Assembly (NCBI RefSeq): GCF_024298765.1
Contig: NZ_CP101210.1
Direction: 5' to 3' (one strand)
Length of the DNA stretch: 64,000 nt
Origin: Escherichia coli
Lineage (GTDB): Bacteria > Pseudomonadota > Gammaproteobacteria > Enterobacterales > Enterobacteriaceae
Within the stretch, counting starts at the first letter, position 1; each line of letters begins with the position of its first letter. A model generated the notes under the pieces. The model ran no database searches and was not told the origin of the DNA. It saw nothing but the letters and a program-made list of their open reading frames with translations. Positions 1 through 64,000 of the stretch are shown here, piece after piece. Both the position numbers and the translations under genes were made by a program.

Positions 1-1710
1 CCGTTGCTGCTGTGCGAATTTATCCGCCTGCTGCGCCAGCGCGTTCAGGCGCTCCTGATACGTAACCTTGTCGCCAAGTGCAGCCAGCTGGCGTTTGTAC
101 TCCAGCGTCTCATCTTTATGCGCCAGCAGGGATTTCTCCTGTGCAGACAGCTGGCGACGTTGCGCCGCCTCCTCCAGTACCGCGAACTGACTCTCCGCCT
201 TCCACAAATCCCGGCGCTGCTGGCTGATTTTCTCATTTGCTCCGGCATGCCTCTCCAGCGTCCGGAGTTCAGCCTGAAGCGTCAGCAGGGCAGCATGAGC
301 ACTGTCTTCCTGACGATCGCCCGCAGACACCTTCACGCCGGACTGTTTCGGCTTTTTCAGCGTCGCTTCATAGTCCTTTTTCGCCGCCGCCATCAGCGTG
401 TTGTAATCTGCCTGCAGAATTTTCCCGTCCTTCAGTGCCTTGTTCAGTTCTTCCTGACGGGCGGTATATTTCTCCAGCGGCGTCTGCAGCCGTTCGTAAG
501 CCTTCTGCGCCTCTTCGGTATATTTCAGCCGTGACGCTTCAGTATCGCTCTGCTGCTGCGCATTTGTGTCCTGTTGACTCTGCTGTTCAGCCTTCTTTCT
601 CGCGGCTTCAAGCGCAAGACGGGCCTTTTCACGATCATCCCAGTAACGCGCCCGCGCTTCATCGTTAACAAAATAATCATCCTTGCGCAGACTCCAGATG
701 TCGTCCGCTTTCTTAAACGCAGCCTCTGCCTTAATCAGCATCTCCTGCGCGGTATCAGGACGACCAATATCCAGCACCGCATCCCACATGGATTTGAATG
801 CCCGCGCTGTCCTGTCTGCCCAGGTCTCCAGCGTACCCATGTTCTCTTTCAGGCGGCGGGTCTGGTCATCAAACCCTTTCGTCGCGGCCTCGTTCGCCGC
901 CTGCAATGCCCCGGCTTCATCGCCGGAACGCTGCAACTGAGCAACATACGCAATCTGCTCCGCCGTCACGTTATGGAACTGGCGTGCCATCGCCGTCAAC
1001 CCCGACGTCGGGTCTGTGGTCAGCTTCCCGAAGGCTTCAGCGACCTTGTCCACCTCCACACCGGATGCAGAGGAGAAACGCGCCACACTCTGGCTGATGG
1101 ACGCAATCTGAGCCTCACCGCTTACTCCCGCCTTAACCAGTGCGCTGAGTGACTCGCTGGTCTGGTTAAACGTCAGCCCTGCCACCTGCCCGGCTCTGGA
1201 CAGGACCAGCATGCGATCTGCCGTCAGACCCGACTGATTGCCGGAAAGGACCAGCGTTTTGTTGAAATCGGACAGGGTTGAGTTGCCCTGATACCAGGCA
1301 TACGCCAGCGCACCGGTCGCCACCGCCAGCGAGGTGGCCCCCACCATCGGCAGGTTGATCGCACCGGCAAGCCCCCTGAACATGGGGATCATCCCGCCGA
1401 AGGAGTCCTTAACCTGCCCCCCCTGTTGCAGCAGGATCAGCCACGGACTTTGCCCGCCTGCAAGCTGCGTGGCCACGTCGGTGAACTGTGCAGGCAGCAT
1501 ACGCATGGCGGCTTTATACTGTCCGACGGAAATCCCCGCTTTCTGTGCAGCCAGCGCCTGCCGGTTCATTGACTGTTCAACGACTGCCGCTGTTTTTTTC
1601 GCATCACTTTCCGTACCGGAAAAATGACGCCTGACTCTGGCCATCTGCTCGTCAAATCTGGCCGCATCCAGACTTAAATCAACGACCAGATCGCCTACCG
1701 GTTCAGCCAT
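1..1710 (-). CDS. H: tail tape measure protein H, N-terminal part (gene continues past window start)
   Basis: Minus-strand frame open from ATG near 1710 (MAEPVGDLVVDLSLD...) to the window edge; absent from ORF track because no stop in window; lies downstream of G-T as in lambda. Confidence 0.8.
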   Translation of the reverse strand, partial: MAEPVGDLVVDLSLDAARFDEQMARVRRHFSGTESDAKKTAAVVEQSMNRQALAAQKAGISVGQYKAAMRMLPAQFTDVATQLAGGQSPWLILLQQGGQVKDSFGGMIPMFRGLAGAINLPMVGATSLAVATGALAYAWYQGNSTLSDFNKTLVLSGNQSGLTADRMLVLSRAGQVAGLTFNQTSESLSALVKAGVSGEAQIASISQSVARFSSASGVEVDKVAEAFGKLTTDPTSGLTAMARQFHNVTAEQIAYVAQLQRSGDEAGALQAANEAATKGFDDQTRRLKENMGTLETWADRTARAFKSMWDAVLDIGRPDTAQEMLIKAEAAFKKADDIWSLRKDDYFVNDEARARYWDDREKARLALEAARKKAEQQSQQDTNAQQQSDTEASRLKYTEEAQKAYERLQTPLEKYTARQEELNKALKDGKILQADYNTLMAAAKKDYEATLKKPKQSGVKVSAGDRQEDSAHAALLTLQAELRTLERHAGANEKISQQRRDLWKAESQFAVLEEAAQRRQLSAQEKSLLAHKDETLEYKRQLAALGDKVTYQERLNALAQQADKFAQQQR

Positions 1711-2137
1711 ACCGGACTCCTCCTGCGATCCCTTCTGATACTGTCATCAGCATTACGTCATCCTCCGTCATGTCCGCCACATCCGGGGAAGCGGGGATAA
1801 CTTCATTCCCGTCCGGGCCAAAACGAACGCCTCCGGCAAGCCCTGCCGCTTTCTGCATCAGCACATCATCTTCAGGCTCTTCGTCAGCCTCGCGCCGGTT
1901 CAGCAGACTGAAATCCAGCGGATGCATCTCCGGATCGCTGAAAAACAGGCTGAGCACGGTGTACGTCAGCCCGGAAAAGTGCATATCCAGCAGAACATCA
2001 TGAAAATAATGGGTACTGTAAAAGCGGTGCCAGTCGGCATACTCCGTGGATGACATCCCGGCAAGCATGGCGCGCCAGTCGGGTCGCCCCATCTCACGCG
2101 CCAGTTTCAGGGCAAAACTCAGCTCACCGTCGAACAC
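1703..2137 (-). CDS. T: tail assembly protein T (made as G-T fusion by -1 frameshift)
   Basis: ORF track 144 aa; overlaps 3' end of G in -1 frame; lambda gene order. Confidence 0.8.
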   Translation of the reverse strand: MFDGELSFALKLAREMGRPDWRAMLAGMSSTEYADWHRFYSTHYFHDVLLDMHFSGLTYTVLSLFFSDPEMHPLDFSLLNRREADEEPEDDVLMQKAAGLAGGVRFGPDGNEVIPASPDVADMTEDDVMLMTVSEGIAGGVRYG

Positions 2138-2541
2138 TTTCCCGCAGAAACAGGCACTGCAGGCCCGGCGTCCTCTGCCTGTTCAGGAGCATCATTCACC
2201 ACAAACTCATACATACCGGACAGCCGGTACACCACGTTTTCAGCATGAGAAATTGCCTCTGTGGGCCAGGTGGTAAGCACTTCCTGCTCAATCTGTTTAA
2301 CGGCTTCATTCATGGAAGGCAGCTTTGTCTTCTGCGGATGGTTATGCCACAGGGACATCGCTACCACAAAAGCACCGGTTCTGATGGCGTCTTCCACAGT
2401 AAACTTCCGGTTGCTGTCTGACTCCGCCTGTTCTGCCTGCCGTTTCATCAGGTCGAGATGCTCAATACGCTGCAGGGCTGACAGTTCAGAAAGCGTGACG
2501 GTCACACCGTTATGTTCAAATGATTCGGTTTTCAGGAACAT
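2119..2541 (-). CDS. G: tail assembly chaperone G
   Basis: 140 aa, MFLKTESFEHNGVTVTLSEL..., matches lambda gpG as recalled. Confidence 0.9.
   Translation of the reverse strand: MFLKTESFEHNGVTVTLSELSALQRIEHLDLMKRQAEQAESDSNRKFTVEDAIRTGAFVVAMSLWHNHPQKTKLPSMNEAVKQIEQEVLTTWPTEAISHAENVVYRLSGMYEFVVNDAPEQAEDAGPAVPVSAGKCSTVS
2137..2143 (-). other. programmed -1 frameshift slippery heptamer G GGA AAG (G-T fusion)
   Basis: Forward-strand ctttccc (reverse complement GGGAAAG) at the G/T overlap. Confidence 0.6.
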
Positions 2542-2556
2542 CGCTGACTCTCCGGA

Positions 2557-3297
2557 TTAACTGGCGGTGACGTTGATTTCTGCAACCGCAGCAAACTCAC
2601 CATTACCAGATACGACCGGAATGTTGACCTTGCCTGCAGCAACACCTTTCACGGTGATGGTCATACCACTGACCGACACGGTGGCTTTTGTTTTATCCGC
2701 AGACACCGCACGGAAGCTCTTGTCGGTTGCGCCATCCGGCTGGAATGCCACGGTCAGCGTGGTGCTCTGCCCTTTCACTACGGAAGCACTGGCGGGTGTC
2801 ACCGTCATGCCGGTCGTCGCCGTCACCGTGCTGCGATCTTCTGCCATCGACGGACGGCCCACATTGGTGACCTTCACCGTGCGGGTAATCACTTCCTTCG
2901 CCGTCACCGCCTTACCGATACTGCTGACCCAGCCACGGAACACATCGACCGTGCCGTTCGGGAAGCGGATTTTATAGGCACGGGTATCACCTTCATTAAA
3001 CCACGCCAGCAGCGCCTGCTGCCCCTGCTCTCCGGGCATCCACGCCAGCGTGAAGCTGGTATCTCCGGCAGATTTCTGCCCCTGCCCGGTCGCAGTCCAG
3101 TCTGCATCTTCATCATCGAGATAGCTGTCGTCATAGGACTCAGCGGTCAGTTCGCCGGGCGTCAGGTCTTTAACTTTTGCCAGACGCGACCAGTCAACGT
3201 CTGAAAGCGGGTTCGCATAAGGGTCACCGCTCCCCTTATAAACCCACAGGGTGGTTCCGGCACCTTTCACCGGTATTGCTGGATTTGGTACAGGCAT
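2557..3297 (-). CDS. V: major tail protein V
   Basis: ORF 2557..3327; internal start MPVPNP... gives 246 aa like lambda gpV; C-terminal Ig-like domain. Confidence 0.9.
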
Positions 3298-3304
3298 ATC
3301 GTCC

Positions 3305-3700
3305 TCACATTTCATAGGTAATGACATACGTCAGATCGGCAGAACTCCACAAGCCCGCATCATCGTCGCGCCGGTAGTCATAGCCACTGGCCACCATACT
3401 GGTGATCAAATCTGACAGTGCCGGGATATCGCTCATCACCGGATAAATCCGGGACTCCATCCACGCATCCAGCTCTGAATCCGGCACCTGAGCAGGCAGG
3501 AAAACTTCAATATGCAGCTCCGCCTGCCAGGTATCGCTGTCCAGCTCTTCGCCCGTGTATTCAGCGCCGGTGAGATAAACGGCAATTGCCGGAAAATCTT
3601 CCTCATCAAAAACAGCAGGGCGACCATCAAAAAACGTCGCCCCGGTGTCATGCTTCTCCAGTGCATCCAGTACGGCTGCACGGAGTTCAGTATGTTTCAT
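3305..3700 (-). CDS. U: tail terminator protein U
   Basis: 131 aa [16 protein letters not shown]..., lambda gpU. Confidence 0.9.
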
Positions 3701-4275
3701 CGCTTTATTACCATCCTCAGTTGATGCTGCAGCGCATAGCCCAGCTCTTTCGGAAGACGCTCACGCCGTATCCGCTCAATATTCTGTTTAAACGCCGTGG
3801 TCAGCGGCACCGCCATCGGGATTTTCACCACATCAATGGGGTAACGGTTTTTCCCGGCCACACGCTGCATGACATGCCAGCGGCCATTTTTCAGTTGCTG
3901 AATAAACGCGCCGGGAATACGACGGTTTCCCACCACAAGCACGCTGCCGCCACCTTTCAGGGCTGAACGCTGCCCCTTTTTACGACGCCTGCGTCGGGAC
4001 AGGACAATCCGCGCGTTACCCAGCTTTATTACGGGCAAATCCCCCCGGTTAACCTTGATTCTGGCCTGCGGATTTTTGACCGTGGCCCTTTTCAGCCAGG
4101 CCCTTTCCTTTACCAGTTTCCGGCGTACCTTTGTCTCACGGGCAACCTGTGACGCCGACTGCGATATCGCGGATGAAGCAACGCGGTTAATGGCCATTGC
4201 GGCGGCACCGGGCACCGCCGTTCTGCTGATACGGCTGAGGTTTTCAACGGCCTGCTCAAGACCTTTTATGGCCAT
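3697..4275 (-). CDS. Z: tail completion protein Z
   Basis: 192 aa MAIKGLEQAVENLSRIS..., lambda gpZ. Confidence 0.9.
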   Translation of the reverse strand: MAIKGLEQAVENLSRISRTAVPGAAAMAINRVASSAISQSASQVARETKVRRKLVKERAWLKRATVKNPQARIKVNRGDLPVIKLGNARIVLSRRRRRKKGQRSALKGGGSVLVVGNRRIPGAFIQQLKNGRWHVMQRVAGKNRYPIDVVKIPMAVPLTTAFKQNIERIRRERLPKELGYALQHQLRMVIKR

Positions 4276-4286
4276 ACATCCCCCTT

Positions 4287-4640
4287 TCAGCGGCGACGGT
4301 TAACGGCAGGCGGTACGCCCCGCCCAAGCCAGAGATGACAGCTTCCGCCATCATCCGGCGAAATCCGGTCTATCCAGAAGTTTTCCTCACCGATGGTCAG
4401 CGTGTCGCCGCGCCGCAGCTGCCGCACATCATCAGTCCGGACAAACAGGGACGGGCTGGAGCCTTCAACGCGTACGCCCTGTCCGGCATAGCTGATATTT
4501 TCAGGGTCATCAAAAACACCACGTATTACTGCGCCGGACTGCTCACCGGATGTCATGGTGGCTGACGTTCCCATGTACCCGCGTATCGTTTCATCGGCGC
4601 GGGCAATGGCAGCATCGAACAGGTTATCGAAATCAGCCAC
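4287..4640 (-). CDS. FII: head-tail joining protein FII
   Basis: 117 aa MADFDNLFDAAIARADETIRGYMG..., lambda gpFII. Confidence 0.9.
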   Translation of the reverse strand: MADFDNLFDAAIARADETIRGYMGTSATMTSGEQSGAVIRGVFDDPENISYAGQGVRVEGSSPSLFVRTDDVRQLRRGDTLTIGEENFWIDRISPDDGGSCHLWLGRGVPPAVNRRR

Positions 4641-4651
4641 AGCGCCTCCCG

Positions 4652-5047
4652 TTATTGCATTCTGGCCAGGCCGCGCTCTGTCATTTCAGCTGCCACACCG
4701 GCAGAGACACGGAACGCCGTTCCCGGCAGCACAAATGCCACAGCCTCATCCCGCGTGGCGTGAAGTGCATCAGTATGCAGCGTCACCAGTGCCACAACCG
4801 TGACCAGATCAGCCGTATCAGTCACGGTATCCGGCTGCGCTGATACCACCTCATTTTCATGTCCGGTCAGCGCATTTTCCGGGCTGACAGATGTGTCCTG
4901 ACCGGCAGCGTCATCCGTGTCATCAAGCTCCTCTTCCAGCTCTGCCACACGGAGCGCCAGTTCTTCTTTCGTCCCCGTCAGGCTGACATCACGGTTCAGT
5001 TGTTCACCCAGCGAGCGGAGACGGGCAATCAGTTCATCTTTCGTCAT
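4652..5047 (-). CDS. FI: DNA packaging protein FI
   Basis: ORF 4652..5086; internal start MTKDELIARLRSLGEQ... gives ~131 aa like lambda gpFI. Confidence 0.85.
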   Translation of the reverse strand: MTKDELIARLRSLGEQLNRDVSLTGTKEELALRVAELEEELDDTDDAAGQDTSVSPENALTGHENEVVSAQPDTVTDTADLVTVVALVTLHTDALHATRDEAVAFVLPGTAFRVSAGVAAEMTERGLARMQ

Positions 5048-5088
5048 GGACTCCTCCACAGAGAAACAATGGCCCCGAAGGGCCATGA

Positions 5089-5868
5089 TTACGCCAGTTG
5101 TACGGACACGAACTCATCAGGGTCAGCCAGCAGCATCAGCGGTGCTGACTGAATCATGGTGAACTCACGCGCCGGATCGCCGGTGGTCACCCAGTTTTTC
5201 GGGTAACGGGCAGAGGCGTTAATGCCTTCGCGCTGTGCGTCCGCATCCTGAATGCAGCCATAGGTGCGCAGACCGCGTGCATGAGTGTTACCCAGCACCA
5301 TCGTGTTGTCCGGCAGGAAGTTCTTTTTGACGCCGTTTTCCACGTACTGTCCGGAATACACGACGATGGCCACATCGCCATACATCCCCTTATAGGACAC
5401 CGCTTTACCCAGGTCTTTCACCGCTGTCTCCAGCTCGGAATGAGAGCCGCGACGGGTATCCAGCTTCTCCTTGACGGCGTTGAAGGAACGGAACAGCGCC
5501 CAGCCTTTCGGATCAAACACGATGATATTCACCACGCCGCTGGCGTTCAGCGCGTAGGCTTCGATATCGTCGGTCGGGTCATACGTGGACTTGTCACGCT
5601 TGCTCCACTCCGTGCCGCCGGACTGCGTGATGTTGTTCGCCGCACTGCGGCCCATATCCACCTCAACCGGATCGAAGGCTTCACCGGTCATGGTGTATTT
5701 GCCCTTGAGCACGGCAGAAACTGCCTGCATCTCTTCGACCTGAGCAATGGCCAGCTCTTCGTCACGCATGTTCTGCAGGATGATGCGACGGCGGCGGTAA
5801 GCCGGGTCCGCCAGATTCTGCGGATCTTCATCCGGCAGGCGACGCAGGGTCATCTGCGGATTCACTTC
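5089..5868 (-). pseudogene. E: major capsid protein E, C-terminal ~258 codons, separated from its 5' part by a ~10.9 kb insertion
   Basis: ORF 5089..5865 begins EVNPQMTLRRLPDE..., i.e. lambda gpE from about residue 91; no start codon of its own. Confidence 0.9.
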
Positions 5869-5869
5869 A

Positions 5870-5879
5870 TGCTTGGGTT
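5870..5879. repeat. left junction direct repeat (att core copy) TGCTTGGGTT
   Basis: Identical 10-mer at 16754..16763; context atgcttgggtta vs gtgcttgggttt. Confidence 0.8.
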
Positions 5880-5955
5880 ACATGAGTCAAATATGAAAGG
5901 ATGTGAATGATTTGATTACGTTTTAGCTATAGAATTGAAATGGAAAATCCTTGAA

Positions 5956-5976
5956 TGCAATACAACGTGCAATACA
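5956..5976. repeat. GCAATACA direct repeats near left end (candidate arm-type integrase sites)
   Basis: tgcaatacaacgtgcaatacatgg; the same motif recurs at the right end. Confidence 0.45.
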
Positions 5977-6013
5977 TGGATGAAAACCATCACTCATTTA
6001 ACAAGAGGAATCT

Positions 6014-6919
6014 ATGCGCTCACCCAACAGAATGCATGAACGCTCAACATTTTATAAGTATATGTCGTTGAATACCGCGAAGATTGTTCTTGATTCATGC
6101 AGCCTTAGATGGAGTTCTCCGGTCCTATTTAATGACCCTTTTGATGTTCCAAGAGAAGTTATGCCTGGTATTAACGAAATTAATATTGGCAAAGCTTTAG
6201 CCCGCAAGTTAATAGCGGAGTTGATTACCCCCAGAGAAGACATACAAAATTTAAACCCTAGAATTAGAACAATGCTAAGTGATTTCCAAAAGTCATTTCC
6301 TTTAGGCATACCCGCAGGATTAATTGAAAGATTTCAAGAAATGGTAAACATTCCACCAGTTGGGATTGGCGCTCCTGCGGCAATACAAGAAATGAAAGAT
6401 ATCTGGCGAGGAATGCTTAATAACAGAAGGATTTTGTGTTTATCTGAGAGCCCTATAATCACTCCTATGTGGAATCACTATGCCGATAAATATAAAGGTA
6501 TAGTTATCGAATTTGATTGTGTAGACTTTCTGGATAGCGCTTGGTTAATAGCCAAACCTATGAAATACACAGATGAAATGCCTCTAACTCACACTGCTGA
6601 AGGGATGGCCGAGTTGCTTTTCATGCCAGACAATAAGTCAATTGAATATATCAATAATGAGATAATATTCATAAAAACAGAAGAATGGGCATATGAAAGA
6701 GAGTGGAGAATTTCAACCTACGCTAGGCCAAATAGCACTGGTCAATATAGCGACTTAAAATTTCACCCTTTTGAGTTAAAATCTGTAATACTTGGTCCTC
6801 TTTTTGATGCCAGCGAGTTCGATGAAGTCGCATCACTAGTTAAAATGTATCCAAGAGCGAAATTATTTAAAAGTTCATTTGGGAACGACAGAAAAATATC
6901 CATAGTACCACTACCTTAA
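6014..6919 (+). CDS. DUF2971-like hypothetical protein, AT-rich cargo
   Basis: 301 aa; motifs FYKY, LFNDPFD, EWAYEREWR recalled as DUF2971-like; codon usage visibly more AT-rich than neighbours; hairpin terminator follows. Confidence 0.6.
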   Translation: MRSPNRMHERSTFYKYMSLNTAKIVLDSCSLRWSSPVLFNDPFDVPREVMPGINEINIGKALARKLIAELITPREDIQNLNPRIRTMLSDFQKSFPLGIPAGLIERFQEMVNIPPVGIGAPAAIQEMKDIWRGMLNNRRILCLSESPIITPMWNHYADKYKGIVIEFDCVDFLDSAWLIAKPMKYTDEMPLTHTAEGMAELLFMPDNKSIEYINNEIIFIKTEEWAYEREWRISTYARPNSTGQYSDLKFHPFELKSVILGPLFDASEFDEVASLVKMYPRAKLFKSSFGNDRKISIVPLP

Positions 6920-7025
6920 AAGGTCAAATGCTTTTGACAAATAAAATCTATCGCCAGTTTTACTGGCGACTTTTAAGCAACAAAGAACCACCTAAGCACT
7001 CTTCCTACCTATGGTTTCATTTGTT

Positions 7026-7577
7026 TTAACTTCGCTGATTATCCTTGATATACCTTTCAGCCATATCTGGAATGTTATCTGAGATCTGGTAAGCTCGAAT
7101 AAATGCTTTACTGACCTCCATCTTAATGAAGTCCTGATACCGTTTTTCCATGCCAGGAAACTGTCGACAGATCGCAAGTGGAAGACTATCAATGATTGCT
7201 CCAACTTCCCCAGTTAATTTCGACAAGGCATAAGTCGCAAATGCAGTGTCAATTACCTCACCTGTTTCGCTGGCATTCTTCAGTTCCTGTGCGTCGGCCT
7301 GCGCACGCGTAAGTCGATGGCGTTCGTACTCAATAGTCCCTGGCTGGAGATCTGTCTCGCTGGCCTGCCGCAGTTCTTCAACTTCCCGGCGCAGCTTTTC
7401 GTTCTCAATTTCAGCATCCCTTTCGGCATACCATTTTATGACGGCGGCAGAGTCATAAAGCACCTCATTACCCTTGCCACCGCCTCGCAGAACGGGCATT
7501 CCCTGTTCCTGCCAGTTCTGAATGGTACGGATACTCGCACCGAAAATGTCAGCCAGCTGCTTTTTGTTGACTTCCAT
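7026..7577 (-). CDS. terminase small subunit Nu1-like; N-terminal ~100 aa identical to the prophage Nu1, C-terminal half divergent
   Basis: 183 aa; MEVNKKQLADIFGASIRTIQNWQEQG... identical to ORF 22397..22942 over the DNA-binding domain, then about half-identical. Confidence 0.85.
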   Translation of the reverse strand: MEVNKKQLADIFGASIRTIQNWQEQGMPVLRGGGKGNEVLYDSAAVIKWYAERDAEIENEKLRREVEELRQASETDLQPGTIEYERHRLTRAQADAQELKNASETGEVIDTAFATYALSKLTGEVGAIIDSLPLAICRQFPGMEKRYQDFIKMEVSKAFIRAYQISDNIPDMAERYIKDNQRS

Positions 7578-7599
7578 TGTTCATTCCACGGACAAAAAC

Positions 7600-7790
7600 A
7601 GAGAAAGGAAACGACAGAGGCCAAAAAGCTCGCTTTCAGCACCTGTCGTTTCCTTTCTTTTCAGGGGGTATTTTAAATAAAAACATTAAGTTACGACGAA
7701 GAAGAACGGAAACGCCTTAAACCGGAAAATTTTCATAAATAGCGAAAATCCGCGCGCCTGACGCCCCGTAGCCTGTCAGATCGCCGGAAA
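7600..7790 (-). other. cos-like site of the element: cosB conserved, cosN divergent
   Basis: Aligns base for base with prophage cos at ~22960..23150; the 12-nt cohesive-end sequence differs at 5 positions (aggtcgccgccc vs cgcctgacgccc on the + strand). Confidence 0.7.
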
Positions 7791-7822
7791 GGACCCGCCA
7801 GCCAGAGCGGGCCCTAATTTCA

Positions 7823-8206
7823 TCAACCAATCAGCTTATAGCGACCATCCCGTGCATTGCGGCGTACACGCTCAATCTTGAGGCATAGCGCCGCATCTGG
7901 CTTTTTTGGGACAGGTACGCGGCAATATTCAGAAGCGCGAGGAATATTATTTATCCAGTCGATCACTTCACTTAAATACCAGGCCTTACGCCCTTCCGTA
8001 ACCTGCACACGCTCCGGGAACTCTCCACTAGCCTCAAGGTTTAGCAGTGTACGCCGACTCAGGGTTGTAATTTCCATCACCTGATTCATATCAACAAGGC
8101 GCTCGCTTAAACACATTTTGTCAGCGATAGCTTTTAATTCCTCTACAGCTGGATTCGGGTACATCATTTCGGCAATTGGCTTAAGGTCATTGTAATCATT
8201 CTGCAT
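7823..8206 (-). CDS. AlpA-family DNA-binding protein with N-terminal extension
   Basis: 127 aa; C-terminal part (ITTLSRRTLLNLEASGEFPERVQVTEGRKAWYLSEVIDWI) resembles AlpA/excisionase-type wHTH. Confidence 0.6.
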   Translation of the reverse strand: MQNDYNDLKPIAEMMYPNPAVEELKAIADKMCLSERLVDMNQVMEITTLSRRTLLNLEASGEFPERVQVTEGRKAWYLSEVIDWINNIPRASEYCRVPVPKKPDAALCLKIERVRRNARDGRYKLIG

Positions 8207-8217
8207 TGTATCCCCCT

Positions 8218-8559
8218 TTACACACGAGCCAGCGGCTGAACAGAAATACCTGAGCCAACAAACGCTGCAATCTTTACTGACAGTTCTTTTACAGACTCAG
8301 GCCAGTTCAGAGCATCAACATTTAAGACACCTGTCTTATAGACCTGAGCCTGTGTTTTTTTCGCGGTGTCGATTTGTACAGCGGAAACATAAACCGCTTT
8401 ACCTACGCTCGAACCATCCCATACCACCAGTGCACCTGTTGCATCTTCCTGCATCAGTGGCGTAAATGCAGGAATTACCCCTTTATTAGCTGAAAATATC
8501 CCCAGCGTAGTCACCAGTGCTTCAGTGCCAGCCATGAGTTCAGTGTAATGAGTAGCCAT
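8218..8559 (-). CDS. head decoration protein, gpD family
   Basis: 113 aa; ...VVWDGSSVGKAVYVSAV...FVGSGISVQ parallels lambda gpD ...[17 protein letters not shown]...FAGTAISIV. Confidence 0.65.
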   Translation of the reverse strand: MATHYTELMAGTEALVTTLGIFSANKGVIPAFTPLMQEDATGALVVWDGSSVGKAVYVSAVQIDTAKKTQAQVYKTGVLNVDALNWPESVKELSVKIAAFVGSGISVQPLARV

Positions 8560-8568
8560 TGCTCCCCC

Positions 8569-9609
8569 TTAGCCAATGCGAACGGTAACAAAACGATTGA
8601 TGCGGGCCGGTATTGGCTGTGGTGCTGAATGTGTCTGCACATATTCAATAGCCGGATCACCAGGCACAATATAGTTTTTCGGTGCAAGTTCGGCTTTAGT
8701 CAGCCCCATTCGGATTAGCTCCGGATCCTGAATACCGCCATAGGCGACAATCCCCTGAAGAGCCGTATTGCCAAGCACCATCAAATCAGGATCAAGGAAA
8801 TGTTTTTCAGTTCCGTCCTCGTCGGTATAACGCCCGCTGTATACAACAATCGCAACATCGCCCATATACCCTTTAAAACTCACCGAATCACCAAGGTCTT
8901 TAAGGGCCGTTTCCAGTTCGGAATTAGAGCCACGACGGGTATCCAGAGCCTCTTTTATCGCTCTGAATGAACGGTATTTCTTCCATACATTACCGCCCAT
9001 AATGATGATATTAGTGACGCCCTCACTAAATTCTGCGTAGCTCTCAATATCATCATTTGGATCAAAAGTTTCTTTATCCTTACCTGACCACTCAGCACCG
9101 CCAGACTGAGTGATGATATTTTGTGGTTTAATATTCCAGTCCAGCTCATAACGTTCAATACCATCGCCCTCAATGATATTTTTCCCCGTTGTGATTGCCT
9201 GAACGGCAAGCCATTCAATACGTGCACGAATAGATTTAGCCTGATTTACAATCGCCTGTTTAACTTTAATATTACGCGCTCCAAAAGCATTGTATTGCTC
9301 AGGTGATACACCAGCAGGGCGCACAGCTAACTTATTTGGATCAATGCTGCTTTTCGGCTTCATATAGCCTGGACGAATTGTTTTTGATTCGTACCCTTCG
9401 TCACGTGAAACTTTACTACCCACCATAGGAGAACAAAACGCTGCAATTGGGATATTTGGATCGTCGATTGTATCAAGAATAATATCGCGCGATTCAAACA
9501 TTACCGAGCGAGTAAAAAACAAACTGGTAAACAACGCATTTAGTTGTTTTTGTACATCTACAGCATTAACCACCTGTACAAGCTGGGTAGGCGAATATAA
9601 ATCAACCAT
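8569..9609 (-). CDS. major capsid protein, gpE family, divergent paralog of prophage E
   Basis: ORF 8569..9783; likely start MVDLYSPTQL... after AAGAGG RBS; conserved blocks TQSGGAEWSGKDKETFDPNDDIESYA and TRRGSNSELETALKDLG match gpE. Confidence 0.8.
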   Translation of the reverse strand: MVDLYSPTQLVQVVNAVDVQKQLNALFTSLFFTRSVMFESRDIILDTIDDPNIPIAAFCSPMVGSKVSRDEGYESKTIRPGYMKPKSSIDPNKLAVRPAGVSPEQYNAFGARNIKVKQAIVNQAKSIRARIEWLAVQAITTGKNIIEGDGIERYELDWNIKPQNIITQSGGAEWSGKDKETFDPNDDIESYAEFSEGVTNIIIMGGNVWKKYRSFRAIKEALDTRRGSNSELETALKDLGDSVSFKGYMGDVAIVVYSGRYTDEDGTEKHFLDPDLMVLGNTALQGIVAYGGIQDPELIRMGLTKAELAPKNYIVPGDPAIEYVQTHSAPQPIPARINRFVTVRIG

Positions 9610-9826
9610 ACGCATCCTCTTTGCATTCATTAAAAATAATTGTGGATATATGCTATCACCGATATTTGTCATGCGAATACATGCAACCGAGTGCAATGTT
9701 GTATAAAGTTTTGGGATAACAACTTCAGCGCGGATAATTAGTGTTAATATCTTAACTCCCTTTGGTCGGGATTTATGTAGCATGCCGGAAAATTTATTTT
9801 TTTCCGGCCTTTTTTATTGGCAATAT

Positions 9827-10276
9827 TTAAAACGGAATATCATCTCCCCATTGCTCATTATCTCCCACTGGTGGATGGCTTCCTTGCTGATCTGCCTGTT
9901 GTTTTGCTCTGTTCAGTGCGTCAGTAGCCTGACCCTGTTGACCTTTTTTGCCGCCCGGTCGCACCGTTCGCGCACTGATTACGCTGTCTGCGATAACCTG
10001 CCAGCCCTGCCGCGTTTCACCGTTCTGTCCAGTCCACTGGCTCACCTGCATATTACCCGCCACGCTCAGGAGTTCGCCTTTGTGATGCTTTGCCAGCGCG
10101 TCGGCTTGTCTGCCAAACGCCAGGACAGATAACCACATCGTCGCCGTTCCGTCATCTGCCTGGCTGCATGGCAAAGATACCGCCATCCGTGCCAGTGTCA
10201 TGGGTGTTCCCTTGCTGGTATGTTTTACCTGTGGGTCGTCCACCAGCCGCCCGTAAGCTGCTATTTGCGCCGTCAT
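9827..10276 (-). CDS. SSB-like single-stranded DNA-binding protein
   Basis: 149 aa; OB-fold-like N-terminus and C-terminal acidic tail ending DDIPF, the SSB hallmark. Confidence 0.6.
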   Translation of the reverse strand: MTAQIAAYGRLVDDPQVKHTSKGTPMTLARMAVSLPCSQADDGTATMWLSVLAFGRQADALAKHHKGELLSVAGNMQVSQWTGQNGETRQGWQVIADSVISARTVRPGGKKGQQGQATDALNRAKQQADQQGSHPPVGDNEQWGDDIPF

Positions 10277-10287
10277 GCTGCCTGCTC

Positions 10288-10530
10288 TCAGGACTTAATA
10301 TTGATGGTTGTCACTTCCTCCGCTTCGGCAATCTCCCGTTCGGTCAGCGTGGCAAAGTTTGCAGCCGCCGTTGTCATGAATGCGCTTATCAGTTCGGGAT
10401 GTGCTTTCGCGTATCCTTCCCCGGCGTTGCGGTCTATTGCCTTAATCGCCACCCTTAGCCAGTGTTCAGCCATATCAAGGGCGCGGTAATGTGGCTTTAT
10501 ATGTTTGTTCAGTTTTCCTGATGTGTGCAT
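10288..10530 (-). CDS. hypothetical protein
   Basis: 80-aa ORF downstream of the iteron region, same strand as the replication genes. Confidence 0.4.
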   Translation of the reverse strand: MHTSGKLNKHIKPHYRALDMAEHWLRVAIKAIDRNAGEGYAKAHPELISAFMTTAAANFATLTEREIAEAEEVTTINIKS

Positions 10531-10569
10531 TTTTATTTTTACCCCCTCGTTTAAAAAGTTTTTTGTGCA

Positions 10570-10805
10570 CCACCACCTTGTCTACCTTGTCTACCTGATT
10601 AGTTATCAGGCCAGTAATGGCGCGGGTTTCAGGGAGGTAGACAGCCCCAAATAGCTGTCTACCTCATCTCTACCCGTCTCCTTACCTGTCTACAAAAATG
10701 GGTAGATAAGGTAGATAACAGGTAGACAGTGAAAAATAGTTATCTACCTGCATTAATGCATTGAAATAAAAGTATTTTATTTCAGTCAGGTAGACAAGGT
10801 AGATA
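10570..10805. repeat. iteron array GGTAGAYA (11 or more copies, both orientations): candidate replication origin
   Basis: ttgtctaccttgtctacc, ggtagacag, ctgtctacc, ggtagataaggtagataacaggtagacag, ttatctacc, ggtagacaaggtagataa; immediately downstream of the primase-helicase gene. Confidence 0.75.
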
Positions 10806-10819
10806 ACCATTGCCATTTT

Positions 10820-12571
10820 TTATAAAAACGCATCGCAATCATCAGTAGTCGTTGCGTTGGTCTGCGTGACTCCCTTAACTTTTCGCGTAATATATTCATA
10901 TCCGTAAACTTTCGCCGCTGACCTCATAGCCTTTCCGAACTCATTCACGCTCAAACATTTCCCCTTTCCTGTATATGCCATGAAGGCCATATAGACACGG
11001 TAAAGGCTGTTTCTGGTCGTGTACTTCACGGTGTCACCACCACCGCCCATCATTAGCCCACGAGCTTCCTCCAGAAACTCCAGCGCCGCGCAAAGCTCAA
11101 CAACCGGATCCGTTTGCTGCTTTATTGCCAGAGCTTCATCACCGTCACGCTGTTCCAGTAATAAAGCCCGTGCCTTTTCAGGGTCAGCAAAATTAGCCAG
11201 CAAGCGGCGGATAATTACGGGGATTTCTGCCGCTATCTTTTCCGGTAATTCCTTGTCTTTTTCGTCCTCCCTTACAATGTTGTCGAACCGGAAAATCACC
11301 CGACGGCGTGACACACCTCCGGCCCGTTCGGTAAAGATCATCGGGTCGTTATTGGTTGCCAGTACCACCGCCCTTATTATCGTCGTGAATCGCTTCTCAT
11401 ATTTCGGGTTAATTTCAACGGGATCGCCTCCCGTGATTTTCTTGATGCCCGTGCCTTCCCCCGTATATTTCGGCTGATCGGCAAGGACGATAAGACGACT
11501 CCCGACAACCTGCGCACGCCCTCCTGCATCATCGAGTGATGTCATCTCTGCGCTTACGGTGTTCTGTTTGCCAGCAAGCAGGGTGGCAATATGGGTAAAT
11601 GTACTCTTACCGCTTCCCCCGTCTCCGGTGGCCTCAATGAACATCTGCCAGTCGTACCGGTTCGCCATAATCATGTACAGCGCGGCACATATACGCATCA
11701 TCTTGCGCGGGTCTTTTCCGGCTGCGTGCTCAAGCCATTTATGAAAGTTTGGCGCGTTATCGCGGATGTTCTCCCCTGGTGCTGGTGGCGTGTACTCAAT
11801 GCCGTTGTGCGTGGTGATCCAGTTCTCCGGCGTGTGCGGGGAAAATTCCCCCGTTTTCAGGTCAAGCGCACCATTGGCGAACGGCAGCAAATCGCCGGAC
11901 GGCTCGCCCATTGGTTCGGCAATAACTTTTAACGCTTCAACGGCGTTATTGATCACGCGTTTGCTGAAAGTGGCCCTGTGCTCTGAATAGATCGCCACCA
12001 TTTCGCGGCTCAGCTCCATTGTGCTGATCGGACACCATACCCCGCCGCGCCATACGTGAACGATTTCACTTTCCGGATGCACACAAACGCCATCAAAGCG
12101 CTCGGCAAGCAGCTGCGCGCGCTCACTGTCTGCCATCTGTGAAAGTTGCGCCTTTTGCTTCGTCGGAAGATTAAGCACCAGGCTTTCCCCACGCTCGCAT
12201 TCCTCTTTGAGTCGCGGCAACTGGTCGGATAAATCCACTGGGCTGATGTCAGTAATCCCCGCGTATTCGTGTACGGTCTTCACTCCAGCCACAGCCAGTA
12301 ACGTAACAATCTGCGTCATGCTGTGCTCTGTGATATGTCCTGCGCGGTAAACACGCACACACTGACGATCTTCATCAATGATCCGGTAATCGGTGATGTT
12401 TTTCAGTTGCTCATCAGCCAACACGACAGGCGGCACATCGTCGGCGGCAATATGTTTACCCGCCCATTCCTGCCACTCTTTCGCATGGCTCCACGCATCA
12501 CTACCTGCAAAGATGATTATCTCTGTCAGTCTGTCGCGTGGCTGTTTTTTTAAGTTCGGTGCCAGTTTCAT
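10820..12571 (-). CDS. primase-helicase (P4 alpha / D5-type replication protein)
   Basis: 583 aa; Walker A GDGGSGKST in the C-terminal half; domain layout as in satellite and plasmid primase-helicases. Confidence 0.75.
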   Translation of the reverse strand: MKLAPNLKKQPRDRLTEIIIFAGSDAWSHAKEWQEWAGKHIAADDVPPVVLADEQLKNITDYRIIDEDRQCVRVYRAGHITEHSMTQIVTLLAVAGVKTVHEYAGITDISPVDLSDQLPRLKEECERGESLVLNLPTKQKAQLSQMADSERAQLLAERFDGVCVHPESEIVHVWRGGVWCPISTMELSREMVAIYSEHRATFSKRVINNAVEALKVIAEPMGEPSGDLLPFANGALDLKTGEFSPHTPENWITTHNGIEYTPPAPGENIRDNAPNFHKWLEHAAGKDPRKMMRICAALYMIMANRYDWQMFIEATGDGGSGKSTFTHIATLLAGKQNTVSAEMTSLDDAGGRAQVVGSRLIVLADQPKYTGEGTGIKKITGGDPVEINPKYEKRFTTIIRAVVLATNNDPMIFTERAGGVSRRRVIFRFDNIVREDEKDKELPEKIAAEIPVIIRRLLANFADPEKARALLLEQRDGDEALAIKQQTDPVVELCAALEFLEEARGLMMGGGGDTVKYTTRNSLYRVYMAFMAYTGKGKCLSVNEFGKAMRSAAKVYGYEYITRKVKGVTQTNATTTDDCDAFL

Positions 12572-12867
12572 TTTTTGCCCCTGAATGCGTTAATCATGCT
12601 TTTCATTTTCTGGATGTTTCCCCGCGCTTTTTCCCTGCTGATGGGCTTACTGCGGGGTGCGGCATATACCAGGGAAAAATCACGCCGGAACTGATAAACA
12701 GGCATCACGCAGTCATAGCTATACCCCTCACGACGGTAAGTGATGCGCCGTTCTGCCACGCCTTTAATCGTTACCGTGCCGCCGTATTTATCGCGGTAAA
12801 TATCGCCGTTCATAAATTCAGGCCGAGCGGGGCCGCTGGCAATAAAGCCAGAATTTTTCATTTCCAT
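12568..12867 (-). CDS. hypothetical protein
   Basis: 99-aa ORF, abuts the primase-helicase start. Confidence 0.4.
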   Translation of the reverse strand: MEMKNSGFIASGPARPEFMNGDIYRDKYGGTVTIKGVAERRITYRREGYSYDCVMPVYQFRRDFSLVYAAPRSKPISREKARGNIQKMKSMINAFRGKK

Positions 12868-12884
12868 ATTATTTATTCCTCGAC

Positions 12885-13106
12885 TTAACTCGACTTATTT
12901 GATAGCTGGGCACTATTTATTGCGTCATTGAGTTTTTCTGCTGCTTCATCAATAAGTGACAACAGGCCATAAGCAATATTTGCATCTTCATTGTCATTTA
13001 TGCAATCAAGCCACATATTTAATATTGCTTTTGCTGAATTATTTAAAGTTAATGAACTTTCTGCACATGCTAACAATTTAAAAAAGACTTCCCGTTCTGT
13101 ATTCAT
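12885..13106 (-). CDS. hypothetical protein
   Basis: 73-aa ORF in a tightly packed small-gene operon. Confidence 0.4.
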   Translation of the reverse strand: MNTEREVFFKLLACAESSLTLNNSAKAILNMWLDCINDNEDANIAYGLLSLIDEAAEKLNDAINSAQLSNKSS

Positions 13107-13298
13107 TTAATCCCCCACCAGCTTACTTTCTTCCTCAATCAAAAAACTAGCGACACTTCCCGAAAGACGCGCCAGTAGGCTCGCCAGTGCGGATATATCA
13201 GCATCTGTAATTTTGTTCGGGTATACCTCAAGAAGGCGGCAAATAATTTCTGTCTGGTGCGCACGTTCAGCGGCTTCGTGTAATGTGATTTCCTGCAT
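13107..13298 (-). CDS. hypothetical protein
   Basis: 63-aa ORF; its stop abuts the next ORF. Confidence 0.4.
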   Translation of the reverse strand: MQEITLHEAAERAHQTEIICRLLEVYPNKITDADISALASLLARLSGSVASFLIEEESKLVGD

Positions 13299-13483
13299 TA
13301 ATGCACCTCTTTTAATTCATACACTGCTGAAATAATGACTTGTGATAAGCCATATTCTGATGATTCGCTTCTCACCGCAGCAATAGCCGTCTGAACATTA
13401 ACAGCCTTCACATTCTGAGCGATACCAATTGTGTGGCCTATTGGGTTAACAGCTCGGGCAAATACACGGAAGGTTTTAAGCAT
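13298..13483 (-). CDS. hypothetical protein
   Basis: 61-aa ORF, first gene of the leftward operon. Confidence 0.4.
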   Translation of the reverse strand: MLKTFRVFARAVNPIGHTIGIAQNVKAVNVQTAIAAVRSESSEYGLSQVIISAVYELKEVH

Positions 13484-13863
13484 GACTCACTCCCTGGCGG
13501 ATTTTTGCAGCGAATACAGCAACACAACCGGACGGGCAACGGCTACGCGCTTCGCGTTCCGTCCAGGCGGTTACGTGGATGATTTGAGATTCTCCGGCAC
13601 TCAGTGCCAGAAAACGCCACACAAAGGCCGTTTGTGTGTGTACAAGGTGTGGTATATGATTTACAGCAACCATAACGGCTCCTAGTTTACGTTGTTGGTT
13701 AGACGCCCCGTATGTGTTCCCAGCACTGCGGGGCGTTGCTCTTTGTATTTCAACAATCCTTTCGGTGTGTTTCATGTTATGAGCGCATGAAACACACGTC
13801 AAGGCTTTTTGTATTTCTTTTTTTGTGTATACTGAAACACACCGATGATTAGGAGTTTCAGAA

Positions 13864-14169
13864 ATGGCAACGGCTAACAAAAACGCAAAATCACAACTGA
13901 CAACTGTCAGAGTCCCACTAGATGTTATGCAAGGGATGGAATCCGTTAAGCTGGACGGTGAAAGCAATGCCGGATTTATCGTAACCGCCATGCGCGGTGA
14001 AATCGCCCGCCGCCAGGCAGAAGGAAGCGGAGAAAATCCCCTCGTGTCTTCACTGGATGCCTTAGCTAAGGTCGAACAAATCGGCATCAAGGCAGCGGAG
14101 GAAATCGGGCAACTCGTAGCCGTCGCTCGTGAAGAACTCCAGCGGCGTAAAGCCAAAGAATCTGAATAA
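13864..14169 (+). CDS. putative ribbon-helix-helix transcriptional regulator
   Basis: 101 aa; AGGAG RBS; TVRVPLDVMQGMESV...NAGFIVTAMRGEI fits a beta-strand plus two helices; divergent from the small-gene operon. Confidence 0.5.
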   Translation: MATANKNAKSQLTTVRVPLDVMQGMESVKLDGESNAGFIVTAMRGEIARRQAEGSGENPLVSSLDALAKVEQIGIKAAEEIGQLVAVAREELQRRKAKESE

Positions 14170-14519
14170 TTAGTATCAGCGCCGTGATGTGAGTAACTAC
14201 GGCGCATTGCTATGTAAATACTGGCAATAAACAGAAAAGGTAGTTCTACTCCGAATAATTTTATCTGACACTACTCCTGAACTAACATGCGCTTATCTTA
14301 CAGGATATAAATATAAATCCATAAAATCACGATTAAATAAAGTCGCTCCAAACATAAACCACACCCAACGCTTAACAAGATAGCAACAAACAGGTAAATA
14401 ACTTGCAGAAATATTTATCGCAAGGATTATCATTATTAATGACAAATCACTTTACCAAGTCATTCCCCTCTCTTATCATAAAGAGAAAGTAATAAATAAG
14501 TTAAGGGAGTTAGAATGCT

Positions 14520-15056
14520 ATGAATCTAAAAAAAATAGCCACAAACACAAAAAACAAGATAACAGAAACATTTAATAAACTTATATTAGAGGCATCTAAA
14601 ACCCCCACACAAGATGAAATTAAAATACTTGAGAGAAGGAGTAAGAAGTTTAATTACTCCTTTTTCTCATACGCAGTCACAGGAGCTATAATAGTTTTTT
14701 GCTCTCAACCATTAATTAAATACGCAAACCCAATACTTATTTTATTGAGTGGTCTGTTACTGTCTATCATCATTATCATTCTCAGAATGATTTATATTTC
14801 ACAAGCGAATGCATCATGGACAACCAAAAAACGCTCACATGTACTAGTTCATTTTCTTTCTGCATGTTTCATAGCATCAACATTGACGTTGCTATATCAG
14901 GCTTACGATAATAACATCACACACAAATTGTACTGTAAAAATATACAACAACTTATTGAAAAAAGGATAAAAACAGAAAAAAACATCAGCATATTCAGTG
15001 GGATGCAATGCACCCCGGTATATGATTACTCTTTATTTGGATTTAATCTCTTATAA
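14520..15056 (+). CDS. hypothetical membrane protein, AT-rich cargo
   Basis: 178 aa; three hydrophobic segments (AVTGAIIVFCSQPLI, ILILLSGLLLSIIIIIL, VLVHFLSACFIASTLTLL); GGGAG RBS; AT-rich. Confidence 0.55.
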   Translation: MNLKKIATNTKNKITETFNKLILEASKTPTQDEIKILERRSKKFNYSFFSYAVTGAIIVFCSQPLIKYANPILILLSGLLLSIIIIILRMIYISQANASWTTKKRSHVLVHFLSACFIASTLTLLYQAYDNNITHKLYCKNIQQLIEKRIKTEKNISIFSGMQCTPVYDYSLFGFNLL

Positions 15057-15067
15057 AGAATGTTATT

Positions 15068-15101
15068 ACTGATTTGAGTACAAATTCTCAAATCAGTAAT
15101 T
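15068..15101. terminator. perfect 13-bp inverted repeat hairpin between convergent genes
   Basis: ttactgatttgag-N8-ctcaaatcagtaa. Confidence 0.5.
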
Positions 15102-15125
15102 CATAATATTTTATTCTGAGATAAT

Positions 15126-15353
15126 TTAAACTACCCACTCACCTCGAATCCATGCCTGCACTTCTGAAAGACGATATGCAACAGCAGTGGAACCAATCTT
15201 GATCCGCTTAGGAAATTTTCCTTCCTTCTCCAGCTTCCAGCGTGTGCTGTTCGCAAGAGTGGTTAGCTCCCGACATTCTTTCTCACGGATCATTCGGTCA
15301 ATGTTAGGAATGTACTCCAGACCCTTTTTATCAACAATTGCCATTTTTTTCAT
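15126..15353 (-). CDS. alpA: AlpA-family regulator/excisionase-like protein
   Basis: ORF 15126..15362; ...LTTLANSTRWKLEKEGKFPKRIKIGSTAVAYRLSEVQAWI typical of AlpA; directly follows int. Confidence 0.65.
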   Translation of the reverse strand: MKKMAIVDKKGLEYIPNIDRMIREKECRELTTLANSTRWKLEKEGKFPKRIKIGSTAVAYRLSEVQAWIRGEWVV

Positions 15354-15354
15354 G

Positions 15355-16590
15355 TTAACCAACCTTTTGTTTGAGGATTGTCACTTTTGAATCAGCACCT
15401 GCGATGCTATTGAGATATGTAGTCCAGAGTTCCAGAGCATCCAGTTTTTTAGCCATAAACTTACTCCGGTTGTAAACACCTGCCACGCCAGGTAGCGCAT
15501 GGCCTAACAGTTGTTCTACTACATAAAATTCAACACCGAGATCACTTAGATGAGTAGATAGCGTTCTTCTAAGGTCGTGTAGTGACCATTGTTTTTCATG
15601 GCCCAAACGTTTACCGATTTTCCCCCCAATCTTGCTTACGCTTTCTCTAATTCGCAGACTTCCCAGCACATAACCAGTATGTTTTGTCTCTTCGTGAACA
15701 TCCGTTACCCACTGTCGTAGAATTTCAGGTACTGGTCTGACGATTTCAACACCAGTTTTTGAGTGATCTTTTGGTACAGTCCAAACCCAACTTTCGAGAT
15801 CCCATTCGCTCCATTCTGATAATCGGGCTTCACTCATTCGACATCCAAATACTGTACAAAGCACAAACATTTTTCGCGTGTATTCAGACATTAGTTTTAA
15901 ATCAGGCTCGACAAAAATTGCCTTCCAGAGCTGGCCGAGTTCGGCTTCATCCAGAACCCGATCCCGCTTACCTGCAATCTGCCCCACATCACTCATGCGC
16001 AAATCCTTTAAAGCATCACACGTCGCGTACTGGCGTACCCGACAAAAACGAAGAGCTAATTTAGTGTCAGAAAAAACATACGCCGCCATAACTGGTGCAT
16101 TACGTTTAATTCGGTCAAAACAGTCCAGCCATTCATATAGGTGAGTGTCATTTACGGGCAAATGACCGATATAGGGAAAGATATGCTTTCGAAATCTGCC
16201 AAGCGTTACAGCATGAGTTTTACGACGCACCTTACAGTAATTTTCATACCAGTAATTTAGTGCATCCTCCACTGTAACTGGCTTTAAGCGTTCTTCAGCC
16301 TGAATCTTAATCTGGATACGCGGATCACGTTTGTCAGCCAACCAACCACGGCACTCGTCGCGCTTTTCCCTTGCCTGTTTGAGTGACATATCAGGATATT
16401 TACCCAACGTTAGCCAGACCGGAGCAGCCCGGCCACCTGCTAACCTGTAGAAGAAAACAAAGCTCACAGCCCCTTTAGTACTCACACGAATAGAAAGCCC
16501 CTTTCCATCAGCAATGGTGATCTGCTTTTCTCTGGGTTTCCCCAGATATCCTTTAAGCGCTTTGTCGCTCAGTTTGTTCTCGCCAGCCAT
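15355..16590 (-). CDS. int: tyrosine integrase, P4-like
   Basis: ORF 15355..16641; probable start MAGENKLSDKALKG...; C-terminal catalytic region with HDLRRT and GH motifs. Confidence 0.85.
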   Translation of the reverse strand: MAGENKLSDKALKGYLGKPREKQITIADGKGLSIRVSTKGAVSFVFFYRLAGGRAAPVWLTLGKYPDMSLKQAREKRDECRGWLADKRDPRIQIKIQAEERLKPVTVEDALNYWYENYCKVRRKTHAVTLGRFRKHIFPYIGHLPVNDTHLYEWLDCFDRIKRNAPVMAAYVFSDTKLALRFCRVRQYATCDALKDLRMSDVGQIAGKRDRVLDEAELGQLWKAIFVEPDLKLMSEYTRKMFVLCTVFGCRMSEARLSEWSEWDLESWVWTVPKDHSKTGVEIVRPVPEILRQWVTDVHEETKHTGYVLGSLRIRESVSKIGGKIGKRLGHEKQWSLHDLRRTLSTHLSDLGVEFYVVEQLLGHALPGVAGVYNRSKFMAKKLDALELWTTYLNSIAGADSKVTILKQKVG

Positions 16591-16605
16591 TTTTAGCCCC
16601 AAAAA

Positions 16606-16640
16606 GCAATACAAGCTGCAATACAGAGATGATTGCAACA
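16606..16640. repeat. GCAATACA repeats near right end (candidate arm-type integrase sites)
   Basis: aagcaatacaagctgcaatacagagatgattgcaacaca between int start and the right junction. Confidence 0.45.
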
Positions 16641-16752
16641 CACAGATAACGAGGAAAATTCAGTGAAAGCACCAGATAAACTTATTCTTTATTATCAAAA
16701 GATTAAGTGTAAAAACCAGCAACTACACGAAAGCCTCAGAAAGCCATGCTAA

Positions 16753-16998
16753 GTGCTTGGGTTTGACATATCCCGGCGTAAATTCAGAGGTGGAGCCGCC
16801 ACGGGAACGGATAACCTCACCGGAAACAATCGGCGAAACGTACAGCGCCATGTTTACCAGTCCCGGAATTTGTGAGAGATAGACTTTCTCCGTAGTGAAG
16901 GGATAGCTCTCACGGAAAAAGAGACGCAGAAACAGCGGATCAAACTTAAATTTCTGCTCATTTGCCGCCAGCAGCTGGGCGGTTGTGTACATCGACAT
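16753..16998 (-). pseudogene. E: major capsid protein E, N-terminal ~90 codons; frame runs into the insertion and stops at 16723
   Basis: ORF 16723..17025: MSMYTTAQLLAANEQKFKFDPLF...GYVKPKH then LAWLSEAFV* from element DNA. Confidence 0.9.
16754..16763. repeat. right junction direct repeat (att core copy) TGCTTGGGTT
   Basis: Identical 10-mer at 5870..5879. Confidence 0.8.
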
Positions 16999-17053
16999 AA
17001 AAAAATCCCGTAAAAAAAGCCGCACAGGCGGCCTTTAGTGATGAAGGGTAAAG

Positions 17054-17386
17054 TTAAACGATGCTGATTGCCGTTCCGGCAAACGCGGTCCGTTTTTTCG
17101 TCTCGTCGCTGGCAGCCTCCGGCCAGAGCACATCCTCATAACGGAACGTGCCGGACTTGTAGAACGTCAGCGTGGTGCTGGTCTGGTCAGCATCAACCGC
17201 CAGAATGCCAACGGCAGCACCGTCGGTGGTGCCATCCCACGCAACCAGCTTACGGGTGGAGGTATCCAGCATCAGCGGGGTCATTGCAGGCGCTTTCGCA
17301 CTCAATCCGCCGGGCGCGGTTGCCGTATGTGCCGGGTCACTGTTGCCCAGCGGCTGGTAATGGGTAAAGGTTTCTTTGCTCGTCAT
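17054..17386 (-). CDS. D: head decoration protein D
   Basis: [31 protein letters not shown]..., lambda gpD. Confidence 0.9.
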
Positions 17387-17395
17387 AAACATCCC

Positions 17396-18695
17396 TTACA
17401 CTGGTGTGTTCAGCAAATCGTTAACGGCATCAGATGCCGGGTTACCTGCAGCCAGCGGTGCCGGTGCCCCCTGCATCAGACGATCCAGCGCAGTGTCACT
17501 GCGCGCCTGTGCACTCTGTGGTGCAGCTGCCAGAATGCGGCGGGCCGTTTCCACGGTCATACCGGGGGTTTCGGCCAGCACGCGTGCCTGTTCTTCGCGT
17601 CCGTGAGCCTCCTCACAGTTGAGGATCCCCATAATGCGACTGTTTTCTGCCGCAACCGCTGCGGTGATCTGCGCGTTCACGTCCGGCTGCGCCGCGCTGG
17701 CGTTCTCGCCCTCCGTCGCTTGCACCACGCCAGTAACGTCAGCCTGCGAAGCAGTGGCTGAAACAGTTGTTGATTGAGTCTCTTTGGTCATTCGCCCTCC
17801 TGAGAGACGGGATTTACGTGCATCCAGTGCATCACGCATGACGGTGATCGCATCGGTACTGTTAACAAGTTCATCAGCCAGTCCGGCATCAATGGCCTCC
17901 TGACCGCTGTACACTGCAGCCTCGGTATCCAGCACAGCCTGCACGGACAGGCCGGTATATGCCGACACCTTCTGTGCAAACATCTGGCGGGTTGCGTCCA
18001 TCCGGGACTGCAGTGTCTCCCGGACGTCATCCGGAAGATGGCTGTAGGGATTGCCATCCACCTTATGGCTGCCGCTGTAAATCAGCGTGATTTCCACACC
18101 CTGTTTCTCCAGGGCAGCACCGTAATTACTGTGAGCCATCATGACGCCGATGGAGCCTGTCCGGGCGGTCTGCGTGACCAGACGCCGGGAGGCGGCACTG
18201 GCAAGCAGCTGACCTGCACTGCAGTTCATGTCGTTGGCCAGCGCCCATACCGGTTTTATGTCACGCACACGGGCGATGATGTCAGCGCAGTCAAATGCCC
18301 CCGCCACCATTCCGCCTGGCGTGTCCATATCGAGCAGAATGCCGTCCACCATCGGGTCGCTGGCAGCCTGTTGCAGACGGGCGATAATGCCGTTGTAACC
18401 GGTCATCCCCGAGTACGGCTGCAGCGCCCGCGTCCGGCTGACCAGCGTGCCGGACACCGGCAGCACGGCGATGCCGTTCATGACCTGATAACTGCGGGCC
18501 TGTCGTGGTCCGTCATCATCACCGGATAATGCCAGCGTCGCGAGTGCCTCCTGGGCAGTCAGGCTGTCGCCGGACACCGCATCCGTCAGGCGGCTGATCC
18601 CAAGCTGGCCTGCAAGCGCACAAAAGAAAACCCGCGCATAGGCGGGTTCAAGCATCAGCGGCTCATTAAAGGCCATGCTGGCAATATGCGGGAGA

Positions 18696-18715
<20 letters not shown>
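17396..18715 (-). CDS. C: head maturation protease C (with nested scaffold Nu3 frame)
   Basis: ORF 17396..18850; start MTAELRNLPHIASMAFNEP... gives 439 aa like lambda gpC. Confidence 0.9.
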
Positions 18716-22396
<3,681 letters not shown>

Positions 22397-22422
<26 letters not shown>

Positions 22423-22942
22423 TCAGCAACCCCGGTATCAGTTCATCCAGCGCGGCTGCTTTGTTCATAGCTTTGATGATATCCCGTTTCAGGAAATCAA
22501 CATGTCGGTTTTCCAGTTCCGGAAAACGCCGCTGCACCGACAGGGGGATCCCGTCGAGAATACTGGCAATTTCACCTGCGATCCGCGACAGCACGAAAGT
22601 ACAGAATGCGGTTTCCACCACTTCAGCTGAGTCTCTGGCATTCTTCAGTTCCTGTGCGTCGGCCTGCGCACGCGTAAGTCGATGGCGTTCGTACTCAATA
22701 GTCCCTGGCTGCAGATCTGTCTCGCTGGCCTGCCGCAGTTCTTCAACTTCCCGGCGCAGCTTTTCGTTCTCAATTTCAGCATCCCTTTCGGCATACCATT
22801 TTATAACGGCGGCAGAGTCATAAAGCACCTCATTACCCTTGCCACCGCCTCGCAGAACGGGCATTCCCTGTTCCTGCCAGTTCTGAATGGTACGGATACT
22901 CGCACCGAAAATGTCAGCCAGCTGCTTTTTGTTGACTTCCAT
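22397..22942 (-). CDS. nu1: terminase small subunit Nu1
   Basis: 181 aa, matches lambda Nu1 as recalled. Confidence 0.95.
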
Positions 22943-22959
22943 TGTTCATTCCACGGCCA

Positions 22960-23150
22960 AAAACAGAGAAAGGAAACGACAAAGGCCCAAAAGTTCGTTT
23001 TCAGCACCTGTCGTTTCCTTTCTTTTCAGGGGTTATTTTAAATAAAAACATTAAGTTACGACGAAGAAGAACGGAAACACCTTAAACCGGAAAATTTTCA
23101 TAAATAGCAAAAACCCGCGAGGTCGCCGCCCCGTAACCTGTCGGATCGCC
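22960..23150 (-). other. prophage cos site (cosB R/IHF elements plus cosN); cohesive-end sequence GGGCGGCGACCT at about 23120..23131
   Basis: aaaacccgcgaggtcgccgccccgtaacctgtcggatcgcc is the reverse complement of lambda cosN with flanks as recalled. Confidence 0.85.
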
Positions 23151-23330
23151 GGAAAGGACCCGTAAAGTGATAATGATTATCATCTACATATCACAACGTG
23201 CGTGGAGGCCATCAAACCACGTCAAATAATCAATTATGACGCAGGTATCGTATTAATTGATCTGCATCAACTTAACGTAAAAACAACTTCAGACAATACA
23301 AATCAGCGACACTGAATACGGGGCAACCTC

Positions 23331-23525
23331 ATGTCAACGAAGAACAGAACCCGCAGAACAACAACCCGCAACATCCGCTTTCCTAACCAAATGATTGAAC
23401 AAATTAACATCGCTCTTGAGCAAAAAGGGTCCGGGAATTTCTCAGCCTGGGTCATTGAAGCCTGCCGTCGGAGACTAACGTCAGAAAAGAGAGCATATAC
23501 ATCAATCCAGAGTGATGATGAATAA
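23331..23525 (+). CDS. hypothetical protein (lambda orf64-like)
   Basis: 64-aa ORF between cos and bor, as in lambda. Confidence 0.6.
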   Translation: MSTKNRTRRTTTRNIRFPNQMIEQINIALEQKGSGNFSAWVIEACRRRLTSEKRAYTSIQSDDE

Positions 23526-23886
23526 ACATCCCGGTTTCTTCCACCATCGCACCGGAAAAGCGACTATGAGGGTAACCCTGCGTCTGTCAGCACAGTAAAA
23601 CCCGGTGTGCATCGTTTTTGATTATTCCCGCACACTCACGCAGAAGGAATTCCCCGTCGGGCTACGGTCATGGTTAATGCGGGAATACGGCGACGATACA
23701 GCGCAGCTAAAAGGGTAATGGACAGAAAGAGCGGTTTATTTCATTCCACAGGATTCTGAGTGCCCCCCCCTCCTCCAATAGGCTGAGCATCCACCTATAT
23801 AGTTTTAATTTTCATCAATCCATTTAACTATCGTTTAATTGTTGTCACATAGGATTCTGCCGTTTTTAACAATGCAGGATAATAAG

Positions 23887-24180
23887 ATGAAAAAAATGTT
23901 GTTTTCTGCCGCTCTGGCAATGCTTATTACAGGATGTGCTCAACAGACGTTTACTGTTGGAAACAAACCGACAGCAGTAACACCAAAGGAAACCATCACC
24001 CATCATTTCTTCGTTTCGGGAATTGGACAGGAGAAAACTGTTGATGCAGCCAAAATTTGTGGCGGCGCAGAAAATGTTGTTAAAACAGAAACCCAGCAAA
24101 CATTCGTAAATGGATTTCTCGGTTTTATTACTTTAGGCATTTATACTCCGCTGGAAGCGCGTGTGTATTGCTCACAATAA
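23887..24180 (+). CDS. bor: Bor lipoprotein (serum resistance)
   Basis: ORF 23839..24180; start MKKMLFSAALAMLITGCAQQTFTV... with lipobox; lambda Bor. Confidence 0.9.
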   Translation: MKKMLFSAALAMLITGCAQQTFTVGNKPTAVTPKETITHHFFVSGIGQEKTVDAAKICGGAENVVKTETQQTFVNGFLGFITLGIYTPLEARVYCSQ

Positions 24181-24211
24181 TTGCATGAGTTGCCCATAGA
24201 TATGGGCAGCT

Positions 24212-24673
24212 CTATCTGCACTGCTCATTAATATACTTCTGGGTTCCTTCCAGTTGTTTTTGCATAGTAATCAGCCTCTCTCTGAGGGTGAAATAATCCC
24301 GTTCAGCGGTGTCTGCCAGTCGGGGGGAGGCTGCATTATCCACGCCGGAGGCGGTGGTGGCTTCACGCACTGACTGACAGACTGCTTTGATGTGCAACCG
24401 ACGACGACCAGCGGCAACATCATCACGCAGAGCATCATTTTCAGCTTTCGCATCAGCTAACTCCTTCGTGTATTTTGCATCGAGCGCAGCAACATCACGC
24501 TGACGCATCTGCATGTCAGTAATTGCCGCGTTCGCCAGCTTCAGTTCTCTGGCATTTTTGTCGCGCTGGGCTTTGTAGGTAATGGCGTTATCACGGTAAT
24601 GATTAACAGCCCATGACAGGCCGACGATGATGCAGATAACCAGAGCGGAGATAATCGCGGTTACTCTGTTCAT
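24212..24673 (-). CDS. Rz: i-spanin Rz
   Basis: ORF 24212..24685; N-terminal TM helix then coiled coil; directly downstream of endolysin. Confidence 0.85.
24271..24453 (-). CDS. Rz1: o-spanin Rz1 lipoprotein, embedded in the +1 frame of Rz
   Basis: 60 aa with lipobox VVGCTS and proline-rich stretch [15 protein letters not shown]. Confidence 0.8.
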
Positions 24674-25167
24674 TGCTGACCCCACAAACAGATTTCACGC
24701 TCAATCTCACGACGAGTCATGAGACCTTTCCATTGCTTACCGCCAGCATATGTCCAGCGACGTAGCTGATCACATGCGCCTTTAATATCACCCTGGTTTA
24801 TTTTGCGAAGAAGCGTCGATGTTCTGAAATTGCCAGCACCCACGTTGTAGACGAACGAGTAAAGAGCGCCGCGCGTTGTTTCCGGTATATCGACTTTGAT
24901 GTACGGGTTAATTTGTCTGGCGACAGTGGCAAGGTCTTTATTCAGGAGGGCTTTGCACTCTGCTTCGGTATACGTTTTACCGGGAATGATGTCTTTTCCT
25001 GTATGCCCGTGACATACAGTCCATACACCAACTATGTCTTTGTAAGGATTATGTCTCACACCTTCCAGACCATCGTTACCACTTGGGCCAGTGATTAATA
25101 CAGATGCTATAGCAATAGCCCCGCCACCAATAGCAGCAGCAACAGCTTTTCGTAATGATGGAGGCAT
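24670..25167 (-). CDS. R: SAR endolysin (phage-21 R-type lysozyme)
   Basis: 165 aa; N-terminal Gly/Ala-rich signal-anchor-release segment then lysozyme domain; resembles DLP12 RrrD / R21. Confidence 0.85.
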
Positions 25168-25382
25168 TATCCACCTCTCGCAGCCTTGCGCTTATCTTCT
25201 TTAATCTTGAAATAAAGGTTTGTCAGGTACGTCAGCAGGCCAAATACCAGGCTACCCAGCACTCCAATTGCCGCCCACTGTGAGGGCGTGACTTTATCTA
25301 GCAGCTGTAAAAACCAGTACCCGGCACTACCTGCTGAGGTGCCATAGGCGACACCCGTTGTTAACTTATCCATGGATTTCAT
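25167..25382 (-). CDS. S: pinholin (S21-type class II holin)
   Basis: 71 aa; [20 protein letters not shown]...[35 protein letters not shown] closely parallels S21 / EssD. Confidence 0.85.
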
Positions 25383-25503
25383 AACCCCACCTCGCAGACA
25401 AAGCGGGTGTAAATTGAGGGAATACTACGAAACGTAACAGACTCGGAGTCAGTGAATAACTCAGGTATTGGGTTATCAGCTAATATCGAGACTCAAAAAA
25501 TGG

Positions 25504-25527
25504 AAAAACCCGCTCGACGGCGGGTTT
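25504..25527 (-). terminator. rho-independent terminator upstream of the lysis cassette (tR'-like)
   Basis: Minus strand aaacccgccgtcgagcgggttttt. Confidence 0.5.
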
Positions 25528-25954
25528 AAGCTGTGTGACGAAGTAACCACTCTTAACAGCATAACCAATTTTTTACGTACGTAAACCACTAAATGATATT
25601 TGCGAGAATGCTACCGAGTATTGAAAACACCACTACAAATACATAAGCAAATCTCAACAAATAACCAACAAATAATTTCCAGTGTTATTTTTAGCTGGTT
25701 TAAATTGAACCTTCAAATTATAGAGCACTTATAAATAACAGCCGTTAATATAAATTGGCTAACAGATTTATTTTTATTCAGCCAAGAGCCATGAATAGGA
25801 TTCGATAGAAAAAAGTTCAGATAAAAATAGAGATCTACTTCACAAATCAAACGAGAAACCAAAACTTACATCTTGAAATAATCACATTGATTAGATGAAT
25901 ATTTATCGCGCAGTGACATCATTTTTTAATAATAGTTCAAAAAAAGGGCTCACG

Positions 25955-27052
25955 ATGAAAAAATTAACAGTGGCAATTTCTGCTGTAGCTGCATCAGTAC
26001 TGATGGCGATGTCTGCTCAGGCAGCTGAAATTTATAATAAAGACAGTAACAAGCTGGATCTGTACGGGAAAGTTAATGCTAAGCACTACTTCTCCTCTAA
26101 TGATGCAGATGATGGTGATACTACTTATGCCCGTCTTGGCTTCAAAGGTGAAACCCAAATCAACGATCAACTGACTGGTTTCGGTCAGTGGGAATATGAA
26201 TTCAAAGGCAACCGCGCTGAATCTCAAGGTTCCTCCAAAGATAAAACCCGTCTTGCCTTCGCTGGCCTGAAATTCGGTGACTACGGCTCCATCGATTACG
26301 GCCGTAACTACGGTGTAGCATACGACATCGGTGCGTGGACTGACGTCCTGCCAGAATTCGGTGGTGACACTTGGACTCAAACCGACGTGTTCATGACTCA
26401 ACGTGCAACTGGTGTTGCAACCTATCGTAACAACGACTTCTTTGGTCTGGTTGATGGTCTGAATTTTGCTGCTCAGTACCAAGGCAAAAACGATCGTAGC
26501 GATTTCGATAACTACACTGAAGGTAACGGTGATGGCTTCGGTTTCTCTGCTACCTATGAATACGAAGGATTCGGTATCGGTGCAACTTATGCGAAATCTG
26601 ATCGTACCGACACTCAAGTTAATGCAGGGAAAGTTCTTCCTGAAGTATTTGCTTCCGGTAAAAATGCAGAAGTTTGGGCCGCAGGTCTGAAATATGACGC
26701 TAACAACATTTACCTGGCCACTACCTATTCTGAAACCCAGAATATGACTGTATTTGCTGATCACTTCGTTGCTAATAAAGCCCAAAACTTCGAAGCTGTT
26801 GCACAATATCAGTTCGATTTCGGTCTGCGTCCGTCCGTTGCTTACCTGCAATCTAAAGGTAAGGATCTTGGAGTATGGGGCGATCAGGACTTAGTCAAAT
26901 ATGTTGATGTAGGTGCAACCTATTACTTCAACAAAAATATGTCTACTTTCGTTGATTACAAAATCAACCTGCTTGACAAAAATGACTTCACTAAAGCACT
27001 CGGTGTAAGCACTGATGACATCGTTGCTGTAGGTCTGGTTTACCAGTTCTAA
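25955..27052 (+). CDS. outer-membrane porin, OmpC/NmpC/Lc family (lysogenic-conversion gene)
   Basis: ORF 25895..27052; start [23 protein letters not shown] signal peptide; [17 protein letters not shown]... and C-terminal VGLVYQF typical of general porins; sits between Q and S on the opposite strand as in DLP12/PA-2. Confidence 0.9.
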
Positions 27053-27189
27053 TCTGATTACGAAAAAGATATGTTGCGGGAGGCGTTGCCTCCCCAACAT
27101 ATAAGTGGCTCCCTCAAGCCACTTCCTTTAGAAGCACAACCTTGCTTCTAACTATATAAACCTTCTGTTATATATTACCCTTTATTTTT

Positions 27190-27215
27190 GGGGGCGTCTC
27201 AACGCCCCATTTTTA
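27190..27215 (+). terminator. rho-independent terminator after porin gene
   Basis: gggggcgtctcaacgcccc followed by attttt. Confidence 0.6.
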
Positions 27216-27241
27216 ATAATTTTTAGTAAACAATTGGCATA

Positions 27242-27640
27242 TTAATTAGAGTTATTAACAACGATATCCATCTCTAACCGGATATCTAATGCCATTAACA
27301 TCCCTTCAATTATACCCTCAGCCTTCTGTAACCTTTTCCCGATATAACCATCAGAGCAGCAATGCTTACCTGCCAGTGACATGAATGTCATACCGACTAC
27401 ATAATAATCTACTAATAAATCGTGCAAATCGCTGTTGTTCTTTTTCAGACGGGCCATGCACCCGCAAATGATCATCGCGTCATCGTCACAACATTGCGGG
27501 CGAGATTTTACTTTTGAAGTAATTAATCCCTTAAAACCGGCGGCAATGGACGACCAGGTCACATCTTCATGATTATTAGCCGCCCACGCTCCCCAACGCT
27601 CAAGAACCATCTGAATATCACGCATCAACTTACTCCACAA
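27242..27640 (-). CDS. Q: late antiterminator Q (phage-82 / DLP12 QuuD type)
   Basis: 132 aa; closely resembles DLP12 QuuD as recalled; Cys-rich putative zinc site; upstream of the lysis genes. Confidence 0.8.
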
Positions 27641-27847
27641 AAATCAGACCAGAACGCCAATTACAAGCAAAAATCAACAAAACAGTATTAGTTGATTGTT
27701 ATCTCTGACTTCATACTCCTGCTCCTGTCAGGGTTTTGGCGTAATTCTTCAGTATTCGGTAATCGGTCAAAACAGAACCGGGGAAACGATATAAGCGCAG
27801 ACGCCCCCAGCGGTGGCGAAGAAGTTCTGCCATATTAAACTCAAACA

Positions 27848-28210
27848 TCATTCATTCCCCATTTCGGTGATGGTCAGTTCCAGCCTCCCACCTTTGGTAA
27901 CAGGCATCTTCACAACGCGGTAATCAACGACCTGAGCATCATCCAGCCAGAAACCTGCTTTGGTGAGTGCGTCAAAAGAGGCTTTTTGCAGATTATCCAG
28001 GTCACGGCGACGGCGATCCGGCATGTGGCACTCAATGCGGATTTTCACAGGCATAGCCAGGCCGATATCCAGCATTGCGTTTTTAATGATTCGGGCGACG
28101 TTATCGCAGTATGCCTGCCCCTCTGCGCTAACGTGCGTGCGCCCGCGATTATGGCGGTAATAGCGATTATTGCTCGGAGGCCAGGGTAATGTGATGCTGT
28201 AGGTATTCAC
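27848..28210 (-). CDS. rusA: Holliday junction resolvase RusA
   Basis: 120 aa [34 protein letters not shown]..., RusA family. Confidence 0.9.
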
Positions 28211-28229
28211 GCCTTAATAACCCCCTCTT

Positions 28230-28424
28230 TCAGCCAGATAACCTGTGTTCTCGCCATACCTTCCAGCGCGCATTCTTTTGCATATGCAGCATCGACTTGC
28301 TTGGCATGCCCTTTACCGGCAATCTTCTGTATGCGCTAAACCTAGATAGAATCCACTCTGTGCACATTGAAGCCCGCTCTATGCTTCCTTTCAGGTATTG
28401 AAGGGATTGAGATGGGCTAAGCAT
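28230..28424 (-). CDS. NinF-like ORF, N-terminus conserved, remainder divergent (possible remnant)
   Basis: [18 protein letters not shown]... matches start of lambda NinF as recalled, then loses the Cys-rich motif. Confidence 0.35.
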
Positions 28425-28800
28425 TATTGGCCTCCTGCATCAGGAGAAAGACAATCATGGCGGCGCGGAGAGGTCTGGCATCAAATATTGGGCTTACGCC
28501 TTTTGCATCCACACACCATTCAGTTAACTGGTCTAAGATAGAAATCCTGTATTTCTCAATAATCGGCCATGAAGCGCTCGGATCATTGCAGTAGTCAGGC
28601 AAATGATTTAATGGCTCAAAAGTTGTATCAGCATTTCCGTAATACCATTTGTTGGTGTTATTCCCTGATGTTTCCGGTTTACTTGCCCAAAGGCCTTTAA
28701 AAATTATGTCTCCTACCATTCTGTTAATTTCAAAATCACTTAACTGTGAATAATCCATTGTCATTTCCTCGCACGATATCTTAGCCACCGGATATCCCAC
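28417..28800 (-). CDS. nin-region hypothetical protein
   Basis: 127-aa ORF in the nin operon on the same strand as its neighbours; family not recognised. Confidence 0.5.
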
Positions 28801-28937
28801 AGGTGAGCTGTGTAATTGAAGGTTTTTACGTCAGATTCTTTTGGGATTGGCTTGCGTTTATTTCTGGAGCGTTTCGTTGGAAGGTATTTGCAGTTTTCGC
28901 AGATGATGTCGGTGAAACTTCGTCGCTGTCGCCTCAT
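28761..28937 (-). CDS. ninE: NinE
   Basis: ORF 28761..29027; internal start [58 protein letters not shown] matches lambda NinE. Confidence 0.8.
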
Positions 28938-29461
28938 GCCGCCCTCCTGACGCCCTGCCCGATCGCCATCAATGCCGCTTTGGATACGGTAGTAAACATC
29001 CGTCGAGGACTGATGAACGGTCGCCAAATCAGCAGCATGGAGCCTTTGCTGTTTCCCTTCTTCTCCAGCCCTGTCGATGGTTCGATAAAATTAATCCGTC
29101 CATCAGTGATAATGCGAACTTCGTCGACACTCTCCAGAGCCTTGCTGAACCATCCGACTGACATATCCTCTGGCACAAGCATAACTACCGTCTGTCGCTG
29201 TTGTATGCACTGCTCAGCGGCTTTTTCCACCCACGGCCTGATATTGCTGTACGGTGGGTTATTCCAGATTGCACCGTGGCTTACCCACTCAGAATTGAGC
29301 GCGTCGTCGGCCTCAGTTAGCCAGTGAGCACACAGAGCATTTTTGTCGCTCGCTGCAGAATCCAGCCAGAATCCAAACTCAATATCCAGTGCATCAAAAA
29401 GCCAAAGCGGCGTTTGCCAGCAGTCCTTGTCGTGTGCTGGCGTATTTGATTTGATAGTCAT
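28934..29461 (-). CDS. phage DNA N6-adenine methyltransferase (orphan)
   Basis: ORF 28934..29521; probable start [25 protein letters not shown]...; NPPY catalytic motif. Confidence 0.75.
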
Positions 29462-29898
29462 GCAGCCCGATCTCCCCATCTCGCTTTCCACTCCAGAGCC
29501 AGTCTCGCTTCGTCTGACCACTTAACGCCACGCTCTGTACCGAATGCCTGTATAAGCTCTAATAGCTCCGCAAATTCGCCTACACGCATCCTGCTGGTTG
29601 ACTGGCCTATTACCACAAAGCCATTCCCGGCAAGGTTAGGAACAACATCCTGCTGCTTTAATGCTGCGGTAAACACACACTTCCAGCTTTCTGCATCCAG
29701 CCAGCGACCATGCCATTCAACCTGACGAGAGACGTCACCTAAGCAGGCCCATAGCTTCCTGTTTTGGTCTAAGCTGCGGTTGCGTTCCTGAATGGTTACT
29801 ACGATTGGTTTGGTTGGGTCTGGAAGGATTTGCTGTACTGCGTGAATAGCGTTTTGCTGATGTGCTGGAGATCGAATTTCAAAGGTTAGTTTTTTCAT
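29458..29898 (-). CDS. ninB: NinB (Orf-family recombination mediator)
   Basis: ORF 29458..29916; start MKKLTFEIRSPAHQQNAIHAVQQILPDPTKP..., lambda NinB. Confidence 0.9.
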   Translation of the reverse strand: MKKLTFEIRSPAHQQNAIHAVQQILPDPTKPIVVTIQERNRSLDQNRKLWACLGDVSRQVEWHGRWLDAESWKCVFTAALKQQDVVPNLAGNGFVVIGQSTSRMRVGEFAELLELIQAFGTERGVKWSDEARLALEWKARWGDRAA

Positions 29899-29971
29899 GA
29901 CTTCCCTCTCCCCCAAATAAAAAGGCCTGCGATTACCAGCAGGCCTGTTATTAGCTCAGTGATGTAGATGG

Positions 29972-30262
29972 TCATCTTTTAACTCCATATACCGCCAATA
30001 CCCGTTTCATCGCGGCACTCTGGCGACACTCCTTAAAAATCAGGTTCGTGCTCATCTTTCCTTCCCGTTCTTCCTTGGTAGCAAACCGGTAATACACCGT
30101 TCGCCAGACCTTACCTTCGATAACCAGAAGACCTGCCCGTGCCATTTTAGCCGCGGCCTGATTTATGCTGGTTACTGTTGCGCCTGTTAGCGCGGCAACG
30201 TCCGGCGCACAGAAGCTATTATGCGTCCCCAGGTAATGAATAATTGCCTCTTTGCCCGTCAT
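29972..30262 (-). CDS. ren: Ren
   Basis: 96 aa MTGKEAIIHYLGTHNSFCAPDVAALTGATVTSINQ..., lambda Ren. Confidence 0.9.
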   Translation of the reverse strand: MTGKEAIIHYLGTHNSFCAPDVAALTGATVTSINQAAAKMARAGLLVIEGKVWRTVYYRFATKEEREGKMSTNLIFKECRQSAAMKRVLAVYGVKR

Positions 30263-30960
30263 ACACTTGCTCCTTTCAGTCCGAACTTAGCTTTGATTTC
30301 TGCGATCTTCGCCAGAGCCTGTGCACGATTTAGAGGTCTACCGCCCATGACAGGAAGTTGTTTTACTGGTTCAGGGATCGCCTCACCACGGTTAATTCTC
30401 GCAGTCATATGGACAAGCTCATCTGCGGCCTTACGGCGTAATTCCGCATCAGTAAGCGCATTGGCCCGCATGTTCTGATACAGGTTGGTAACCAGCCAGT
30501 AGTGCGCGTTTGATTTCCACGGATAAGACTCCGCATCCGGATACAGGCCTCGCTTCCGGCAATACTCGTAAACCATATCAACCAGCTCGCTGACGTTTGG
30601 CAGTCCGGCGATAACGGATGCTTCTTCCCGGCACCATGCAACAAACTGCCCGGGTGATGGCAGAAATGGTCGATTCTGCCGACGGGCTACGCGCATTCCT
30701 GCGTTAACCTGTTCCATTGTGGTGATCCCGTTTTCCCGGAAAGCCAGCACCCACTGGCGGCGGATTTCGTTCAGTTCGTTCTGGTCCCGGTTAGCCAGGC
30801 TCGCCGGGAAAGTTGCCAGTAACTGGCTGAACACACCATTGATGATCTGCGCTACCTGTTGTACCTGCGGCTTTTCGTCGTACTGTTCCGGCATGTTGTT
30901 GGCGATCCGACGCATCTGCTCACGGTCAAAGTTAACCATCTGTGCGGCGATGTTTTTCAT
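30259..30960 (-). CDS. P: replication protein P (DnaB loader)
   Basis: 233 aa MKNIAAQMVNFDREQMRRIANNMPEQYDEK..., lambda P. Confidence 0.95.
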   Translation of the reverse strand: MKNIAAQMVNFDREQMRRIANNMPEQYDEKPQVQQVAQIINGVFSQLLATFPASLANRDQNELNEIRRQWVLAFRENGITTMEQVNAGMRVARRQNRPFLPSPGQFVAWCREEASVIAGLPNVSELVDMVYEYCRKRGLYPDAESYPWKSNAHYWLVTNLYQNMRANALTDAELRRKAADELVHMTARINRGEAIPEPVKQLPVMGGRPLNRAQALAKIAEIKAKFGLKGASV

Positions 30961-31856
30961 AAATCCACCCCGTAAATCCAGTCAGTGTTTGTCAGGTCGA
31001 GTTTTGGTTTGCTGGCTGTCACGCCTGCCTGTTGCTTGTTACGGTTGATTTCGAGCTGGGTCCACTTGTCGCGGAGTTTGGCCGGACTCAGCACGTTACC
31101 GGACCAGAAGTTGTCCTGGCAGGCCCAGCGGAAAAGCACACACATATCGCGGTGGTTACGTCCGTCACGTTCACGCATCAGGCGGATATCGTTAGCCCAC
31201 CCAGCAAAATTCGGTTTTCTGGCTGATGGTGCGATAGTCTTCACCATGTCAAACATCCACTCTGCGGCGGTCAGGTCTTCTGCTGTCCCCCACTTGCTGC
31301 CGCTCTGAATTGCAGCATCCGGTTTAACCACAGAAAGATCGTTTTCTGGCTGGTCAGAGGATTCGCCAGAATTCTCTGACGAATAATCTTTTCTTTTTTC
31401 TTTTGTAATAGTGTCTTTTGTGTCCCCCTGTTTTGAGGGATAGCAATCCCCCAATTTGAGGGATGTTTTATCCCTCGTTTTAGGGGATTGTCCCTCGTTT
31501 TGAGGGATACACCATTCTGAGATGTTTTTATTTGGTCCAAACATGCCGCCTTGCTGCTTGATAATATTCATTCTGACGAGTTCTAACTTGGCTTCATTGC
31601 ACCGTTTGACAGGTAACTTTGTAATCTCGCTAAGTTGAGAATCGGTGATTCTGTCCATTGGTTTATTCCACCCATAGGTTTTACGCAGAATGGCAAGCAG
31701 CACTTTAAACTGTCGCTTGGTCAGATCTGCGCCCGAATAAGCCTCAAGCAGCATATTTGATAGTCTGGCGTAACCATCATCGAGATCTGCCACATTACGC
31801 TCCTGTCCGGCAAAGTTACCTCTGCCGAAGTTGAGTATTTTTGCTGTATTTGTCAT
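30957..31856 (-). CDS. O: replication initiator O
   Basis: 299 aa MTNTAKILNFGRGNFAGQERNVADLDDGYARLSNMLLEAY..., lambda O. Confidence 0.95.
   Translation of the reverse strand: MTNTAKILNFGRGNFAGQERNVADLDDGYARLSNMLLEAYSGADLTKRQFKVLLAILRKTYGWNKPMDRITDSQLSEITKLPVKRCNEAKLELVRMNIIKQQGGMFGPNKNISEWCIPQNEGQSPKTRDKTSLKLGDCYPSKQGDTKDTITKEKRKDYSSENSGESSDQPENDLSVVKPDAAIQSGSKWGTAEDLTAAEWMFDMVKTIAPSARKPNFAGWANDIRLMRERDGRNHRDMCVLFRWACQDNFWSGNVLSPAKLRDKWTQLEINRNKQQAGVTASKPKLDLTNTDWIYGVDL
31425..31520 (-). repeat. ori-lambda iterons inside gene O
   Basis: Four ~19-bp repeats tccctcaaaacgaggga / tcccctaaaacgaggga / tccctcaaattggggga variants, followed by an AT-rich tract. Confidence 0.85.
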
Positions 31857-31888
31857 AATGACTCCTGTTGATAGATCCAGTAATGACC

Positions 31889-32182
31889 TCAGAACTCCAT
31901 CTGGATTTGTTCAGAACGCTCGGTTGCCGCCGGGCGTTTTTTATTGGTGAGAATCGCAGCAACTTGTCGCGCCAATCGAGCCATGTCGTCGTCAACGACC
32001 CCCCATTCAAGAACAGCAAGCAGCATTGAGAACTTGGGAATCCAGTCTCTCTTCCACCTGCTGATCTGCGACTTATCAACTCCCACAGCTTCCGCTGTCT
32101 TCTCAGTTCCAAGCATTGCGATTTTGTTAAGCAACGCACTCTCGATTCGTAGTGCCTCGTTGCGTTTGTTTGCACGAACCAT
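31889..32182 (-). CDS. cII: transcriptional activator CII
   Basis: ORF 31889..32242; start MVRANKRNEALRIESALLNKIAMLGTEK... gives 97 aa, lambda CII. Confidence 0.95.
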   Translation of the reverse strand: MVRANKRNEALRIESALLNKIAMLGTEKTAEAVGVDKSQISRWKRDWIPKFSMLLAVLEWGVVDDDMARLARQVAAILTNKKRPAATERSEQIQMEF

Positions 32183-32257
32183 ATGTAAGTATTTCCTTAG
32201 ATAACAATTGATTGAATGTATGCAAATAAATGCATACACCATAGGTGTGGTTTAATT

Positions 32258-32275
32258 GGATGCCCTTTTTCAGGG
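32258..32275 (-). promoter_or_regulatory. nutR boxB hairpin
   Basis: Minus strand gccctgaaaaagggc between cro and cII. Confidence 0.7.
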
Positions 32276-32300
32276 CGGGGATGGGTAAGAGCGGGGTTAT

Positions 32301-33315
<1,015 letters not shown>

Positions 33316-33442
33316 TAGGAAGTAAGTTTTATGTTGACGGCACAGTCAACTTGGCATAGATTAATTAAACCAAGCCCAGCCCCGTTCGCAGACAATTGTT
33401 AATATCTGCATAACGGCTCTGGGCTATTTTTTTGGGACTCTT

Positions 33443-34300
33443 ATGAAGAAAGCAGCAATTTTAATTGATGCGGGTTTTTTCATGCAGCGTGTTCATGCTA
33501 CGCATCGTAAACACTTCGCCGAGCATGAACTGACTGCGCAATGCATAATGAAAGTAATATGGTCAATGGTTCTTTCCCATCTTAATGGAAAACGTCAATC
33601 ACAAGAACGTAGGGAACCGCTTGAGCTTTATAGAATTTACTTCTATGACTGTCCACCACTCGACATTCAAACACGCCTTCCACTTCCTGAGCCTGGCAAT
33701 AAGACGCCTGGTCGCAAGAATTTCAAACTCGAAAAATCATATATTCTGAGAACGGAGCTGCATGAAGAGTTAAGAAAAACTCGAAAAACAGCCTTAAGAT
33801 TAGGGAATCTTGTTGATAATAAGCGATGGCAACTAACTACATTCTCCCTTGATGCTCTGATGAAAGGAACGAAAAAATGGGATGAACTGACAAATGATGA
33901 TTTTTACTATGACATCAAACAAAAACAAGTTGATATCAAGCTAGGGATGGATATCACGACTTTAGCTTATGAAAAACTTGTTGATGTAATTGTCCTTGTT
34001 GCTGGGGACTCAGACTTTGTGCCTGCCGCCAAACACGCCAGAATTAAAGGTATTGATTTTATTCTTGATCCACTAAGACAGAATGTTACCCCATCACTGT
34101 CAGAGCACATTGATGGAGTTCAGTCATACAGCTTGATATCAGGACTTGCCGATGCTTTACATGTTGAGCCAGACCCGGCACCTGACTGGTGGGAAGATCG
34201 AAAAAAAGGCAAGCCTAGGGGAAAAAACAATAGCGGTAAACGCAGGTATGGAAACACTCAAGCTGAGTCTGCAAAGAAACATCAAAGAAATAAACGATAA
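33443..34300 (+). CDS. NYN-domain (LabA-like, PIN-like) putative nuclease occupying the rexA-rexB position
   Basis: 285 aa; MKKAAILIDAGFF... and VIVLVAGDSDFVPA motifs typical of NYN domains; basic C-terminal tail; downstream of cI on the same strand; not similar to RexA or RexB. Confidence 0.6.
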   Translation: MKKAAILIDAGFFMQRVHATHRKHFAEHELTAQCIMKVIWSMVLSHLNGKRQSQERREPLELYRIYFYDCPPLDIQTRLPLPEPGNKTPGRKNFKLEKSYILRTELHEELRKTRKTALRLGNLVDNKRWQLTTFSLDALMKGTKKWDELTNDDFYYDIKQKQVDIKLGMDITTLAYEKLVDVIVLVAGDSDFVPAAKHARIKGIDFILDPLRQNVTPSLSEHIDGVQSYSLISGLADALHVEPDPAPDWWEDRKKGKPRGKNNSGKRRYGNTQAESAKKHQRNKR

Positions 34301-34308
34301 TCCCATCA

Positions 34309-34336
34309 ACCCGGCCACCGAGCCGGGTTTTCTTTG
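34309..34336 (+). terminator. rho-independent terminator after the cI-NYN operon
   Basis: cccggccaccgagccgggttttctttg. Confidence 0.6.
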
Positions 34337-34479
34337 CCTCACGATCGCCCCACCTAAAAACACATAACCAATTGTATTTATTTTAAAATTAATAGGTGCA
34401 ACTCACTAAACAACGCAATTCTGATCTCTCGATCACCTCCCAAGCCACACAACCCTGCAAAAAATAAATCTATATAAAA

Positions 34480-34560
34480 AACATACAGATAACCATCTGC
34501 GGTGATAAATTATCTCTGGCGGTGTTGACACAAATACCACTAGCGGTGATACTAAACACA
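34480..34560 (+). promoter_or_regulatory. oL operators and pL promoter
   Basis: catctgcggtgataaa, tatctctggcggtgttgaca, taccactagcggtgatact arranged as in lambda pL. Confidence 0.8.
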
Positions 34561-34606
34561 CCAGCAGGACGCACTAACCCACATGAAGGTGATGCTCTTA
34601 AAAATT

Positions 34607-34623
34607 AAGCCCTGAAGAAGGGC
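34607..34623 (+). promoter_or_regulatory. nutL boxB hairpin
   Basis: gccctgaagaagggc upstream of N. Confidence 0.75.
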
Positions 34624-34781
34624 AGCATTCAAAGCAGAAGGCTTTGGGGTGTGTGATACGAAACGAAACATTGGCCGGAAGTGCGAATCCGGATTAGCTG
34701 CAAATGAGCCAATCGTGGGGTGTTTTCGTTCAGGACTACGACTCCCACACACCACCAAAGCTAACTGACAAGAGAATCCAG

Positions 34782-35679
<898 letters not shown>

Positions 35680-35848
35680 TTAAAAGACAGGCATACTAAT
35701 AAACACTGCACTGTGTATTTATTCCAACGAGTGAATACACGGAGCAATGTCGCTCGTAACTAAACAGGAGCCGACTTGTTCTGATTATTGGAAATCTTCT
35801 TTGCCCTCCAGTGTGAGGGCGATTTTTTATCTATGAGGATATGAATAG

Positions 35849-36217
35849 GTGTCAAACATCAAAAAATACATCATTGATTACGACTGGAAAGCATCAATAG
35901 AAATTGAAATCGACCATGACGTAATGACAGAGGAAAAACTTCACCAGATTAATAATTTCTGGTCAGACTCTGAATACCGACTCAATAAACACGGCTCTGT
36001 ATTAAATGCTGTATTAATCATGCTGGCGCAACATGCTCTGCTTATAGCAATTTCAAGCGACTTAAATGCATATGGTGTTGTGTGTGAGTTCGACTGGAAT
36101 GATGGAAATGGTCAGGAAGGATGGCCTCCAATGGATGGTAGCGAAGGAATAAGAATTACCGATATCGATACATCAGGAATATTTGATTCAGATGATATGG
36201 CTATCAAGGCCGCCTGA
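35849..36217 (+). CDS. ea10: Ea10-like early protein
   Basis: 122 aa, GTG start with GAGGA RBS; position between N and cIII as lambda ea10. Confidence 0.6.
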   Translation: MSNIKKYIIDYDWKASIEIEIDHDVMTEEKLHQINNFWSDSEYRLNKHGSVLNAVLIMLAQHALLIAISSDLNAYGVVCEFDWNDGNGQEGWPPMDGSEGIRITDIDTSGIFDSDDMAIKAA

Positions 36218-36289
36218 GTGCGGCTTTACCGCATACCAATAACGCTTCACTCGAGGCGTTTTTCGTTATGTATAAATAAGGAGCACACC

Positions 36290-36430
36290 ATGCAATATGC
36301 CATTGCAGGGTGGCCTGTTGCTGGCTGCCCTTCCGAATCTTTACTTGAACGAATCACCCGTAAATTACGTGACGGATGGAAACGCCTTATCGACATACTT
36401 AATCAGCCAGGAGTACCCAAAAATGGATAA
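36290..36430 (+). CDS. cIII: CIII (FtsH inhibitor), apparently 8 codons shorter than lambda CIII
   Basis: [46 protein letters not shown] then stop, inside ORF 36218..36430. Confidence 0.8.
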   Translation: MQYAIAGWPVAGCPSESLLERITRKLRDGWKRLIDILNQPGVPKNG

Positions 36431-36566
36431 AAAACTTATGGCTATCCAGACAAAATTCACTATTGCCACTTTTATTGGCGATGAAAAGATGTTTCGTGAG
36501 GCCGTCGACGCTTATAAAAAATGGATATTAATACTGAAACTGAGATCAAGCAAAAGCATTCACTAA
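36423..36566 (+). CDS. kil: Kil
   Basis: [47 protein letters not shown], lambda Kil with two substitutions near the N-terminus. Confidence 0.8.
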
Positions 36567-36937
36567 CCCCCTTTCCTGTTTTCCTAATCAGCCCGGCATT
36601 TCGCGGGCGATATTTTCACAGCTATTTCAGGAGTTCGGCCATGAACGCTTATTACATTCAGGATCGTCTTGAGGCTCAGAGCTGGGCGCGTCACTACCAG
36701 CAGATAGCCCGTGAAGAGAAAGAGGCAGAACTGGCAGACGACATGGAAAAAGGCCTGCCCCAGCACCTGTTTGAATCGCTATGCATCGATCATTTGCAAC
36801 GCCACGGGGCCAGCAAAAAAGCCATTACCCGTGCGTTTGATGACGATGTTGAGTTTCAGGAGCGCATGGCAGAACACATCCGGTACATGGTTGAAACCAT
36901 TGCTCACCATCAGGTTGATATTGATTCAGAGGTATAA
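36521..36937 (+). CDS. gam: Gam (RecBCD inhibitor)
   Basis: 138 aa [55 protein letters not shown]..., lambda Gam. Confidence 0.95.
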
Positions 36938-36942
36938 AACGG

Positions 36943-37728
36943 ATGAGTACAGCACTCGCAACGCTGGCAGGGAAGCTGGCTGAACGTGTCGGCATGGATT
37001 CTGTCGACCCACAGGAACTGATCACCACTCTTCGCCAGACGGCATTTAAAGGCGATGCCAGCGATGCGCAGTTCATCGCATTGTTGATCGTCGCCAACCA
37101 GTACGGCCTTAATCCGTGGACGAAAGAAATTTACGCCTTCCCTGACAAGCAGAACGGCATCGTTCCGGTGGTGGGCGTTGATGGCTGGTCCCGTATCATC
37201 AATGAAAACCAGCAGTTTGATGGCATGGACTTTGAGCAGGACAATGAATCATGTACATGCCGGATTTACCGCAAGGACCGTAATCATCCGATCTGCGTTA
37301 CCGAGTGGATGGATGAATGCCGCCGCGAACCATTCAAAACCCGCGAAGGCAGAGAAATCACCGGACCGTGGCAGTCGCATCCCAAACGGATGTTACGGCA
37401 TAAAGCCATGATTCAGTGTGCCCGTCTGGCCTTCGGATTTGCTGGTATCTATGACAAGGATGAAGCCGAGCGCATTGTCGAAAATACCGCATACACTGCA
37501 GAACGTCCGCCGGAACGCGACATCACTCCGGTTAACGATGAAACCATGCAGGAGATTAACACTATGCTGATTGCCCTGGACAAAACATGGGATGACGACT
37601 TATTGCCGCTCTGTTCCCAGATATTTCGCCGCGACATTCGCGCATCGTCAGAACTGACACAGGCCGAAGCAATGAAAGCTCTTGGATTCCTGAAACAGAA
37701 AGCCTCTGAACAGAAGGTGGCTGCATGA
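36943..37728 (+). CDS. bet: Bet (Red-beta single-strand annealing protein)
   Basis: 261 aa [38 protein letters not shown]..., lambda Bet. Confidence 0.95.
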
Positions 37729-38405
37729 CACCGGACATTATCCTGCAGCGTACCGGGATCGACGTGAGAGCTGTCGAACAGGGGGATGATGCATGGCACA
37801 AATTACGGCTCGGCGTCATCACCGCTTCAGAAGTTCACAACGTGATAGCAAAGCCCCGCTCAGGAAAGAAGTGGCCTGACATGAAAATGTCCTACTTCCA
37901 CACCCTGCTGGCTGAGGTTTGCACCGGTGTGGCTCCGGAAGTTAACGCTAAGGCGCTGGCCTGGGGAAAACAGTACGAGAACGACGCCAGAACCCTCTTT
38001 GAGTTCACTTCCGGCGTTAATGTTACTGAATCCCCGATCATCTATCGCGACGAAAGTATGCGCACCGCCTGCTCTCCCGATGGTTTATGCAGTGACGGCA
38101 ACGGCCTTGAACTGAAATGCCCGTTTACCTCCCGGGATTTCATGAAGTTCCGGCTCGGTGGTTTCGAGGCCATAAAATCGGCTTACATGGCCCAGGTGCA
38201 GTACAGCATGTGGGTGACGCGAAAAGATGCCTGGTACTTTGCCAACTATGACCCACGAATGAAGCGTGAAGGCCTGCATTATGTCGTGGTTGAGCGGGAT
38301 GAAAATTACATGGCGAGTTTTGACGAGATGGTGCCGGAGTTCATCGAAAAAATGGACGAGGCACTGGCTGAAATTGGTTTTGTATTTGGGGAGCAATGGC
38401 GATGA
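37725..38405 (+). CDS. exo: Exo (lambda exonuclease)
   Basis: 226 aa [40 protein letters not shown]..., lambda Exo. Confidence 0.95.
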
Positions 38406-38584
38406 CGCATCCTCACGATAATATCCGGGTAGGCGCGATCACTTTCGTCTACTCCATTACAAAGCGAGGCTGGGTATTTCCCGGCCTTTCTGTTATCAGA
38501 AATCCCCTGAAAGCACAGCGGCTGGCTGAGGAGATAAATAATAAACGGGGAGCTGTATGCACAAAGCATCTCCCGTTGAGTTAA
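38396..38584 (+). CDS. orf60a-like hypothetical protein
   Basis: [54 protein letters not shown]... Confidence 0.7.
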
Positions 38585-38748
38585 GAACGAGTATCGAGAT
38601 GGCACATAGCCTCGCTCAAATTGGAGTCAGGTTTGTGCCAATACCAGTAGAAACAGACGAAGAATTTCATACGTTAGCCGCATCCCTTTCACAAAAGCTG
38701 GAAATGATGGTGGCGAAAGCAGAAGCAGATGAGAGAGACCAGGTATGA
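38557..38748 (+). CDS. orf63-like hypothetical protein
   Basis: 63-aa ORF in the pL operon. Confidence 0.6.
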   Translation: MHKASPVELRTSIEMAHSLAQIGVRFVPIPVETDEEFHTLAASLSQKLEMMVAKAEADERDQV

Positions 38749-38824
38749 CAACCACTGAATGCATTTTTCTGGCAGCGGGCTTCATATTCTGTGTGCTTAT
38801 GCTTGCCGACATGGGGCTTGTTCA

Positions 38825-39040
38825 ATGACACCTCAGCAAGAAAACGCCCTTCGCAGCATTGCCCGTCAGGCTAATTCTGAAATCAAAAAAGCCAGACAGC
38901 AGTTTCCGGATAAAAACGTCGATGACATTTGCCGTAGCGTACTAAAGAAGCACCGCGAAACGGTAACGCTGATGGGATTCACACCGACTCATTTAAGCCT
39001 GGCGATCGGCATGTTGAACGGCGTCTTTAAGGAACGGTGA
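38825..39040 (+). CDS. orf61-like hypothetical protein
   Basis: ORF 38759..39040; internal start MTPQQENALRSIARQANSEIKKARQQ... Confidence 0.6.
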   Translation: MTPQQENALRSIARQANSEIKKARQQFPDKNVDDICRSVLKKHRETVTLMGFTPTHLSLAIGMLNGVFKER

Positions 39041-39138
39041 ACATGAAAAGCAAAATCATCAGGGAGCTACAGGCTCCTTTTTTATTATTCGCATTCACCC
39101 TCAAGCGTATTAACCAACAATTCAGGGATTAATGAAAG

Positions 39139-39360
39139 ATGGCAGACATCATTGATTCAGCATCAGAAATTGAAGAATTACAGCGCAACACAGCAATAAA
39201 AATGCGCCGCCTGAACCACCAGGCTATATCTGCCACTCATTGTTGTGAGTGTGGCGATCCGATAGATGAACGAAGACGCTTGGCCGTTCAGGGTTGTCGG
39301 ACTTGTGCAAGTTGCCAGGAGGATCTGGAACTTATCAGTAAACAGAGAGGTTCGAAGTGA
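39139..39360 (+). CDS. DksA/TraR-family C4 zinc-finger protein
   Basis: 73 aa with CCECGDPIDERRRLAVQGCRTCASC motif. Confidence 0.7.
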   Translation: MADIIDSASEIEELQRNTAIKMRRLNHQAISATHCCECGDPIDERRRLAVQGCRTCASCQEDLELISKQRGSK

Positions 39361-39905
39361 GCGAAATTAACTCTCAGGCACTGCGTGAGGCGGCAGTAGC
39401 AATTGAAACAGTAGCAACACCTCAAAAATTGCTGGCATTTCGTATGAAAGTCACACCTCAGGTTGTGCTGGCTCTACTGGATGAACGAGATGCATTAAAT
39501 GAACGCCTAGCCGAACTGGAGGCTGATTTAGCAGGGCTGGCCGAAGACCACCAGAAAGCGACTGAGTCAATTAAGCAGGCTGATGCAGCTGTTAAGTTGG
39601 CACACGAGAAGTTTTCGGCGCTGGCGGCGGAGAATGAGCTGGCTCGTAAAGCAGTTCAGGAATTCTGCGATGTTGTTGGCGACAGCACCGAGGTTATCTG
39701 CGAGGAGATTGGGAGAGATGGTGTTCTGGTTATTTTGGAGGCCATGAAGGCAACAGGAAATATGCCAGCCACCGATGCTTTCCTGGCTGAAGTACGGGCG
39801 CAGGGGGTGGAGATGATGCGCGAACATCCATCAATCAAACTTTGCTCTTTGACGCACATATGTGATGAGTTAGCCGCCCAGCTTCGCAAAGGAGGCAACC
39901 AGTGA
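39357..39905 (+). CDS. Ea22-like coiled-coil protein
   Basis: 182 aa, GTG start, N-terminus MSEINSQALREAA... as in Ea22-family proteins. Confidence 0.55.
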   Translation: MSEINSQALREAAVAIETVATPQKLLAFRMKVTPQVVLALLDERDALNERLAELEADLAGLAEDHQKATESIKQADAAVKLAHEKFSALAAENELARKAVQEFCDVVGDSTEVICEEIGRDGVLVILEAMKATGNMPATDAFLAEVRAQGVEMMREHPSIKLCSLTHICDELAAQLRKGGNQ

Positions 39906-40035
39906 CTGGACATGCAGCAATCCTCGACATGTGCTGTGGCAGTCGCATGTTCTGGTTAGATAAGAATGACGAACGGGCGAGATAAGCGATCGGTTAAGTG
40001 CTATAGTAATGCGCTTTTGTATTTATGGAGTGAAT

Positions 40036-40734
40036 ATGAAAAATATCCTACTGGCATCATTGTTAGTGGCATCGCCGGGTGCATTTGCAGCCAGCTTTGA
40101 CTGCCAAAAGGCTTCGACAGCAATCGAACATAAAATCTGCGATAACGAACGTCTGTCAAAATTAGACGAACAGCTTAGCTCTGCCTATTCTAGTGCCCTC
40201 AAAGGAAACCCAGAGAACGCAGACACCCTAAAAATGGTTCAACGTCAGTGGGTAAATATGCGTGGAAAACTCACTGATAATAAGGCTCTGGAGCTGGCTT
40301 ATCTTATCCAAATTAATGGCCTCAAAGGTTTGGGGAGTTCAGTCAGCGTAACAGCGGCCAATGACATACCCACGTCGGCGCAGAAACATTCTAAAGAGCA
40401 GGAAGATACAAGTAAGGCAGAAGCTAAGTCGGTCAAGAACGGCAATAAGCTAACCTTAGAGTCATTCCGAGCTAAATATGTAGAAGTAGATGGTGAGTAT
40501 TACAGCACGACATCCATTCCTAGAGGCAGTTCGTTCTTGTTCACTTGCGCTAGTCGTATTGCTGATGACCAAGTGAATATTTGGAAGAAACAGGCAGCCA
40601 AAGAGGGCAAAATCGACCTATTCTTTGAGGTTGAGAATCACTTACACACGGCTATGTTGAACGCCAATTTTCAGAAGTTGAATTCAGACCCTGCCAAAAG
40701 AGGTATTTGTAATCTGATTAACGCAGTGCCGTAA
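40036..40734 (+). CDS. secreted DUF1311 (LprI-like) domain protein, moron
   Basis: ORF 40009..40734; start MKNILLASLLVASPGAFA signal peptide; FDCQKASTAIEHKICDNERLSKLDEQLSSAY...QRQWVNMR fits the DUF1311 pattern; AT-rich. Confidence 0.6.
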   Translation: MKNILLASLLVASPGAFAASFDCQKASTAIEHKICDNERLSKLDEQLSSAYSSALKGNPENADTLKMVQRQWVNMRGKLTDNKALELAYLIQINGLKGLGSSVSVTAANDIPTSAQKHSKEQEDTSKAEAKSVKNGNKLTLESFRAKYVEVDGEYYSTTSIPRGSSFLFTCASRIADDQVNIWKKQAAKEGKIDLFFEVENHLHTAMLNANFQKLNSDPAKRGICNLINAVP

Positions 40735-40970
40735 GTAAATTTAGGGCCACAGTTGTGGCCTTAAATATTTTTTTCAGCCTTTTCTTATTTGTAATAAGCA
40801 GTACTTGGTAGTGCTTATAAAACAGAATAAAAAATATATGACTTTGGCGATTACCCAGTAAAGATATTCGAAATAAATGTAAATATCGACAATGAATAAC
40901 TATCCTCGCACTCGCGGGGATTTCTTTTATCTGAACTCGCTACGGCGAGTTTTTTTTATGGAGATGATAA

Positions 40971-41138
40971 ATGCACTTCCGAGTCACAGGTGAATGGAAT
41001 GGAGAACCATTCAACAGAGTTATCGAAGCCGAGAACATCAGCGACTGCTATGACCACTGGATGCTGTGGGCGCAGATAGCACATGCAGACGTAACCAATA
41101 TTCGAATTGAAGAACTGAAAGAACACCAAGCCGCCTGA
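40971..41138 (+). CDS. small hypothetical protein (55 aa) upstream of xis
   Basis: Hand-translated MHFRVTGEWNGEPFNRVIEAENISDCYDHWMLWAQIAHADVTNIRIEELKEHQAA; followed by hairpin gccgcc-tgatg-gcggttttttc; below the ORF-track size cutoff. Confidence 0.5.
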   Translation: MHFRVTGEWNGEPFNRVIEAENISDCYDHWMLWAQIAHADVTNIRIEELKEHQAA

Positions 41139-41177
41139 TGGCGGTTTTTTCTTGCGTGTAATTGCGGAGACTTTGCG

Positions 41178-41396
41178 ATGTACTTGACACTTCAGGAGTG
41201 GAACGCACGCCAGCGACGCCCAAGAAGCCTTGAAACAGTTCGTCGATGGGTACGCGAGTGCAGGATATTCCCTCCTCCGGTTAAGGATGGAAGAGAGTAT
41301 CTGTTCCACGAATCAGCGGTAAAGGTTGACTTAAATCGACCAGTAACAGGTAGCCTTTTGAAGAGGATCAGAAATGGGAAGAAGGCGAAGTCATGA
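41178..41396 (+). CDS. xis: excisionase Xis
   Basis: 72 aa MYLTLQEWNARQRRPRSLETVRRWVRECRIFPPPVKDGREYLFHESAVKVDLNRP..., lambda Xis. Confidence 0.95.
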   Translation: MYLTLQEWNARQRRPRSLETVRRWVRECRIFPPPVKDGREYLFHESAVKVDLNRPVTGSLLKRIRNGKKAKS

Positions 41397-42444
41397 GCGC
41401 CGGGATTTACCCCCTAACCTTTATATAAGAAACAATGGATATTACTGCTACAGGGACCCAAGGACGGGTAAAGAGTTTGGATTAGGCCGAGACAGGCGAA
41501 TCGCAATCACTGAAGCTATACAGGCCAACATTGAGTTATTTTCAGGACACAAACACAAGCCTCTGACAGCGAGAATCAACAGTGATAATTCCGTTACGTT
41601 ACATTCATGGCTTGATCGCTACGAAAAAATCCTGGCCAGCAGAGGAATCAAGCAGAAGACACTCATAAATTACATGAGCAAAATTAAAGCAATAAGGAGG
41701 GGTCTGCCTGATGCTCCACTTGAAGACATCACCACAAAAGAAATTGCGGCAATGCTCAATGGATACATAGACGAGGGCAAGGCGGCATCAGCCAAGTTAA
41801 TCAGATCAACACTGAGCGATGCATTCCGAGAGGCTATAGCTGAAGGCCATATAACAACAAACCCGGTCGCAGCCACTCGCGCTGCAAAATCAGAGGTAAG
41901 GAGATCAAGACTTACGGCTGACGAATACCTGAAAATTTATCAAGCAGCAGAATCATCACCATGTTGGCTTAGACTTGCAATGGAACTGGCTGTTGTTACC
42001 GGGCAGCGAGTTGGTGATTTATGCGAAATGAAGTGGTCTGATATCGTAGATGGATATCTTTATGTCGAGCAAAGCAAAACAGGCGTAAAAATTGCCATCC
42101 CAACAACATTGCATGTTGATGCTCTCGGGATATCAATGAAGGAAACACTTGATAAATGCAAAAAGATTCTTGGCGGAGAAACCATAATTGCATCTACTCG
42201 TCGTGAACCGCTTTCATCCGGCACAGTATCAAGGTATTTTATGCGCGCACGAAAAGCATCAGGTCTTTCCTTCGAAGGGGATCCGCCTACCTTTCACGAG
42301 TTGCGCAGTTTGTCTGCAAGACTCTATGAGAAGCAGATAAGCGATAAGTTTGCTCAACATCTTCTCGGGCATAAGTCGGACACCATGGCATCACAGTATC
42401 GTGATGACAGAGGCAGGGAGTGGGACAAAATTGAAATCAAATAA
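41374..42444 (+). CDS. int: integrase Int (lambda)
   Basis: 356 aa MGRRRSHERRDLPPNLYIRNNGYYCYRDPRTGKEFGLGRDRRIAITEAIQANIELF..., lambda Int. Confidence 0.95.
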   Translation: MGRRRSHERRDLPPNLYIRNNGYYCYRDPRTGKEFGLGRDRRIAITEAIQANIELFSGHKHKPLTARINSDNSVTLHSWLDRYEKILASRGIKQKTLINYMSKIKAIRRGLPDAPLEDITTKEIAAMLNGYIDEGKAASAKLIRSTLSDAFREAIAEGHITTNPVAATRAAKSEVRRSRLTADEYLKIYQAAESSPCWLRLAMELAVVTGQRVGDLCEMKWSDIVDGYLYVEQSKTGVKIAIPTTLHVDALGISMKETLDKCKKILGGETIIASTRREPLSSGTVSRYFMRARKASGLSFEGDPPTFHELRSLSARLYEKQISDKFAQHLLGHKSDTMASQYRDDRGREWDKIEIK

Positions 42445-42449
42445 TGATT

Positions 42450-42532
42450 TTATTTTGACTGATAGTGACCTGTTCGTTGCAACAAATTGATAAGCAATGC
42501 TTTTTTATAATGCCAACTTAGTATAAAAAAGC
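42450..42532. other. prophage attachment site (int-proximal arm plus 15-bp core; core at about 42518..42532)
   Basis: caaataatgattttattttgactgatagtgacctgttcgttgcaacaaattgataagcaatgcttttttataatgccaacttagtataaaaaagc is the reverse complement of the lambda attP arm and core GCTTTTTTATACTAA; host DNA follows. Confidence 0.85.
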
Positions 42533-42578
42533 AGGCTTCAACGGATTCATTTTTCTATTTCATAGCCCGGAGCAACCT

Positions 42579-43862
42579 GTGAACACATTTTCAGTTTCCC
42601 GTCTGGCGCTGGCATTGGCTTTTGGCGTGACGCTGACCGCCTGTAGCTCAACACCGCCCGATCAACGTCCTTCTGATCAAACCGCGCCTGGTACCTCTTC
42701 TCGCCCGATTCTGTCGGCAAAAGAAGCGCAGAATTTCGATGCTCAACACTATTTTGCATCCCTGACACCAGGTGCGGCAGCGTGGAATCCTTCCCCGATT
42801 ACCCTGCCTGCACAACCTGACTTTGTTGTCGGCCCGGCGGGTACTCAAGGTGTAACGCATACCACGATTCAGGCGGCGGTAGATGCGGCAATTATCAAGC
42901 GTACCAACAAGCGCCAGTATATTGCCGTGATGCCTGGTGAGTATCAGGGAACGGTATATGTCCCTGCCGCTCCGGGTGGAATTACTCTGTACGGTACAGG
43001 TGAAAAACCGATTGATGTGAAGATTGGGCTTTCCCTTGATGGGGGCATGAGCCCTGCCGACTGGCGTCACGACGTCAACCCGCGCGGCAAATATATGCCA
43101 GGTAAACCAGCGTGGTATATGTACGATAGCTGCCAGAGCAAACGCAGCGACAGTATCGGCGTTCTCTGCTCTGCGGTCTTCTGGTCACAAAACAATGGAC
43201 TGCAACTGCAAAACCTGACCATCGAAAACACGCTGGGCGATAGCGTAGATGCGGGTAACCATCCGGCGGTGGCACTGCGTACTGATGGTGACCAGGTACA
43301 GATTAACAACGTTAACATTCTCGGTCGTCAGAACACCTTCTTTGTCACCAACAGCGGTGTGCAGAACCGTCTGGAAACGAATCGTCAGCCGCGTACGCTG
43401 GTGACCAACAGCTACATTGAAGGGGATGTGGATATCGTTTCTGGTCGCGGCGCAGTGGTGTTCGATAATACCGAATTCCGCGTGGTGAACTCACGTACTC
43501 AGCAAGAAGCGTATGTGTTTGCACCGGCTACGCTGTCCAACATTTACTACGGTTTCCTCGCCGTAAACAGTCGTTTCAATGCTTCCGGTGATGGCGTGGC
43601 GCAACTGGGCCGCTCGCTGGATGTTGATGCCAATACCAACGGTCAGGTGGTGATCCGTGATAGCGCCATCAACGAAGGTTTTAACACAGCCAAACCGTGG
43701 GCTGATGCGGTGATTTCCAATCGTCCATTCGCGGGTAACACCGGCAGCGTTGATGATAACGACGAAGTACAGCGCAATCTGAATGACACTAACTACAACC
43801 GCATGTGGGAATACAATAACCGCGGCGTGGGTAGCAAAGTGGTTGCAGAGGCGAAGAAGTAG
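42579..43862 (+). CDS. ybhC: putative outer-membrane lipoprotein, pectinesterase-like
   Basis: 427 aa, GTG start, MNTFSVSRLALALAFGVTLTACSS lipoprotein signal; matches K-12 YbhC. Confidence 0.9.
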   Translation: MNTFSVSRLALALAFGVTLTACSSTPPDQRPSDQTAPGTSSRPILSAKEAQNFDAQHYFASLTPGAAAWNPSPITLPAQPDFVVGPAGTQGVTHTTIQAAVDAAIIKRTNKRQYIAVMPGEYQGTVYVPAAPGGITLYGTGEKPIDVKIGLSLDGGMSPADWRHDVNPRGKYMPGKPAWYMYDSCQSKRSDSIGVLCSAVFWSQNNGLQLQNLTIENTLGDSVDAGNHPAVALRTDGDQVQINNVNILGRQNTFFVTNSGVQNRLETNRQPRTLVTNSYIEGDVDIVSGRGAVVFDNTEFRVVNSRTQQEAYVFAPATLSNIYYGFLAVNSRFNASGDGVAQLGRSLDVDANTNGQVVIRDSAINEGFNTAKPWADAVISNRPFAGNTGSVDDNDEVQRNLNDTNYNRMWEYNNRGVGSKVVAEAKK

Positions 43863-43869
43863 GAGCTGT

Positions 43870-44000
<131 letters not shown>

Positions 44001-44002
44001 TT

Positions 44003-46264
44003 TTACATCTGACGGTTTTTATTGAAGTTAATCAAACTACCCGCCTTGATAATCTCGCGCTCTTCAGCAGTCAGACTTTCCATATAGAGCGTAATCTCCG
44101 TTACCGGTGCATCTTCATGGATCACATAACCTTTAAACGTCGTTCCAGGATTATCCAGCGCCGCTTTAATGCCAGGGATGTAAATGTAATCCCCCACTTC
44201 AAACGTTGGTGCTTCCGCCATTTGCAGCGGTAACATCCCCCAGTTGATGACGTTAGAACGGTAGCGTTTAGTCGCGTATTCCTCGGCAATATTCGCCAGA
44301 CCGCCAATCACACGCTGGCAGCTCGCCGCCTGCTCACGCGCAGAACCATCGCCTGGTTTCACCGCATAGACCATGCTGCCAATTTCAGTTTGCAGCGGAT
44401 CAATATGCTCCTGACCAGCAATCTGCTTAATGCGCGCAAACACCTCTGTCAGCTCGCTGACATTCCCCGCCAGACGCTGATTTTCCAGCTCAGCAGTCGC
44501 TTTACTTCTGCCAACATAACCGGGATCGCGGCGTGACAGGGTAAACTCCGCCAGACCAATCGGATTTGAACGATAAGAAGAGGTTTCACCGGAAGGAATC
44601 AGTTCGTCGGTGGTGGTGACTTCGTCGAGGATCTTCGAGCACACTTTGAGGACGATATTGTCAGTCAGCGCGCCCAATTCCGGCCAGTCTTTGATGTTCG
44701 GTCCGTAGATCAGCGGTTGCTGGGTCGCCCCTTTCACAAAGCCTTGATAGACGCGATTTTTATACGGCGTTACATCGAAGGCGTACTCCGGCACGTTGTC
44801 CCAGCAATCGAGTTCGCTGGCAGAGGTTAAATAGCCACCGTTTGCCGCAGTTGCAGCGATAGAACGAGCGTCCATCAACGCCACCGCTGACATCTGCCCA
44901 TTAGCTGGCTTAGAGCCTTCGCGGTTCGGGAAGTTACGCGTGGTGTGGCGAATACTCAAACCGTTGTTGATTGGCGTATCGCCCGCACCAAAGCATGGGC
45001 CGCAGAACGCGGTTCTGATGATTGCGCCTGCGCCAATCAAATCTGCTACCACACCTTTTTTGGCGAGATCCATAAACACCGGCTGTGATGACGGGTAAAC
45101 CGCCAATGAGAAGGTATCGTTGCCGCAGGATTGACCGCGCAGCGCATTCGCCGCCGCGATGACGTTTTCGTAGTTACCGCCAGAACAGCCCGCGATAATC
45201 CCCTGCTGCACTTTCAGGCGACCATTTTCCACTTTATCCAGCAGCGAGAGTTTGGCTTTACCGTGCGCCACGCGTTCGGACTCAATTTCAATCTCACGCA
45301 GAATGTCGGTCAGGTTCTGGTTCAGCGTGTCGATTTCATACACGTTGCTCGGGTGGAATGGCAGCGCAATCATTGGTTTGATGGCGCTTAAATCAACGCT
45401 GATGCAGCCATCGTAGTACGCCATTGGTTGAGGGTTAAGTTGGCAGTAATCCTGGCCGCGACCGTGCAGCGCCAGCCAGTTATGGACTTCTTCATCGGTT
45501 TGCCAGACAGAACTTAAACAGGTCGTTTCAGTGGTCATCACGTCAACGCTGTTACGGAAATCGGTAGAGAGCGCTGCAACACCGGGACCTACGAACTCCA
45601 TCACTTTGTTTTTGACGTAACCGTTTTTGAACACGGCACCGATGATAGCCAGCGCCACATCCTGCGGCCCCACATACGGCGCAGGTTTTCCGGTCAGATG
45701 CACCGCAACCACGCCCGGATAGTCGATATCCCAGGTGTCATTAAGCAGCTGTTTTACCAACTCGCCGCCGCCCTCGCCAACCGCCATTGTCCCTAACGCA
45801 CCGTAACGGGTATGGCTGTCTGACCCGAGGATCATTTTGCCGCCGCCCGCCATCATTTCACGCATATATTGATGGATGACCGCAATATGCGGTGGCACAA
45901 AAATACCGCCATAACGCTGGGCCGCCGATAAACCAAAAACATGGTCATCACCGTTAATGGTGCCGCCCACAGCACAGAGTGAGTTATGGCAGTTGGTCAG
46001 CACATACGGCAGCGGGAAACGTTCCATACCGGACGCTTTAGCGGTCTGTACAATACCAACAAAGGTAATATCGTGAGAGGCTAATGAATCAAACTTAATT
46101 TTAAGTTTATCCATATTTCCGGACGTATTATGAGAAGAGAGAATAGACCAGGCAATAGTGCCTTTTTTTGCTTCTTCTTTTTTTATTTCGCCGGTGAAAT
46201 GTTCTTCGGCAATTATTTCGTTATTGCTGGCGAGAAACACGCCTTTTTCAGATAACTTGATCAT
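44003..46264 (-). CDS. ybhJ: aconitase-family protein
   Basis: ORF 44003..46288; start [18 protein letters not shown]... gives 753 aa as K-12 YbhJ. Confidence 0.9.
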
Positions 46265-46446
46265 CAAATGCTCCAGATATCTGCGCACCGTGAAGTGCGC
46301 AGAAAGATAATAAATGGATATACTCTAAATAATTCGAGTTGCAGGAAGGCGACAAGCGAGTGAATCCCCAGGAGCTTACATAAGTAAGTGACTGGGGTGA
46401 GCGAACGCAGACGCAGCACATGCAACTTGAAGTATGACGAGTATAT

Positions 46447-47880
46447 TTACAGCATGTTCCAGCCGATCAGCATATTCCACCACCACACGCCGAGGGTGAT
46501 ATGCACCAGGAAGGTTAATATCGTCAGTACCGCACCGACCAACCACCAGGATTTAATATCGTTGTAACCCACGCCAAAGATGACCGGACCTGCCGCGCCG
46601 CCATAGTGAGTAACCATGCCGCCATAGGAGTTAGAGAACAACAGTGCCAGCGCGGTTAACATTAACGGTGCGCCGGAGACATTCGCCAGCATGGCAAATA
46701 CCGGTAACATGGCAACGATATAGGCACTACCAGAAGCGAAGAAATAACGCACGATGATGCTGAGGAAAATAATAACGAAGAAAGCAACGTTACCGTGACC
46801 ATCAAATGCCAGGTTATTTTTAAAGACTTCAGCTAACCATTCGAAGAATTTAACTTTCGATAATAAGGAGCTTAAGCCGATAATACCGCCGTACCAGATT
46901 AAGGTATTCCAGCCGCCTTTATTTTTAACCACGTCTTCCCAGGTAACGATACCCAGCAGCAGCATAGTTGCCATAACAACGATTGCCACGGTGGATTCAT
47001 CAACCCCCAGAGACTTACTGAAAATCCAGCCCAGCAGCGCCAGCACAAAGACACCGAGCAGCATTTTTTCGCGGATTTTCATCGGTCCCAGTTCGGCAAG
47101 GCCCGCTTTAGCGATGGTTTTGTTATCCACCTTCTTAATTTCTGGTGGATACATGGTGTAAATCACCAGCGGGGTGACCAGCAGCATAATGATGCCCGGC
47201 AATCCGGCGGCTAGCGCCCATCCACCCCAGCTAATTTGCAGGTGCAGAATGTCGTTGATCATTTTCAGCGCCAGAATGTTCCCCGCCATTGCGGTAAAGA
47301 ACATATAGCTGGTGGTTTTAGTGACCATGTAAATGGACATCATCAGGTAATGTCCAACACGACGCGGACTTTTTTCCGGTTCTGATCCCAAAGCCACTGC
47401 CACGCTGTTGATGATCGGTAACACGATGCCGCCCGCACGCGCGGTGTTAGACGGTGTTGCCGGAGCCAGTACCAGATCGAGAAATACCGTAACGTAACCC
47501 AGACCCAGGGTAGTGCTACCAATTTTACCAATCAGCAGATAGGCAATACGTTTACCTAAGCCTGTGGTTACAAACGCGGCGCTTAAAGTAAACGCAGAAA
47601 ACACCAGCCAGGTGGTACCGGAAGAGTAACCGCTTAATACGGCGGTGGTTTTAAATTCCCCACCTGATAAGTTACCCACCACTACCATCGATGCGGCGAC
47701 GGCAATTAACAGTACGACAGGTTCCGGGAAAGGCTTGATAACCAGCCCCACAATGGCCGCCAGGTAAATACCAAAAAGCACCCACGCCAGTTCGCTTAAT
47801 CCTGCCGGAGCTGGCATAAAGCCAATAATACATGGGATCGCTAATATCAGAATTAGCTTCCATAACGATTTTTTATTCAT
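46447..47880 (-). CDS. ybhI: DASS-family anion transporter
   Basis: 477 aa polytopic membrane protein, K-12 YbhI. Confidence 0.9.
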   Translation of the reverse strand: MNKKSLWKLILILAIPCIIGFMPAPAGLSELAWVLFGIYLAAIVGLVIKPFPEPVVLLIAVAASMVVVGNLSGGEFKTTAVLSGYSSGTTWLVFSAFTLSAAFVTTGLGKRIAYLLIGKIGSTTLGLGYVTVFLDLVLAPATPSNTARAGGIVLPIINSVAVALGSEPEKSPRRVGHYLMMSIYMVTKTTSYMFFTAMAGNILALKMINDILHLQISWGGWALAAGLPGIIMLLVTPLVIYTMYPPEIKKVDNKTIAKAGLAELGPMKIREKMLLGVFVLALLGWIFSKSLGVDESTVAIVVMATMLLLGIVTWEDVVKNKGGWNTLIWYGGIIGLSSLLSKVKFFEWLAEVFKNNLAFDGHGNVAFFVIIFLSIIVRYFFASGSAYIVAMLPVFAMLANVSGAPLMLTALALLFSNSYGGMVTHYGGAAGPVIFGVGYNDIKSWWLVGAVLTILTFLVHITLGVWWWNMLIGWNML

Positions 47881-47955
47881 TTAATATCCTGTTCTTTCTG
47901 TATGACTCATACAGAATTCCTTTATTGATTGTCATTATCACGACAACAAAATTTT

Positions 47956-49008
47956 TCAGGGAAGATAAACTTCACCGGAAAATATTTTTCTTGTCGTCCG
48001 AATAACAGATGCGCGTAACGTCGTGGCATCCTGACCTTCATTACTTAAATGAACGTCGAGCGCACCACTGGGGTGTTCAATATTGATATTGCCGTATCCT
48101 ACAGAAGGGACGATTTGTCGGGTGACGGTGCCTTCCAATGCACAACTACAGGAAATAGCAATAGCACCGGTTATCGCCAAAGCGCGATGGCAAGAATGCG
48201 GCATAAAATAACGCACATTAATTGCCCCGCCTTTCTGCGCTGGAGAAATAAGTACAGGTTTAGGGATAACCATATTACTGACATCGCCTAAGCCCATTGC
48301 TTTACCCGCTTGTAGACGGATAGATTCAATGCTGGCTAATAATGCTTTGTCGGCATCCAGCTCTGCCGGTAATTCATAGCCTGTTTTTCCCAGATATTCA
48401 GCAGGAATAATGACAACTGGCATCGCCATATCGATACAGGTCACCGGGACATCGTCAAAATAATCAATCTGATTATCCGTCGGGAAGACTTTTCCGGTTT
48501 TCGTTCCGGCGGCATTCAGGAAAGTGAGCGCAACCGGTGCGGCAGTACCCGGTACGCCGTCAATTCTGGCGCTACCCTCGTACTCGACAACACCATTTGG
48601 CGTTTGCACATCAGCTTCGATAAACGTACCCGTATTGACGTTGCGGATACGTACGCGGGTAACTGGCGAAGTCGCTGCAATCAAACCATTTTCAATGGCG
48701 AATGCCCCAACGCCAGACAGCATATTGCCGCAGTTAGGCGTGGTATCGACACGTTGCTCATGGACGATAACTTGAGCAAACAGATAATCGACATCTGCAC
48801 GCGGATCGCTGGAGCGGCTAATAATGGCGACTTTACTGGTCAGCGGATTACCGCCGCCAATACCGTCAATTTCCAGATCGTTACCGGAACCCATAATTGC
48901 CATCAATATTTTATCGCGCTGCGTTTGATCTTCGGGTAGATGTTCCGCTAACAGGAACGCGCCCCTCGAGGTTCCACCTCGCATCATCACGCAGGGTATT
49001 TTTTTCAT
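47956..49008 (-). CDS. ybhH: PrpF/AcnD-accessory family isomerase-like protein
   Basis: 350 aa, K-12 YbhH. Confidence 0.9.
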   Translation of the reverse strand: MKKIPCVMMRGGTSRGAFLLAEHLPEDQTQRDKILMAIMGSGNDLEIDGIGGGNPLTSKVAIISRSSDPRADVDYLFAQVIVHEQRVDTTPNCGNMLSGVGAFAIENGLIAATSPVTRVRIRNVNTGTFIEADVQTPNGVVEYEGSARIDGVPGTAAPVALTFLNAAGTKTGKVFPTDNQIDYFDDVPVTCIDMAMPVVIIPAEYLGKTGYELPAELDADKALLASIESIRLQAGKAMGLGDVSNMVIPKPVLISPAQKGGAINVRYFMPHSCHRALAITGAIAISCSCALEGTVTRQIVPSVGYGNINIEHPSGALDVHLSNEGQDATTLRASVIRTTRKIFSGEVYLP

Positions 49009-49191
49009 AATAATGCCCTCAATTTAAAAACATAACTTATTGCGATATGGTTACATTAAGGGCAAAGCATCTCTAATGACTTTAGCTCAACGATTAATAA
49101 CATTTTTTCATTAATTTAAGTTGGCTAAATGCAGTTAAAATTTTTAACTGCCAGTCACCCAAAATCGTCGCTTCCATTTTCCGGAGTAATA

Positions 49192-50145
49192 ATGAAGCAT
49201 GAATTATCAAGTATGAAGGCATTTGTCATACTGGCAGAGTCCAGTTCATTTAACAATGCTGCTAAATTACTCAATATTACGCAACCTGCATTAACGCGAA
49301 GAATAAAAAAGATGGAGGAAGATTTACACATTCAACTATTTGAGCGTACAACTCGCAAGGTTACGTTAACAAAAGCAGGAAAAAGGTTGCTCCCGGAGGC
49401 GCGGGAATTAATAAAAAAATTCGATGAAACGCTTTTTAATATTCGTGATATGAATGCTTATCATCGTGGTATGGTGACGTTAGCGTGTATTCCGACCGCA
49501 GTATTTTATTTTTTACCGCTGGCAATCGGTAAATTTAATGAGCTGTATCCCAATATTAAAGTGCGGATTCTGGAACAAGGCACGAATAATTGCATGGAAT
49601 CGGTGCTGTGTAACGAATCAGACTTTGGCATAAACATGAACAACGTCACAAATTCATCCATTGATTTTACCCCACTGGTCAACGAGCCGTTCGTGCTGGC
49701 CTGTCGGCGTGACCATCCATTGGCCAAAAAGCAGCTTGTAGAATGGCAGGAGTTAGTGGGTTACAAAATGATTGGCGTACGCTCCTCCAGCGGCAACCGA
49801 CTATTGATAGAACAACAGCTAGCCGACAAGCCCTGGAAGCTGGACTGGTTTTACGAAGTGCGTCATCTTTCGACGTCATTAGGGCTGGTGGAGGCGGGAC
49901 TGGGGATTTCGGCGCTTCCTGGTCTGGCAATGCCCCATGCGCCCTATTCTTCGATTATTGGTATCCCGCTGGTGGAACCGGTTATACGTCGGACATTGGG
50001 GATTATTCGCCGCAAAGATGCCGTGCTTTCTCCGGCAGCTGAACGCTTTTTTGCCTTGCTGATTAATTTGTGGACTGACGATAAAGACAATTTGTGGACC
50101 AATATCGTCGAACGCCAGAGACATGCGTTACAGGAGATAGGTTAA
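49192..50145 (+). CDS. ybhD: LysR-family transcriptional regulator
   Basis: ORF 49129..50145; start MKHELSSMKAFVILAESSSFNNAAKLLNITQPALTRRIKKMEEDL (wHTH) gives 317 aa. Confidence 0.9.
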   Translation: MKHELSSMKAFVILAESSSFNNAAKLLNITQPALTRRIKKMEEDLHIQLFERTTRKVTLTKAGKRLLPEARELIKKFDETLFNIRDMNAYHRGMVTLACIPTAVFYFLPLAIGKFNELYPNIKVRILEQGTNNCMESVLCNESDFGINMNNVTNSSIDFTPLVNEPFVLACRRDHPLAKKQLVEWQELVGYKMIGVRSSSGNRLLIEQQLADKPWKLDWFYEVRHLSTSLGLVEAGLGISALPGLAMPHAPYSSIIGIPLVEPVIRRTLGIIRRKDAVLSPAAERFFALLINLWTDDKDNLWTNIVERQRHALQEIG

Positions 50146-50185
50146 TACACCGGCGCAGAAGAGACTGCGCCGGGTAAATCAGCGG

Positions 50186-51217
<1,032 letters not shown>

Positions 51218-51335
51218 CTAAAATTAGTCGCTTTTGGCGGTGAATGCTGAATTAAAACGCAGAATTTTGTCCGATAGTGGTATCGGTGTACCATTCGCGC
51301 AGACGAAAATTCTTAACCTTAATCTGGAATACGCC

Positions 51336-52154
51336 ATGACCACACGCGTGATTGCTCTCGACTTAGACGGCACCTTATTGACCCCGAAAAAGACCTTGCT
51401 TCCATCATCGATAGAAGCCCTGGCCCGCGCTCGCGAAGCAGGCTATCAATTAATCATCGTCACAGGTCGCCATCACGTCGCTATTCATCCTTTTTATCAG
51501 GCGCTGGCGCTGGATACACCTGCTATTTGCTGTAATGGCACCTATTTGTATGATTATCATGCAAAAACTGTGCTGGAAGCGGACCCAATGCCTGTTAACA
51601 AAGCCCTGCAACTCATTGAGATGCTGAATGAACACCACATTCACGGTCTGATGTATGTGGATGATGCGATGGTTTATGAGCACCCGACCGGACATGTCAT
51701 TCGCACGTCTAACTGGGCGCAAACCCTGCCGCCGGAACAGCGTCCGACTTTCACACAAGTCGCTTCTCTGGCTGAAACGGCGCAACAAGTTAACGCCGTA
51801 TGGAAGTTCGCCCTGACGCACGATGACCTGCCGCAATTGCAGAATTTTGGTAAGCATGTCGAACATGAACTGGGACTGGAGTGTGAATGGTCCTGGCACG
51901 ATCAGGTTGATATTGCACGCGGCGGCAACAGCAAAGGTAAACGTTTGACGAAATGGGTTGAGGCGCAAGGCTGGTCGATGGAAAACGTCGTGGCCTTCGG
52001 CGATAACTTCAATGATATTAGTATGCTGGAAGCCGCTGGTACAGGCGTGGCGATGGGCAACGCCGATGACGCAGTAAAAGCGCGCGCCAACATTGTGATT
52101 GGTGATAACACCACCGACAGCATTGCCCAGTTCATTTATAGCCACCTGATTTAA
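51336..52154 (+). CDS. ybhA: HAD-family phosphatase (pyridoxal phosphate phosphatase)
   Basis: ORF 51234..52154; start MTTRVIALDLDGTLL... (DxDGT HAD motif) gives 272 aa. Confidence 0.9.
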   Translation: MTTRVIALDLDGTLLTPKKTLLPSSIEALARAREAGYQLIIVTGRHHVAIHPFYQALALDTPAICCNGTYLYDYHAKTVLEADPMPVNKALQLIEMLNEHHIHGLMYVDDAMVYEHPTGHVIRTSNWAQTLPPEQRPTFTQVASLAETAQQVNAVWKFALTHDDLPQLQNFGKHVEHELGLECEWSWHDQVDIARGGNSKGKRLTKWVEAQGWSMENVVAFGDNFNDISMLEAAGTGVAMGNADDAVKARANIVIGDNTTDSIAQFIYSHLI

Positions 52155-53213
52155 TCAGGCGGTTATCGACACACTTTTAATTTGCGCATACAGCCACAGG
52201 CCAGGTTTGATCGCCAGTTCATCCCTGGCCCACGGGCTGATACGCGCCCACAGCGTTTTACCGCCGACTTCCAGCTCCACTTCCACCTGGCCGTTGTCGT
52301 CATAACTATTAACAACTTTTGCCCGCAATACGTTACGAATGCTGGTTTGCTGTGGCGGTTGTAAAACCAGCGAGACATCGGAAGCCTGAATGCGGATGCG
52401 TAGCGCAGCTTGCAGCGGTTCGTCCAGCTTATTGACCCACAAATGCTGATCGCCCAGCGCCAGCGCGGTCATCGCGTAATGCGGATGATGCTCAAGTACT
52501 GTCACTTTCAGAATGCTACTTTGTTGCTCTTTCGGTAGCCACGGATTCATCACGCTACTACCCCAGACTTCTTCCAGCGCGCCAAAGGCTTTCACCTGAC
52601 CGTTTTCCAGTACCATCACTCTGTCTGCCAGATGGAGGATTTCATCCAGCGAATGGCTGACATACAACATCGGAATGTTGATTTCCCGCGTCAGACGTTG
52701 CAGATAAGGCAACAGTTCGCGTTTACGCGGAATATCCAGTGACGCCAGCGGTTCATCCAGCAACAGCAATTCCGGTGCTGTCAGCAAAGCCCGACCAATC
52801 GCCACGCGCTGTTTTTCGCCTCCGGACAGGCTGCCTGGTAAACGTTCAAGCAACGGTTCAATGCCTAAAAGCGCCACCAGCTTATCGAACTGATTGACCA
52901 TGCTTTTCGCCATGCCGTAGCGCAGATTGCCACGCACTTTGTAATGCGGGAACAGCCGCGCATCCTGAAAAACATAGCCAACGCGACGCTTTTCCGGCGA
53001 CAGGCAGATACCTTTTTCGGCATCATTTAGTACCCGACCATTGAGGACAATCCGCCCTTTTTGCGGACGTGTCAGTCCACTGATGGCGTTAATCAGCGAA
53101 GTTTTTCCGGCACCGGAGACGCCAAAGATAGCAGTTATGCCATTGGCGGGCAGCGTTTCATCAATGGTCAGGCAATGGTTGCCCAACGTCTGGGAAAAAT
53201 TCAGTTCCAGCAT
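52155..53213 (-). CDS. modC: molybdate ABC transporter ATP-binding protein
   Basis: 352 aa, Walker [11 protein letters not shown]-terminal TOBE domain. Confidence 0.95.
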
Positions 53214-53215
53214 GA

Positions 53216-53905
53216 TTAGCGCCCTGCCCGTTCACGGCTGATTCTGGCCAGCCATTCTGAAATCAACAGGGAGATCATCGCCAGCGCAATAGAAATAATG
53301 CACAGTCTCGCCGCGCCACTTTCCCCGCCGGGGGTCTGGATCAGGGTATACATGGCAGAAGGAATGGTTCGCGTTTCACCAGGAATGTTCGACACAAAGG
53401 TGATGGTTGCACCAAACTCACCGAGAGAACGAGCAAAAGCCAGTACCGTACCAACAATAATGCCCGGTAAGGTCAGCGGTAACGTGATAGTAAAGAAAAC
53501 GCGCCAGCGCCCGGCACCCAGTGTTCTTGCGGCCTGTTCCAGTTTGATATCAACACCTTCCAGCGCCAGACGAATTGCCCGCACCATCAGCGGAAACGAC
53601 ATAACGGCGGCAGCGAGAACCGCGCCGCGCCAGCTAAAGGCGAAGGTAATGCCAAACCAGTCATACAGACGTTCACCGATAAATCCGCGCCGTCCCATCG
53701 AAACTAATAATAAGTAACCGACGACCACGGGCGGTAACACCAGCGGTAGATGCAGTACGCTGTCGAGCAGAGCTTTGCCCGGAAACGTGCAACGCACCAG
53801 TAACCAGGCAAAAAAGATCCCAAACGGCAGGCTAAACAGCACAGCCAGGGAAGAAACTTTCAGGCTTAATAAAACTGCCTGCCATTCTGGATCAGTCAGT
53901 ATCAT
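53216..53905 (-). CDS. modB: molybdate ABC transporter permease
   Basis: 229 aa membrane protein, K-12 ModB. Confidence 0.95.
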
Positions 53906-54678
53906 TACTTGGTTGTAAATCCGTAACGTTTAAAGATTTCCGCAGCCTGCGGCCCTTTCAAATAATCATAAAATGCTTTCACTGTCGCATTGTTATGCCC
54001 TTCCACAACAGCAACCGGATATTCCACTTTTTTATGTGAATCTTCCGGGAAGGTGGCAACCACTTTTACCCCTTTGCTGGCAACTGCGTCAGAACCGTAA
54101 ACAATACCCAGCGGCGCTTCATTGCGTTCGACCAACGCCAGCGCGCCACGAACATCTTCCGCCGGAGCCAGTTTCGGGGAGAGCGTATCCCATGCGCCCA
54201 GTTTTTGCAGTGCTTCTTTTGCATAAATGCCAGCGGGAACATGTTCCGGATCGCCAACCGCCAGACGACCGCCATTCAGCAGCGAAGTCCAGTTGGTTTT
54301 GCTGTCGATGGTGAAATCTTTCTGCTCGCTGGCTTTCGGTGCTACAACGACCAGGCTATTGCCGAGCAGTGTCTGGCGCGAAGCCGTATCGATCGCTTTT
54401 TTATCAACCGCATAATCCATCCATTTCTGATCGGCAGAAATAAACAGATCCGCAGGCGCACCCGCTTCAATCTGACGGGCCAAAGTAGATGACGAAGCGA
54501 AAGAAGAAACCACATCCACGCCTTTCTCTTTTTTATACTGCGTAGCAATGTCCTGCATTGCGTTAGTCAGTGATGCGGCGGCGAACACCGTGATTTTCCC
54601 TTCATCTGCCAGTGCATTGCCAGCAACAGCGAAAGAGAGTGCCGCCCCGGCAAACAAGTTCAACCATTTACGAGCCAT
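53905..54678 (-). CDS. modA: molybdate ABC transporter periplasmic binding protein
   Basis: 257 aa with signal peptide MARKWLNLFAGAALSFAVAGNALA. Confidence 0.95.
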   Translation of the reverse strand: MARKWLNLFAGAALSFAVAGNALADEGKITVFAAASLTNAMQDIATQYKKEKGVDVVSSFASSSTLARQIEAGAPADLFISADQKWMDYAVDKKAIDTASRQTLLGNSLVVVAPKASEQKDFTIDSKTNWTSLLNGGRLAVGDPEHVPAGIYAKEALQKLGAWDTLSPKLAPAEDVRGALALVERNEAPLGIVYGSDAVASKGVKVVATFPEDSHKKVEYPVAVVEGHNNATVKAFYDYLKGPQAAEIFKRYGFTTK

Positions 54679-54679
54679 T

Positions 54680-54721
54680 GGTAACCCCTTAATCTAACGT
54701 TATGTAGGCGACAATATAACG
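54680..54721. promoter_or_regulatory. modA promoter / ModE operator
   Basis: cgttatattgtcgcctacataacgttagattaaggggttacc on the minus strand, the ModE-binding sequence as recalled. Confidence 0.6.
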
Positions 54722-54843
54722 GCTAACTCAGAATTTTCCCAGCAGTTATTGCTAACCTTTGTGAGGTAGATGAGAAAAAATATCGGCAGGAAAAGCAGGA
54801 GGTTGAGAAAAAGAAATGCCCGACTAAGCGGGCATTCAGGGAT

Positions 54844-55011
<168 letters not shown>

Positions 55012-55121
55012 TCATGAGACTATTCTAACCGCTAAGCAAAGAAAAGCACTCCCCTTTTGTGCGGTCAGCTTTGCGTGGCGTTCGTTTTCCGTCACAATAA
55101 GACTTTTTCCAGGATATTGTT

Positions 55122-55910
55122 ATGCAGGCCGAAATCCTTCTCACCCTTAAGCTCCAACAAAAATTATTCGCCGACCCGCGCCGCATTTCGCTACTAAAAC
55201 ACATTGCGCTTTCCGGTTCCATTAGCCAGGGAGCGAAAGATGCCGGTATCAGCTATAAAAGCGCATGGGATGCCATTAACGAGATGAATCAGTTAAGTGA
55301 GCATATTCTGGTTGAGCGCGCAACAGGCGGTAAAGGTGGAGGCGGCGCAGTACTGACCCGCTATGGTCAGCGACTGATTCAGCTCTATGACTTACTGGCG
55401 CAAATCCAGCAAAAAGCCTTTGATGTGTTAAGTGACGATGACGCCCTGCCGCTGAACAGCCTGCTGGTCGCGATCTCACGTTTTTCACTGCAAACCAGCG
55501 CCCGTAACCAATGGTTTGGCACCATCACCGCCCGCGATCATGATGACGTTCAACAGCATGTTGATGTCTTACTGGCTGACGGAAAAACACGCCTGAAAGT
55601 CGCAATTACCGCACAAAGCGGCGCGCGTCTGGGGCTGGATGAAGGCAAAGAAGTGTTGATATTACTAAAAGCGCCGTGGGTAGGCATTACTCAGGACGAA
55701 GCGGTCGCACAAAACGCCGACAACCAATTACCGGGTATTATTAGCCATATTGAGCGCGGCGCAGAGCAGTGCGAAGTATTAATGGCGCTACCCGACGGGC
55801 AAACACTGTGCGCCACAGTGCCGGTAAATGAAGCGACTTCTCTTCAGCAAGGACAGAATGTCACGGCCTACTTTAATGCCGACAGCGTGATTATCGCCAC
55901 GCTGTGCTAA
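55122..55910 (+). CDS. modE: molybdate-responsive transcriptional regulator
   Basis: 262 aa MQAEILLTLKLQQKLFADPRRISLLKHIALSGSISQGAKDAGISYKSAW... Confidence 0.95.
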   Translation: MQAEILLTLKLQQKLFADPRRISLLKHIALSGSISQGAKDAGISYKSAWDAINEMNQLSEHILVERATGGKGGGGAVLTRYGQRLIQLYDLLAQIQQKAFDVLSDDDALPLNSLLVAISRFSLQTSARNQWFGTITARDHDDVQQHVDVLLADGKTRLKVAITAQSGARLGLDEGKEVLILLKAPWVGITQDEAVAQNADNQLPGIISHIERGAEQCEVLMALPDGQTLCATVPVNEATSLQQGQNVTAYFNADSVIIATLC

Positions 55911-55977
55911 GCGTGTTGACAATTTGTTATGAAACACGTATCCCTGTCAGTAATCGCTGCACAAAATGGGATATAAA

Positions 55978-57450
55978 ATGTCATCGTTGCAAATTTTGCA
56001 AGGCACGTTTCGTCTTAGCGACACAAAAACGCTGCAATTGCCTCAGCTAACGTTAAACGCGGGTGATAGTTGGGCGTTTGTCGGTTCGAATGGAAGCGGG
56101 AAATCGGCGCTGGCCCGCGCGCAGGCGGGGGAACTTCCGCTTTTGAAAGGTGAACGGCAAAGCCAGTTTTCCCACATCACTCGTCTCTCCTTCGAGCAAT
56201 TGCAAAAGCTCGTCAGCGACGAATGGCAGCGGAATAACACCGATATGCTCGGCCCTGGCGAAGATGACACCGGGCGTACCACGGCTGAAATCATTCAGGA
56301 TGAAGTAAAGGATGCACCGCGTTGCATGCAACTGGCGCAGCAGTTCGGTATTACCGCCCTCCTCGACCGACGCTTTAAATACCTTTCCACTGGCGAGACG
56401 CGAAAAACCCTGCTGTGTCAGGCGCTGATGTCGGAGCCTGACTTGTTGATTCTTGATGAGCCGTTCGATGGCCTGGATGTTGCCTCACGTCAGCAGCTGG
56501 CTGAGCTACTCGCCTCGTTACATCAGTCCGGTATTACTCTGGTACTGGTGCTCAATCGCTTCGATGAGATCCCGGAATTTGTCCAGTTTGCTGGCGTGCT
56601 GGCGGATTGTACGTTAGCGGAAACGGGCGCTAAAGAGGAACTGCTCCAGCAAGCACTCGTCGCGCAACTGGCACATAGCGAACAGCTTGAAGGTGTGCAA
56701 CTGCCGGAGCCGGATGAACCTTCAGCACGTCACGCCTTACCCGCCAACGAACCGCGCATTGTGCTGAACAACGGCGTGGTTTCTTATAACGATCGCCCCA
56801 TTCTTAATAACCTTAGCTGGCAGGTGAATCCAGGCGAGCACTGGCAAATTGTCGGGCCAAATGGCGCGGGAAAATCGACGTTATTAAGCCTGATTACTGG
56901 CGATCATCCGCAAGGTTACAGCAACGATTTGACGCTTTTCGGACGACGTCGCGGCAGCGGCGAAACCATCTGGGATATCAAAAAGCATATCGGTTACGTC
57001 AGCAGTAGTTTGCATCTGGATTACCGGGTCAGCACTACCGTGCGTAATGTGATCCTTTCTGGCTATTTTGATTCGATTGGCATTTATCAGGCCGTTTCGG
57101 ATCGCCAGCAAAAACTGGTGCAGCAGTGGCTGGATATTCTCGGCATTGATAAACGCACGGCTGACGCTCCGTTCCATAGTCTTTCCTGGGGACAGCAGCG
57201 TCTGGCGCTGATCGTCCGCGCGCTGGTGAAACATCCGACGTTGCTTATTCTCGATGAACCACTACAGGGGCTTGATCCGCTCAATCGCCAGCTTATCCGC
57301 CGGTTTGTTGATGTGCTGATTAGCGAAGGTGAAACGCAATTGTTGTTTGTTTCGCACCATGCTGAAGATGCGCCTGCCTGTATTACCCATCGTCTTGAGT
57401 TCGTGCCGGACGGTGACTTTTATCGCTATGCGCTGACAAAAATAAACTGA
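55978..57450 (+). CDS. modF: ABC-type ATPase ModF (two ATP-binding cassettes)
   Basis: ORF 55966..57450; start MSSLQILQGTFRLSD...; two Walker A motifs GSNGSGKS and GPNGAGKST. Confidence 0.9.
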   Translation: MSSLQILQGTFRLSDTKTLQLPQLTLNAGDSWAFVGSNGSGKSALARAQAGELPLLKGERQSQFSHITRLSFEQLQKLVSDEWQRNNTDMLGPGEDDTGRTTAEIIQDEVKDAPRCMQLAQQFGITALLDRRFKYLSTGETRKTLLCQALMSEPDLLILDEPFDGLDVASRQQLAELLASLHQSGITLVLVLNRFDEIPEFVQFAGVLADCTLAETGAKEELLQQALVAQLAHSEQLEGVQLPEPDEPSARHALPANEPRIVLNNGVVSYNDRPILNNLSWQVNPGEHWQIVGPNGAGKSTLLSLITGDHPQGYSNDLTLFGRRRGSGETIWDIKKHIGYVSSSLHLDYRVSTTVRNVILSGYFDSIGIYQAVSDRQQKLVQQWLDILGIDKRTADAPFHSLSWGQQRLALIVRALVKHPTLLILDEPLQGLDPLNRQLIRRFVDVLISEGETQLLFVSHHAEDAPACITHRLEFVPDGDFYRYALTKIN

Positions 57451-57464
57451 GTCGGTAATGCTGA

Positions 57465-57525
57465 CTGTACCGGAGGCGGCCTAAGCGCCCTCTCCGGCCT
57501 ACAGTTCGACGCATCCAGGCATGAA
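57465..57525. repeat. REP element
   Basis: ggaggcggcctaagcgccctctccggcctacagttcgacgcatccagg. Confidence 0.6.
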
Positions 57526-57615
57526 ACCGCGACTTTTTTCAGATAAAAAGCTCAATCATTCATAAACCCTCTGTTTTATAATCCATTAATGGCGCATAAA
57601 AAACGGCTAAATTCT

Positions 57616-57631
57616 TGTGTAAACGATTCCA
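57616..57631. promoter_or_regulatory. gal operator OE (GalR/GalS site) within the galP1/P2 promoter region
   Basis: gtgtaaacgattccac upstream of galE; a second operator-like gtggtagcggttacat lies inside galE near 57728. Confidence 0.75.
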
Positions 57632-57710
57632 CTAATTTATTCCATGTCACACTTTTCGCATCTTTGTTATGCTATGGTTATTTCATACCATAAGCCTAAT
57701 GGAGCGAATT

Positions 57711-58727
57711 ATGAGAGTTCTGGTTACCGGTGGTAGCGGTTACATTGGAAGTCATACCTGTGTGCAATTACTGCAAAACGGTCATGATGTCATCATTCTT
57801 GATAACCTCTGTAACAGTAAGCGCAGCGTACTGCCTGTTATCGAGCGTTTAGGCGGCAAACATCCAACGTTTGTTGAAGGCGATATCCGTAACGAAGCGT
57901 TGATGACCGAGATCCTGCACGATCACGCTATCGACACTGTGATCCACTTCGCCGGGCTGAAAGCCGTTGGCGAATCGGTACAAAAACCGCTTGAATATTA
58001 CGACAACAATGTCAACGGTACCCTGCGCCTGATTAGCGCCATGCGCGCCGCGAACGTCAAAAACTTTATTTTTAGCTCCTCCGCCACCGTCTATGGCGAT
58101 CAGCCCAAAATTCCATACGTTGAAAGCTTCCCGACCGGCACACCGCAAAGCCCTTACGGCAAAAGCAAACTGATGGTGGAACAGATCCTCACCGATCTGC
58201 AAAAAGCCCAGCCGGACTGGAGCATTGCCCTGCTGCGCTACTTCAACCCGGTTGGCGCGCATCCGTCGGGCGATATGGGCGAAGATCCGCAAGGCATTCC
58301 GAATAACCTGATGCCATACATCGCCCAGGTTGCTGTAGGCCGTCGCGACTCGCTGGCGATTTTTGGTAACGATTATCCGACCGAAGACGGTACTGGCGTA
58401 CGCGATTACATCCACGTAATGGATCTGGCGGACGGTCACGTCGTGGCGATGGAAAAACTGGCGAACAAGCCAGGCGTACACATCTATAACCTCGGCGCTG
58501 GCGTAGGCAGCAGCGTGCTGGACGTGGTTAATGCCTTCAGCAAAGCCTGCGGCAAACCGGTTAATTATCATTTTGCACCGCGTCGCGAGGGCGACCTTCC
58601 GGCCTACTGGGCGGACGCCAGCAAAGCCGACCGTGAACTGAACTGGCGCGTAACGCGCACACTCGATGAAATGGCGCAGGACACCTGGCACTGGCAGTCA
58701 CGCCATCCACAGGGATATCCCGATTAA
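57711..58727 (+). CDS. galE: UDP-glucose 4-epimerase
   Basis: ORF 57669..58727; start MRVLVTGGSGYIGSH (Rossmann motif) gives 338 aa. Confidence 0.95.
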   Translation: MRVLVTGGSGYIGSHTCVQLLQNGHDVIILDNLCNSKRSVLPVIERLGGKHPTFVEGDIRNEALMTEILHDHAIDTVIHFAGLKAVGESVQKPLEYYDNNVNGTLRLISAMRAANVKNFIFSSSATVYGDQPKIPYVESFPTGTPQSPYGKSKLMVEQILTDLQKAQPDWSIALLRYFNPVGAHPSGDMGEDPQGIPNNLMPYIAQVAVGRRDSLAIFGNDYPTEDGTGVRDYIHVMDLADGHVVAMEKLANKPGVHIYNLGAGVGSSVLDVVNAFSKACGKPVNYHFAPRREGDLPAYWADASKADRELNWRVTRTLDEMAQDTWHWQSRHPQGYPD

Positions 58728-58736
58728 GGAACGACC

Positions 58737-59783
58737 ATGACGCAATTTAATCCCGTTGATCATCCACATCGCCGCTACAACCCGCTCACCGGGCAATGGA
58801 TTCTGGTTTCACCGCACCGCGCTAAGCGCCCCTGGCAGGGGGCGCAGGAAACGCCAGCCAAACAGGTGTTACCTGCTCATGATCCAGATTGCTTCCTCTG
58901 CGCAGGTAATGTGCGGGTGACAGGCGATAAAAACCCCGATTACACCGGGACTTACGTTTTCACTAATGACTTTGCGGCTTTGATGTCTGACACACCAGAT
59001 GCGCCGGAAAGTCACGATCCGCTGATGCGTTGCCAGAGCGCGCGTGGCACCAGTCGGGTGATCTGCTTTTCACCGGATCACAGCAAAACGTTGCCAGAAC
59101 TCAGCGTTGCGGCATTGACGGAAATCGTCAAAACCTGGCAGGAGCAAACCGCAGAACTGGGGAAAACGTACCCATGGGTGCAGGTCTTTGAAAACAAAGG
59201 CGCGGCGATGGGCTGCTCTAACCCGCATCCGCACGGACAGATTTGGGCAAATAGCTTCCTGCCTAACGAAGCTGAGCGCGAAGACCGTCTGCAAAAAGAA
59301 TATTTCGCCGAACAGAAATCGCCAATGCTGGTGGATTATGTTCAGCGCGAGCTGGCAGACGGTAGCCGTACCGTTGTCGAAACCGAACACTGGTTAGCCG
59401 TTGTACCTTACTGGGCTGCCTGGCCGTTCGAAACGCTACTGCTGCCCAAAGCCCACGTTTTACGGATCACCGATTTGACCGACGCCCAGCGCAGCGATTT
59501 GGCACTGGCGTTGAAAAAGCTGACCAGTCGTTATGACAACCTCTTCCAGTGCTCCTTCCCCTACTCTATGGGCTGGCACGGCGCGCCATTTAATGGCGAA
59601 GAGAATCAACACTGGCAGCTGCACGCGCACTTTTATCCGCCTCTGTTGCGCTCTGCCACCGTACGTAAATTTATGGTTGGTTATGAAATGCTGGCAGAAA
59701 CCCAGCGAGACCTGACCGCAGAACAGGCCGCAGAGCGTTTGCGCGCAGTCAGCGATATCCATTTTCGCGAATCCGGAGTGTAA
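58737..59783 (+). CDS. galT: galactose-1-phosphate uridylyltransferase
   Basis: 348 aa, HPHGQ active-site motif. Confidence 0.95.
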
Positions 59784-59786
59784 GAA

Positions 59787-60935
59787 ATGAGTCTGAAAGA
59801 AAAAACACAATCTCTGTTTGCCAACGCATTTGGCTACCCTGCCACTCACACCATTCAGGCGCCTGGCCGCGTGAATTTGATTGGTGAACACACCGACTAC
59901 AACGACGGTTTCGTTCTGCCCTGCGCGATTGATTATCAAACCGTGATCAGTTGTGCACCACGCGATGACCGTAAAGTTCGCGTGATGGCAGCCGATTATG
60001 AAAATCAGCTCGACGAGTTTTCCCTCGATGCGACCATTGTCGCGCATGAAAACTATCAATGGGCTAACTACGTTCGTGGCGTGGTGAAACATCTGCAACT
60101 GCGTAACAACAGCTTCGGCGGCGTGGACATGGTGATCAGCGGCAATGTGCCGCAGGGTGCCGGGTTAAGTTCTTCCGCTTCACTGGAAGTCGCGGTCGGA
60201 ACCGTATTGCAGCAGCTTTATCATTTGCCGCTGGACGGCGCACAAATCGCGCTTAACGGTCAGGAAGCAGAAAACCAGTTTGTTGGCTGTAACTGCGGGA
60301 TCATGGATCAGCTAATTTCCGCACTCGGCAAGAAAGATCATGCCTTGCTGATTGACTGCCGCTCACTGGGGACTAAAGCAGTTTCCATGCCGAAAGGTGT
60401 GGCTGTCGTCATCATTAACAGTAACTTCAAACGTACCCTGGTTGGCAGCGAATACAACACCCGTCGTGAACAGTGCGAAACTGGTGCGCGTTTCTTCCAG
60501 CAGCCAGCGCTGCGCGATGTCACCATTGAAGAGTTCAACGCTGTTGCGCATGAACTGGACCCAATCGTGGCGAAACGCGTGCGTCATATCCTGACTGAAA
60601 ACGCCCGCACCGTTGAAGCTGCCAGCGCACTGGAGCAAGGCGACCTGAAACGTATGGGCGAGTTGATGGCGGAGTCTCATGCCTCTATGCGCGATGATTT
60701 CGAAATCACCGTGCCGCAAATTGACACTCTGGTAGAAATCGTCAAAGCTGTGATTGGCGACAAAGGTGGCGTACGCATGACCGGCGGCGGATTTGGCGGC
60801 TGTATCGTCGCGCTGATCCCGGAAGAGCTGGTGCCTGCCGTACAGCAAGCTGTCGCTGAACAATATGAAGCAAAAACAGGTATTAAAGAGACTTTTTACG
60901 TTTGTAAACCATCACAAGGAGCAGGACAGTGCTGA
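59787..60935 (+). CDS. galK: galactokinase
   Basis: 382 aa, GHMP-kinase motif [15 protein letters not shown]. Confidence 0.95.
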
Positions 60936-61969
60936 ACGAAACTCCCGCACTGGCACCCGATGGTCAGCCGTACCGACTGTTAACTTTGCGTAACAACGCA
61001 GGGATGGTAGTCACGCTGATGGACTGGGGTGCGACTTTACTTTCCGCCCGTATTCCGTTTTCCGATGGCAGCGTCCGCGAGGCGCTGCTCGGCTGTGCCA
61101 GCCCGGAATGCTATCAGGATCAGGCCGCATTTCTGGGGGCCTCTATTGGTCGTTATGCCAACCGTATCGCCAATAGCCGTTATACCTTTGACGGTGAAAC
61201 CGTGACGCTTTCACCAAGTCAGGGCGTTAACCAGCTGCACGGCGGCCCGGAAGGGTTCGACAAACGTCGCTGGCAGATTGTGAACCAGAACGATCGTCAG
61301 GTGCTGTTTGCCCTGAGTTCAGATGATGGCGATCAGGGCTTCCCGGGTAATCTCGGAGCGACGGTACAATATCGTCTGACCGACGATAACCGTATCTCTA
61401 TTACTTATCGCGCCACAGTTGATAAACCTTGCCCGGTGAATATGACTAATCACGTCTATTTCAATCTTGACGGCGAGCAGTCTGACGTGCGCAATCACAA
61501 GTTGCAGATTCTGGCGGACGAATATCTGCCGGTTGATGAAGGCGGCATTCCCCACGACGGCCTGAAATCTGTCGCCGGAACGTCTTTTGATTTCCGCAGC
61601 GCCAAAATCATCGCCAGTGAGTTTCTTGCCGACGACGATCAGCGCAAAGTGAAAGGTTACGATCACGCGTTCTTGTTACAGGCCAAAGGCGATGGCAAGA
61701 AAGTGGCGGCGCATGTCTGGTCAGCAGATGAAAAATTGCAGCTGAAGGTCTACACCACCGCTCCGGCTCTGCAATTCTACTCCGGCAACTACCTCGGCGG
61801 CACACCGTCGCGGGGAACCGAACCTTACACCGACTGGCAAGGGCTGGCGTTGGAAAGCGAGTTTCTGCCGGACAGCCCGAACCACCCTGAATGGCCGCAA
61901 CCGGACTGTTTCCTGCGTCCTGGCGAAGAGTATTCCAGCCTGACGGAATATCAGTTTATTGCTCAGTAA
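60929..61969 (+). CDS. galM: galactose mutarotase (aldose 1-epimerase)
   Basis: 346 aa [39 protein letters not shown]... Confidence 0.95.
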
Positions 61970-62171
61970 TGTTAAGCCCTCGTCATGAGGGCTTTATCTT
62001 CATATTGTTCAAATCACCAGCAAACACCGACATATTTGCAACTCAATATTCACAACAACCTTACACTGCGACACTATTTTCGCTATGGTTATGCGTAAGC
62101 ATTGCTGTTGCTTCGTCACGGCAATATAATGAGAATTATTATCATTAAAAGATGATTTGAGGAGTAAGTAT

Positions 62172-62924
62172 ATGGCTGTAACTAAGCTGGTTCTGGTTCG
62201 TCATGGCGAAAGTCAGTGGAACAAAGAAAACCGTTTCACCGGTTGGTACGACGTGGATCTGTCTGAGAAAGGCGTAAGCGAAGCAAAAGCAGCAGGTAAG
62301 CTGCTGAAAGAGGAAGGTTACAGCTTTGACTTTGCTTACACCTCTGTGCTGAAACGCGCTATCCATACCCTGTGGAATGTGCTGGACGAACTGGATCAGG
62401 CATGGCTGCCCGTTGAGAAATCCTGGAAACTGAACGAACGTCACTACGGTGCGTTGCAGGGTCTGAACAAAGCAGAAACCGCTGAAAAGTATGGCGACGA
62501 GCAGGTGAAACAGTGGCGTCGTGGTTTTGCAGTGACTCCGCCGGAACTGACTAAAGATGATGAGCGTTATCCGGGTCACGATCCACGTTACGCGAAGCTG
62601 AGCGAGAAAGAACTGCCGCTGACGGAAAGCCTGGCGCTGACCATTGACCGCGTGATCCCTTACTGGAATGAAACCATTCTGCCGCGTATGAAGAGCGGTG
62701 AGCGCGTAATCATCGCTGCACACGGTAACTCGTTACGTGCGCTGGTGAAATATCTTGATAACATGAGCGAAGAAGAGATTCTTGAGCTGAATATCCCGAC
62801 CGGCGTGCCGCTGGTTTATGAGTTTGACGAGAACTTCAAACCGCTGAAACGCTATTATCTGGGTAATGCTGACGAGATCGCGGCGAAAGCAGCAGCCGTT
62901 GCGAACCAGGGTAAAGCGAAGTAA
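62172..62924 (+). CDS. gpmA: 2,3-bisphosphoglycerate-dependent phosphoglycerate mutase
   Basis: ORF 62157..62924; start [17 protein letters not shown] (RHGE catalytic motif) gives 250 aa. Confidence 0.95.
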
Positions 62925-62944
62925 ACGTCATTCGTTTAAAAATG

Positions 62945-62980
62945 AGAAAGCCGACTGCAAGTGAGTCGGCTTTTTTGTTT
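62945..62980. terminator. bidirectional rho-independent terminator between gpmA and aroG
   Basis: aaagccgactgcaagtgagtcggcttttttg. Confidence 0.6.
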
Positions 62981-63071
62981 GTCGTTGCTAACAATGGAGC
63001 ACATTGCCTGATGCTACGCTGCGCGTCTTATCAGGGCTGCAAACGTACAGTCATGGCGATTCGACTATAAA

Positions 63072-64000
<929 letters not shown>

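Follow-up and report, generated by a model that had tools for sequence, protein, structure and literature searches.

The segment at 9827-12867 of the DNA analysed here, a 64,000-nucleotide stretch of Escherichia coli sequence that we call the window, is in our estimate (probability about 0.87) the replication zone of a Gram-negative PICI of the EcCICFT073 family, helper-embedded in gene E of a lambdoid prophage, whose initiator would melt an iteron origin. The module is real but ordinary: the satellite type is already known, and the replication of a close relative has been shown experimentally. A match to the Pri-Rep/iteron module was found in 1,760 of 5,426 E. coli genomes.

The element and its genes

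The satellite is bounded by a 10-bp att core, TGCTTGGGTT, present at both ends (5870-5879 and 16754-16763), and interrupts gene E at K-P-K-H; the PICI genes and gene E are all on the minus strand. Its main features, apart from the initiator and the origin, are the following.

5870-16763, minus strand: whole helper-embedded PICI, 10.9 kb, inside the lambda-like capsid gene E
9827-10276, minus strand: SSB of 149 aa with the C-terminus WGDDIPF (TIGR00621, PHROG 44)
10288-10530, minus strand: ORF of 80 aa, the first gene after the origin (PHROG 1231, E 8.5e-46)
12568-12867, minus strand: DUF4222 gene, with a 4-bp overlap with the initiator start
15126-15362, minus strand: AlpA (PF05930)
15355-16641, minus strand: int

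With int, alpA and pri-rep in a size range of about 10-20 kb, and with no tail or lysis genes found between the att cores by annotation and family scans, the element has the composition of a Gram-negative PICI, and the split gene E with a core at both ends places it in the capE site group of helper-embedded PICIs. The gene set comprises int, AlpA, an Icd-like gene, DUF4222, the initiator, the origin, the SSB and a capsid and a decoration gene of its own; these last two are the only head genes, and the full head module of cf-PICIs (protease, portal, connectors, HNH, TerS/TerL) is not present. The genes for int, AlpA, the Icd-like protein, initiator, SSB, capsid and decoration all lie on the minus strand, and the organisation is unidirectional despite two genes annotated on the opposite strand, one of the YlcI/YnfO family and one hypothetical. 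The helper prophage has an O gene (TIGR01610) and a P-like gene of its own at 30259-31856; these are outside the PICI, which is therefore not a lambda O/P-ori replicon. A preliminary description of this DNA had proposed a satellite replicon that was not lambda-derived, and both proposals are borne out by the gene content, by the att core that bounds the element inside gene E and by the separate O/P of the prophage. The module thus explains the occurrence of non-lambda replication genes amid a lambda-like late operon.

The 80-aa ORF is syntenic in EcCICFT073 and in a cf-PICI, and its leader and RBS (10531-10565) are conserved in the alignment of relatives. The SSB scored 65.5 bits against NCBIfam TIGR00621 (cutoff 53.95) and ends in DDIPF, as had been noted before; this tip matches the C-terminal tip of the host SSB. 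DUF4222 accompanies every helicase allele, and was ruled out as a Cnr analogue for want of sequence similarity to P4 Cnr/ORF106. An Rfam scan of the whole element detected no RNA family, and megablast against a phage collection gave no match. A plasmid life-style suggested by matches to plasmid records was likewise rejected, the records being chromosomal fragments with PICIs or cf-PICIs and with clcB, mlc and pntAB nearby.

The initiator and the iteron array

The following features of the initiator gene and of the adjoining gap were located.

10820-12571, minus strand: initiator/helicase Pri-Rep, P4 alpha-like, 583 aa (PHROG 864, E 5.6e-162)
12182-12571, minus strand: N-terminal domain, aa 1-130, alpha/beta fold resembling TOPRIM, probably without catalytic activity
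11729-12118, minus strand: D5_N domain, aa 152-281 (Pfam PF08706, E 1.2e-14)
11324-11629, minus strand: SF3-type helicase ATPase core, aa 315-416 (Pfam DUF5906, E 1.3e-9; TIGR01613)
11603-11626, minus strand: sequence encoding Walker A, GDGGSGKS, read from the sequence
10838-11113, minus strand: C-terminal winged-helix origin-binding domain, aa 487-578 (PDB 1KA8, E 2e-7 to 2e-8)
10931-10945, minus strand: candidate specificity patch N543-E-F-G-K547, covarying with iteron position 8 and placed by prediction where the recognition helix begins
Starts 10579, 10588, 10656 and 10741, minus strand: exact iterons
Starts 10636, 10701, 10710, 10721, 10789 and 10798, plus strand: exact iterons
Starts 10667 and 10687, minus strand: degenerate iterons
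10749-10788: AT-rich stretch of 40 bp, 22.5% GC, with inverted (opposed) iterons on both sides
10611-10632: GC-rich non-iteron block of 22 bp inside the origin, gene-sense CTGAAACCCGCGCCATTACTGG

Pri-Rep aligned with residues 321-762 of P4 alpha (41% identity), the similarity being confined to the helicase and winged-helix origin-binding parts, and gave no alignment to alpha residues 1-320. It shares with alpha-type proteins the SF3 helicase and the C-terminal winged helix but lacks their DnaG-like N-terminal primase. The ATPase region also matched SaPI5 PriRep (PDB 7OLA, aa 194-441 of Pri-Rep, E 4e-14), and Pfam Pox_D5 matched aa 517-575. The winged helix resembles what we take to be the origin-binding domain of P4 alpha, namely the 100-aa C-terminal fragment in PDB 1KA8, which was deposited as 'putative P4-specific DNA primase'.

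Of the name primase-helicase given to this protein in the preliminary description, the second half stands: the helicase domains, including the Walker A motif that had been pointed out, and the origin-binding domain are clear. The first half is not supported, as no Pfam primase domain was detected in Pri-Rep and the TOPRIM acidic residues (EGYATA, DxD) are absent, invariant FAG and RAG replacing E-G and DxD. We consider the label 'primase' doubtful because the TOPRIM-like N-terminus, a domain common to three unrelated helicase types, is without the catalytic acidic residues (catalytic Glu and DxD motif). Judged by its sequence, the Pri-Rep of the present allele may be no primase at all and its N-terminus a decayed TOPRIM module, and the annotation 'DNA primase family protein' carried by thousands of E. 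coli genomes probably overstates the role of the protein.

From the stop codon that ends the 583-aa ORF to the start of the 80-aa ORF, the non-coding gap measures 289 bp (10531-10819) and, since the genes are on the minus strand, the iterons in it lie downstream (3') of the 583-aa gene. When both strands of the 64,000 bp were counted, exact GGTAGAYA occurred 10 times, always inside 10579-10805, while shuffled versions of the window averaged 1.95 matches and never exceeded 6, and the chance expectation for a 227-bp stretch was about 0.007. Two further copies with one mismatch, at 10667-10674 (GGTAGAGA) and 10687-10694 (TGTAGACA), bring the total to 12. There was no second iteron cluster in the 64-kb window, P4-ori-like ones included, nor any other 300-bp stretch with at least four copies. 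Three tandem pairs have a spacing of 9 bp (10579/10588, 10701/10710 and 10789/10798); the pairs at the two ends together make up an inverted repeat of 21 nt, and palindromic units of 30 nt each occupy 10635-10664 and 10720-10749. These data uphold the earlier statements that the array follows the 583-aa gene directly and has copies in both orientations with tandem pairs; the count of at least 11 copies given with them is correct if degenerate copies are included and too high for exact matches.

In 52 distinct downstream sequences of relatives, the GGTAGA cores were at least 98% conserved in most copies and the spacers drifted, with indels owing to which two central copies align poorly. In the same 52 sequences, conservation of the 22-bp GC-rich block at 10611-10632 reached 90% or more at nearly all positions; at the one less conserved position the window has C where most relatives have G. 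Missing from the origin of the RepA-type allele (see below), this block may, on its conservation, be a further part of the origin that acts in cis and has so far gone unrecognised. A scan of the gap for a consensus (sigma-70-like) promoter or a terminator yielded neither. The ssDNA folding z-score was strongly negative (-8), a value discarded as evidence in that it merely restates the inverted iterons, and a 14-nt repeat, CCTGCATTAATGCA (10747 and 13292), was set aside as roughly at chance level and not conserved in EcCICFT073.

We infer from these features that the initiator would act as a self-loading helicase of four parts (TOPRIM-like N-domain, D5_N, SF3 ATPase and C-terminal winged helix), the last of which would read the 8-bp iterons, with a consensus written R-GGTAGA-Y-A, that are packed into the 289-bp gap adjoining the 3' end of the initiator gene. 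Once the initiator had bound the opposed groups of iterons that flank 10749-10788, the AT-rich 40 bp, which is the likely melting site, would open, and helicase hexamers would load and unwind the DNA. Synthesis would be carried out by the host replisome, possibly recruited via the satellite SSB, and, if there is no intrinsic priming, host DnaG would prime, perhaps brought in through the DDIPF tip of that SSB.

Covariation of the winged helix with the iterons

The patch in the winged helix agreed with iteron position 8 at 80 of the 81 loci (the single exception being L057): V-N-x-F-G-K went with A at this position in 54 loci, and V-A-x-F-S-K with G in 26. Each combination was found on both N-terminal backgrounds, and between L032 and L034 the patch is the sole difference in the last 125 aa. 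Moreover, a change of the protein patch goes along with a concerted change of position 8 in all iteron copies, giving for example the GGTAGANG arrays of the L028 origin, and this concerted change argues for continuing selection for binding. As no more than about 120-370 bp separate the patch from the iterons, linkage alone could yield part of the covariation. The assignment of the patch to the start of the recognition helix is predicted from a poor AF2 model of the C-terminal domain (pLDDT 56, 6-sequence alignment), used for secondary-structure order alone, together with general fold topology and the 1KA8 homology. The patch (N543/E544/G546 versus A/D-E/S) and iteron position 8 (A versus G) may constitute a minimal specificity code. 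A RepA-type helicase allele with the same synteny carries unrelated repeats, AAGTGAGR, in the same position.

Relatives and competing explanations

The origin identity proposed in the preliminary description is supported by EcCICFT073, whose Pri-Rep (WP_000761835) is 81% identical over its full length, with an identical N-x-F-G-K patch, and whose GGTAGAYA iterons lie immediately 3' of pri-rep around an AT-rich stretch; the two regions align. The window thus has both a PICI Pri-Rep homologue and an iteron array with a flanked AT-rich stretch. With the pri-ori segment of EcCICFT073, a temperature-sensitive plasmid was still maintained at 44 C, whereas pri-delta-ori and delta-pri-ori clones gave no plasmid maintenance (Fillol-Salom et al. 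2018, PMC6092414), and the iterons are also contained in primer EcoCFT073-pri-4c in the supplement of that work. The cloning assay suggested in the preliminary description thus has its precedent in a close homologue. The order DUF4222 - pri-rep - ori - small ORF - SSB - (PerC) - capsid - decoration is shared, although PerC is absent from the window, identity over the N-terminal 130 aa falls to about 22-70%, and integration is in a prophage capsid gene in the window versus the chromosomal attC in EcCICFT073. Beyond this element, the replication module of a cf-PICI in L003 shows about 85% nucleotide identity, but that element has a full head set. In SaPIs, the Reps bind through their C-terminal winged helix to iterons that follow rep on its 3' side and surround an AT-rich centre (Qiao et al. 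2022, PMC9371898), and opposed iterons on either side of such a centre are common to SaPI and window. The ATPase core of SaPI Rep/PriRep is homologous (7OLA, E 4e-14), but the sequences are distant, the iterons measure 5-6 bp versus 8 bp in the window, the primase is separate or fused as a prim-pol type, and the host is Gram-positive.

The element in the window also resembles HE-PICI Eco567.11capE (Tommasini, Mageeney and Williams 2023, PMC10111431), a match made at the level of the published description: both are PICIs of about 11 kb that have a capsid gene of their own, interrupt a lambda-like gene E in the orientation of the late genes and show an identity block of 10 bp. The composite is located beside ybhC/gal in the near-identical strain 13P477T, versus icd for 11capE. 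The latter is said to have 'its own primase and origin', the origin not being dissected there, and its post-excision replication was barely detectable, with attP:attB near 1 in two of three inductions; in addition, the composite replicated before satellite excision (PMC10111431). With such a ratio, vigorous native autonomous replication is unproven and the satellite may be copied mostly passively in the helper. On this basis, and with a helper that has its own O and P, it could be argued that the intact module is a relic or auxiliary replicon that contributes little, the lambda O/P replicon doing most of the copying and the iterons being retained for another purpose or through recent descent. 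We consider this unlikely, given that the initiator ORF is intact, that the iteron cores are kept while the spacers drift in the 52 sequences, that the module matches in so many E. coli genomes, and that position 8 changes in concert with the patch, implying selection for binding. Furthermore, the third 11capE induction gave a ratio of 1.6-1.9 (PMC10111431), and deletion of pri-rep in EcCICFT073 lowered transfer roughly 100-fold (Table 1, PMC6092414).

The array could instead consist mainly of transcriptional operators for the orf80-ssb-capsid genes, bound by the initiator or another regulator, with the origin elsewhere. It does lie directly upstream of orf80, the leader of which is conserved, and autoregulation is common in iteron-binding initiators. 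We nonetheless find this quite improbable, since no sigma-70-like promoter was found in the gap and no other iteron cluster in the window. Transcription of Gram-negative PICIs is moreover described as running in one direction from the alpA end, and the corresponding EcCICFT073 region is required in cis for plasmid replication (PMC6092414).

A comparison with P4 raises a further alternative, in which the array would be a crr, that is, a cis-acting enhancer, and the origin would be separate and several kilobases away. Alpha binds the type-1 repeats of P4, as annotated in its GenBank entry and generally held. According to the P4 record, these 8-bp repeats in crr are placed directly 3' of alpha, in both orientations and with tandem pairs 9 bp apart, as in the window, while ori is 4.5 kb from crr, in contrast to the one cis site here. 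Alpha and Pri-Rep are homologous in the helicase and in the origin-binding winged helix (41% identity; 1KA8), and the octamer CATTACTG is common to the window and P4 ori. However, the iterons read GGTGAACA in P4 versus GGTAGACA in the window, with two positions different, and a 130-aa TOPRIM-like domain stands in place of the 320-aa primase region of alpha. The element is not a P4-like satellite with ori plus crr, annotation and family scans having revealed none of cnr, sid, psu and delta. Since the 12 copies form a single cluster and the EcCICFT073 pri-ori fragment is sufficient alone (PMC6092414), a split origin is very improbable.

Finally, parC/parS sites also carry arrays of short repeats in both orientations, but a reading of the array as a centromere-like partition site, or as a packaging site built from protein-binding repeats, is barely credible here, with no partition genes found by annotation and family scans in the 10.9-kb element, PICIs reported without a plasmid state, and repeats that switch along with the helicase allele.

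The repeats and the gene beside them are therefore best read as the replicon of a described satellite family, which mainly closes the question of their nature. Three points go beyond what PMC6092414 and PMC10111431 describe, namely a Pri-Rep that is not a primase, the specificity code and the 22-bp cis element; taken jointly we hold them tentatively, at somewhat under even odds. The conserved non-iteron block offers a concrete target for mutagenesis in a PICI origin. The covariation amounts to a natural two-allele experiment on iteron reading by winged-helix initiators of the P4 alpha and PICI types and, if the specificity code is true, near-identical E. coli PICI replicons would be split into non-cross-reacting groups, which may be informative on the replicon incompatibility of co-resident satellites.

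A replicon within a helper-embedded PICI

The preliminary description read this region as a satellite replication module, and in outline this was correct: the feature is a PICI Pri-Rep/ori replicon within a published helper-embedded PICI (HE-PICI) type, real and already known. The 10.9-kb element (5870-16763), whose small regulator is AlpA (PF05930), is inserted precisely in gene E of a lambdoid prophage and brings its own E-like capsid and D-like decoration genes. It is bounded as follows.

5870-5879 and 16754-16763: 10-bp att core TGCTTGGGTT, at the ends of the element

Both capsid fragments of the window keep the reading frame of lambda gpE, with their junction at K-P-K-H. At 30259-31856 the helper prophage has its own genes for lambda O (TIGR01610) and a P-like protein. 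The configuration matches that published for 11capE. The PICI capsid ORF (8569-9783) is open for 404 codons (346 aa in the RefSeq annotation), and over 135 nt it shares 72% identity with the interrupted E gene of the prophage (5357-5491); in the 11capE paper (PMC10111431), the region equivalent to the att site is described as diverged.

Many E. coli chromosomes carry the same 3.2 kb at 99.7% identity: 1,760 of 5,426 complete genomes had a match, which in 211 of them spans 80% or more of the query. In one matching genome, RefSeq annotates an 11-kb block that separates two pieces of a lambda-like major capsid gene in an otherwise ordinary lambdoid late operon; its genes, nearly all on one strand, are an integrase, an HTH regulator, an Icd-like gene, small ORFs, DUF4222, a "DNA primase family protein", a hypothetical protein, SSB, major capsid and head decoration. 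A near-identical strain (13P477T, NZ_CP019273 2020000-2062000) is collinear with about 23600-64000 of the window, and its prophage also has iss (increased serum survival). Whereas the 11capE/50icd composite lies at icd, the prophage-PICI composite of 13P477T adjoins ybhC and mod/gal genes. A plasmid life-style of the replicon was discarded, since CP088587 and the other PLSDB matches, although deposited as E. coli plasmids, are chromosomal fragments with a cf-PICI flanked by clcB, mlc and pntAB.

The iteron array as a putative initiator-binding origin

The array and the genes around it are arranged as follows.

9827-10276: SSB, C-terminal end GDDIPF
10288-10530: 80-aa ORF, whose start bounds the gap
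10531-10819: 289-bp intergenic gap filled by the array, from the stop of the 583-aa ORF to the start of the 80-aa ORF
10611-10632: 22-bp GC-rich non-iteron block inside the origin, gene-sense CTGAAACCCGCGCCATTACTGG
10635-10664 and 10720-10749: 30-nt palindromic units
10749-10788: AT-rich stretch (40 bp, 22.5% GC), with opposed iteron sets on either side
10820-12571, minus strand: initiator ORF (583 aa), whose stop codon bounds the gap
11603-11626, minus strand: Walker A motif GDGGSGKS

The repeats lie directly downstream of the initiator gene, which encodes a Walker A motif, as had been described, and the protein noted as SSB-like with a DDIPF end passes the NCBIfam cutoff for SSB. The claim of at least 11 copies of GGTAGAYA held for the presence of the repeats, their two orientations and their tandem pairs, but only ten are exact. 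With both strands searched, the 64-kb window held no further exact match, and all ten lie inside 10579-10805; dinucleotide-preserving shuffles gave a mean of 1.95 and a maximum of 6. A one-mismatch scan added two degenerate copies at 10667-10674 (GGTAGAGA) and 10687-10694 (TGTAGACA), bringing the total to 12, and disclosed no other 300-bp stretch with at least four copies in the window. Tandem pairs 9 bp apart occur at 10579/10588, 10701/10710 and 10789/10798, the two outer ones forming a 21-nt inverted repeat, and the start-to-start distances (9, 48, 20, 11, 20, 14, 9, 11, 20, 48, 9) are nearly mirror-symmetric.

This layout matches that of the P4 record, where the type-1 repeats of crr (8 bp, TGTTCACC), immediately 3' of alpha, likewise point both ways and include tandem pairs at a 9-bp distance; the window iteron (TGTCTACC) differs from them at two positions. 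The footprint set comprised 52 distinct downstream sequences from 80 IMG/VR loci, EcCICFT073 (the PICI of CFT073) and one cf-PICI. Across these 52, most copies had a GGTAGA core conserved to 98% or more, and the spacers were variable, with indels. The 22-bp block was also highly conserved in all relatives with the allele of the window (52 distinct), but the RepA-type origin lacks it; one octamer, CATTACTG, is common to the block and the P4 ori (9341-9348 of the P4 record). The 14-nt CCTGCATTAATGCA, which includes a 12-bp palindrome, occurs once in the AT-rich stretch (10747-10760) and once at the upstream ORF junction (13292-13305); it was rejected as a meaningful repeat, being roughly at chance level and not conserved in EcCICFT073.

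Two iteron classes were found in the relatives, R-GGTAGA-Y-A (A at position 8 in 93% of sites) and R-GGTAGA-N-G (G at position 8 in 81-90%), and a C-terminal patch of the protein predicted the class: V-N-[DE]-F-G-K went with A in 54 loci and V-A-[DE]-F-S-K with G in 26. Both patch types were found on both N-terminal backgrounds. In one relative (L028) the first ~440 residues are 92-100% identical to the window protein, yet its patch is of the A/S type and its iterons are GG, and the last 125 residues of two others (L032 and L034) differ solely in NDFG versus AEFS. In a low-confidence model (pLDDT 56) the patch is predicted at the start of the helix before a beta-hairpin; the helix ahead of the hairpin is the usual recognition helix of winged-helix domains. 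The covariation must be read with linkage in mind, as patch and array are only ~120-370 bp apart, but without selection for binding it is difficult to account for some ten copies changing in concert. The rule had one exception in 81 loci, an IMG/VR metagenome contig (L057) that combines an A-E-F-S patch with YA-type iterons. Its C-terminal residues (TDECDAFL) are like those of the N/G class, pointing either to a crossover in the last ~35 codons or to a chimeric assembly. In the RepA-type helicase allele, where the synteny (DUF4222 ... small ORF - SSB) is the same, the equivalent gap holds six copies of the unrelated AAGTGAGR, and GGTAGA was not found in it. As far as sequence comparison can tell, the layout, footprint, covariation and allele swap thus support the iterons as initiator binding sites.

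The cloning test of replication that had been proposed has already been done on EcCICFT073 (CFT073 1,377,930-1,388,654), a close homologue: its pri-ori clone keeps a temperature-sensitive plasmid at 44 C, while pri-delta-ori and delta-pri-ori do not, and deletion of pri-rep lowers transfer about 100-fold (PMC6092414). Its gene order is the same as in the window element, the downstream gaps aligned iteron for iteron, and its Pri-Rep and the window protein share 81% identity and the N-x-F-G-K patch. A deletion primer in the supplement of that work (Fillol-Salom et al. 2018, PMC6092414) contains CTCAGGTAGACAGGGTAGACAGCCATTGC.

Initiator domains and a possible mode of replication

Pfam assigned three domains to the initiator.

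aa 152-281: D5_N
aa 315-416: DUF5906, the SF3 helicase core
aa 517-575: Pox_D5

By BLASTP, the protein is 41% identical to the helicase and origin-binding parts of P4 alpha (residues 321-762); the N-terminal part of alpha (residues 1-320), in which the P4 primase activity resides, gave no alignment. Sequence searches of the PDB matched aa 194-441 to 7OLA (SaPI5 PriRep) and aa 487-578 to 1KA8, a 100-aa C-terminal alpha fragment deposited as a "putative P4-specific DNA primase", which we take to be the alpha origin-binding domain. The predicted fold of aa 1-130 (12182-12571) is TOPRIM-like, with the near-invariant family motifs IIFAGSDAW after strand 1 and YRAG after strand 3. In our mapping, which is not a residue-level structural alignment, the domain lacks the catalytic Glu and the DxD motif: TOPRIM primases have E-G-x-x-D and D-x-D where this family has the FAG and RAG motifs, and P4 alpha has AADRDLSGDG at the second place, where the family has YRAG. 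The same N-domain joins SF3/D5-type, RepA/AAA_25-type or DUF927-type helicase halves in other E. coli PICI alleles. The label "primase" is doubtful. Of the "primase-helicase" initially described, the helicase stood and the primase was not well supported; a role as helicase and origin-binding protein is well supported.

We propose that the winged-helix domain would bind the iterons, that the opposed sets flanking 10749-10788 would promote melting, and that SF3 hexamers would then self-load, as has been proposed for SaPI Reps (PMC9371898). Synthesis would be finished by the host replisome, with priming probably by host DnaG, given a TOPRIM-like domain without catalytic residues. Host SSB recruits replication proteins via its DDIPF tip, and the satellite SSB, with the same tip, is a plausible recruiter of them. 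In two of three inductions of 11capE, the attP:attB ratio after excision was about 1, and in the third it was 1.6-1.9; replication of the composite preceded satellite excision (PMC10111431). A satellite embedded in its helper may therefore replicate only modestly on its own. The patch/iteron covariation and the conserved non-iteron block add a little to the published accounts of these elements (PMC6092414 and PMC10111431).

Follow-up and report, generated by a model that had tools for sequence, protein, structure and literature searches.

A candidate immunity region with a predicted ribbon-helix-helix repressor and antisense RNA in a helper-embedded phage satellite of Escherichia coli

Early control regions of phages and phage satellites

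Small ribbon-helix-helix (RHH) repressors, operators overlapping a promoter, and divergent transcription are features of the immI region of phage P22 (mnt, Pant, arc, ant, and sar). The P22 Mnt protein consists of an RHH domain and a C-terminal helical oligomerisation part, and sar is a short antisense RNA that covers the ribosome-binding site of the gene it regulates. In the immI regions of P1 and P7 (c4 RNA, icd, and ant) and in the anti-immunity region of N15, the c4 and CA RNAs are encoded on the same strand as icd, upstream of it. P4 Kil and P1 Icd are both growth-inhibitory. For satellite P4, the relevant biology includes the promoter P_LE, the CI RNA, the nested eta/kil genes, epsilon, orf151, and the alpha primase, as summarised in PMC10111431. 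In Gram-positive PICIs (SaPIs), the gene for the master repressor, Stl/Rpr, points away from the replication operon and exerts its control from the intergenic region (PMC6092414).

The island considered here lies in a stretch of 64,000 nucleotides (the window) that is 100% identical to E. coli strain 104. It interrupts a lambda-E-like capsid gene, and RefSeq annotates a major capsid pseudogene whose two halves flank int, the primase, and the island's capsid gene, all co-oriented on the minus strand. The element itself is an already known helper-embedded PICI, a phage satellite inside a lambda-like prophage: it is one by the definition of Tommasini et al. (2023), fits the E:Phage_cap_E class, and belongs to an island class covered in PMC10111431. 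As with other helper-embedded and Gram-negative PICIs (11capE, EcCICFT073), its genes include int, alpA, that of a P4-type primase, and a capsid gene of its own, and its insertion site is the lambda-E-like capsid gene of the helper (PMC10111431). Our comparison set comprised 161 related islands or loci with 100 distinct upstream regions, and at least 20 immunity types occurred across the 161 islands. The RHH-operator region falls within the dynamic "Bro zone" of PMC10111431; literature searches returned no description of the RHH-operator-terminator module.

The layout of the locus resembles that of P4: in both, an alpA-like gene, a control region, and the gene for a 65-aa Kil/Icd-like protein follow one another in this order and lead on to small ORFs and then a P4-family primase. 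Kil and the icd-like ORF of the window belong to the same protein families, and, as in P4 with its nested eta and kil, the kil-like gene shares its phase with a longer frame that crosses the control region (29 of 32 types). P4 differs in having a processed CI RNA on the same strand (Rfam C4) together with an isrK-like target, whereas the window region has a divergent protein-repressor gene, predicted operators, and a terminator on the opposite strand. The Rfam models C4 (RF01695) and isrK (RF01394) matched the P4 control at 74.9 and 60.8 bits, and neither matched the window at the gathering score.

Other systems share different parts of the arrangement. With P22 immI, the locus has in common an RHH protein with a C-terminal helix and divergent transcription, together with operators overlapping promoters and an antisense RNA, both of which are predicted here. 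However, there is no significant sequence similarity (Mnt, E = 0.4), and the regulated genes are Kil/Icd-like and primase genes here but an antirepressor gene in P22. As in P1, P7, and N15, an Icd-family gene comes first in a tightly controlled operon with RNA-level control, here predicted, at its ribosome-binding site, and NF033153 provides the family link between the window ORF and P1/P7 Icd. In contrast to those phages, a protein repressor and an opposite-strand RNA appear to exert control here, and there is no C4-family match. A divergent repressor gene facing a replication operon is shared with SaPI Stl/Rpr, but the protein family differs, being RHH here.

The leftward operon and the divergent gene

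The preliminary description recognised a leftward operon of four small ORFs beside about 380 bp of non-coding DNA. These four ORFs lie where it placed them, overlapping or abutting one another, but the operon holds at least five small genes, because an icd-like gene had been missed, and rather than ending at the four ORFs it runs on, through a 4-nt overlap of the DUF4222 ORF with the primase start, into the primase gene (Table 1). The icd-like ORF is preceded by the Shine-Dalgarno sequence AGGAG, matches NCBIfam NF033153 (Icd-like; E = 1.2e-17, 63.7 bits, cut-off 25) and phrog_1743 (E = 2.4e-22), and is annotated in RefSeq record NZ_CP029164.1, whose sequence is identical. Since this ORF lies inside the supposed non-coding stretch, the true gap is 190 bp (13674-13863), and this gap is itself crossed by a minus-strand frame that is stop-free across the family.

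P4 Kil, likewise 65 aa long, also matches both NF033153 (76.1 bits) and phrog_1743, the two families giving E = 1.6e-21 and 2.2e-21. A direct BLASTP comparison of P4 Kil with the window ORF gave no match, so the kinship holds at the profile level only. The short 65-aa ORF is retained in all types, and in those that were read its ATG follows a Shine-Dalgarno-like sequence. The start of the 61-aa ORF overlaps the icd-like stop by 8 nt. For the four small ORFs (12568-13483), the only matches were to functionally uncharacterised PHROG families, with none to any defence model. We note that the DUF4222 gene also sits before the replicase in related loci L002-L004.

Table 1. Features of the control region and the adjacent genes (positions within the window)
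Feature	Coordinates	Strand	Remarks
P4-family primase, 583 aa	10820-12571	-	phrog_864, E = 6e-162; TIGR01613, E = 3e-30
Small ORF, 99 aa, DUF4222	12568-12867	-	phrog_285, E = 1.5e-30; RefSeq DUF4222 protein
Small ORF, 73 aa	12885-13106	-	phrog_2196, E = 1.7e-28, function unknown
Small ORF, 63 aa	13107-13298	-	phrog_1478, E = 2.5e-34, function unknown
Small ORF, 61 aa	13298-13483	-	phrog_3672, E = 9e-46, function unknown; RefSeq hypothetical protein
icd-like / P4 Kil-like gene, 65 aa	13476-13673	-	First gene of leftward operon
Long open frame, in frame with icd-like gene	13476-14207	-	243 aa from first ATG
Candidate antisense-RNA promoter	13632-13660	+	-35 TTGTGT 13632-13637, 17-nt spacer, -10 TATGAT 13655-13660
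Predicted cis-antisense RNA, ~85 nt	13667-13751	+	Complementary to icd-like start codon, Shine-Dalgarno, and leader
Predicted intrinsic terminator, antisense to operon	13702-13751	+	Stem-loop 13702-13737, then T-rich tail TGCTCTTTGTATTT
Predicted half-site O1 (GGTGTGTTTCA, inverted copy)	13762-13776		Overlaps last leftward -10 bases and predicted leftward start
Predicted sigma-70 promoter, icd-like operon	13774-13802	-	-35 TTGACG 13802-13797, 17-nt spacer, -10 TAACAT 13779-13774
Predicted half-site O2 (TGAAACACAC)	13786-13797		In leftward promoter spacer, directly abutting -35
Candidate RHH promoter -10, TATACT	13828-13833	+	Consensus match only; -35 poor, T-rich
Predicted half-site O3 (TGAAACACACCGA)	13833-13845		Begins at last base of rightward -10 (TATACT)
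RHH repressor candidate, 101 aa, YlcI/YnfO family	13864-14169	+	N-terminal RHH domain
Hairpin GCGCCGT...ACGGCGC plus ATTGCTATG	14179-14214	+	Just past RHH stop codon

The rightward gene had been correctly located in the earlier reading, and the RHH-like fold suggested for its product is borne out. The 101-aa protein has an N-terminal beta-strand followed by two helices, as in the RHH (Arc/MetJ/CopG) fold, and its C-terminal part is a long helix (residues 59-100). It matches the YlcI/YnfO family NF041551 (62.6 bits, cut-off 30, E = 2.7e-17), the name RefSeq also gives it, and its closest structural matches are RHH antitoxins. The protein was not recognised in a Pfam search, a Foldseek search with it returned no match, and its PDB sequence matches were not significant, with Mnt as the second-best PDB profile match (E = 0.4). 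The hairpin block behind it is kept behind RHH genes of both classes in related loci and is likely both the RHH terminator and the boundary of the module.

The long minus-strand frame that continues the icd-like gene crosses the hairpin and the operators and then runs antisense through the RHH gene. When stops on the minus strand were counted by phase in 32 distinct types, the totals were 103, 108, and 7 (binomial p = 1.4e-28), compared with 45, 71, and 66 in the plus-strand control, and in 29 of these types the long frame either finishes in the icd reading frame or stops within ~30 nt of the icd ATG. In the window island, the frame is N-terminally truncated, and a 178-aa AT-rich gene takes the place of the usual N-terminal part. 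A protein-family search of the N-terminal extension found no match, and its sequence is low-complexity. Of the first 41 distinct upstream regions, about half carry stop codons in the icd frame in the ~180 nt preceding the short ORF, which leaves the short icd form as the only one that can be made there. Long "Icd-like" proteins exist in RefSeq and PHROGs.

Predicted operators and promoters, and a candidate antisense RNA

The 190-bp gap contains repeats that are rare by chance. The perfect 12-nt inverted repeat noticed earlier (GTGTGTTTCATG, 13765-13776, and CATGAAACACAC, 13786-13797, separated by 9 nt) and a further copy (TGAAACACACCGA) are both present, and the latter forms a perfect 13-nt inverted repeat with 13762-13774. 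In 2000 dinucleotide-preserving shuffles of 13674-13863, perfect inverted repeats 12 nt or longer with loops no larger than 20 nt never arose, those 13 nt or longer with loops no larger than 70 nt arose once, and three copies of a 10-mer arose seven times. The exact 10-mer TGAAACACAC has only three occurrences in the whole 64-kb window, all of them in the control region.

Comparison across the 161 related loci and 100 distinct upstream regions ties these half-sites to the neighbouring protein. Each operator 10-mer pairs with one RHH N-terminus, and similar RHH proteins have similar operators (TGAAACACAC with LTTVRVPLDV versus TGAAATACAC with MTTVRIPHEV). The repeated half-sites hold constant positions across types, with one abutting the conserved leftward -35 and one the rightward -10. 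O2 and O3 are 10/10 identical in the window, and on average they share 7.5/10 positions within a type versus 5.7/10 across types (permutation p = 1.5e-4). The type of operator varies independently of replicase type, as classified from N-termini only, and of Icd type and AlpA type, which supports the half-sites as operators for the RHH protein. No simple recognition code emerges, because two RHH types that share the beta-strand LNARFPH have operators with different outer halves. The proposals of a divergent control region and of repeats serving as RHH operators thus gain comparative evidence, in that the predicted sites covary with the RHH N-terminus and sit on promoter elements. O3, judged by its position at the -10 and start of the RHH gene's own rightward promoter, is likely a site of autoregulation.

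The predicted leftward promoter, with a transcription start predicted near 13767, was the sole promoter-like match in a scan of 13300-14400 that was no richer than shuffles (1 found versus 1.8 expected). Despite differences in the surrounding operators, 69 of 75 distinct contexts contain its elements: a -35 of the form TTGAC[AG] or TTGAA[GA], then 17-18 nt of spacer, then TAnnnT as the -10. At the rightward -10 place, TATACT, CATACT, or TATATT recurs in the long-intergenic types. A candidate antisense promoter sits within icd-like codons 4-14; its -10, TATGAT or TATGCT, is found in all 75 distinct contexts and ends 4 or 10 nt before the complement of the icd start codon. The second element is weak, a TTG -35 in one icd type and a TGn extended -10 in the other, and because the match (8/12) falls below the scan threshold, we only infer this promoter. 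The other features of a cis-antisense RNA, a terminator and an overlap with the ribosome-binding site, are present.

The GC-rich hairpin (ACGCCCCG, 13703-13710, then 18 nt, then CGGGGCGT, 13729-13736) was already part of the preliminary description, and across related elements it proves to be conserved through compensatory changes. RNAalifold gave 13 pairs, 8 of them with compensatory changes; 97.7% of cells pair, and 0/500 shuffles reached the observed value on any of five measures. All 48 wobble cells are G-U on the plus strand. Among 27 hairpin variants, the plus-strand RNA had the more stable fold in 25 and one of equal stability in 1 (mean -22.7 versus -16.9 kcal/mol), and the 10 nt downstream held 5.2 T on the plus strand versus 1.0 T on the minus strand (47 contexts). 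On the plus strand only, a stem of 13-16 pairs is followed by 4-7 T in the next 10 nt in 47/47 contexts, the form of an intrinsic terminator, with an interrupted T-tract in the window (TGCTCTTTGTATTT). Since all the wobble pairs and the T-tract are on the plus strand, we read the hairpin as an intrinsic terminator that stops rightward transcripts, which are antisense to the operon. The suggestion of a structured regulatory RNA therefore holds for a conserved structure at the RNA level, but the strand is the antisense one and not the operon's own leader RNA.

Based on these sequence features, the hairpin probably terminates an antisense RNA of ~85 nt that lies over the icd ribosome-binding site. 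The plus strand of 13664-13752 folds at -34.4 kcal/mol (z = -4.4; 0/200 shuffles as good), and the leader fold on the opposite strand has z = -0.7. An Rfam search of 13300-14300 at E <= 10 found no match for the candidate antisense RNA, C4, or isrK.

Proposed regulation and alternative readings

Comparative and positional evidence makes it fairly probable, in our view, that this is an immunity or early-control region in which an RHH repressor, three operators, and an antisense RNA lock act on the icd/kil operon. The 101-aa protein would bind its three cognate half-sites (TGAAACACAC). O1 and O2 would form an inverted repeat on the start site and in the spacer beside the leftward sigma-70 -35, so that bound repressor would shut off the icd/kil-like gene, the four small ORFs, the primase, and downstream genes. 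The antisense RNA may begin at the conserved TATGAT -10 in the first icd codons and end at the hairpin, and by covering the icd start codon and Shine-Dalgarno sequence it could provide an extra translational lock on a toxic Kil/Icd-like product. A protein repressor and its operators would then take the place that the CI RNA holds upstream of kil in P4. We speculate that, when the helper is induced, translation of AlpA-dependent transcripts arriving from upstream overrides repression.

Two alternatives would assign the repeats to another protein. They could be replication-origin iterons bound by the island primase/helicase, like the ori/crr octamers of P4; they are short, occur in three or four copies upstream of replication genes, and the P4 ori with its short repeats adjoins the alpA-like gene of P4. 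However, the sites lie exactly on promoter elements, the same operator type occurs with primase-type and RepA-type replicases (N-termini compared) and with both Icd types, and the repeats, instead of covarying with an initiator, are linked one-to-one with the adjacent RHH N-terminus, which makes this a very improbable account. Equally improbable is binding by AlpA in place of the RHH protein. AlpA is the known master activator of Gram-negative PICIs and activates the gene downstream of alpA in EcCICFT073 (PMC6092414), but one AlpA type (at least 90% identical) is found with at least nine operator types, the operator type of the window is found with four AlpA types, and the operators follow the RHH protein instead.

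The remaining alternatives concern the hairpin and the coding sequences. That the hairpin acts on the minus strand of the operon leader, as a CI- or CA-like immunity RNA, an attenuator, or an mRNA-stabilising 5' stem-loop, is unlikely. Its position between the predicted start and the icd Shine-Dalgarno sequence is where P4 has its CI RNA, and the minus strand can also form a weaker hairpin; yet the 48 wobble cells that are G-U only on the plus strand become A-C mismatches on the minus strand, where 25 of 27 variants form the weaker fold and no T-tract follows, the leader folds no better than shuffles, and neither C4 nor isrK matches. A further reading is that the region simply codes for a long Bro/Eta-like protein whose C-terminus is an Icd domain, the RHH ORF and the repeats being incidental. 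The frame that is stop-free through the region in 29 of 32 types and the database entries for long "Icd-like" proteins both favour it, but the RHH ORF has a curated family match, a confident fold, and matching operators, the N-terminal extension is low-complexity and without a family match, and the short ORF is found in every type and is the only form possible in about half of the 41 regions, so we judge this quite unlikely. Coding by the long frame and the RHH reading are, however, not mutually exclusive. Finally, the RHH and Icd/Kil-like proteins could be a toxin-antitoxin-like pair, with neutralisation by protein contact in addition to repression, as the antitoxins among the best structural matches and the growth inhibition by P4 Kil and P1 Icd might suggest. 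The two genes are divergent rather than co-transcribed as in type II systems, and the free reassortment of RHH/operator types with Icd types speaks against protein contacts that have co-evolved; we regard such a pair as extremely improbable.

Beyond repression of the icd/kil operon by the RHH protein, we raise, as a tentative and rather doubtful extension, that a large group of Gram-negative PICIs has this protein as its master or immunity repressor and that the antisense eta-like ORF silences it on induction. If so, these satellites would use an RHH repressor in at least 20 exchangeable specificities, with its gene and operators lying antisense inside an eta-like ORF that is conserved only in staying open. 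AlpA-driven transcription and translation would run head-on through the repressor gene and silence the repressor, bypassing the antisense-RNA lock on kil/icd and committing the island to replication. The switch would then be made from two fully overlapping, opposed genes.

The control region within a helper-embedded island

The interval 13400-14250 was 100% identical, in a sequence search, to the chromosome of E. coli strain 104 (NZ_CP029164.1), where the RefSeq annotation gives an island of about 11.5 kb whose integrase end is transcribed first, on the minus strand of the window (see the table below). Past the primase, the annotated island contains genes for SSB, its own major capsid and decoration proteins, an HTH protein and a DUF262/HEPN pair. 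On either side lies one half of a major capsid pseudogene, which is lambda-E-like and belongs to a lambdoid prophage; the island is inserted in this gene in the same orientation, and it carries capsid and decoration genes of its own although it sits in the major capsid gene of its helper. This arrangement matches a published class of helper-embedded phage-inducible chromosomal islands (PICIs; 11capE, E:Phage_cap_E:80), and the control region falls within the dynamic "Bro zone" of that class, which separates the integration zone from the replication zone (PMC10111431).

The preliminary description had placed about 380 bp of non-coding DNA beside a leftward operon of four genes, and we revise both points. 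The non-coding stretch contains a 65-aa minus-strand ORF, here called icd-like, with an AGGAG ribosome-binding site, so the true gap is 190 bp. The operon consists of the icd-like gene, genes of 61, 63, 73 and 99 aa (the last DUF4222) and then the primase, with stops and starts that overlap or abut (by 4 nt between the 99-aa gene and the primase). P4 has the same order of alpA-like ORF88, control region, kil, small ORFs including epsilon, and alpha primase. The Icd-like protein, whose ORF RefSeq annotates, matches NF033153 (E = 1e-17, over the cut-off) and phrog_1743, the same two families matched by P4 Kil, which is also 65 aa long. BLASTP of the window protein against the P4 kil ORF gave no alignment, and therefore the relation holds at profile level only. 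A tblastn search with the Icd-like protein of 50,697 phage records returned one match only, to an induced satellite-like "phage".

By its match to NF041551 (62.6 bits, cut-off 30), the rightward 101-aa protein is a member of the YlcI/YnfO family; Pfam gave no significant match for it or for the Icd-like ORF. An alignment-based AlphaFold2 model (pLDDT 84) predicts an extended segment at the N-terminus, followed by two helices and then a long helix at the C-terminus, and the best two PDB profile matches, with non-significant E-values, were a CopG ribbon-helix-helix (RHH) protein and Mnt. We accept the RHH-like assignment made earlier. The long C-terminal helix recalls the oligomerisation domain of Mnt, a putative likeness that we draw ourselves. 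Synonymous and non-synonymous changes across the RHH region (339/356 in the plus frame versus 300/408 in the minus frame) leave the coding strand undecided because the third codon positions of both frames coincide.

Several other genes accompany the control region. In PADLOC, the DUF262 protein matches PDC-S31, a candidate defence family (E = 2e-32); a HEPN-domain protein (RefSeq) is encoded immediately 3' of it on the plus strand, and the two appear to be defence cargo carried at the island's far end. The 178-aa predicted membrane protein had no match in NCBIfam, PHROGs or PADLOC; PADLOC also found nothing among the small ORFs or for the RHH protein. The AT-rich gene of the 178-aa protein looks like an acquired accessory gene because its GC content is low (about 0.31 versus 0.44-0.50 in neighbouring DNA) and because related islands, such as L005 (593-1171), have a Bro-N-type gene in that position. 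The helper prophage contains a Lambda CIII thermoregulator element and its own YlcI/YnfO-family gene, ylcI, beside a Nu1-like packaging gene; the family is thus represented in both helper and satellite. The exact half-site of the satellite was absent, by exact search, from the part of the helper prophage inside the window.

Features of the island, its control region and the helper prophage (window coordinates)
Feature	Coordinates	Strand	Basis
Island	~4650-16700
Flanking capsid pseudogene halves	16723-17025; about 4652-5440
Integrase	15355-16641	-	RefSeq annotation
AlpA-like HTH gene	15126-15362	-	RefSeq annotation
178-aa predicted membrane protein	14520-15056	+
Stop-free frame	13476-14270	-	stop counts
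Hairpin block after RHH gene	14179-14214	+
RHH gene	13864-14169	+	NF041551
O3 (half-site), TGAAACACACCGA	13833-13845
Predicted leftward promoter, TTGACG, 17 nt, TAACAT	13802-13797; 13779-13774	-	promoter scan
O2 (half-site), CATGAAACACAC	13786-13797
O1 (half-site), including GTGTGTTTCATG at 13765-13776	13762-13776
Hairpin, arms ACGCCCCG and CGGGGCGT	13702-13737; arms 13703-13710, 13729-13736	+	RNAalifold
Antisense RNA candidate	-35 13632-13637; -10 13655-13660; start near 13667; end near 13745-13751	+	prediction
Icd-like gene	13476-13673	-	NF033153, phrog_1743
P4-family primase	10820-12571	-	RefSeq annotation
DUF262 protein	6014-7577	+	PDC-S31
Helper ylcI	23332-23526	+	YlcI/YnfO family
Lambda CIII thermoregulator	36277-36335	+	RF01804, 88.5 bits

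Operators and promoters across related islands

The repeats described earlier were found where they had been placed, with 9 nt between the O1 and O2 arms and with a further copy, O3, that forms a perfect 13-nt inverted repeat with 13762-13774. Among 2000 dinucleotide-preserving shuffles of the 190-bp gap, a perfect inverted repeat of at least 12 nt with a loop of up to 20 nt was reached by none, one of at least 13 nt with a loop of up to 70 nt by one, and three copies of one 10-mer by seven. The exact operator 10-mer occurs at three places only in the 64 kb, all of them O1-O3 sites.

We gathered homologous regions from three E. coli genomes and 160 IMG/VR contigs; 161 of the loci could be used, and between them they had 100 distinct upstream sequences. 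The order of parts was constant as read on the window plus strand: icd start; a conserved GGTTAG motif; hairpin with T-rich tail; half-site 1; half-site 2, followed directly by [G/T]TCAA, the -35 TTGAC of the other strand; a T-rich stretch; a TATACT-like element followed directly by half-site 3; and the ribosome-binding site and RHH gene. A second class has shorter RHH genes (starting MST..., with PPYQMRL-type strands), two palindromes instead, and the leftward -35 inside the RHH start codon region (ATGTCAACA).

Half-site sequence varied among islands, with at least 20 types, and each type was accompanied by one RHH N-terminal sequence across the 161 loci. Related RHH proteins had related half-sites, as in TGAAACACAC with LTTVRVPLDV versus TGAAATACAC with MTTVRIPHEV; other closely related half-site pairs were TGGCTTACAT with TGTCTTACAC and TGTGGCCCAC with TGTGGTCCAC, and TGTCAGCCAC exemplifies the operator of another RHH type. 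Sites 2 and 3 were more alike within types (7.5/10) than between types (5.7/10; permutation p = 1.5e-4). This comparison of sequences supports the proposal made earlier that the repeats are operators, cognate to the RHH protein. Two types share the beta-strand LNARFPH, yet the outer halves of their sites differ, so specificity would not be read from the strand alone.

Had the repeats been replication iterons or AlpA sites, their type should have followed that of the replicase or of AlpA. Operator type was linked to neither, replicases being compared by their N-termini, nor to Icd type, which argues against both readings, and we rejected them. A toxin-antitoxin pair formed by the RHH and Icd-like proteins was also considered and rejected.

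The placement of the operators relative to promoter elements points to repression. In a scan of 13300-14400, the leftward promoter was the sole promoter-like site, although shuffles give 1.8 such sites, so that one site alone is no better than chance. The same design (-35 TTGAC[AG] or TTGAA[GA], a 17-18-nt spacer and a TAnnnT -10) recurred in 69 of 75 distinct contexts despite change in the surrounding operators. O2 fills the spacer next to the -35, and O1 covers the -10 end and the predicted start at about 13767, which, judged by position, is the classical layout for repression by occlusion. Evidence for a rightward promoter is weaker: a TATACT-like -10 recurs with a poor -35, and O3 begins at the last base of the -10.

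Straight after the RHH stop codon lies a GC-rich hairpin (GCGCCGT...ACGGCGC) plus ATTGCTATG. This block of about 40 nt is conserved after the RHH genes of both classes in related islands, and it is likely to act as the RHH terminator and to mark where the immunity module is bounded for recombination. In E. coli O157:H7 G5295 (NZ_CP038346.1; locus L003, 2798-2971, plus strand) we observed an unannotated 57-aa RHH ORF (MSTPLEKRSPPYQMRLPEDF...) preceded by two GGTAATTACC palindromes. RefSeq covers it with an "Icd-like pseudogene" on the minus strand (2821-3414); the annotation is corrected here, in that this pseudogene hides an RHH gene.

A terminator on the opposite strand and a predicted antisense RNA

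The GC-rich hairpin, with arms 18 nt apart as described earlier, occurred in 27 variants among the islands. RNAalifold supported 13 pairs, eight of them with compensatory double changes; 97.7% of cells pair, compared with 38-55% in slid controls, and on five pair-count measures the observed value was reached on any by 0 of 500 shuffles. The hairpin is, by this covariation, conserved in structure and not in sequence, which bears out part of the earlier suggestion of a structured regulatory RNA.

The other part, a structure in the operon's own leader, did not stand. All 48 of 48 wobble cells were G-U on the window plus strand, and are therefore A-C mismatches on the operon strand; plus-strand RNA was more stable in 25 of the 27 variants (means -22.7 versus -16.9 kcal/mol); and the 10 nt after the stem held 4-7 T on the plus strand in all 47 contexts and exactly one on the other. 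Taken together, wobble strand, stability and T-tract mark the hairpin as a predicted intrinsic terminator that would stop rightward transcription, on the strand antisense to the icd operon, and we rejected the leader reading. A P4-type CI RNA was likewise rejected: the C4 and isrK models matched nothing here, and both match in the P4 control. Rfam gave nothing at gathering score over the whole window, and nothing at E <= 10 in 13300-14300 except an unrelated lncRNA (E = 9); a tRNA scan found none.

Left of the terminator there is no plus-strand gene. Every context has a -10-like TATGAT or TATGCT inside the first icd codons, with its end 4 or 10 nt short of the icd start codon complement. In one icd type it is joined by a TTGTGT -35 at 17 nt, and in the other by a TGn extended -10; the candidate promoter in the window scores 8/12. 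The antisense RNA that we predict is about 85 nt long and covers, in complement, the icd start codon, the Shine-Dalgarno sequence and the leader; it folds unusually well (z = -4.4, versus -0.7 for the opposite-strand leader). One island (L004, 1925-2788) has two RHH immunity modules in tandem; its second, orphan copy keeps the promoter-like element, start region and hairpin-terminator with the first ~15 icd-like codons (including TATGCT), and the rest of icd is missing.

The open minus-strand frame and proposed control

In many types the minus-strand frame of the icd-like gene remained open a long way upstream. A count of minus-strand stops from the hairpin to the RHH start, over 32 sequence-distinct types, gave 103, 108 and 7 by phase (binomial p = 1.4e-28); the phase with 7 continues into that antisense phase of the RHH gene which is free of stops. 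The plus-strand control had no phase effect (45, 71 and 66 stops). In 29 of the 32 types the frame either joins icd in phase or ends no more than ~30 nt from the icd ATG. These counts show a long frame kept open, so that the RHH gene and operators apparently lie antisense inside a frame maintained by selection. In the window and in the related loci (L002-L166), the frame is stop-free through the operators and the antisense RHH gene. In other islands it begins just after alpA or after the Bro-N-type gene; in this window it is cut upstream, giving 243 aa from an ATG at 14207, and the 178-aa gene stands in place of its usual N-terminal part. The extension has low-complexity sequence, and family searches on long-ORF extensions found only the Icd domain and one weak Ant/Bro-like match.

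We propose that the RHH protein would repress the early promoter of the kil/icd-to-primase operon at O1 and O2 and its own promoter at O3, and that the short antisense RNA would further block translation of the toxic first gene. When the helper is induced, transcription that depends on AlpA and comes from upstream, together with translation of the long frame, would run against the RHH gene, and this read-through may override both locks, repressor and antisense RNA. AlpA is an activator (PMC6092414; PMC11773190), and its link to the module is conjecture. A long frame through the region, here with an opposed gene inside it, is also the arrangement of the nested eta and kil genes of P4; in that phage, termination is prevented by translation across the immunity region (Forti et al. 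1999, as relayed in PMC10111431). The parts of the region are present in the sequence, and the function of the module as a whole is what we infer from them.

Gram-negative PICIs are widespread and spread defence and virulence genes. Parts of the module were found in 1261 of 5426 complete E. coli genomes in a database search. The island class, AlpA, the Icd-like and YlcI/YnfO family names and P4 logic were already known; in the literature on YlcI/YnfO, on RHH proteins in PICIs and on Icd-like proteins in satellites, we found no description of this RHH-operator-terminator module, its reassorting specificities or an open frame through the repressor gene. Published accounts of regulation in Gram-negative PICIs rest on the activator AlpA, and leave it unclear whether a global repressor exists (PMC6092414); a divergent RHH repressor whose cognate operators lie on the early promoter would be that missing layer. 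The predicted opposite-strand terminator and the stop-free frame bear on how P4-like control logic is rebuilt with different parts. Operators paired with their own proteins would be orthogonal repressor-operator sets ready for use, and the many reassorting specificities could explain immunity between co-resident satellites.

What the first reader, a model, noticed from the sequence alone, without database searches (positions are those of the whole stretch)
14520..15056. AT-rich cargo gene encoding a small three-helix membrane protein between the integrase module and the regulator
A 178-aa protein with three predicted transmembrane segments, on the strand opposite to int and alpA, in markedly AT-rich DNA, flanked by a perfect 13-bp inverted-repeat terminator. 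Small membrane proteins at such positions in prophages and satellites are often superinfection-exclusion or abortive-infection effectors. No family recognised.
Basis: inference. Interest (0 to 1): 0.5.

Follow-up and report, generated by a model that had tools for sequence, protein, structure and literature searches.

The report
Orphan three-helix membrane gene in satellite
This is a real, conserved, self-contained gene for a small inner-membrane protein of unknown family, carried in a swap-prone cargo slot of a known kind of phage satellite; it most likely shields the cell from incoming phages, but nothing here tests that directly.

Summary
Window 14520-15056 (+) encodes a 178-aa protein with three hydrophobic helices. 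Its DNA is 31% G+C against 49.6% for the window. It converges on alpA/int and is followed by a perfect 14-bp hairpin.

An open frame this long is not chance, and the gene is under purifying selection. It belongs to a small, unnamed family that matches nothing in Pfam, NCBIfam, PHROGs, PADLOC, PDB or BFVD.

The carrier is a described element: a helper-embedded PICI satellite (relative of Eco567.11capE) inserted in the lambda-like capsid gene E.

The gene lies in a cassette just downstream of alpA. In sister elements with the same integrase, that cassette holds a TIR protein (PADLOC candidate PDC-S35) or a DUF2971 protein instead. Distant family members sit in the same slot of other capsid-gene satellites. 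Others are opposite-strand morons in prophage head-gene clusters.

The conserved residues lie on the predicted periplasmic face, including an invariant cysteine pair.

The gene anatomy closely mirrors P22 sieA, but there is no homology.

Best reading (about 0.38): an inner-membrane protein expressed in the lysogen that blocks phage genome entry. This rests on context and analogy only.

The parts
14520..15056 (+). CDS for the 178-aa three-helix membrane protein (RefSeq 'hypothetical protein'; WP_001049528 in strain 104 differs from the window protein by one residue).
   Evidence: ORF call and translation. Chance excluded. dN/dS about 0.1-0.2 outside codons 81-120. Homologues at 24-36% identity in other genera. 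AlphaFold2 model with pLDDT 85.
14451..14479 (+). Candidate sigma-70 promoter (TTTACC, 17 nt spacer, TATCAT), 40 nt upstream of the start codon. It is followed by an AGGGAG Shine-Dalgarno sequence at 14504-14509.
   Evidence: Consensus scan, 9 of 12 matches; this is not evidence of function. The Shine-Dalgarno sequence was read.
15065..15100 (.). Perfect 14-bp inverted repeat with an 8-nt loop between the convergent ORF178 and alpA genes. Probably a bidirectional terminator or insulator.
   Evidence: z = -6.1; z = -3.8. A near-identical stem (ACTGATTTGAG/CTCAAATCAGT) follows the 32%-identical homologue in L051, and a different hairpin follows the homologue in L050.
14179..14205 (+). G+C-rich hairpin (GCGCCGT / ACGGCGC) just after the ylcI-like gene. 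It separates that gene from the AT-rich ORF178 block.
   Evidence: Sequence. It aligns with the conserved hairpin family.
13864..14169 (+). YlcI/YnfO-family small protein (putative regulator), upstream of ORF178 on the same strand.
   Evidence: NCBIfam NF041551, 2.7e-17. In L050 and L051 a 59-61-aa YlcI-like gene lies only 66 nt and 29 nt upstream of the ORF178 homologue.
13518..15133 (.). Swappable cassette containing the ylcI-like gene and ORF178. Sister satellites carry other cargo here.
   Evidence: Pairwise blastn breakpoints. Replacements are SWIM + DUF2971 in L018/L019 and a 59-aa gene + TIR in L020/L021.
15126..15353 (-). alpA (AlpA-family regulator/excisionase), convergent with ORF178.
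   Evidence: RefSeq annotation of the 99.9%-identical locus.
15355..16590 (-). Tyrosine integrase of the satellite.
5870..16763 (.). The whole carrier: a helper-embedded PICI satellite inserted in the lambda-like major capsid gene E. It is bounded by a 10-bp direct repeat, TGCTTGGGTT, at 5870-5879 and 16754-16763.
   Evidence: Repeat search and translation of the two E fragments. Annotations. Described as Eco567.11capE in strain NRG857c (PMC10111431).

Best explanation
ORF178 is a self-contained 'moron' (own promoter, gene, hairpin) carried in the cargo slot next to alpA of a helper-embedded PICI satellite.

It encodes a three-helix inner-membrane protein. The lysine-rich N-terminus and loop 2 are predicted to face the cytoplasm. 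The short QPLxKYANP turn and a roughly 50-residue helical C-terminal domain, which holds an invariant and probably disulfide-bonded cysteine pair, are predicted to face the periplasm.

The most likely role is superinfection exclusion. The protein would be made from the quiescent satellite in the lysogen and would interfere, from the periplasmic face of the inner membrane, with genome entry by incoming phages. That would protect the cell and the helper-satellite composite. P22 SieA works this way.

Shown here: the gene is real and conserved, the three helices, the conservation pattern, the cargo slot, and the recurrence in mobile elements. Inferred: topology, disulfide, expression in the lysogen, and any anti-phage activity.
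For: 1. The gene is real and under selection. Chance is excluded. dN/dS is about 0.2 (window vs L003) and about 0.1 (window vs L002, codons 1-80). Homologues of 148-175 aa exist in Enterobacterales and Pseudomonas.

2. The slot is a cargo hotspot. 174 E. coli genomes carry this int/alpA, but only 66-67 carry ORF178. Homology breaks at 15134 and 13517. The alternatives in the slot are a TIR protein matching PADLOC PDC-S35 at 7e-67 and a DUF2971 protein.

3. Highly divergent alleles occupy the same slot. In L005/L050 and L051, int is 86-89% identical, alpA 92-95% and the satellite capsid protein 85-86%, yet the membrane protein is only 32-35% identical. SieA shows the same pattern, with three sequence types less than 30% identical (PMC10883804).

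4. Other members are opposite-strand morons between the Mu-F-like and scaffold/capsid genes of prophages. One lies directly downstream of a type XI retron RT-protease. In 12 other family contexts the gene is 3-24 G+C points below its flanks.

5. Conservation is concentrated on the predicted outside face. Mean major-residue frequency is 0.77 for loop 1 and 0.50 for the C-terminus, with C139 and C164 invariant. It is 0.25-0.29 for the N-terminus and loop 2. Charge distribution fits N-in/C-out: loop 2 has 0.25 K+R per residue and almost no acidic residues, while the C-terminus is neutral.

6. The gene anatomy is nearly the same as P22 sieA. SieA is 164 aa with three hydrophobic segments, 33.7% G+C in a 47.1% genome, opposite to the late genes, with its own promoter and next to small repressor genes. 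SieA alone blocks DNA injection.

7. The gene lies on the same strand as, and downstream of, the YlcI-like putative regulator. In L050/L051 the gap is only 29-66 nt. This recalls exclusion genes co-transcribed with repressors, such as lambda cI-rexAB (established knowledge).
Against: There is no sequence or fold similarity to any known exclusion or defence protein. PHROGs, PADLOC, Pfam and NCBIfam are negative. hhalign probability is 0.1-0.2% against P22 SieA and SieB. Foldseek against PDB and BFVD is negative, and AFDB50 returns only the protein's own uncharacterised family.

No homologue was found in 50,697 sequenced phage genomes. Some family members lie in ordinary-looking chromosomal neighbourhoods.

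Truncated or frameshifted variants are fairly common among database copies (P0006-P0008), so the gene is dispensable in some lineages.

Expression, localisation, topology and phenotype are all untested. Guilt by association with a hotspot is weak evidence for any particular mechanism.
Confidence: 0.38

Rival explanations
1. Abortive-infection effector. The protein perturbs or depolarises the inner membrane once a phage infects, killing or arresting the cell before progeny are made.
For: It is a small multi-helix membrane protein in a defence-type cargo slot. One homologue lies immediately downstream of a type XI retron RT-protease in a Pseudomonas island that also holds Fic and DUF4238 genes. 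Membrane effectors are common in abortive systems (established knowledge).
Against: The gene is solitary in almost every context, with no sensor partner. PADLOC lists retron XI as a single-gene system, and the association was seen once in about 12 contexts. There are no consistent matches to SLATT, 2TM or other effector families; only single-member Pfam hits at E 0.03-0.05. The conserved surface is predicted to be periplasmic, not cytoplasmic.
Confidence: 0.15
2. Orphan immunity protein against a pore-forming bacteriocin or another membrane-targeting toxin. It would neutralise the toxin within the inner membrane.
For: Size (148-178 aa), three helices, AT-richness and a convergent arrangement with a shared hairpin all resemble immunity genes of pore-forming colicins (established knowledge). 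The conserved face is periplasmic, where such toxins arrive. One Pseudomonas homologue lies about 3 kb from an S-type pyocin gene, and one locus has an Imm42 gene nearby.
Against: No member matches any Pfam colicin-immunity family. No bacteriocin gene is adjacent in the window or in most loci. The nearby pyocin is a nuclease type with its own small immunity gene. The only plasmid hit is one weak, unannotated match.
Confidence: 0.12
3. Lysogenic-conversion or host-fitness factor unrelated to phages, for example envelope stress tolerance or host colonisation.
For: It has moron architecture, and the helper prophage already carries iss/bor. Many carriers are avian, ExPEC or AIEC isolates. Some homologues are in chromosomal contexts.
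Against: The strain distribution may simply reflect lineage. The alternatives in the same slot are defence-type proteins. There is no similarity to any known envelope or virulence factor.
Confidence: 0.15
4. Satellite life-cycle function, for example modulating lysis timing (holin or antiholin-like) or anchoring a satellite process at the membrane.
For: It is a small membrane protein in a phage-dependent element. One distant member gives a weak PHROG holin/antiholin hit (E 0.029).
Against: Only about 38% of E. coli satellites with this integrase carry it, and unrelated cargo replaces it in the rest. It runs opposite to the alpA operon and to helper late transcription. Family members occur outside phage elements and away from lysis genes. 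The predicted N-in/C-out topology is the opposite of class I holins (established knowledge).
Confidence: 0.1
5. Decaying or functionless passenger gene.
For: Truncated variants exist at homopolymer tracts (P0006-P0008). A compensated frameshift patch distinguishes the alleles.
Against: Purifying selection operates outside the patch. Motifs and the cysteine pair are conserved across genera at 24-36% identity. The reading frame is restored in the patch, which stays hydrophobic.
Confidence: 0.05

Closest known systems
P22 SieA (superinfection exclusion protein of Salmonella phage P22)
   Same: Both are about 164-178 aa with three hydrophobic helices and no signal peptide. Both are AT-rich relative to the carrier (33.7 vs 47.1% for sieA; 31.1 vs 44.7-49.6% here). 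Both lie on the strand opposite to the neighbouring operon, apparently with their own promoter, and next to small regulator genes. Both occur as several sequence types less than 30-36% identical at the same locus.
   Different: There is no detectable homology (hhalign probability 0.1%; no PHROG hit). The helices are placed differently: SieA has TM1 at the extreme N-terminus and a roughly 50-residue loop, whereas ORF178 has a 43-residue N-terminal tail and a 50-residue C-terminal domain with two invariant cysteines. The carrier is a satellite, not a phage. Activity is untested.
Eco567.11capE and other helper-embedded PICIs at site E:Phage_cap_E:80 (Tommasini, Mageeney and Williams 2023, PMC10111431)
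   Same: The carrier in the window is this kind of element. It has the same integrase/alpA, the same insertion point in the lambda-like capsid gene, a 10-bp core repeat, its own capsid and decoration genes, and primase and ssb. The type element in strain NRG857c carries an 88-89%-identical allele of ORF178 (WP_001049527).
   Different: The paper places this position in its 'Bro zone' of domain-swapping DNA-binding proteins and immunity RNAs. It does not mention this gene, and the word 'membrane' does not occur in it. ORF178 is not a Bro-type protein.
Defence-gene hotspots of phage satellites and prophages (P4/P2 hotspots; PICI-encoded immune systems)
   Same: A fixed position between conserved genes holds alternative cargo in otherwise near-identical elements. 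Two of the alternatives here are TIR (PDC-S35) and DUF2971 proteins. The satellite's far end is a second such slot, holding DUF262+HEPN, TIR, or a PDC-S31-like protein in the window.
   Different: ORF178 itself matches no known or candidate defence model. The hotspot next to alpA in helper-embedded PICIs does not appear in the papers I could search.
Immunity proteins of pore-forming colicins
   Same: Both are small multi-helix inner-membrane proteins encoded in AT-rich DNA, convergent with the neighbouring gene across a shared hairpin (general knowledge).
   Different: No Pfam match for any of 17 family members. No bacteriocin gene is adjacent.

Membership tests
P22 SieA family | Sequence or profile homology to SieA. 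| tested here: not met
   hhalign of the family profile A2 against P22 SieA gives probability 0.1%. No PHROG exclusion family is hit by ORF178 or by 10 homologues.
P22 SieA family | Inner-membrane protein of about 160 aa with three transmembrane helices. | tested here: met
   Prediction only: hydropathy, AlphaFold2 helices and charge distribution. Localisation was not tested.
P22 SieA family | Alone sufficient to block DNA injection by superinfecting phages. | not testable with these tools
   Needs plating, potassium-efflux and DNA-entry assays.
Helper-embedded PICI, site E:Phage_cap_E:80 (the carrier element) | Integrase plus alpA at one end; inserted inside the lambda-like capsid gene E of a prophage; short core repeat at both ends; primase/ssb and own capsid genes. 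| tested here: met
   10-bp repeat TGCTTGGGTT; E split after ...GYVKPKH; the type element is locus L002.
Known or candidate anti-phage defence systems (PADLOC-DB v2) | Match to a PADLOC protein model. | tested here: not met
   No families at E up to 1 for ORF178. None for homologues P0009, P0017 and P0020.
Pore-forming colicin immunity proteins | Match to a Pfam colicin-immunity family, and adjacency to a colicin gene. | tested here: not met
   No such Pfam hit for any of 17 members. No bacteriocin gene in the satellite.
Holins / antiholins | Match to a holin family and location in a lysis cassette. | tested here: not met
   Only one weak hit (E 0.029) for one distant member. The neighbours are alpA and a ylcI-like gene.
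Type XI retron (RT-protease) accessory gene | Consistent adjacency to the RT-protease gene. | tested here: not met
   Adjacent in one Pseudomonas locus only. Absent from the window and from the other contexts.
SLATT / 2TM abortive-infection effectors | Match to Pfam DUF4231 or Saf_2TM, and association with a nucleotide-signal sensor. | tested here: not met
   Single-member hits at E 0.03-0.05 only. No partner gene.

The most novel reading that the evidence does not exclude
ORF178 founds an unrecognised family of single-gene inner-membrane exclusion proteins. Its conserved periplasmic face (the QPLxKYANP turn plus a disulfide-locked C-terminal helical domain) would block genome entry by siphophages. 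The slot next to alpA in capsid-gene-embedded satellites would then be a new defence hotspot, where this gene alternates, in very divergent allelic types, with TIR and DUF2971 systems. In that case the satellite guards the very prophage it parasitises.
Probability: 0.3. Interest if true: 0.5.

Novelty: new member of a known kind. Interest (0 to 1): 0.3.

Why it matters
If the protein does exclude phages, it adds a new, non-homologous family to the short list of single-protein blocks to DNA entry at the inner membrane. It would also mark a second defence hotspot in helper-embedded satellites, an element type described only in 2023.

That would give a simple one-gene handle on how siphophage genomes cross the inner membrane, through escape mutants in tape-measure or ejection proteins. 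It would also show a satellite protecting its own helper prophage.

If it does not, this is one more conserved hypothetical moron. The value here is then limited to having tied it to a defined family, topology and mobile context.

Tried and rejected
Searches that gave nothing usable:
- Pfam on ORF178 and on all 17 aligned members gave only compositional noise, such as DUF443 at 1e-3.
- NCBIfam, PHROGs and PADLOC on ORF178 and 10 homologues.
- PDB sequence search with the family profile.
- Foldseek against PDB and BFVD, with no hit at E <= 0.001. AFDB50 returned only the protein's own uncharacterised family.
- tblastn of ORF178 and of prophage member P0020 against 50,697 phage genomes gave no match.
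- tblastn against plasmids gave one weak, unannotated Pantoea hit.
- Rfam on the satellite and on 13560-14560 found nothing credible. In particular there was no C4/isrK match, which the HE-PICI paper reports for some relatives.
- A literature search for the RefSeq accessions and locus tags found no papers.
- hhalign against P22 SieA and SieB was negative.

Readings considered and rejected:
- A chance ORF in AT-rich DNA.
- A retron accessory gene (one adjacency only).
- A Bro-network protein, which is what the literature expects at this position; ORF178 is a membrane protein with no DNA-binding domain.
- Positive selection as the reading of the hypervariable patch at codons 81-120 (dN about equal to dS). 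The alignment shows part of it is a compensated +1/-1 frameshift, so about 29 nt are read in a different frame in the two alleles.

Full report
**The observation**

An AGGGAG Shine-Dalgarno sequence lies 10 nt upstream. G+C is 31.1% in the ORF, against 49.6% for the window and 44.7% for the surrounding satellite. The AT-rich block runs from about 14200 to 15150.

AT-rich DNA is rich in stop codons, so an open frame of this length is very unlikely by chance. P(no stop) is 9e-7, and none of 2000 shuffles reached 178 codons.

Hydropathy gives three segments at about 44-66, 71-93 and 106-128. The inverted repeat after the stop codon is a perfect 14-bp stem (15065-15078 / 15087-15100) with an 8-nt loop. 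Its fold is far more stable than shuffles, z = -6.1. It lies between two convergent genes, so a bidirectional terminator or insulator is a reasonable but unproven reading. It has few G-C pairs and poor T tracts.

**The carrier is a known element**

RefSeq copies that are 99.9% identical show the neighbourhood:
- integrase and alpA on one side;
- a YlcI/YnfO-family gene, an icd-like gene, DUF4222, primase and ssb on the other;
- then the element's own major capsid and decoration genes, an HTH gene and variable end cargo.

The whole block interrupts a lambda-like major capsid gene E. In the window the element runs from 5870 to 16763. It is bounded by the 10-bp repeat TGCTTGGGTT, and E is split after ...GYVKPKH.

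This is the helper-embedded PICI described by Tommasini, Mageeney and Williams (PMC10111431). Their type element, Eco567.11capE of strain NRG857c, is my locus L002. It carries an 88-89%-identical allele of ORF178. The paper does not discuss this gene. It assigns the position to a 'Bro zone' of DNA-binding proteins and immunity RNAs, and ORF178 is neither.

**The protein belongs to a small unnamed family**

Curated libraries are silent: Pfam, NCBIfam, PHROGs and PADLOC. An exhaustive HMMER search of 1.84 billion cluster representatives found ten further credible relatives plus one spurious repeat-protein hit. These relatives are 24-36% identical, and most are full length at 148-175 aa. A profile search added a few more.

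The relatives share these motifs:
- QPLxK(Y/F)xNP between helices 1 and 2;
- a glycine in helix 2, and YR at its end;
- in the C-terminal 40 residues, H-D-x-x-C-x-x-L-Q ... E-K-x-x-x-x-F-x-x-M/L-x-C.
- P71, C139, Q143, F159 and C164 are invariant.

An AlphaFold2 model built on this alignment is confident (pLDDT 85) and all-helical. Its helices span 3-26, 31-66, 71-94, 100-147 and 152-161. It resembles nothing in the PDB or BFVD. In AFDB50 it resembles only its own uncharacterised relatives.

**Selection and allelic variation**

Among E. coli alleles, dN/dS is about 0.2 (window vs L003) and about 0.1 (window vs L002, codons 1-80). Codons 81-120 differ heavily between the two main alleles, with dN about equal to dS. 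The nucleotide alignment shows a +1 insertion and a -1 deletion about 29 nt apart. Part of the patch is therefore the same DNA read in another frame, and it still gives a hydrophobic helix. This shows that the start of helix 3 and loop 2 tolerate almost any sequence. It is not good evidence for positive selection.

Some database copies are truncated at A-runs (P0006-P0008).

**Topology (inferred)**

Loop 2 has 0.25 K+R per residue and almost no acidic residues across the family. The N-terminal tail is net positive, and the C-terminal domain is charge-neutral. By the positive-inside rule this gives N-in/C-out.

Conservation is highest in the predicted periplasmic turn (0.77) and the C-terminal domain (0.50). 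It is lowest in the predicted cytoplasmic N-terminus and loop 2 (0.25-0.29). Three members have no cysteines other than the invariant pair. That fits a periplasmic disulfide. So the part of the protein that matters appears to face outward.

**The slot is a cargo hotspot**

The int/alpA module is present in 174-178 of 5426 complete E. coli genomes, but ORF178 is present in only 66-67.

In L019 the replication genes are 96.9% identical to the window and int/alpA 99.4%, yet 13518-15133 is replaced. The replacements are a SWIM protein plus a DUF2971 protein (L018, L019), or a 59-aa YlcI-like gene plus a TIR protein (L020, L021). The TIR protein matches PADLOC candidate system PDC-S35 at 7e-67.

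The far end of the satellite is a second variable slot. It holds DUF262+HEPN in strains 104 and NRG857c, a TIR protein in Rb-23, and in the window a PDC-S31-like protein at 6014-6919 (2e-32).

**Where the relatives live**

- Three more capsid-gene satellites (L005/L050 and L051) carry a 32-35%-identical homologue in the same slot. Their int, alpA and capsid proteins are 85-95% identical to the window's. In both forms a YlcI-like gene lies 29-66 nt upstream on the same strand and a hairpin follows the stop. In L051 the stem is nearly the same sequence as in the window.
- P0016, P0020 and L052 are opposite-strand inserts between the Mu-F-like head gene and the scaffold/capsid genes of siphophage prophages.
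- P0017 lies directly after a type XI retron RT-protease (PADLOC 1e-174) in Pseudomonas mandelii.
- P0011 lies beside an integrase fragment and umuDC.
- P0010, P0021 and P0022 are in chromosomal islands.
- In every one of these 12 other contexts the gene is 3-24 G+C points below its surroundings.
- No sequenced phage genome carries a homologue.

**Mechanism**

The best-supported reading is a lysogen-expressed inner-membrane protein that blocks genome entry by incoming phages.

The closest worked example is P22 SieA, which I pulled from the P22 record. It is 164 aa with three hydrophobic segments and 33.7% G+C in a 47.1% genome. It lies opposite to the late genes, has its own promoter and sits beside the small repressors Mnt and Arc. 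SieA alone blocks DNA injection. It exists as three sequence types less than 30% identical at one locus (PMC10883804).

ORF178 shares all of that anatomy but none of the sequence: hhalign probability is 0.1%. It may therefore work like SieA, but it is not a member of that family.

The gene is convergent with int/alpA and with helper late transcription. It should therefore be expressed in the quiescent state and overridden by antisense read-through late in induction. This is inference.

I give this reading about 0.38. The rivals and my estimates are:
- abortive infection, 0.15;
- orphan bacteriocin immunity, 0.12;
- phage-unrelated host fitness factor, 0.15;
- satellite life-cycle role, 0.10;
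- junk, 0.05.

**Verdict**

The carrier and the general phenomenon (cargo morons and defence hotspots in satellites) are known. The protein family is not named anywhere I could search.

This is a reasonable candidate for a simple wet-lab test, not a surprise. Interest 0.3.

Noticed in passing
window 5870-16763: The whole region is a 10.9-kb helper-embedded PICI satellite inserted in the lambda-like major capsid gene E of a prophage. It is bounded by a 10-bp direct repeat, TGCTTGGGTT, and carries its own complete capsid (8569-9609) and decoration (8218-8559) genes. It is a known element type, a relative of Eco567.11capE.
   Followed up: yes
window 13518-15133 versus L018/L019 2644-4500 and L020/L021: The cassette next to alpA is exchanged between otherwise near-identical satellites. 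The three forms seen are ylcI-like + ORF178, SWIM + DUF2971, and a 59-aa YlcI-like gene + TIR protein (PADLOC PDC-S35, 7e-67). This looks like an undescribed defence hotspot.
   Followed up: partly
window 6014-6919 (+) and 7026-7577 (-): The end cargo of the satellite differs from sister elements, which carry DUF262+HEPN or a TIR protein. Here a 301-aa protein matches PADLOC candidate PDC-S31 (2e-32). A 183-aa protein matches the N-terminus of mad1 (1e-11).
   Followed up: partly
window 13702-13750 (+) and 14179-14205 (+); also L005 7645-7692, L019 about 2830-2880, L020 about 3215-3260: A roughly 50-nt G+C-rich hairpin with a T-rich tail (GACGCCCCG...CGGGGCGTTGCTCTTT) is the only sequence conserved across all cassette variants. 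It shows some compensatory stem changes. A related hairpin follows the ylcI-like gene. Neither has an Rfam match. They could be terminators or parts of an RNA-based immunity system like P4 CI/seqA.
   Followed up: partly
window about 14825-14860 (codons about 103-114 of ORF178): The two main E. coli alleles differ by a +1 insertion and a -1 deletion about 29 nt apart. The same DNA is therefore read in two frames, and both give a hydrophobic helix.
   Followed up: yes
database proteins P0006, P0007, P0008: Truncated variants of ORF178 (35, 20 and 3 member sequences) exist; two of the three (P0006, P0007) break at A-runs inside the gene. They could be real pseudogenes, slippage-based switching or assembly errors.
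   Followed up: no
L004 6303-7952 and 8001-8447 (Pseudomonas mandelii): A family member lies 48 nt downstream of, and co-oriented with, a type XI retron RT-protease. PADLOC treats that as a single-gene system. The same island holds Fic and DUF4238 genes.
   Followed up: partly
window 14293-14445 (-): A 50-aa TTG-start ORF with a hydrophobic N-terminal half lies in the AT-rich spacer upstream of ORF178. The spacer is more conserved among E. coli alleles (0.6-1.3% different) than the ORF itself. The ORF is probably chance, but it was not examined.
   Followed up: no
window about 23887-24180 (+): The helper prophage carries an iss/bor-type serum-survival lipoprotein gene next to its lysis genes. 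This is by position relative to the annotated 99.9%-identical locus L001.
   Followed up: no

Follow-up and report, generated by a model that had tools for sequence, protein, structure and literature searches.

Positions 24212–28424 of the window, the whole 64,000-nucleotide stretch of Escherichia coli DNA that was analysed, carry the minus-strand late-gene switch and lysis genes of an E. coli prophage that resembles lambda. Very probably, this segment represents the usual cassette for late control and lysis in a natural, lambda-like temperate phage that belongs to the mEp332 lineage and resides at the lambda attachment site. The arrangement was already known: isolated phages that have it have been sequenced, and it occurs very often in E. 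coli. Phage mEp332 aligns with the segment at 100% coverage and 98.6% identity, and since this alignment runs from end to end, the new mosaic claimed in the earlier note cannot be maintained. The phage is collinear with window positions 16754–33311 (16.5 kb, from the head genes to cI) at 98.4% identity. Dozens of E. coli chromosomes carry the segment at 100% identity, and 2113 of 5426 complete E. coli genomes, along with 32 phage records, contain 80% or more of it.

The head, terminase, replication, immunity, recombination and integration proteins of the prophage are 97–100% identical to those of lambda, in agreement with the earlier reading of a lambda-like head, tail, terminase, recombination and immunity region. 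A module map based on blastn and on identity per 200 nt was lambda-like throughout save for 24674–28763 and 28931–29457, and likeness to phage 21 was confined to the stretch from bor to S. Over 24674–28763 blastn detected no nucleotide similarity to lambda, and lambda NinC, NinD, NinF, NinG, NinH, NinI, Q, S, R and RexAB gave zero tblastn matches across the whole window. With the genes listed earlier present and these lambda counterparts absent, the nin-to-lysis stretch is indeed a different module relative to lambda. The cassette similarities amount to 95–100% over kilobases, so chance matches are of no concern. Of the breakpoint alignments proposed earlier, those with lambda placed edges at 24674 and 28763 and that with DLP12 an edge at 28296, and a further edge, at 28362, came from Salmonella phage L; the comparisons with phage 82 and with the classical phage PA-2 draw on published descriptions.

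All lysis genes are encoded on the minus strand. S (25167–25382) matched PF04971, "P21 holin S" (E = 2e-35), and is 99% identical to EssD and 85% to S21. The protein of 71 aa starts with MKSM; this dual start (Met1/Met4), together with a size near 70 aa and the family match, points to a class II holin, a pinholin/antiholin of the S21/EssD type, a type with two transmembrane helices. R (24670–25167; PF00959) has an N-terminal SAR domain followed by a T4-lysozyme-type domain, shows 96% identity to both R21 and RrrD, and shares residues 1–37 with R21. Its PDB matches were 4ZPU (RrrD) and 3HDE (R21), with E about 1e-107. R contains E35, D44 and T50, which correspond to the Glu-8-Asp-5-Thr catalytic triad of R21. 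The S21-type pinholin and the SAR endolysin recognised earlier are thus both borne out.

The inner-membrane spanin Rz (24212–24673; PF03245, E = 3e-54) is 99% identical to lambda Rz (98.7% in the tblastn match), 97% to phage 21 Rz and 96% to RzpD; judged by its 99% lambda protein, Rz lies outside the substituted block. Rz1 (24271–24453; PF06085, E = 3e-20), the outer-membrane lipoprotein spanin, is 100% identical to phage 21 Rz1 and lies wholly within Rz in a different reading frame, the layout of a two-component spanin. Adjoining the segment on the plus strand is the bor/iss lipoprotein gene (23887–24180), called "Iss" by PGAP in an identical locus; the identity of Bor is 98% with its phage 21 counterpart, 91% with that of lambda and 90% with BorD. 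This gene belongs to the conserved bor–Rz flank.

The late antiterminator Q (27242–27625, minus strand) is 100% identical to K-12 QuuD. PF06530 was the sole Q family matched (E = 4e-53; 178.8 bits against a cut-off of 26), and Q21 itself matches the same model (E = 9e-25). A phmmer comparison with the solved Q21 structure (PDB 6P18/6JNX) gave E = 7e-7 over residues 13–92, with an overall identity of only 23%. The closest studied relative is Q of the Stx phage 933W (78% identity). There was no match to the Q-lambda family PF03589, which lambda Q as a control does match, and identity to lambda Q is 13%. Comparison with the Q82 family was by family model alone, and PF06323 gave zero matches at E ≤ 0.01 (for the definitions of the Q families see PMC9388147). 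Membership of the Q82 family was rejected on these matches. The earlier label of an 82/QuuD-type antiterminator therefore holds for QuuD and fails for 82, as Pfam puts this Q in the Q21 family.

Between Q and the S gene lies a putative pR′-like late promoter on the minus strand (25558–25585), with a −35 element TTTACG (25585–25580), a 16-nt spacer and a −10 element TATGCT (25563–25558). It is followed by a tR′-like intrinsic terminator (25495–25527) found in a terminator scan, a hairpin at 25527–25506 and then a T-run. The pR′–tR′ region of 933W (Y10775, 6587–6668), labelled "putative" in the 933W annotation, matched window positions 25586–25504 with 77% identity (blastn, E = 5e-11), and that of BP-4795 gave 78% (E = 1e-12); the terminator is homologous to the annotated 933W tR′. 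This homology suggests that 25585–25558 would act as the late promoter, with a start site, a Q-binding element and read-through of tR′. A second, putative promoter/terminator set directly downstream of Q (27241–27065) is a possible additional start. By sequence, the Q–pR′–tR′ unit resembles those of 933W and BP-4795, whose Q proteins are 78–81% identical to that of the prophage; the latter is shorter by the final 17 residues. In 933W the promoter and the end of the Q gene overlap, and tRNA and stx genes come next, whereas here a porin/small-RNA moron separates Q from the putative promoter, which is 1.66 kb downstream.

This moron is an intact OmpC-family porin gene (NmpC/Lc; 25955–27052, plus strand; PF00267, E = 6e-157), transcribed against the late genes and situated between Q and the 933W-like promoter/terminator upstream of S. 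The exact protein was found on at least 1000 contigs under the name "outer membrane porin protein LC / NmpC", and its K-12 homologue is interrupted by IS5. The porin 3′ region (27053–27222, plus strand) is highly structured (fold −64.2 kcal/mol, z = −8.9) and ends in a terminator at 27191–27208 with a T-run, as located by the terminator scan; it gave zero matches to Rfam. It is presumably the IpeX small-RNA locus, reportedly described by Castillo-Keller 2006. The existence of IpeX is cited in PMC5745476. The plus-strand porin (25955–27052) and the late promoter/terminator (25585–25495) had been left out of the earlier note.

Upstream of Q the minus strand carries ylcG (27711–27851; PGAP), a small ORF 100% identical to K-12 YlcG, and the gene for the RusA Holliday-junction resolvase (27848–28210; PF05866, E = 2e-21), 98% identical to K-12 RusA and matching PDB 1Q8R with E = 8e-79. 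The sequence contains D70, D72, K76 and D91, of which D70, D72 and D91 correspond to the catalytic acidic residues of RusA. With lambda NinG absent from the window in tblastn, RusA stands in place of Rap/NinG, as had been stated. Next is a 90-nt 3′ remnant of ybcO (DUF1364; 28207–28296, minus strand), annotated by PGAP as a pseudogene without its N-terminus. The remnant shares 100 of 101 nt with K-12 ybcO/rusA, and the blastn match to DLP12 ends at 28296.

A 64-codon ORF (28230–28424) begins with the first 21 codons of a P22/L-type ninF (the NinF stub, 28362–28424, minus strand) and continues out of frame to 28230. Nucleotide homology to the phage L type (94.8%) stops at 28362, protein alignment covers residues 1–21 only, and three of the four zinc-ribbon cysteines of the full-length NinF of about 57 aa are missing. 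Retention of the NinF N-terminus had thus been seen correctly. Assignment of the stub to lambda NinF was rejected; it matches the NinF of Salmonella phage L/P22 type, and lambda NinF gave no tblastn match. The 65 nt between the two homology blocks (28297–28361) had zero matches to lambda, DLP12, phage 21 or phage L and recur in mEp332 and ev099. On these alignment ends, the P22/L-type homology stopping at 28362 and the DLP12-type homology starting at 28296, the nin junction is a real recombination scar, and the recombination boundary proposed for the nin region is confirmed. The scar was found in 583 of the 5426 genomes and in phages ev099, ev017, ev207 and mEp332. Beyond it, all on the minus strand, follow a P22-type ninX (28417–28758; PF10765; 94–95% nucleotide identity to Salmonella phage L and relatives), a short lambda/21-type ninE island (28761–28937; blastn 95% to lambda 42097–42263, tblastn 93%) and a phage N6-adenine methyltransferase gene (28934–29461; PGAP) replacing lambda NinC–NinD. 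Lambda similarity is absent over 28931–29457, and phage 434 carries a methyltransferase gene at the same position.

The late region of K-12 DLP12 has the shared gene order ybcO-rusA-ylcG-quuD-nmpC-essD-rrrD-rzpD/rzoD-borD-ylcI-nohD. Identity to window positions 23833–28296 is 96.7–99.3%, and about 99–100% over 25400–28296; at the protein level Q and YlcG are identical, RusA 98% and S 99%. DLP12, too, joins the cassette to a lambda-type Nu1 (99%). It differs in that nmpC is split by IS5, whereas the porin is intact in the prophage, and in the presence of ybcV and ybcW, which the window lacks. Upstream of the ybcO remnant the prophage has NinX, NinE, the methyltransferase and NinB, while DLP12 has ybcN-ninE-ybcO. 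The prophage copy sits at attB-lambda in an otherwise complete lambda-like prophage, the tail end of which lies outside the window, and DLP12 resides at argU. The phage 21 lysis cassette shows 94.5% nucleotide identity to window positions 23597–25383 (R 96%, Rz1 100%, Bor 98%) and shares the SAR domain and the catalytic triad, but S is only 85% identical. Upstream of it, a pair of tRNA genes and a separate pR′ whose Q-binding element is known are found in phage 21, along with a Q of the 23% identity given above and NinG/Rap instead of RusA, so that the likeness to phage 21 holds for S, R, Rz and bor only. A passage of PMC4118853 citing Mahdi 1996 reports that phage 82 carries rusA and that its ybcN is 97% identical to that of DLP12. 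The phage 82 nin region (ybcN-ninE-ybcO-rus) was compared through its literature description, and Q82 defines the separate family PF06323.

mEp332 (PV340541) is a viable imm-lambda lambdoid phage which shares the NinF stub, the filler and the ybcO remnant, and its integrase and attachment region are 99.3% identical to those of the prophage. It differs in the gene at the rexAB position, the surroundings of N/sieB and part of the ea region (alignment gaps at 33312–34309, 35100–35697 and 39373–40889), and it has no satellite in gene E.

Could the prophage instead have recently acquired its Q–porin–lysis DNA from a resident DLP12-type cryptic prophage, as a lineage-specific hybrid? Such replacements are documented in the laboratory. 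In phage 434B, DLP12 DNA has taken the place of about 5.5 kb of 434, and lambda × DLP12 recombinants are viable; both are lambdoid phages whose Q, late promoter, porin and lysis genes come from DLP12, and 434B is 97.6–98.1% identical to window positions 23132–27860. These laboratory recombinants arose in K-12 cultures, carry the IS5-disrupted porin and have their crossover in ylcG, whereas homology to DLP12 here continues past ylcG through rusA into ybcO. The near-identity of block 25400–28296 to K-12 DLP12 also exceeds that of the neighbouring R gene (92–95%), which speaks for a recent exchange. However, the same block with its junctions, filler and NinF stub alike, occurs in the four phages and 583 genomes named above, and the collinearity with mEp332 extends from the head genes to cI. 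The porin is intact in the prophage but interrupted by IS5 in K-12 DLP12. The host argU locus lies outside the window, so that a donor is not demonstrable. We regard a recent hybrid as very unlikely. The chance that an assembly chimera or mis-join mimics the mosaic is negligible: nothing was found in its favour, dozens of complete genomes assembled independently contain the identical sequence, and it is near-identical in phage genomes sequenced from virions. The preferred origin lies in long-past exchanges between lambdoid phages, homologous or illegitimate, at conserved flanks, with bor–Rz–cos on one side and the nin genes on the other; the arrangement has probably been inherited since.

For promoter use, Q action and lysis we infer the following course. 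Early rightward transcription would cross the nin genes, with RusA as junction resolvase replacing Rap, and lead to synthesis of Q (QuuD), which may load on RNA polymerase paused just past the 933W-type late promoter at about 25585–25558. A passage of PMC7918800 citing Rueggeberg 2013 reports control of the DLP12 SRRz operon by a Q-type antiterminator. The Q-modified polymerase would pass tR′ (25527–25495) and transcribe S, R and Rz/Rz1, then run on over cos and through the head and tail genes of lambda type, including the satellite inside gene E. By the phage 21 route R would be exported via Sec and held in the membrane by its SAR helix until the S pinholin depolarises the membrane and frees it, and the Rz/Rz1 spanins would disrupt the outer membrane last.

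The satellite (5878–16753; core TGCTTGGGTT) splits capsid gene E. It has the features of a helper-embedded PICI (site E:Phage_cap_E:80; Tommasini et al. 2023, PMC10111431), namely a size of about 11 kb, integrase, AlpA-like gene and primase co-oriented in a late gene, a 10-bp identity block in E, and a cos copy. Its cos/Nu1 copy shows 95–96.5% identity. By sequence, then, it is a known helper-embedded PICI in gene E with a lambda-type cos and a Nu1 homologue. The earlier note had expected the mosaic to matter for deciding which phage the satellite parasitises. A late cassette functionally matched to the satellite, and hence defining its helper, would fit with the co-orientation of the satellite within the Q-dependent late operon, with the proposal in the HE-PICI paper that helper late transcription enters the satellite, and with recurrence of the same composite in more than 20 genomes. 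The same satellite/E junction was, however, seen in four other genomes, sampled from a total of 172 and carrying a slightly diverged junction, and all four share the head and cos region (95.7–98.5%) but have two other late cassettes. These late regions are of the Qin type or the tRNA/IraM type with Q-lambda-family antiterminators (PF03589), and none of the four has similarity to the porin–Q–rusA block (25400–28424). What ties the satellite itself to its helper is the att site in gene E together with the cos/Nu1 copy. Since in these four sampled genomes the satellite resides in helpers with two other late cassettes, the present cassette does not define its helper; we consider functional matching very unlikely and the relevance of the mosaic to helper choice weak.

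The cassette finding carries little weight beyond correct annotation, in which the antiterminator should be labelled Q21-family/Q933W-like and not 82-type. For studies of prophage or satellite induction it is relevant that the probable target promoter of Q lies 1.66 kb away from its gene, upstream of S. Because the moron uncouples Q from its promoter and the satellite lies inside the Q-dependent late operon, a swappable Q cassette might determine when, or how strongly, the satellite integrase and the capsid are expressed, an idea we hold to be very unlikely; if true, cassette exchange among lambda-headed helpers would retune the helper–satellite relationship. From the sampled helpers with other Q cassettes it follows only that several are tolerated by the satellite. 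The helper is best named a mEp332-like lambda relative with a common DLP12-type cassette, not a new hybrid, and gene E, cos and terminase, rather than the nin-to-lysis module, are the places to look for what makes the satellite specific to its helper.

The prophage that carries the segment 24212-28424 is lambda-like, lies on the minus strand of the E. coli chromosome and is located at the lambda attachment site, since int ends near 42444 and is followed by ybhC. NinX (28417-28758) adjoins a 64-codon ORF (28230-28424, here called the NinF stub), a 90 nt remnant of ybcO (28207-28296), rusA (27848-28210), ylcG (27711-27851) and the gene for the late antiterminator Q (27242-27625), all on the minus strand. 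A porin gene (25955-27052) is on the plus strand, opposite to phage transcription. The lysis genes are again on the minus strand and encode the pinholin S (71 codons, 25167-25382), the SAR endolysin R of lysozyme type (24670-25167) and the spanins Rz (24212-24673) and Rz1 (24271-24453, embedded in Rz). The segment and NinX gave Pfam matches far over the cut-off (PF03245, PF06085, PF00959, PF04971, PF00267, PF06530, PF05866, PF10765). No tRNA genes were found in the segment, while phage 21 and 933W carry such genes; Rfam gave no match in the segment at gathering or E-value threshold, and a repeat search gave short chance matches only. In the whole window, only the lambda cIII thermoregulator element at 36277-36335 (plus strand, 88.5 bits) reached the Rfam gathering threshold.

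Outside the nin-to-lysis stretch the prophage is lambda, as the earlier note had stated: D, C, B, W, A, Nu1, NinB, Ren, P, O, CII, Cro, CI, N, Gam, Bet, Exo, Xis and Int share 97-100% of their residues with lambda, and nucleotide identity is 97-98.5% over the head, tail, cos, replication and immunity regions. The nin-to-lysis stretch itself is not lambda. Nucleotide similarity is absent over 24674-28763 and 28931-29457, and tblastn found no match anywhere in the window for lambda NinC, D, F, G, H, I, Q, S, R or RexAB. Rz lies outside the substitution and is 99% lambda. An apparent mismatch of FI to lambda was an artefact of coordinates moved from strain 104 (L001 + 4211); this transfer is wrong left of 16753, because the satellite of strain 104 differs by 432 bp. 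Between cos and bor, at 23543-23832, the prophage lacks about 1.1 kb that lambda has (lambda 46975-48091, with ybcV/ydfO-like and ybcW-like ORFs). Adjoining cI, an intact 285 aa NYN-domain gene with weak PADLOC matches occupies the rexA-rexB position (33443-34300, plus strand); phage ev099 has this gene too, and the copy of strain 104 is frameshifted.

The proposed recombination boundary inside the nin region could be placed. Homology to phage L (94-95%) runs across NinE, NinX and the start of NinF and stops at 28362, and homology to the cryptic K-12 prophage DLP12 starts at 28296. The boundary is therefore real and lies at 28297-28361, a stretch of 65 nt that matches nothing among the sequences tested. 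In agreement with the earlier description of a NinF-like ORF that keeps only its N-terminus, the stub agrees with NinF of the Salmonella phage L/P22 type over its first 21 residues and then diverges; the zinc-ribbon cysteines are lost. An assignment as lambda NinF was rejected, as blastn-short gave no match between the stub and lambda ninF; the stub is of P22/L type. The 65 nt filler between NinF stub and ybcO remnant is conserved in mEp332, ev099 and 583 genomes.

The segment could be a new hybrid worth attention, as put forward from the sequence alone, or a cassette of an existing phage lineage. DLP12 is 96.7% identical to the window over 23833-26994 and 99.3% over 26986-28296, and the only structural difference is the IS5 that splits nmpC in K-12 and is missing here. 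At the protein level Q (QuuD) and YlcG are 100% identical to their DLP12 counterparts, RusA 98%, S (EssD) 99% and R (RrrD) 96%, and in DLP12 the cassette is already joined to a lambda-type Nu1 (99%). With phage 21 the match is confined to the stretch from bor to the start codon of S (23597-25383, 94.5%); phage 21 differs by its NinG/Rap, two tRNA genes and a Q with 23% identity. Identity per 200 nt revealed a finer mosaic: the porin-Q-rusA block follows DLP12 (about 99-100%), R is as near to phage 21 as to DLP12, and the stretch upstream of bor is 94-100% phage 21-like and only about 82% identical to lambda or DLP12. The same cassette has also been exchanged in the laboratory, as in 434B about 5.5 kb of phage 434 have been swapped for DLP12 DNA, and viable recombinants of lambda x DLP12 exist.

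The mosaic as such is correctly observed and its breakpoints can be placed. The view of a noteworthy hybrid fails, since mEp332 (98.6%), a plaque-forming phage of the lambda immunity group, covers the entire segment within a collinear block spanning 16754-33311 (98.4%); an end-to-end alignment with one known lambdoid genome is what the earlier note had named as refuting a new mosaic. At least 80% of the segment is covered by 32 phage records and is present in 2113 of 5426 E. coli genomes, dozens of complete E. coli chromosomes carry it with 100% identity, and 583 genomes have the nin junction scar, as do phages ev099 (100%), ev017, ev207 and mEp332. Each of five proteins looked up was found verbatim in public data, on at least 1000 contigs. 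Both the cassette, which is common, and the phage lineage that carries it were already known.

Three families of Q are distinguished: Q21 (PF06530), Q-lambda (PF03589) and Q82 (PF06323) (PMC9388147). PF06530 was the only Pfam match of the window Q, and in the controls Q21 matched PF06530 and lambda Q matched PF03589. Together with the phmmer match to the solved Q21 structure (E=7e-7), this places Q by sequence in the Q21 family, and of the designation "82/QuuD-type" only the QuuD part holds. Among well-studied proteins, Q of the Stx phages 933W (78%) and BP-4795 (81%) is nearest. Q of phage "PA2" is also 78% identical; this entry of the phage collection is a phage from strain PA2 and not the classical PA-2. 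From the literature, "82" does apply to rusA and the nin genes beside it: PMC4118853, citing Mahdi 1996, reports rusA in phage 82 and a ybcN 97% identical to that of DLP12.

In 933W the annotated late promoter pR' and its terminator tR' overlap and are placed after the end of Q. The corresponding region of the window, directly downstream of Q (27241-27065), was dropped as main promoter after the homologue of 933W pR'/tR' was located upstream of S. A consensus scan of its minus strand found no acceptable sigma-70 site, the best hand-picked pair being TTGAGA/TAATAT with a 19 nt spacer, and alignment with 933W, BP-4795 and ev058 revealed no conserved block. The structured region by Q fits better as the plus-strand 3' end of the porin gene or as IpeX: past the porin stop codon, 170 nt (27053-27222, plus strand) form four or five strong hairpins (z=-8.9) with a plus-strand terminator at the end. 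No Rfam family matches this region, which we take to be probably the IpeX small-RNA locus of DLP12.

The pR'/tR' homologue is found at 25586-25504, in the interval from the porin gene to S and not beside Q (933W: 77%, E=5e-11; BP-4795: 78%, E=1e-12). By homology to 933W pR', a putative −35 (TTTACG, 25585-25580) and −10 (TATGCT, 25563-25558) are followed by a terminator hairpin (25527-25506) with a T-run to 25495, all on the minus strand, and S starts at 25382. K-12 DLP12 has the same promoter/terminator sequence. From this homology we infer that 25585-25558 would be used as late promoter in the window. A 1.66 kb moron, made up of the porin gene and its highly structured 3' region, would therefore separate Q from its promoter. 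For DLP12, PMC7918800 reports control of the S-R-Rz operon by the Q-type antiterminator. A further 26-31 nt match (90-92%) to the 933W/BP-4795 tR' hairpin, near the overlap of head genes B and C (18624-18654, minus strand), may be due to chance.

The satellite (5878-16753) splits the capsid gene E, is flanked on each side by the 10-bp att core TGCTTGGGTT and is co-oriented with the late operon. It encodes an integrase, an AlpA-like regulator, a D5-type primase, SSB, E- and D-family capsid proteins and a Nu1 homologue, and carries a copy of cos that is 95-96.5% identical to that of the helper, the surrounding prophage. It is the published helper-embedded PICI of site E:Phage_cap_E:80 (PMC10111431). 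The homologue of the small terminase Nu1 (7026-7797, PF07471, 183 aa) is full-length; the first approximately 112 codons and the adjoining cos region are 95-96.5% identical to helper and lambda, and the C-terminal third is without nucleotide match. In strain 104 the satellite Nu1 gene has only 64 codons. A cargo gene with a DUF2971 domain (6014-6919, plus strand) matches the PADLOC candidate defence family PDC-S31 (E=2e-32), and strain 104 has a DUF262/HEPN pair in its place.

Among 5426 complete E. coli genomes, 172 have the satellite/E junction; four with a slightly diverged junction were sampled. Over the head and cos region (16900-23493) all four match the window at 95.7-98.5%. The homology in the head region with these other helpers stops at 23493, within ylcI, suggestive of an exchange boundary common to them. 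Two other types of late region occur in the four genomes, one Qin-type (ydfT, csp genes, rrrQ, rzpQ) and the other with tRNA-Ile, tRNA-Arg and IraM; both have antiterminators of the Q-lambda family and no similarity to the porin-Q-rusA block (25400-28424). The earlier note had taken the hybrid late region to bear on which phage the satellite parasitises, but all four sampled helpers carry other late cassettes. The sole link of the late cassette to the satellite is positional, the satellite being co-oriented in an operon that would be switched on by Q. With the same head and cos region next to other late cassettes in four of four genomes, the late cassette is therefore interchangeable and does not identify the helper of the satellite.

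Follow-up and report, generated by a model that had tools for sequence, protein, structure and literature searches.

The porin gene analyzed here lies on the plus strand at 25955..27052 of the window, i.e., the whole 64,000-nucleotide stretch of Escherichia coli DNA that was analyzed. Its reading frame starts with an ATG at 25955, ends with a TAA at 27052 and consists of 365 codons plus the stop codon, giving a protein of 365 amino acids. The original prediction had proposed an intact porin gene at exactly this position and on this strand, and this proposal is borne out: neither a frameshift nor an internal stop codon was found in 25955..27052, and the matches of the protein to known porins are far beyond chance. 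An in-frame ATG is located upstream at 25895 and would give a 385-aa form, which is the start used in the mechanical ORF list. We use the 365-aa form because its ATG is preceded by a Shine-Dalgarno sequence (AAGGG, 25944..25948 on the plus strand, read from the sequence and ending 6 nt before the ATG) and because this form is the one annotated in phage PA-2 (J02580) and in RefSeq (WP_000737280.1). Based on the reading frame, the Pfam match and the identity to NmpC and Lc, this feature is an intact nmpC (lc), the long-known prophage gene for an outer membrane pore.

The protein matches the Pfam family Porin_1 (PF00267) over the entire profile (positions 1-337 of 337; E = 4.7e-157; 523.1 bits versus a cutoff of 23.7). 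The sequences of 48 solved enterobacterial porins match residues 24-365 with E <= 1e-109; the solved OmpC, OmpK36, OmpF, and PhoE chains align with few gaps from end to end (E = 1e-137 to 1e-109), suggesting at the sequence level that NmpC has the 16-strand beta-barrel fold. Residues 1-23 (25955..26023, plus strand) form a cleavable Sec signal peptide with an A-x-A end, cleaved before AEIYNK, that is identical to the signal peptide annotated for Lc (J02580, sig_peptide 1492..1560), and the mature chains of the solved OmpC, OmpF, and PhoE structures start aligning at residue 24 of NmpC. Together with the full-length Porin_1 match, this agrees with the predicted porin of the OmpC/NmpC/Lc type with a signal peptide. 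In a six-porin alignment, the PEFGG motif and the acidic residues of the constriction loop L3 are kept, and the TD..PEFGGD segment is invariant. K39, R60, R117, and R150 also lie in invariant columns, while R99 is conserved in five of the six porins and replaced by H in PA-2 Lc; we take these five residues to correspond to the pore residues known from the OmpF structure. NmpC ends in GLVYQF, of which YQF is invariant in the same alignment, and has the C-terminal Phe, i.e., the aromatic residue required for outer membrane assembly. The differences among the six porins are concentrated in blocks of insertions and deletions, which by analogy probably represent surface loops.

nmpC is flanked by phage genes on the opposite strand. 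On one side lies the gene for a Q antiterminator of the QuuD type (27242..27640, minus strand; PF06530, E = 4e-53), which is annotated in RefSeq as quuD at 27242..27625 (127 aa; 21843..22226 of the identical chromosome) and whose product is 78-81 % identical to Q of phages 933W and H-19B. On the other side lies a lysis cassette on the minus strand (24212..25382), which comprises genes for a holin of the phage 21 type (S21; 25167..25382, PF04971), a lysozyme (SAR-endolysin; 24670..25167, PF00959), Rz (24212..24685, PF03245), and, embedded in Rz, Rz1 (24271..24453, from the ORF list). It is followed by a gene for a Bor/Iss lipoprotein on the plus strand (23887..24180) and by Nu1 and terminase A on the minus strand (20497..22942). 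As had been predicted, the porin gene is antiparallel between Q and S, and the order of the lambdoid late module is Q - nmpC - S21 - R21 - Rz/Rz1 - bor. A chromosome that is 99.85 % identical to the window over 7540..47300 carries a lambda-like prophage beside ybhC, the att-lambda position, and the genes of the prophage include int, xis, exo, bet, gam, kil, cIII, N, cI, cro, cII, O, P, ren, and the nin genes. The genes for the tail fibre (stf) and J lie outside the window. Altogether, we conclude with high confidence that the window contains an intact nmpC (lc) allele encoding the general-diffusion porin of a lambdoid late module, and that this module is part of a lambda-like prophage at att-lambda beside ybhC. 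Thereby, the prophage carries two conversion genes, nmpC and iss/bor.

For the comparison with K-12, NmpC was rebuilt in silico by removing IS5 and its 4-bp target duplication. The IS5-free NmpC of the DLP12 (qsr') prophage is identical to the protein of the window in 365 of 365 residues, and the two genes are identical in 1096 of 1098 nt. In the actual K-12 copy, IS5 is inserted after codon 346, and the final 19 residues, among them the C-terminal Phe, are replaced as a result; phage 434B has the same IS5-disrupted allele. This disruption is absent from the uninterrupted copy of the window, in line with the prediction that the gene is intact here and IS-disrupted in DLP12. The neighboring genes are the same in DLP12 (quuD, essD, rrrD, rzpD/rzoD, and borD); however, DLP12 lies at argU and is heavily decayed, whereas the prophage of the window occupies att-lambda and has retained a complete early region, the late regulator, the lysis cassette, and head genes. 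PA-2 Lc (protein 2; J02580) has the same length and signal peptide as the protein of the window and is identical to it in 361 of 365 residues without gaps. The four substitutions (R99H, Q149G, A151T, and V154F) may in part be sequencing differences dating from 1986. At the nucleotide level, PA-2 is 97.7 % identical to the window across 1.85 kb, a stretch that contains the two annotated CRP sites, and has a 16-nt insertion far upstream of lc; lc has the same antiparallel position beside the lysis genes. The window is colinear with PA-2 (95.8 % over 2.8 kb), DLP12 (96.8-99.3 %) and 434B (97.6-98.1 %), and the predicted parallel to the Lc porin of PA-2 and the nmpC of DLP12 extends to the whole order Q - antiparallel porin - S - R - Rz - bor, which is shared at 96-99 % nucleotide identity. 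An intact porin gene is also found in the Q-proximal slot of the temperate coliphages mEp332, Chlobot, Kati, PhiR26_1, PhiR29_1, ev243, ev099, and others (88-99 % nucleotide identity). These sequenced coliphages show that viable phages carry an intact porin gene; their genes are allelic variants that are inconsistently annotated as OmpD, OmpC, NmpC, or hypothetical.

The chromosomal porins OmpC, OmpF, and PhoE belong to the same family as NmpC and share its architecture, including the signal peptide, the PEFGG motif, the pore charges, and the YQF end; they differ from it in their insertion and deletion blocks and in their location, NmpC being encoded in a prophage. The identity of NmpC to the K-12 proteins is 66 % for OmpC, 65 % for PhoE, and 62 % for OmpF, while a porin encoded by a prophage remnant in strain CFT073 is 91 % identical to it. 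Among the NCBIfam models, the protein exceeds the cutoff of the OmpC-subfamily model (529.8 bits versus 484) and remains below the cutoffs of the equivalog models for PhoE (502 versus 599) and OmpF (474 versus 583). On the basis of the OmpC-subfamily score, and because the RefSeq pipeline PGAP calls alleles that are 85-88 % identical "ompC: porin OmpC", the gene could be read as the chromosomal ompC or a duplicate thereof. However, the NCBIfam match is to a model at the level of the subfamily only, the protein is only 66 % identical to K-12 OmpC and 99-100 % identical to Lc and NmpC, and the locus is part of a prophage, where it is found between Q and S and not beside micF and rcsD. We, therefore, reject a chromosomal OmpC orthologue based on the prophage context and the identity figures and assign this reading next to no probability. 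The alignment to NmpC, Lc, and OmpC that had been suggested along with the prediction thus places the gene with the prophage porins; the correct name is nmpC (lc allele), intact, and the names ompC and "hypothetical" are wrong.

Regulation of nmpC is expected to depend on the 572 nt between the holin gene start and the nmpC start (25383..25954, plus strand), which have a GC content of 31-36 % and, by identity to K-12, contain the nmpC promoter. An upstream alignment of 578 nt has four differences from K-12, none of them within the promoter-proximal ~200 nt. Two CRP sites are annotated in PA-2 and were transferred by alignment: a distal site (CTGTGTGACGAAGTAACCACT; J02580 feature 1067..1087) at 25531..25551 on the plus strand and a proximal site (containing AGAGATCTACTTCACA; J02580 feature 1363..1383) at 25827..25847 on the minus strand. 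Both are kept base for base in the window, which makes them candidate CRP sites here. The proximal site has two mismatches to the consensus, and across the window, matches of this quality are as frequent as expected by chance; because of this, the CRP sites are assigned on the basis of the PA-2 annotation and published work. In the classical work on PA-2, lc was reportedly subject to catabolite repression. NmpC control is reportedly CRP-dependent, in contrast to the classical control of OmpC, OmpF, and PhoE by EnvZ/OmpR, MicF/MicC, or Pho. A sigma-70 consensus scan upstream of nmpC found no promoter and, therefore, the placement of the promoter follows the K-12 literature. In K-12, PnmpC is a sigma-70 promoter, the nmpC-IS5 transcript of which was recovered by 5' RACE, and CRP has been described as its activator and OmpR, IHF, and MprA as its repressors (PMC11677980).

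At the posttranscriptional level, the small RNA RybB targets nmpC mRNA in E. coli (PMC3333887). Using the K-12 sequence of RybB, we identified CAGTGGC in codons 5-7 of nmpC (25968..25974, plus strand) as a perfect complement of RybB nt 1-7 (GCCACTG) and infer from this complementarity that RybB may pair at this site. In a duplex calculation, the energy of the RybB-nmpC duplex was only ~2 SD better than that of shuffles, with a long loop in the structure. RybB control is shared with OmpD of Salmonella enterica, for which NmpC has been treated as the E. coli counterpart (PMC3333887; PMC2808357); OmpD is encoded on the chromosome, whereas NmpC of the window is encoded in a prophage.

The 189-nt spacer between nmpC and Q (27053..27241) shows no difference between the window, K-12, PA-2, and phage 434B (100 % identity) and folds into five hairpins with an MFE of -67.5 kcal/mol (z = -7.8 on the plus strand and z = -5.3 on the minus strand). 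Based on a terminator scan and the fold, an intrinsic terminator for nmpC (GGGGCGTCTCAACGCCCC followed by ATTTTTAAT) is present on the plus strand at 27191..27217. It consists of the most distal of the hairpins (27191..27208) and a T-run, is located 139 nt past the nmpC stop codon, and ends 25 nt before the stop codon of Q. Folding of both strands identified a 15-bp bulged hairpin followed by CUUUUUCG at 27061..27102 on the minus strand; this hairpin (27069..27102), just after the nmpC stop codon, has a U-run on the minus strand only and none on the plus strand. We infer that it is a tR'-like terminator of leftward (late) transcription outside the nmpC stop codon. Thus, the prediction that nmpC has its own terminator stands insofar as a plus strand terminator exists; it needs amending in that this terminator is at a distance from the stop codon and that the spacer holds two convergent terminators. 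A further intrinsic terminator on the minus strand (AAACCCGCCGTCGAGCGGGTTT followed by TTCCATTTTT, 25506..25527) lies upstream of the holin gene.

Instead of merely holding two terminators back to back, the spacer could also function as a regulatory device. According to this idea, a pR' promoter in the spacer would give rise to a constitutive short transcript that ends at the hairpin outside the nmpC stop codon and is fully antisense to the nmpC 3'UTR; this transcript would either affect the stability of nmpC mRNA or act in trans, and upon induction, Q-dependent read-through would switch off the porin by antisense transcription. A pR'-derived sRNA of Stx phages, StxS, has reportedly been found to act in trans. 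In searching for pR' on the minus strand, a relaxed sigma-70 scan gave TTGAGA-N19-TAATAT as the sole match, and an alignment of the region downstream of Q revealed no homology to the annotated pR'/qut/terminator of 933W or to H-19B. A search of 25300..27700 against Rfam identified no RNA family, only Trp_leader and snoRNA matches at chance level. We consider a regulatory device in the spacer quite improbable.

The plus strand terminator and the AT-rich upstream region, together with the finding that different cargo follows the related Q of Stx phages, are features of a moron, and the promoter activity behind this assignment comes from K-12 (PMC11677980). These features suggest that nmpC is an autonomous transcription unit that is expressed from the repressed prophage. 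The Stx phages 933W and H-19B, which carry stx genes and tRNAs in the same cargo slot after a related Q, provide a comparison; this slot is also a lysogenic-conversion locus in these phages. However, stx has the same orientation as the late operon and is expressed by Q antitermination upon induction, whereas nmpC is antiparallel with its own promoter and would, therefore, be expressed in the lysogen. In the lysogen, the convergent terminators in the spacer would keep nmpC, which is transcribed against the late operon, and the late operon separate; after induction, RNA polymerase modified by Q would read nmpC antisense on its way to the lysis genes.

Whether an intact nmpC is also active has to be weighed against the possibility that it is silent, i.e., a quiescent porin gene that does not ordinarily contribute to the outer membrane and is a passive passenger of the Q-S module. 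The intact nmpC of E. coli B is called a "quiescent porin gene" in the title of Prilipov et al. 1998, as that title is cited in PMC3333887; the GC content of the upstream region is of the kind usually seen in foreign DNA silenced by H-NS; the K-12 promoter has been listed with several repressors, i.e., OmpR, IHF, and MprA (PMC11677980); and the empty sigma-70 scan is also in line with silence. However, the same promoter gives the nmpC-IS5 transcript that is detectable in K-12 by 5' RACE (PMC11677980), and expression of homologous nmpC genes from prophages is known from other strains: nmpC of the Perceval prophage in LF82 is transcribed 10-fold above the local background in the lysogen (PMC9928086), and in CFT073, two nmpC genes are strongly upregulated at 37 C at the level of mRNA and protein (PMC12890032). 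Moreover, the coding sequence has only two nucleotide changes and no amino acid change compared with that of K-12, an unrelated strain, arguing for either purifying selection or very recent spread. We, therefore, regard a silent gene as unlikely and favor that the intact nmpC is expressed.

If expressed, the nmpC product would be exported via Sec, and the BAM complex would assemble it into a trimeric pore of the 16-strand type, which would add to or partly replace OmpC and OmpF in the outer membrane and, consequently, change permeability and the display of porin receptors. A role in lysogenic conversion is established knowledge for Lc/NmpC and, by analogy, may be assumed for the gene of the window. 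In the classical conversion by PA-2, a new major outer membrane protein is said to appear together with a reduction in OmpC and poorer adsorption of an OmpC-dependent phage. Specifically, Schnaitman and co-workers reportedly found that PA-2 lysogens make Lc ("protein 2") and have reduced OmpC and OmpF, and that OmpC is the PA-2 receptor. These reports open the possibility that phage defense is the main function under selection, with NmpC replacing OmpC and OmpF such that OmpC-dependent phages, including those of the prophage's own kind, adsorb poorly, while the change in nutrient permeability of the host is secondary. Along these lines, Highton et al. 1985 are credited, in PMC5381585, with the speculation that phage porins block superinfection by repressing OmpC-like receptors, and the insertion and deletion blocks relative to OmpC, OmpF, and PhoE would, by analogy, be the surface loops that phages recognize. 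Against this idea, J and stf, from which the receptor of the prophage would be read, lie beyond the window; the BASEL screen gave no nmpC-dependent phage phenotype, but its K-12 host has the disrupted gene; and other phenotypes have been connected with NmpC, i.e., heat resistance, which PMC12890032 cites as resulting from NmpC overexpression, and thermoregulated expression in a uropathogen. We, therefore, treat phage defense as a tentative explanation that has some merit and is still clearly more doubtful than probable.

More generally, a general porin encoded by a prophage can alter the permeability for nutrients and antibiotics, the receptors for phages and colicins, and surface antigens, and NmpC has been connected with resistance to heat and with expression depending on temperature in pathogenic E. 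coli. The 1.9-kb locus is matched in 4043 of the 5426 complete E. coli genomes and the nmpC coding sequence in 3885 of the 5426; for both, the matches cover >= 80 % of the query in 2464 genomes. In 1457 records, the best match of the coding sequence is >= 95 % identical, and at least 25 chromosomes, many of them from chickens or avian-pathogenic E. coli (APEC), carry a 100 % identical copy of the 1.9-kb locus. A sample spread over the matches contains three classes of alleles, i.e., near-identical full-length alleles, K-12-type alleles truncated at nt 1040, and the full-length alleles of 85-88 % identity that PGAP labels "ompC". In addition, 43 phage records carry the gene, including mEp332, Chlobot, Kati, the PhiR series, and the ev series. 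Because intact copies are very common, the intact state of the gene in the window is not remarkable; uninterrupted nmpC genes between Q and S occur frequently and have been described before, and the identification here is annotation and not discovery.

Separately from the porin locus, we observed that a 10.9-kb element splits the prophage's gene E for the major capsid protein, making the inducibility of the prophage uncertain. The element carries genes for an integrase, AlpA, a D5-type primase, SSB, an E-like capsid protein and a D-like decoration protein of its own, and a Nu1-type small terminase, as well as a copy of the cos region and a DUF2971 cargo gene, and its junctions at 5870..5879 and 16754..16763 have the common 10-bp core AACCCAAGCA. 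A helper-embedded PICI, "11capE", with the site E:Phage_cap_E:80 and a 10-bp identity block has been described (PMC10111431), and the element matches this PICI. We, therefore, rejected the idea that the 10.9-kb island is something new, given that this type of helper-embedded PICI is published (PMC10111431). The cargo end of the element varies between strains, with DUF262 plus HEPN in one strain and an Abi-family protein in another.

The spacer between Q and nmpC (27053..27241) is unusually structured, with five hairpins (z = -7.8) and convergent terminators, and its sequence is invariant in all four sources, i.e. the window, K-12, PA-2, and phage 434B. The late promoter pR' for the Q type in the window was sought and not located, and the spacer region has no homology to the pR' region of the Stx phages 933W or H-19B. 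Upstream of the holin gene, an intrinsic terminator on the minus strand (25527..25506) lies directly adjacent to the distal CRP site as annotated for lc (25531..25551). Because the terminator abuts the annotated CRP site, we speculate that this short segment (25506..25551) may serve both transcription units.

In the sequenced 434B isolate (OL657227), the stretch 2208..5799 of L002, the 434B record, holds a K-12-type nmpC::IS5 allele, and this allele falls in a block annotated 'region of 434 nonhomology'. Together, these observations suggest that 434B acquired the DLP12 Q-nmpC-S module through recombination in K-12, a case that illustrates the mobility of this module. Nmp-type alleles with 85-88 % nucleotide identity to nmpC of the window are named 'ompC: porin OmpC' by PGAP in E. 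coli RefSeq genomes (rows H61-H75 in a spread sample of matches to the nmpC coding sequence), and they sit away from the ompC locus. For example, one such allele, in CFT073 (2501..3583 of locus L009), adjoins ybcM, ybcL, and emrE, surroundings that look like a DLP12-like remnant. Thus labeled, Nmp-type alleles can mislead porin inventories.

Just past the lysis cassette, the nmpC-carrying prophage has a second conversion gene, Bor/iss, which encodes a Bor-family lipoprotein (PF06291; 23887..24180, plus strand). A gene identical to it is named iss (increased serum survival) in RefSeq, and many of the identical loci are from avian-pathogenic E. coli.

Gene E, which encodes the prophage's major capsid protein, is split into two pieces on the minus strand (5089..5865 and 16754..16999) by a 10.9-kb satellite (5870..16763). 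Because the 10-bp repeat AACCCAAGCA (the satellite cores) is present on both sides of the satellite (5870..5879 and 16754..16763), precise excision would restore E. The satellite encodes an integrase, AlpA, a D5-type primase, and SSB; it also has E-like capsid and D-like decoration genes of its own, and a Nu1-type small terminase accompanied by a copy of the cos region. It corresponds to a type of helper-embedded PICI already described, '11capE', with the site E:Phage_cap_E:80 (PMC10111431). Of 5426 complete E. coli genomes, 47 contain at least 80 % of the satellite. The cargo gene at its variable end encodes a DUF2971 protein (6014..6919, plus strand); the same position is occupied by DUF262 and HEPN genes in strain 104 and by a gene for an 'abortive infection family protein' in STEC711. 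The presence of different cargo genes at one position suggests that the variable end is a swappable anti-phage cargo slot.

The sole above-threshold Rfam match in the window is Lambda_thermo, the cIII thermoregulator element (36277..36335, plus strand), with a score of 88.5 bits where the gathering score is 50.
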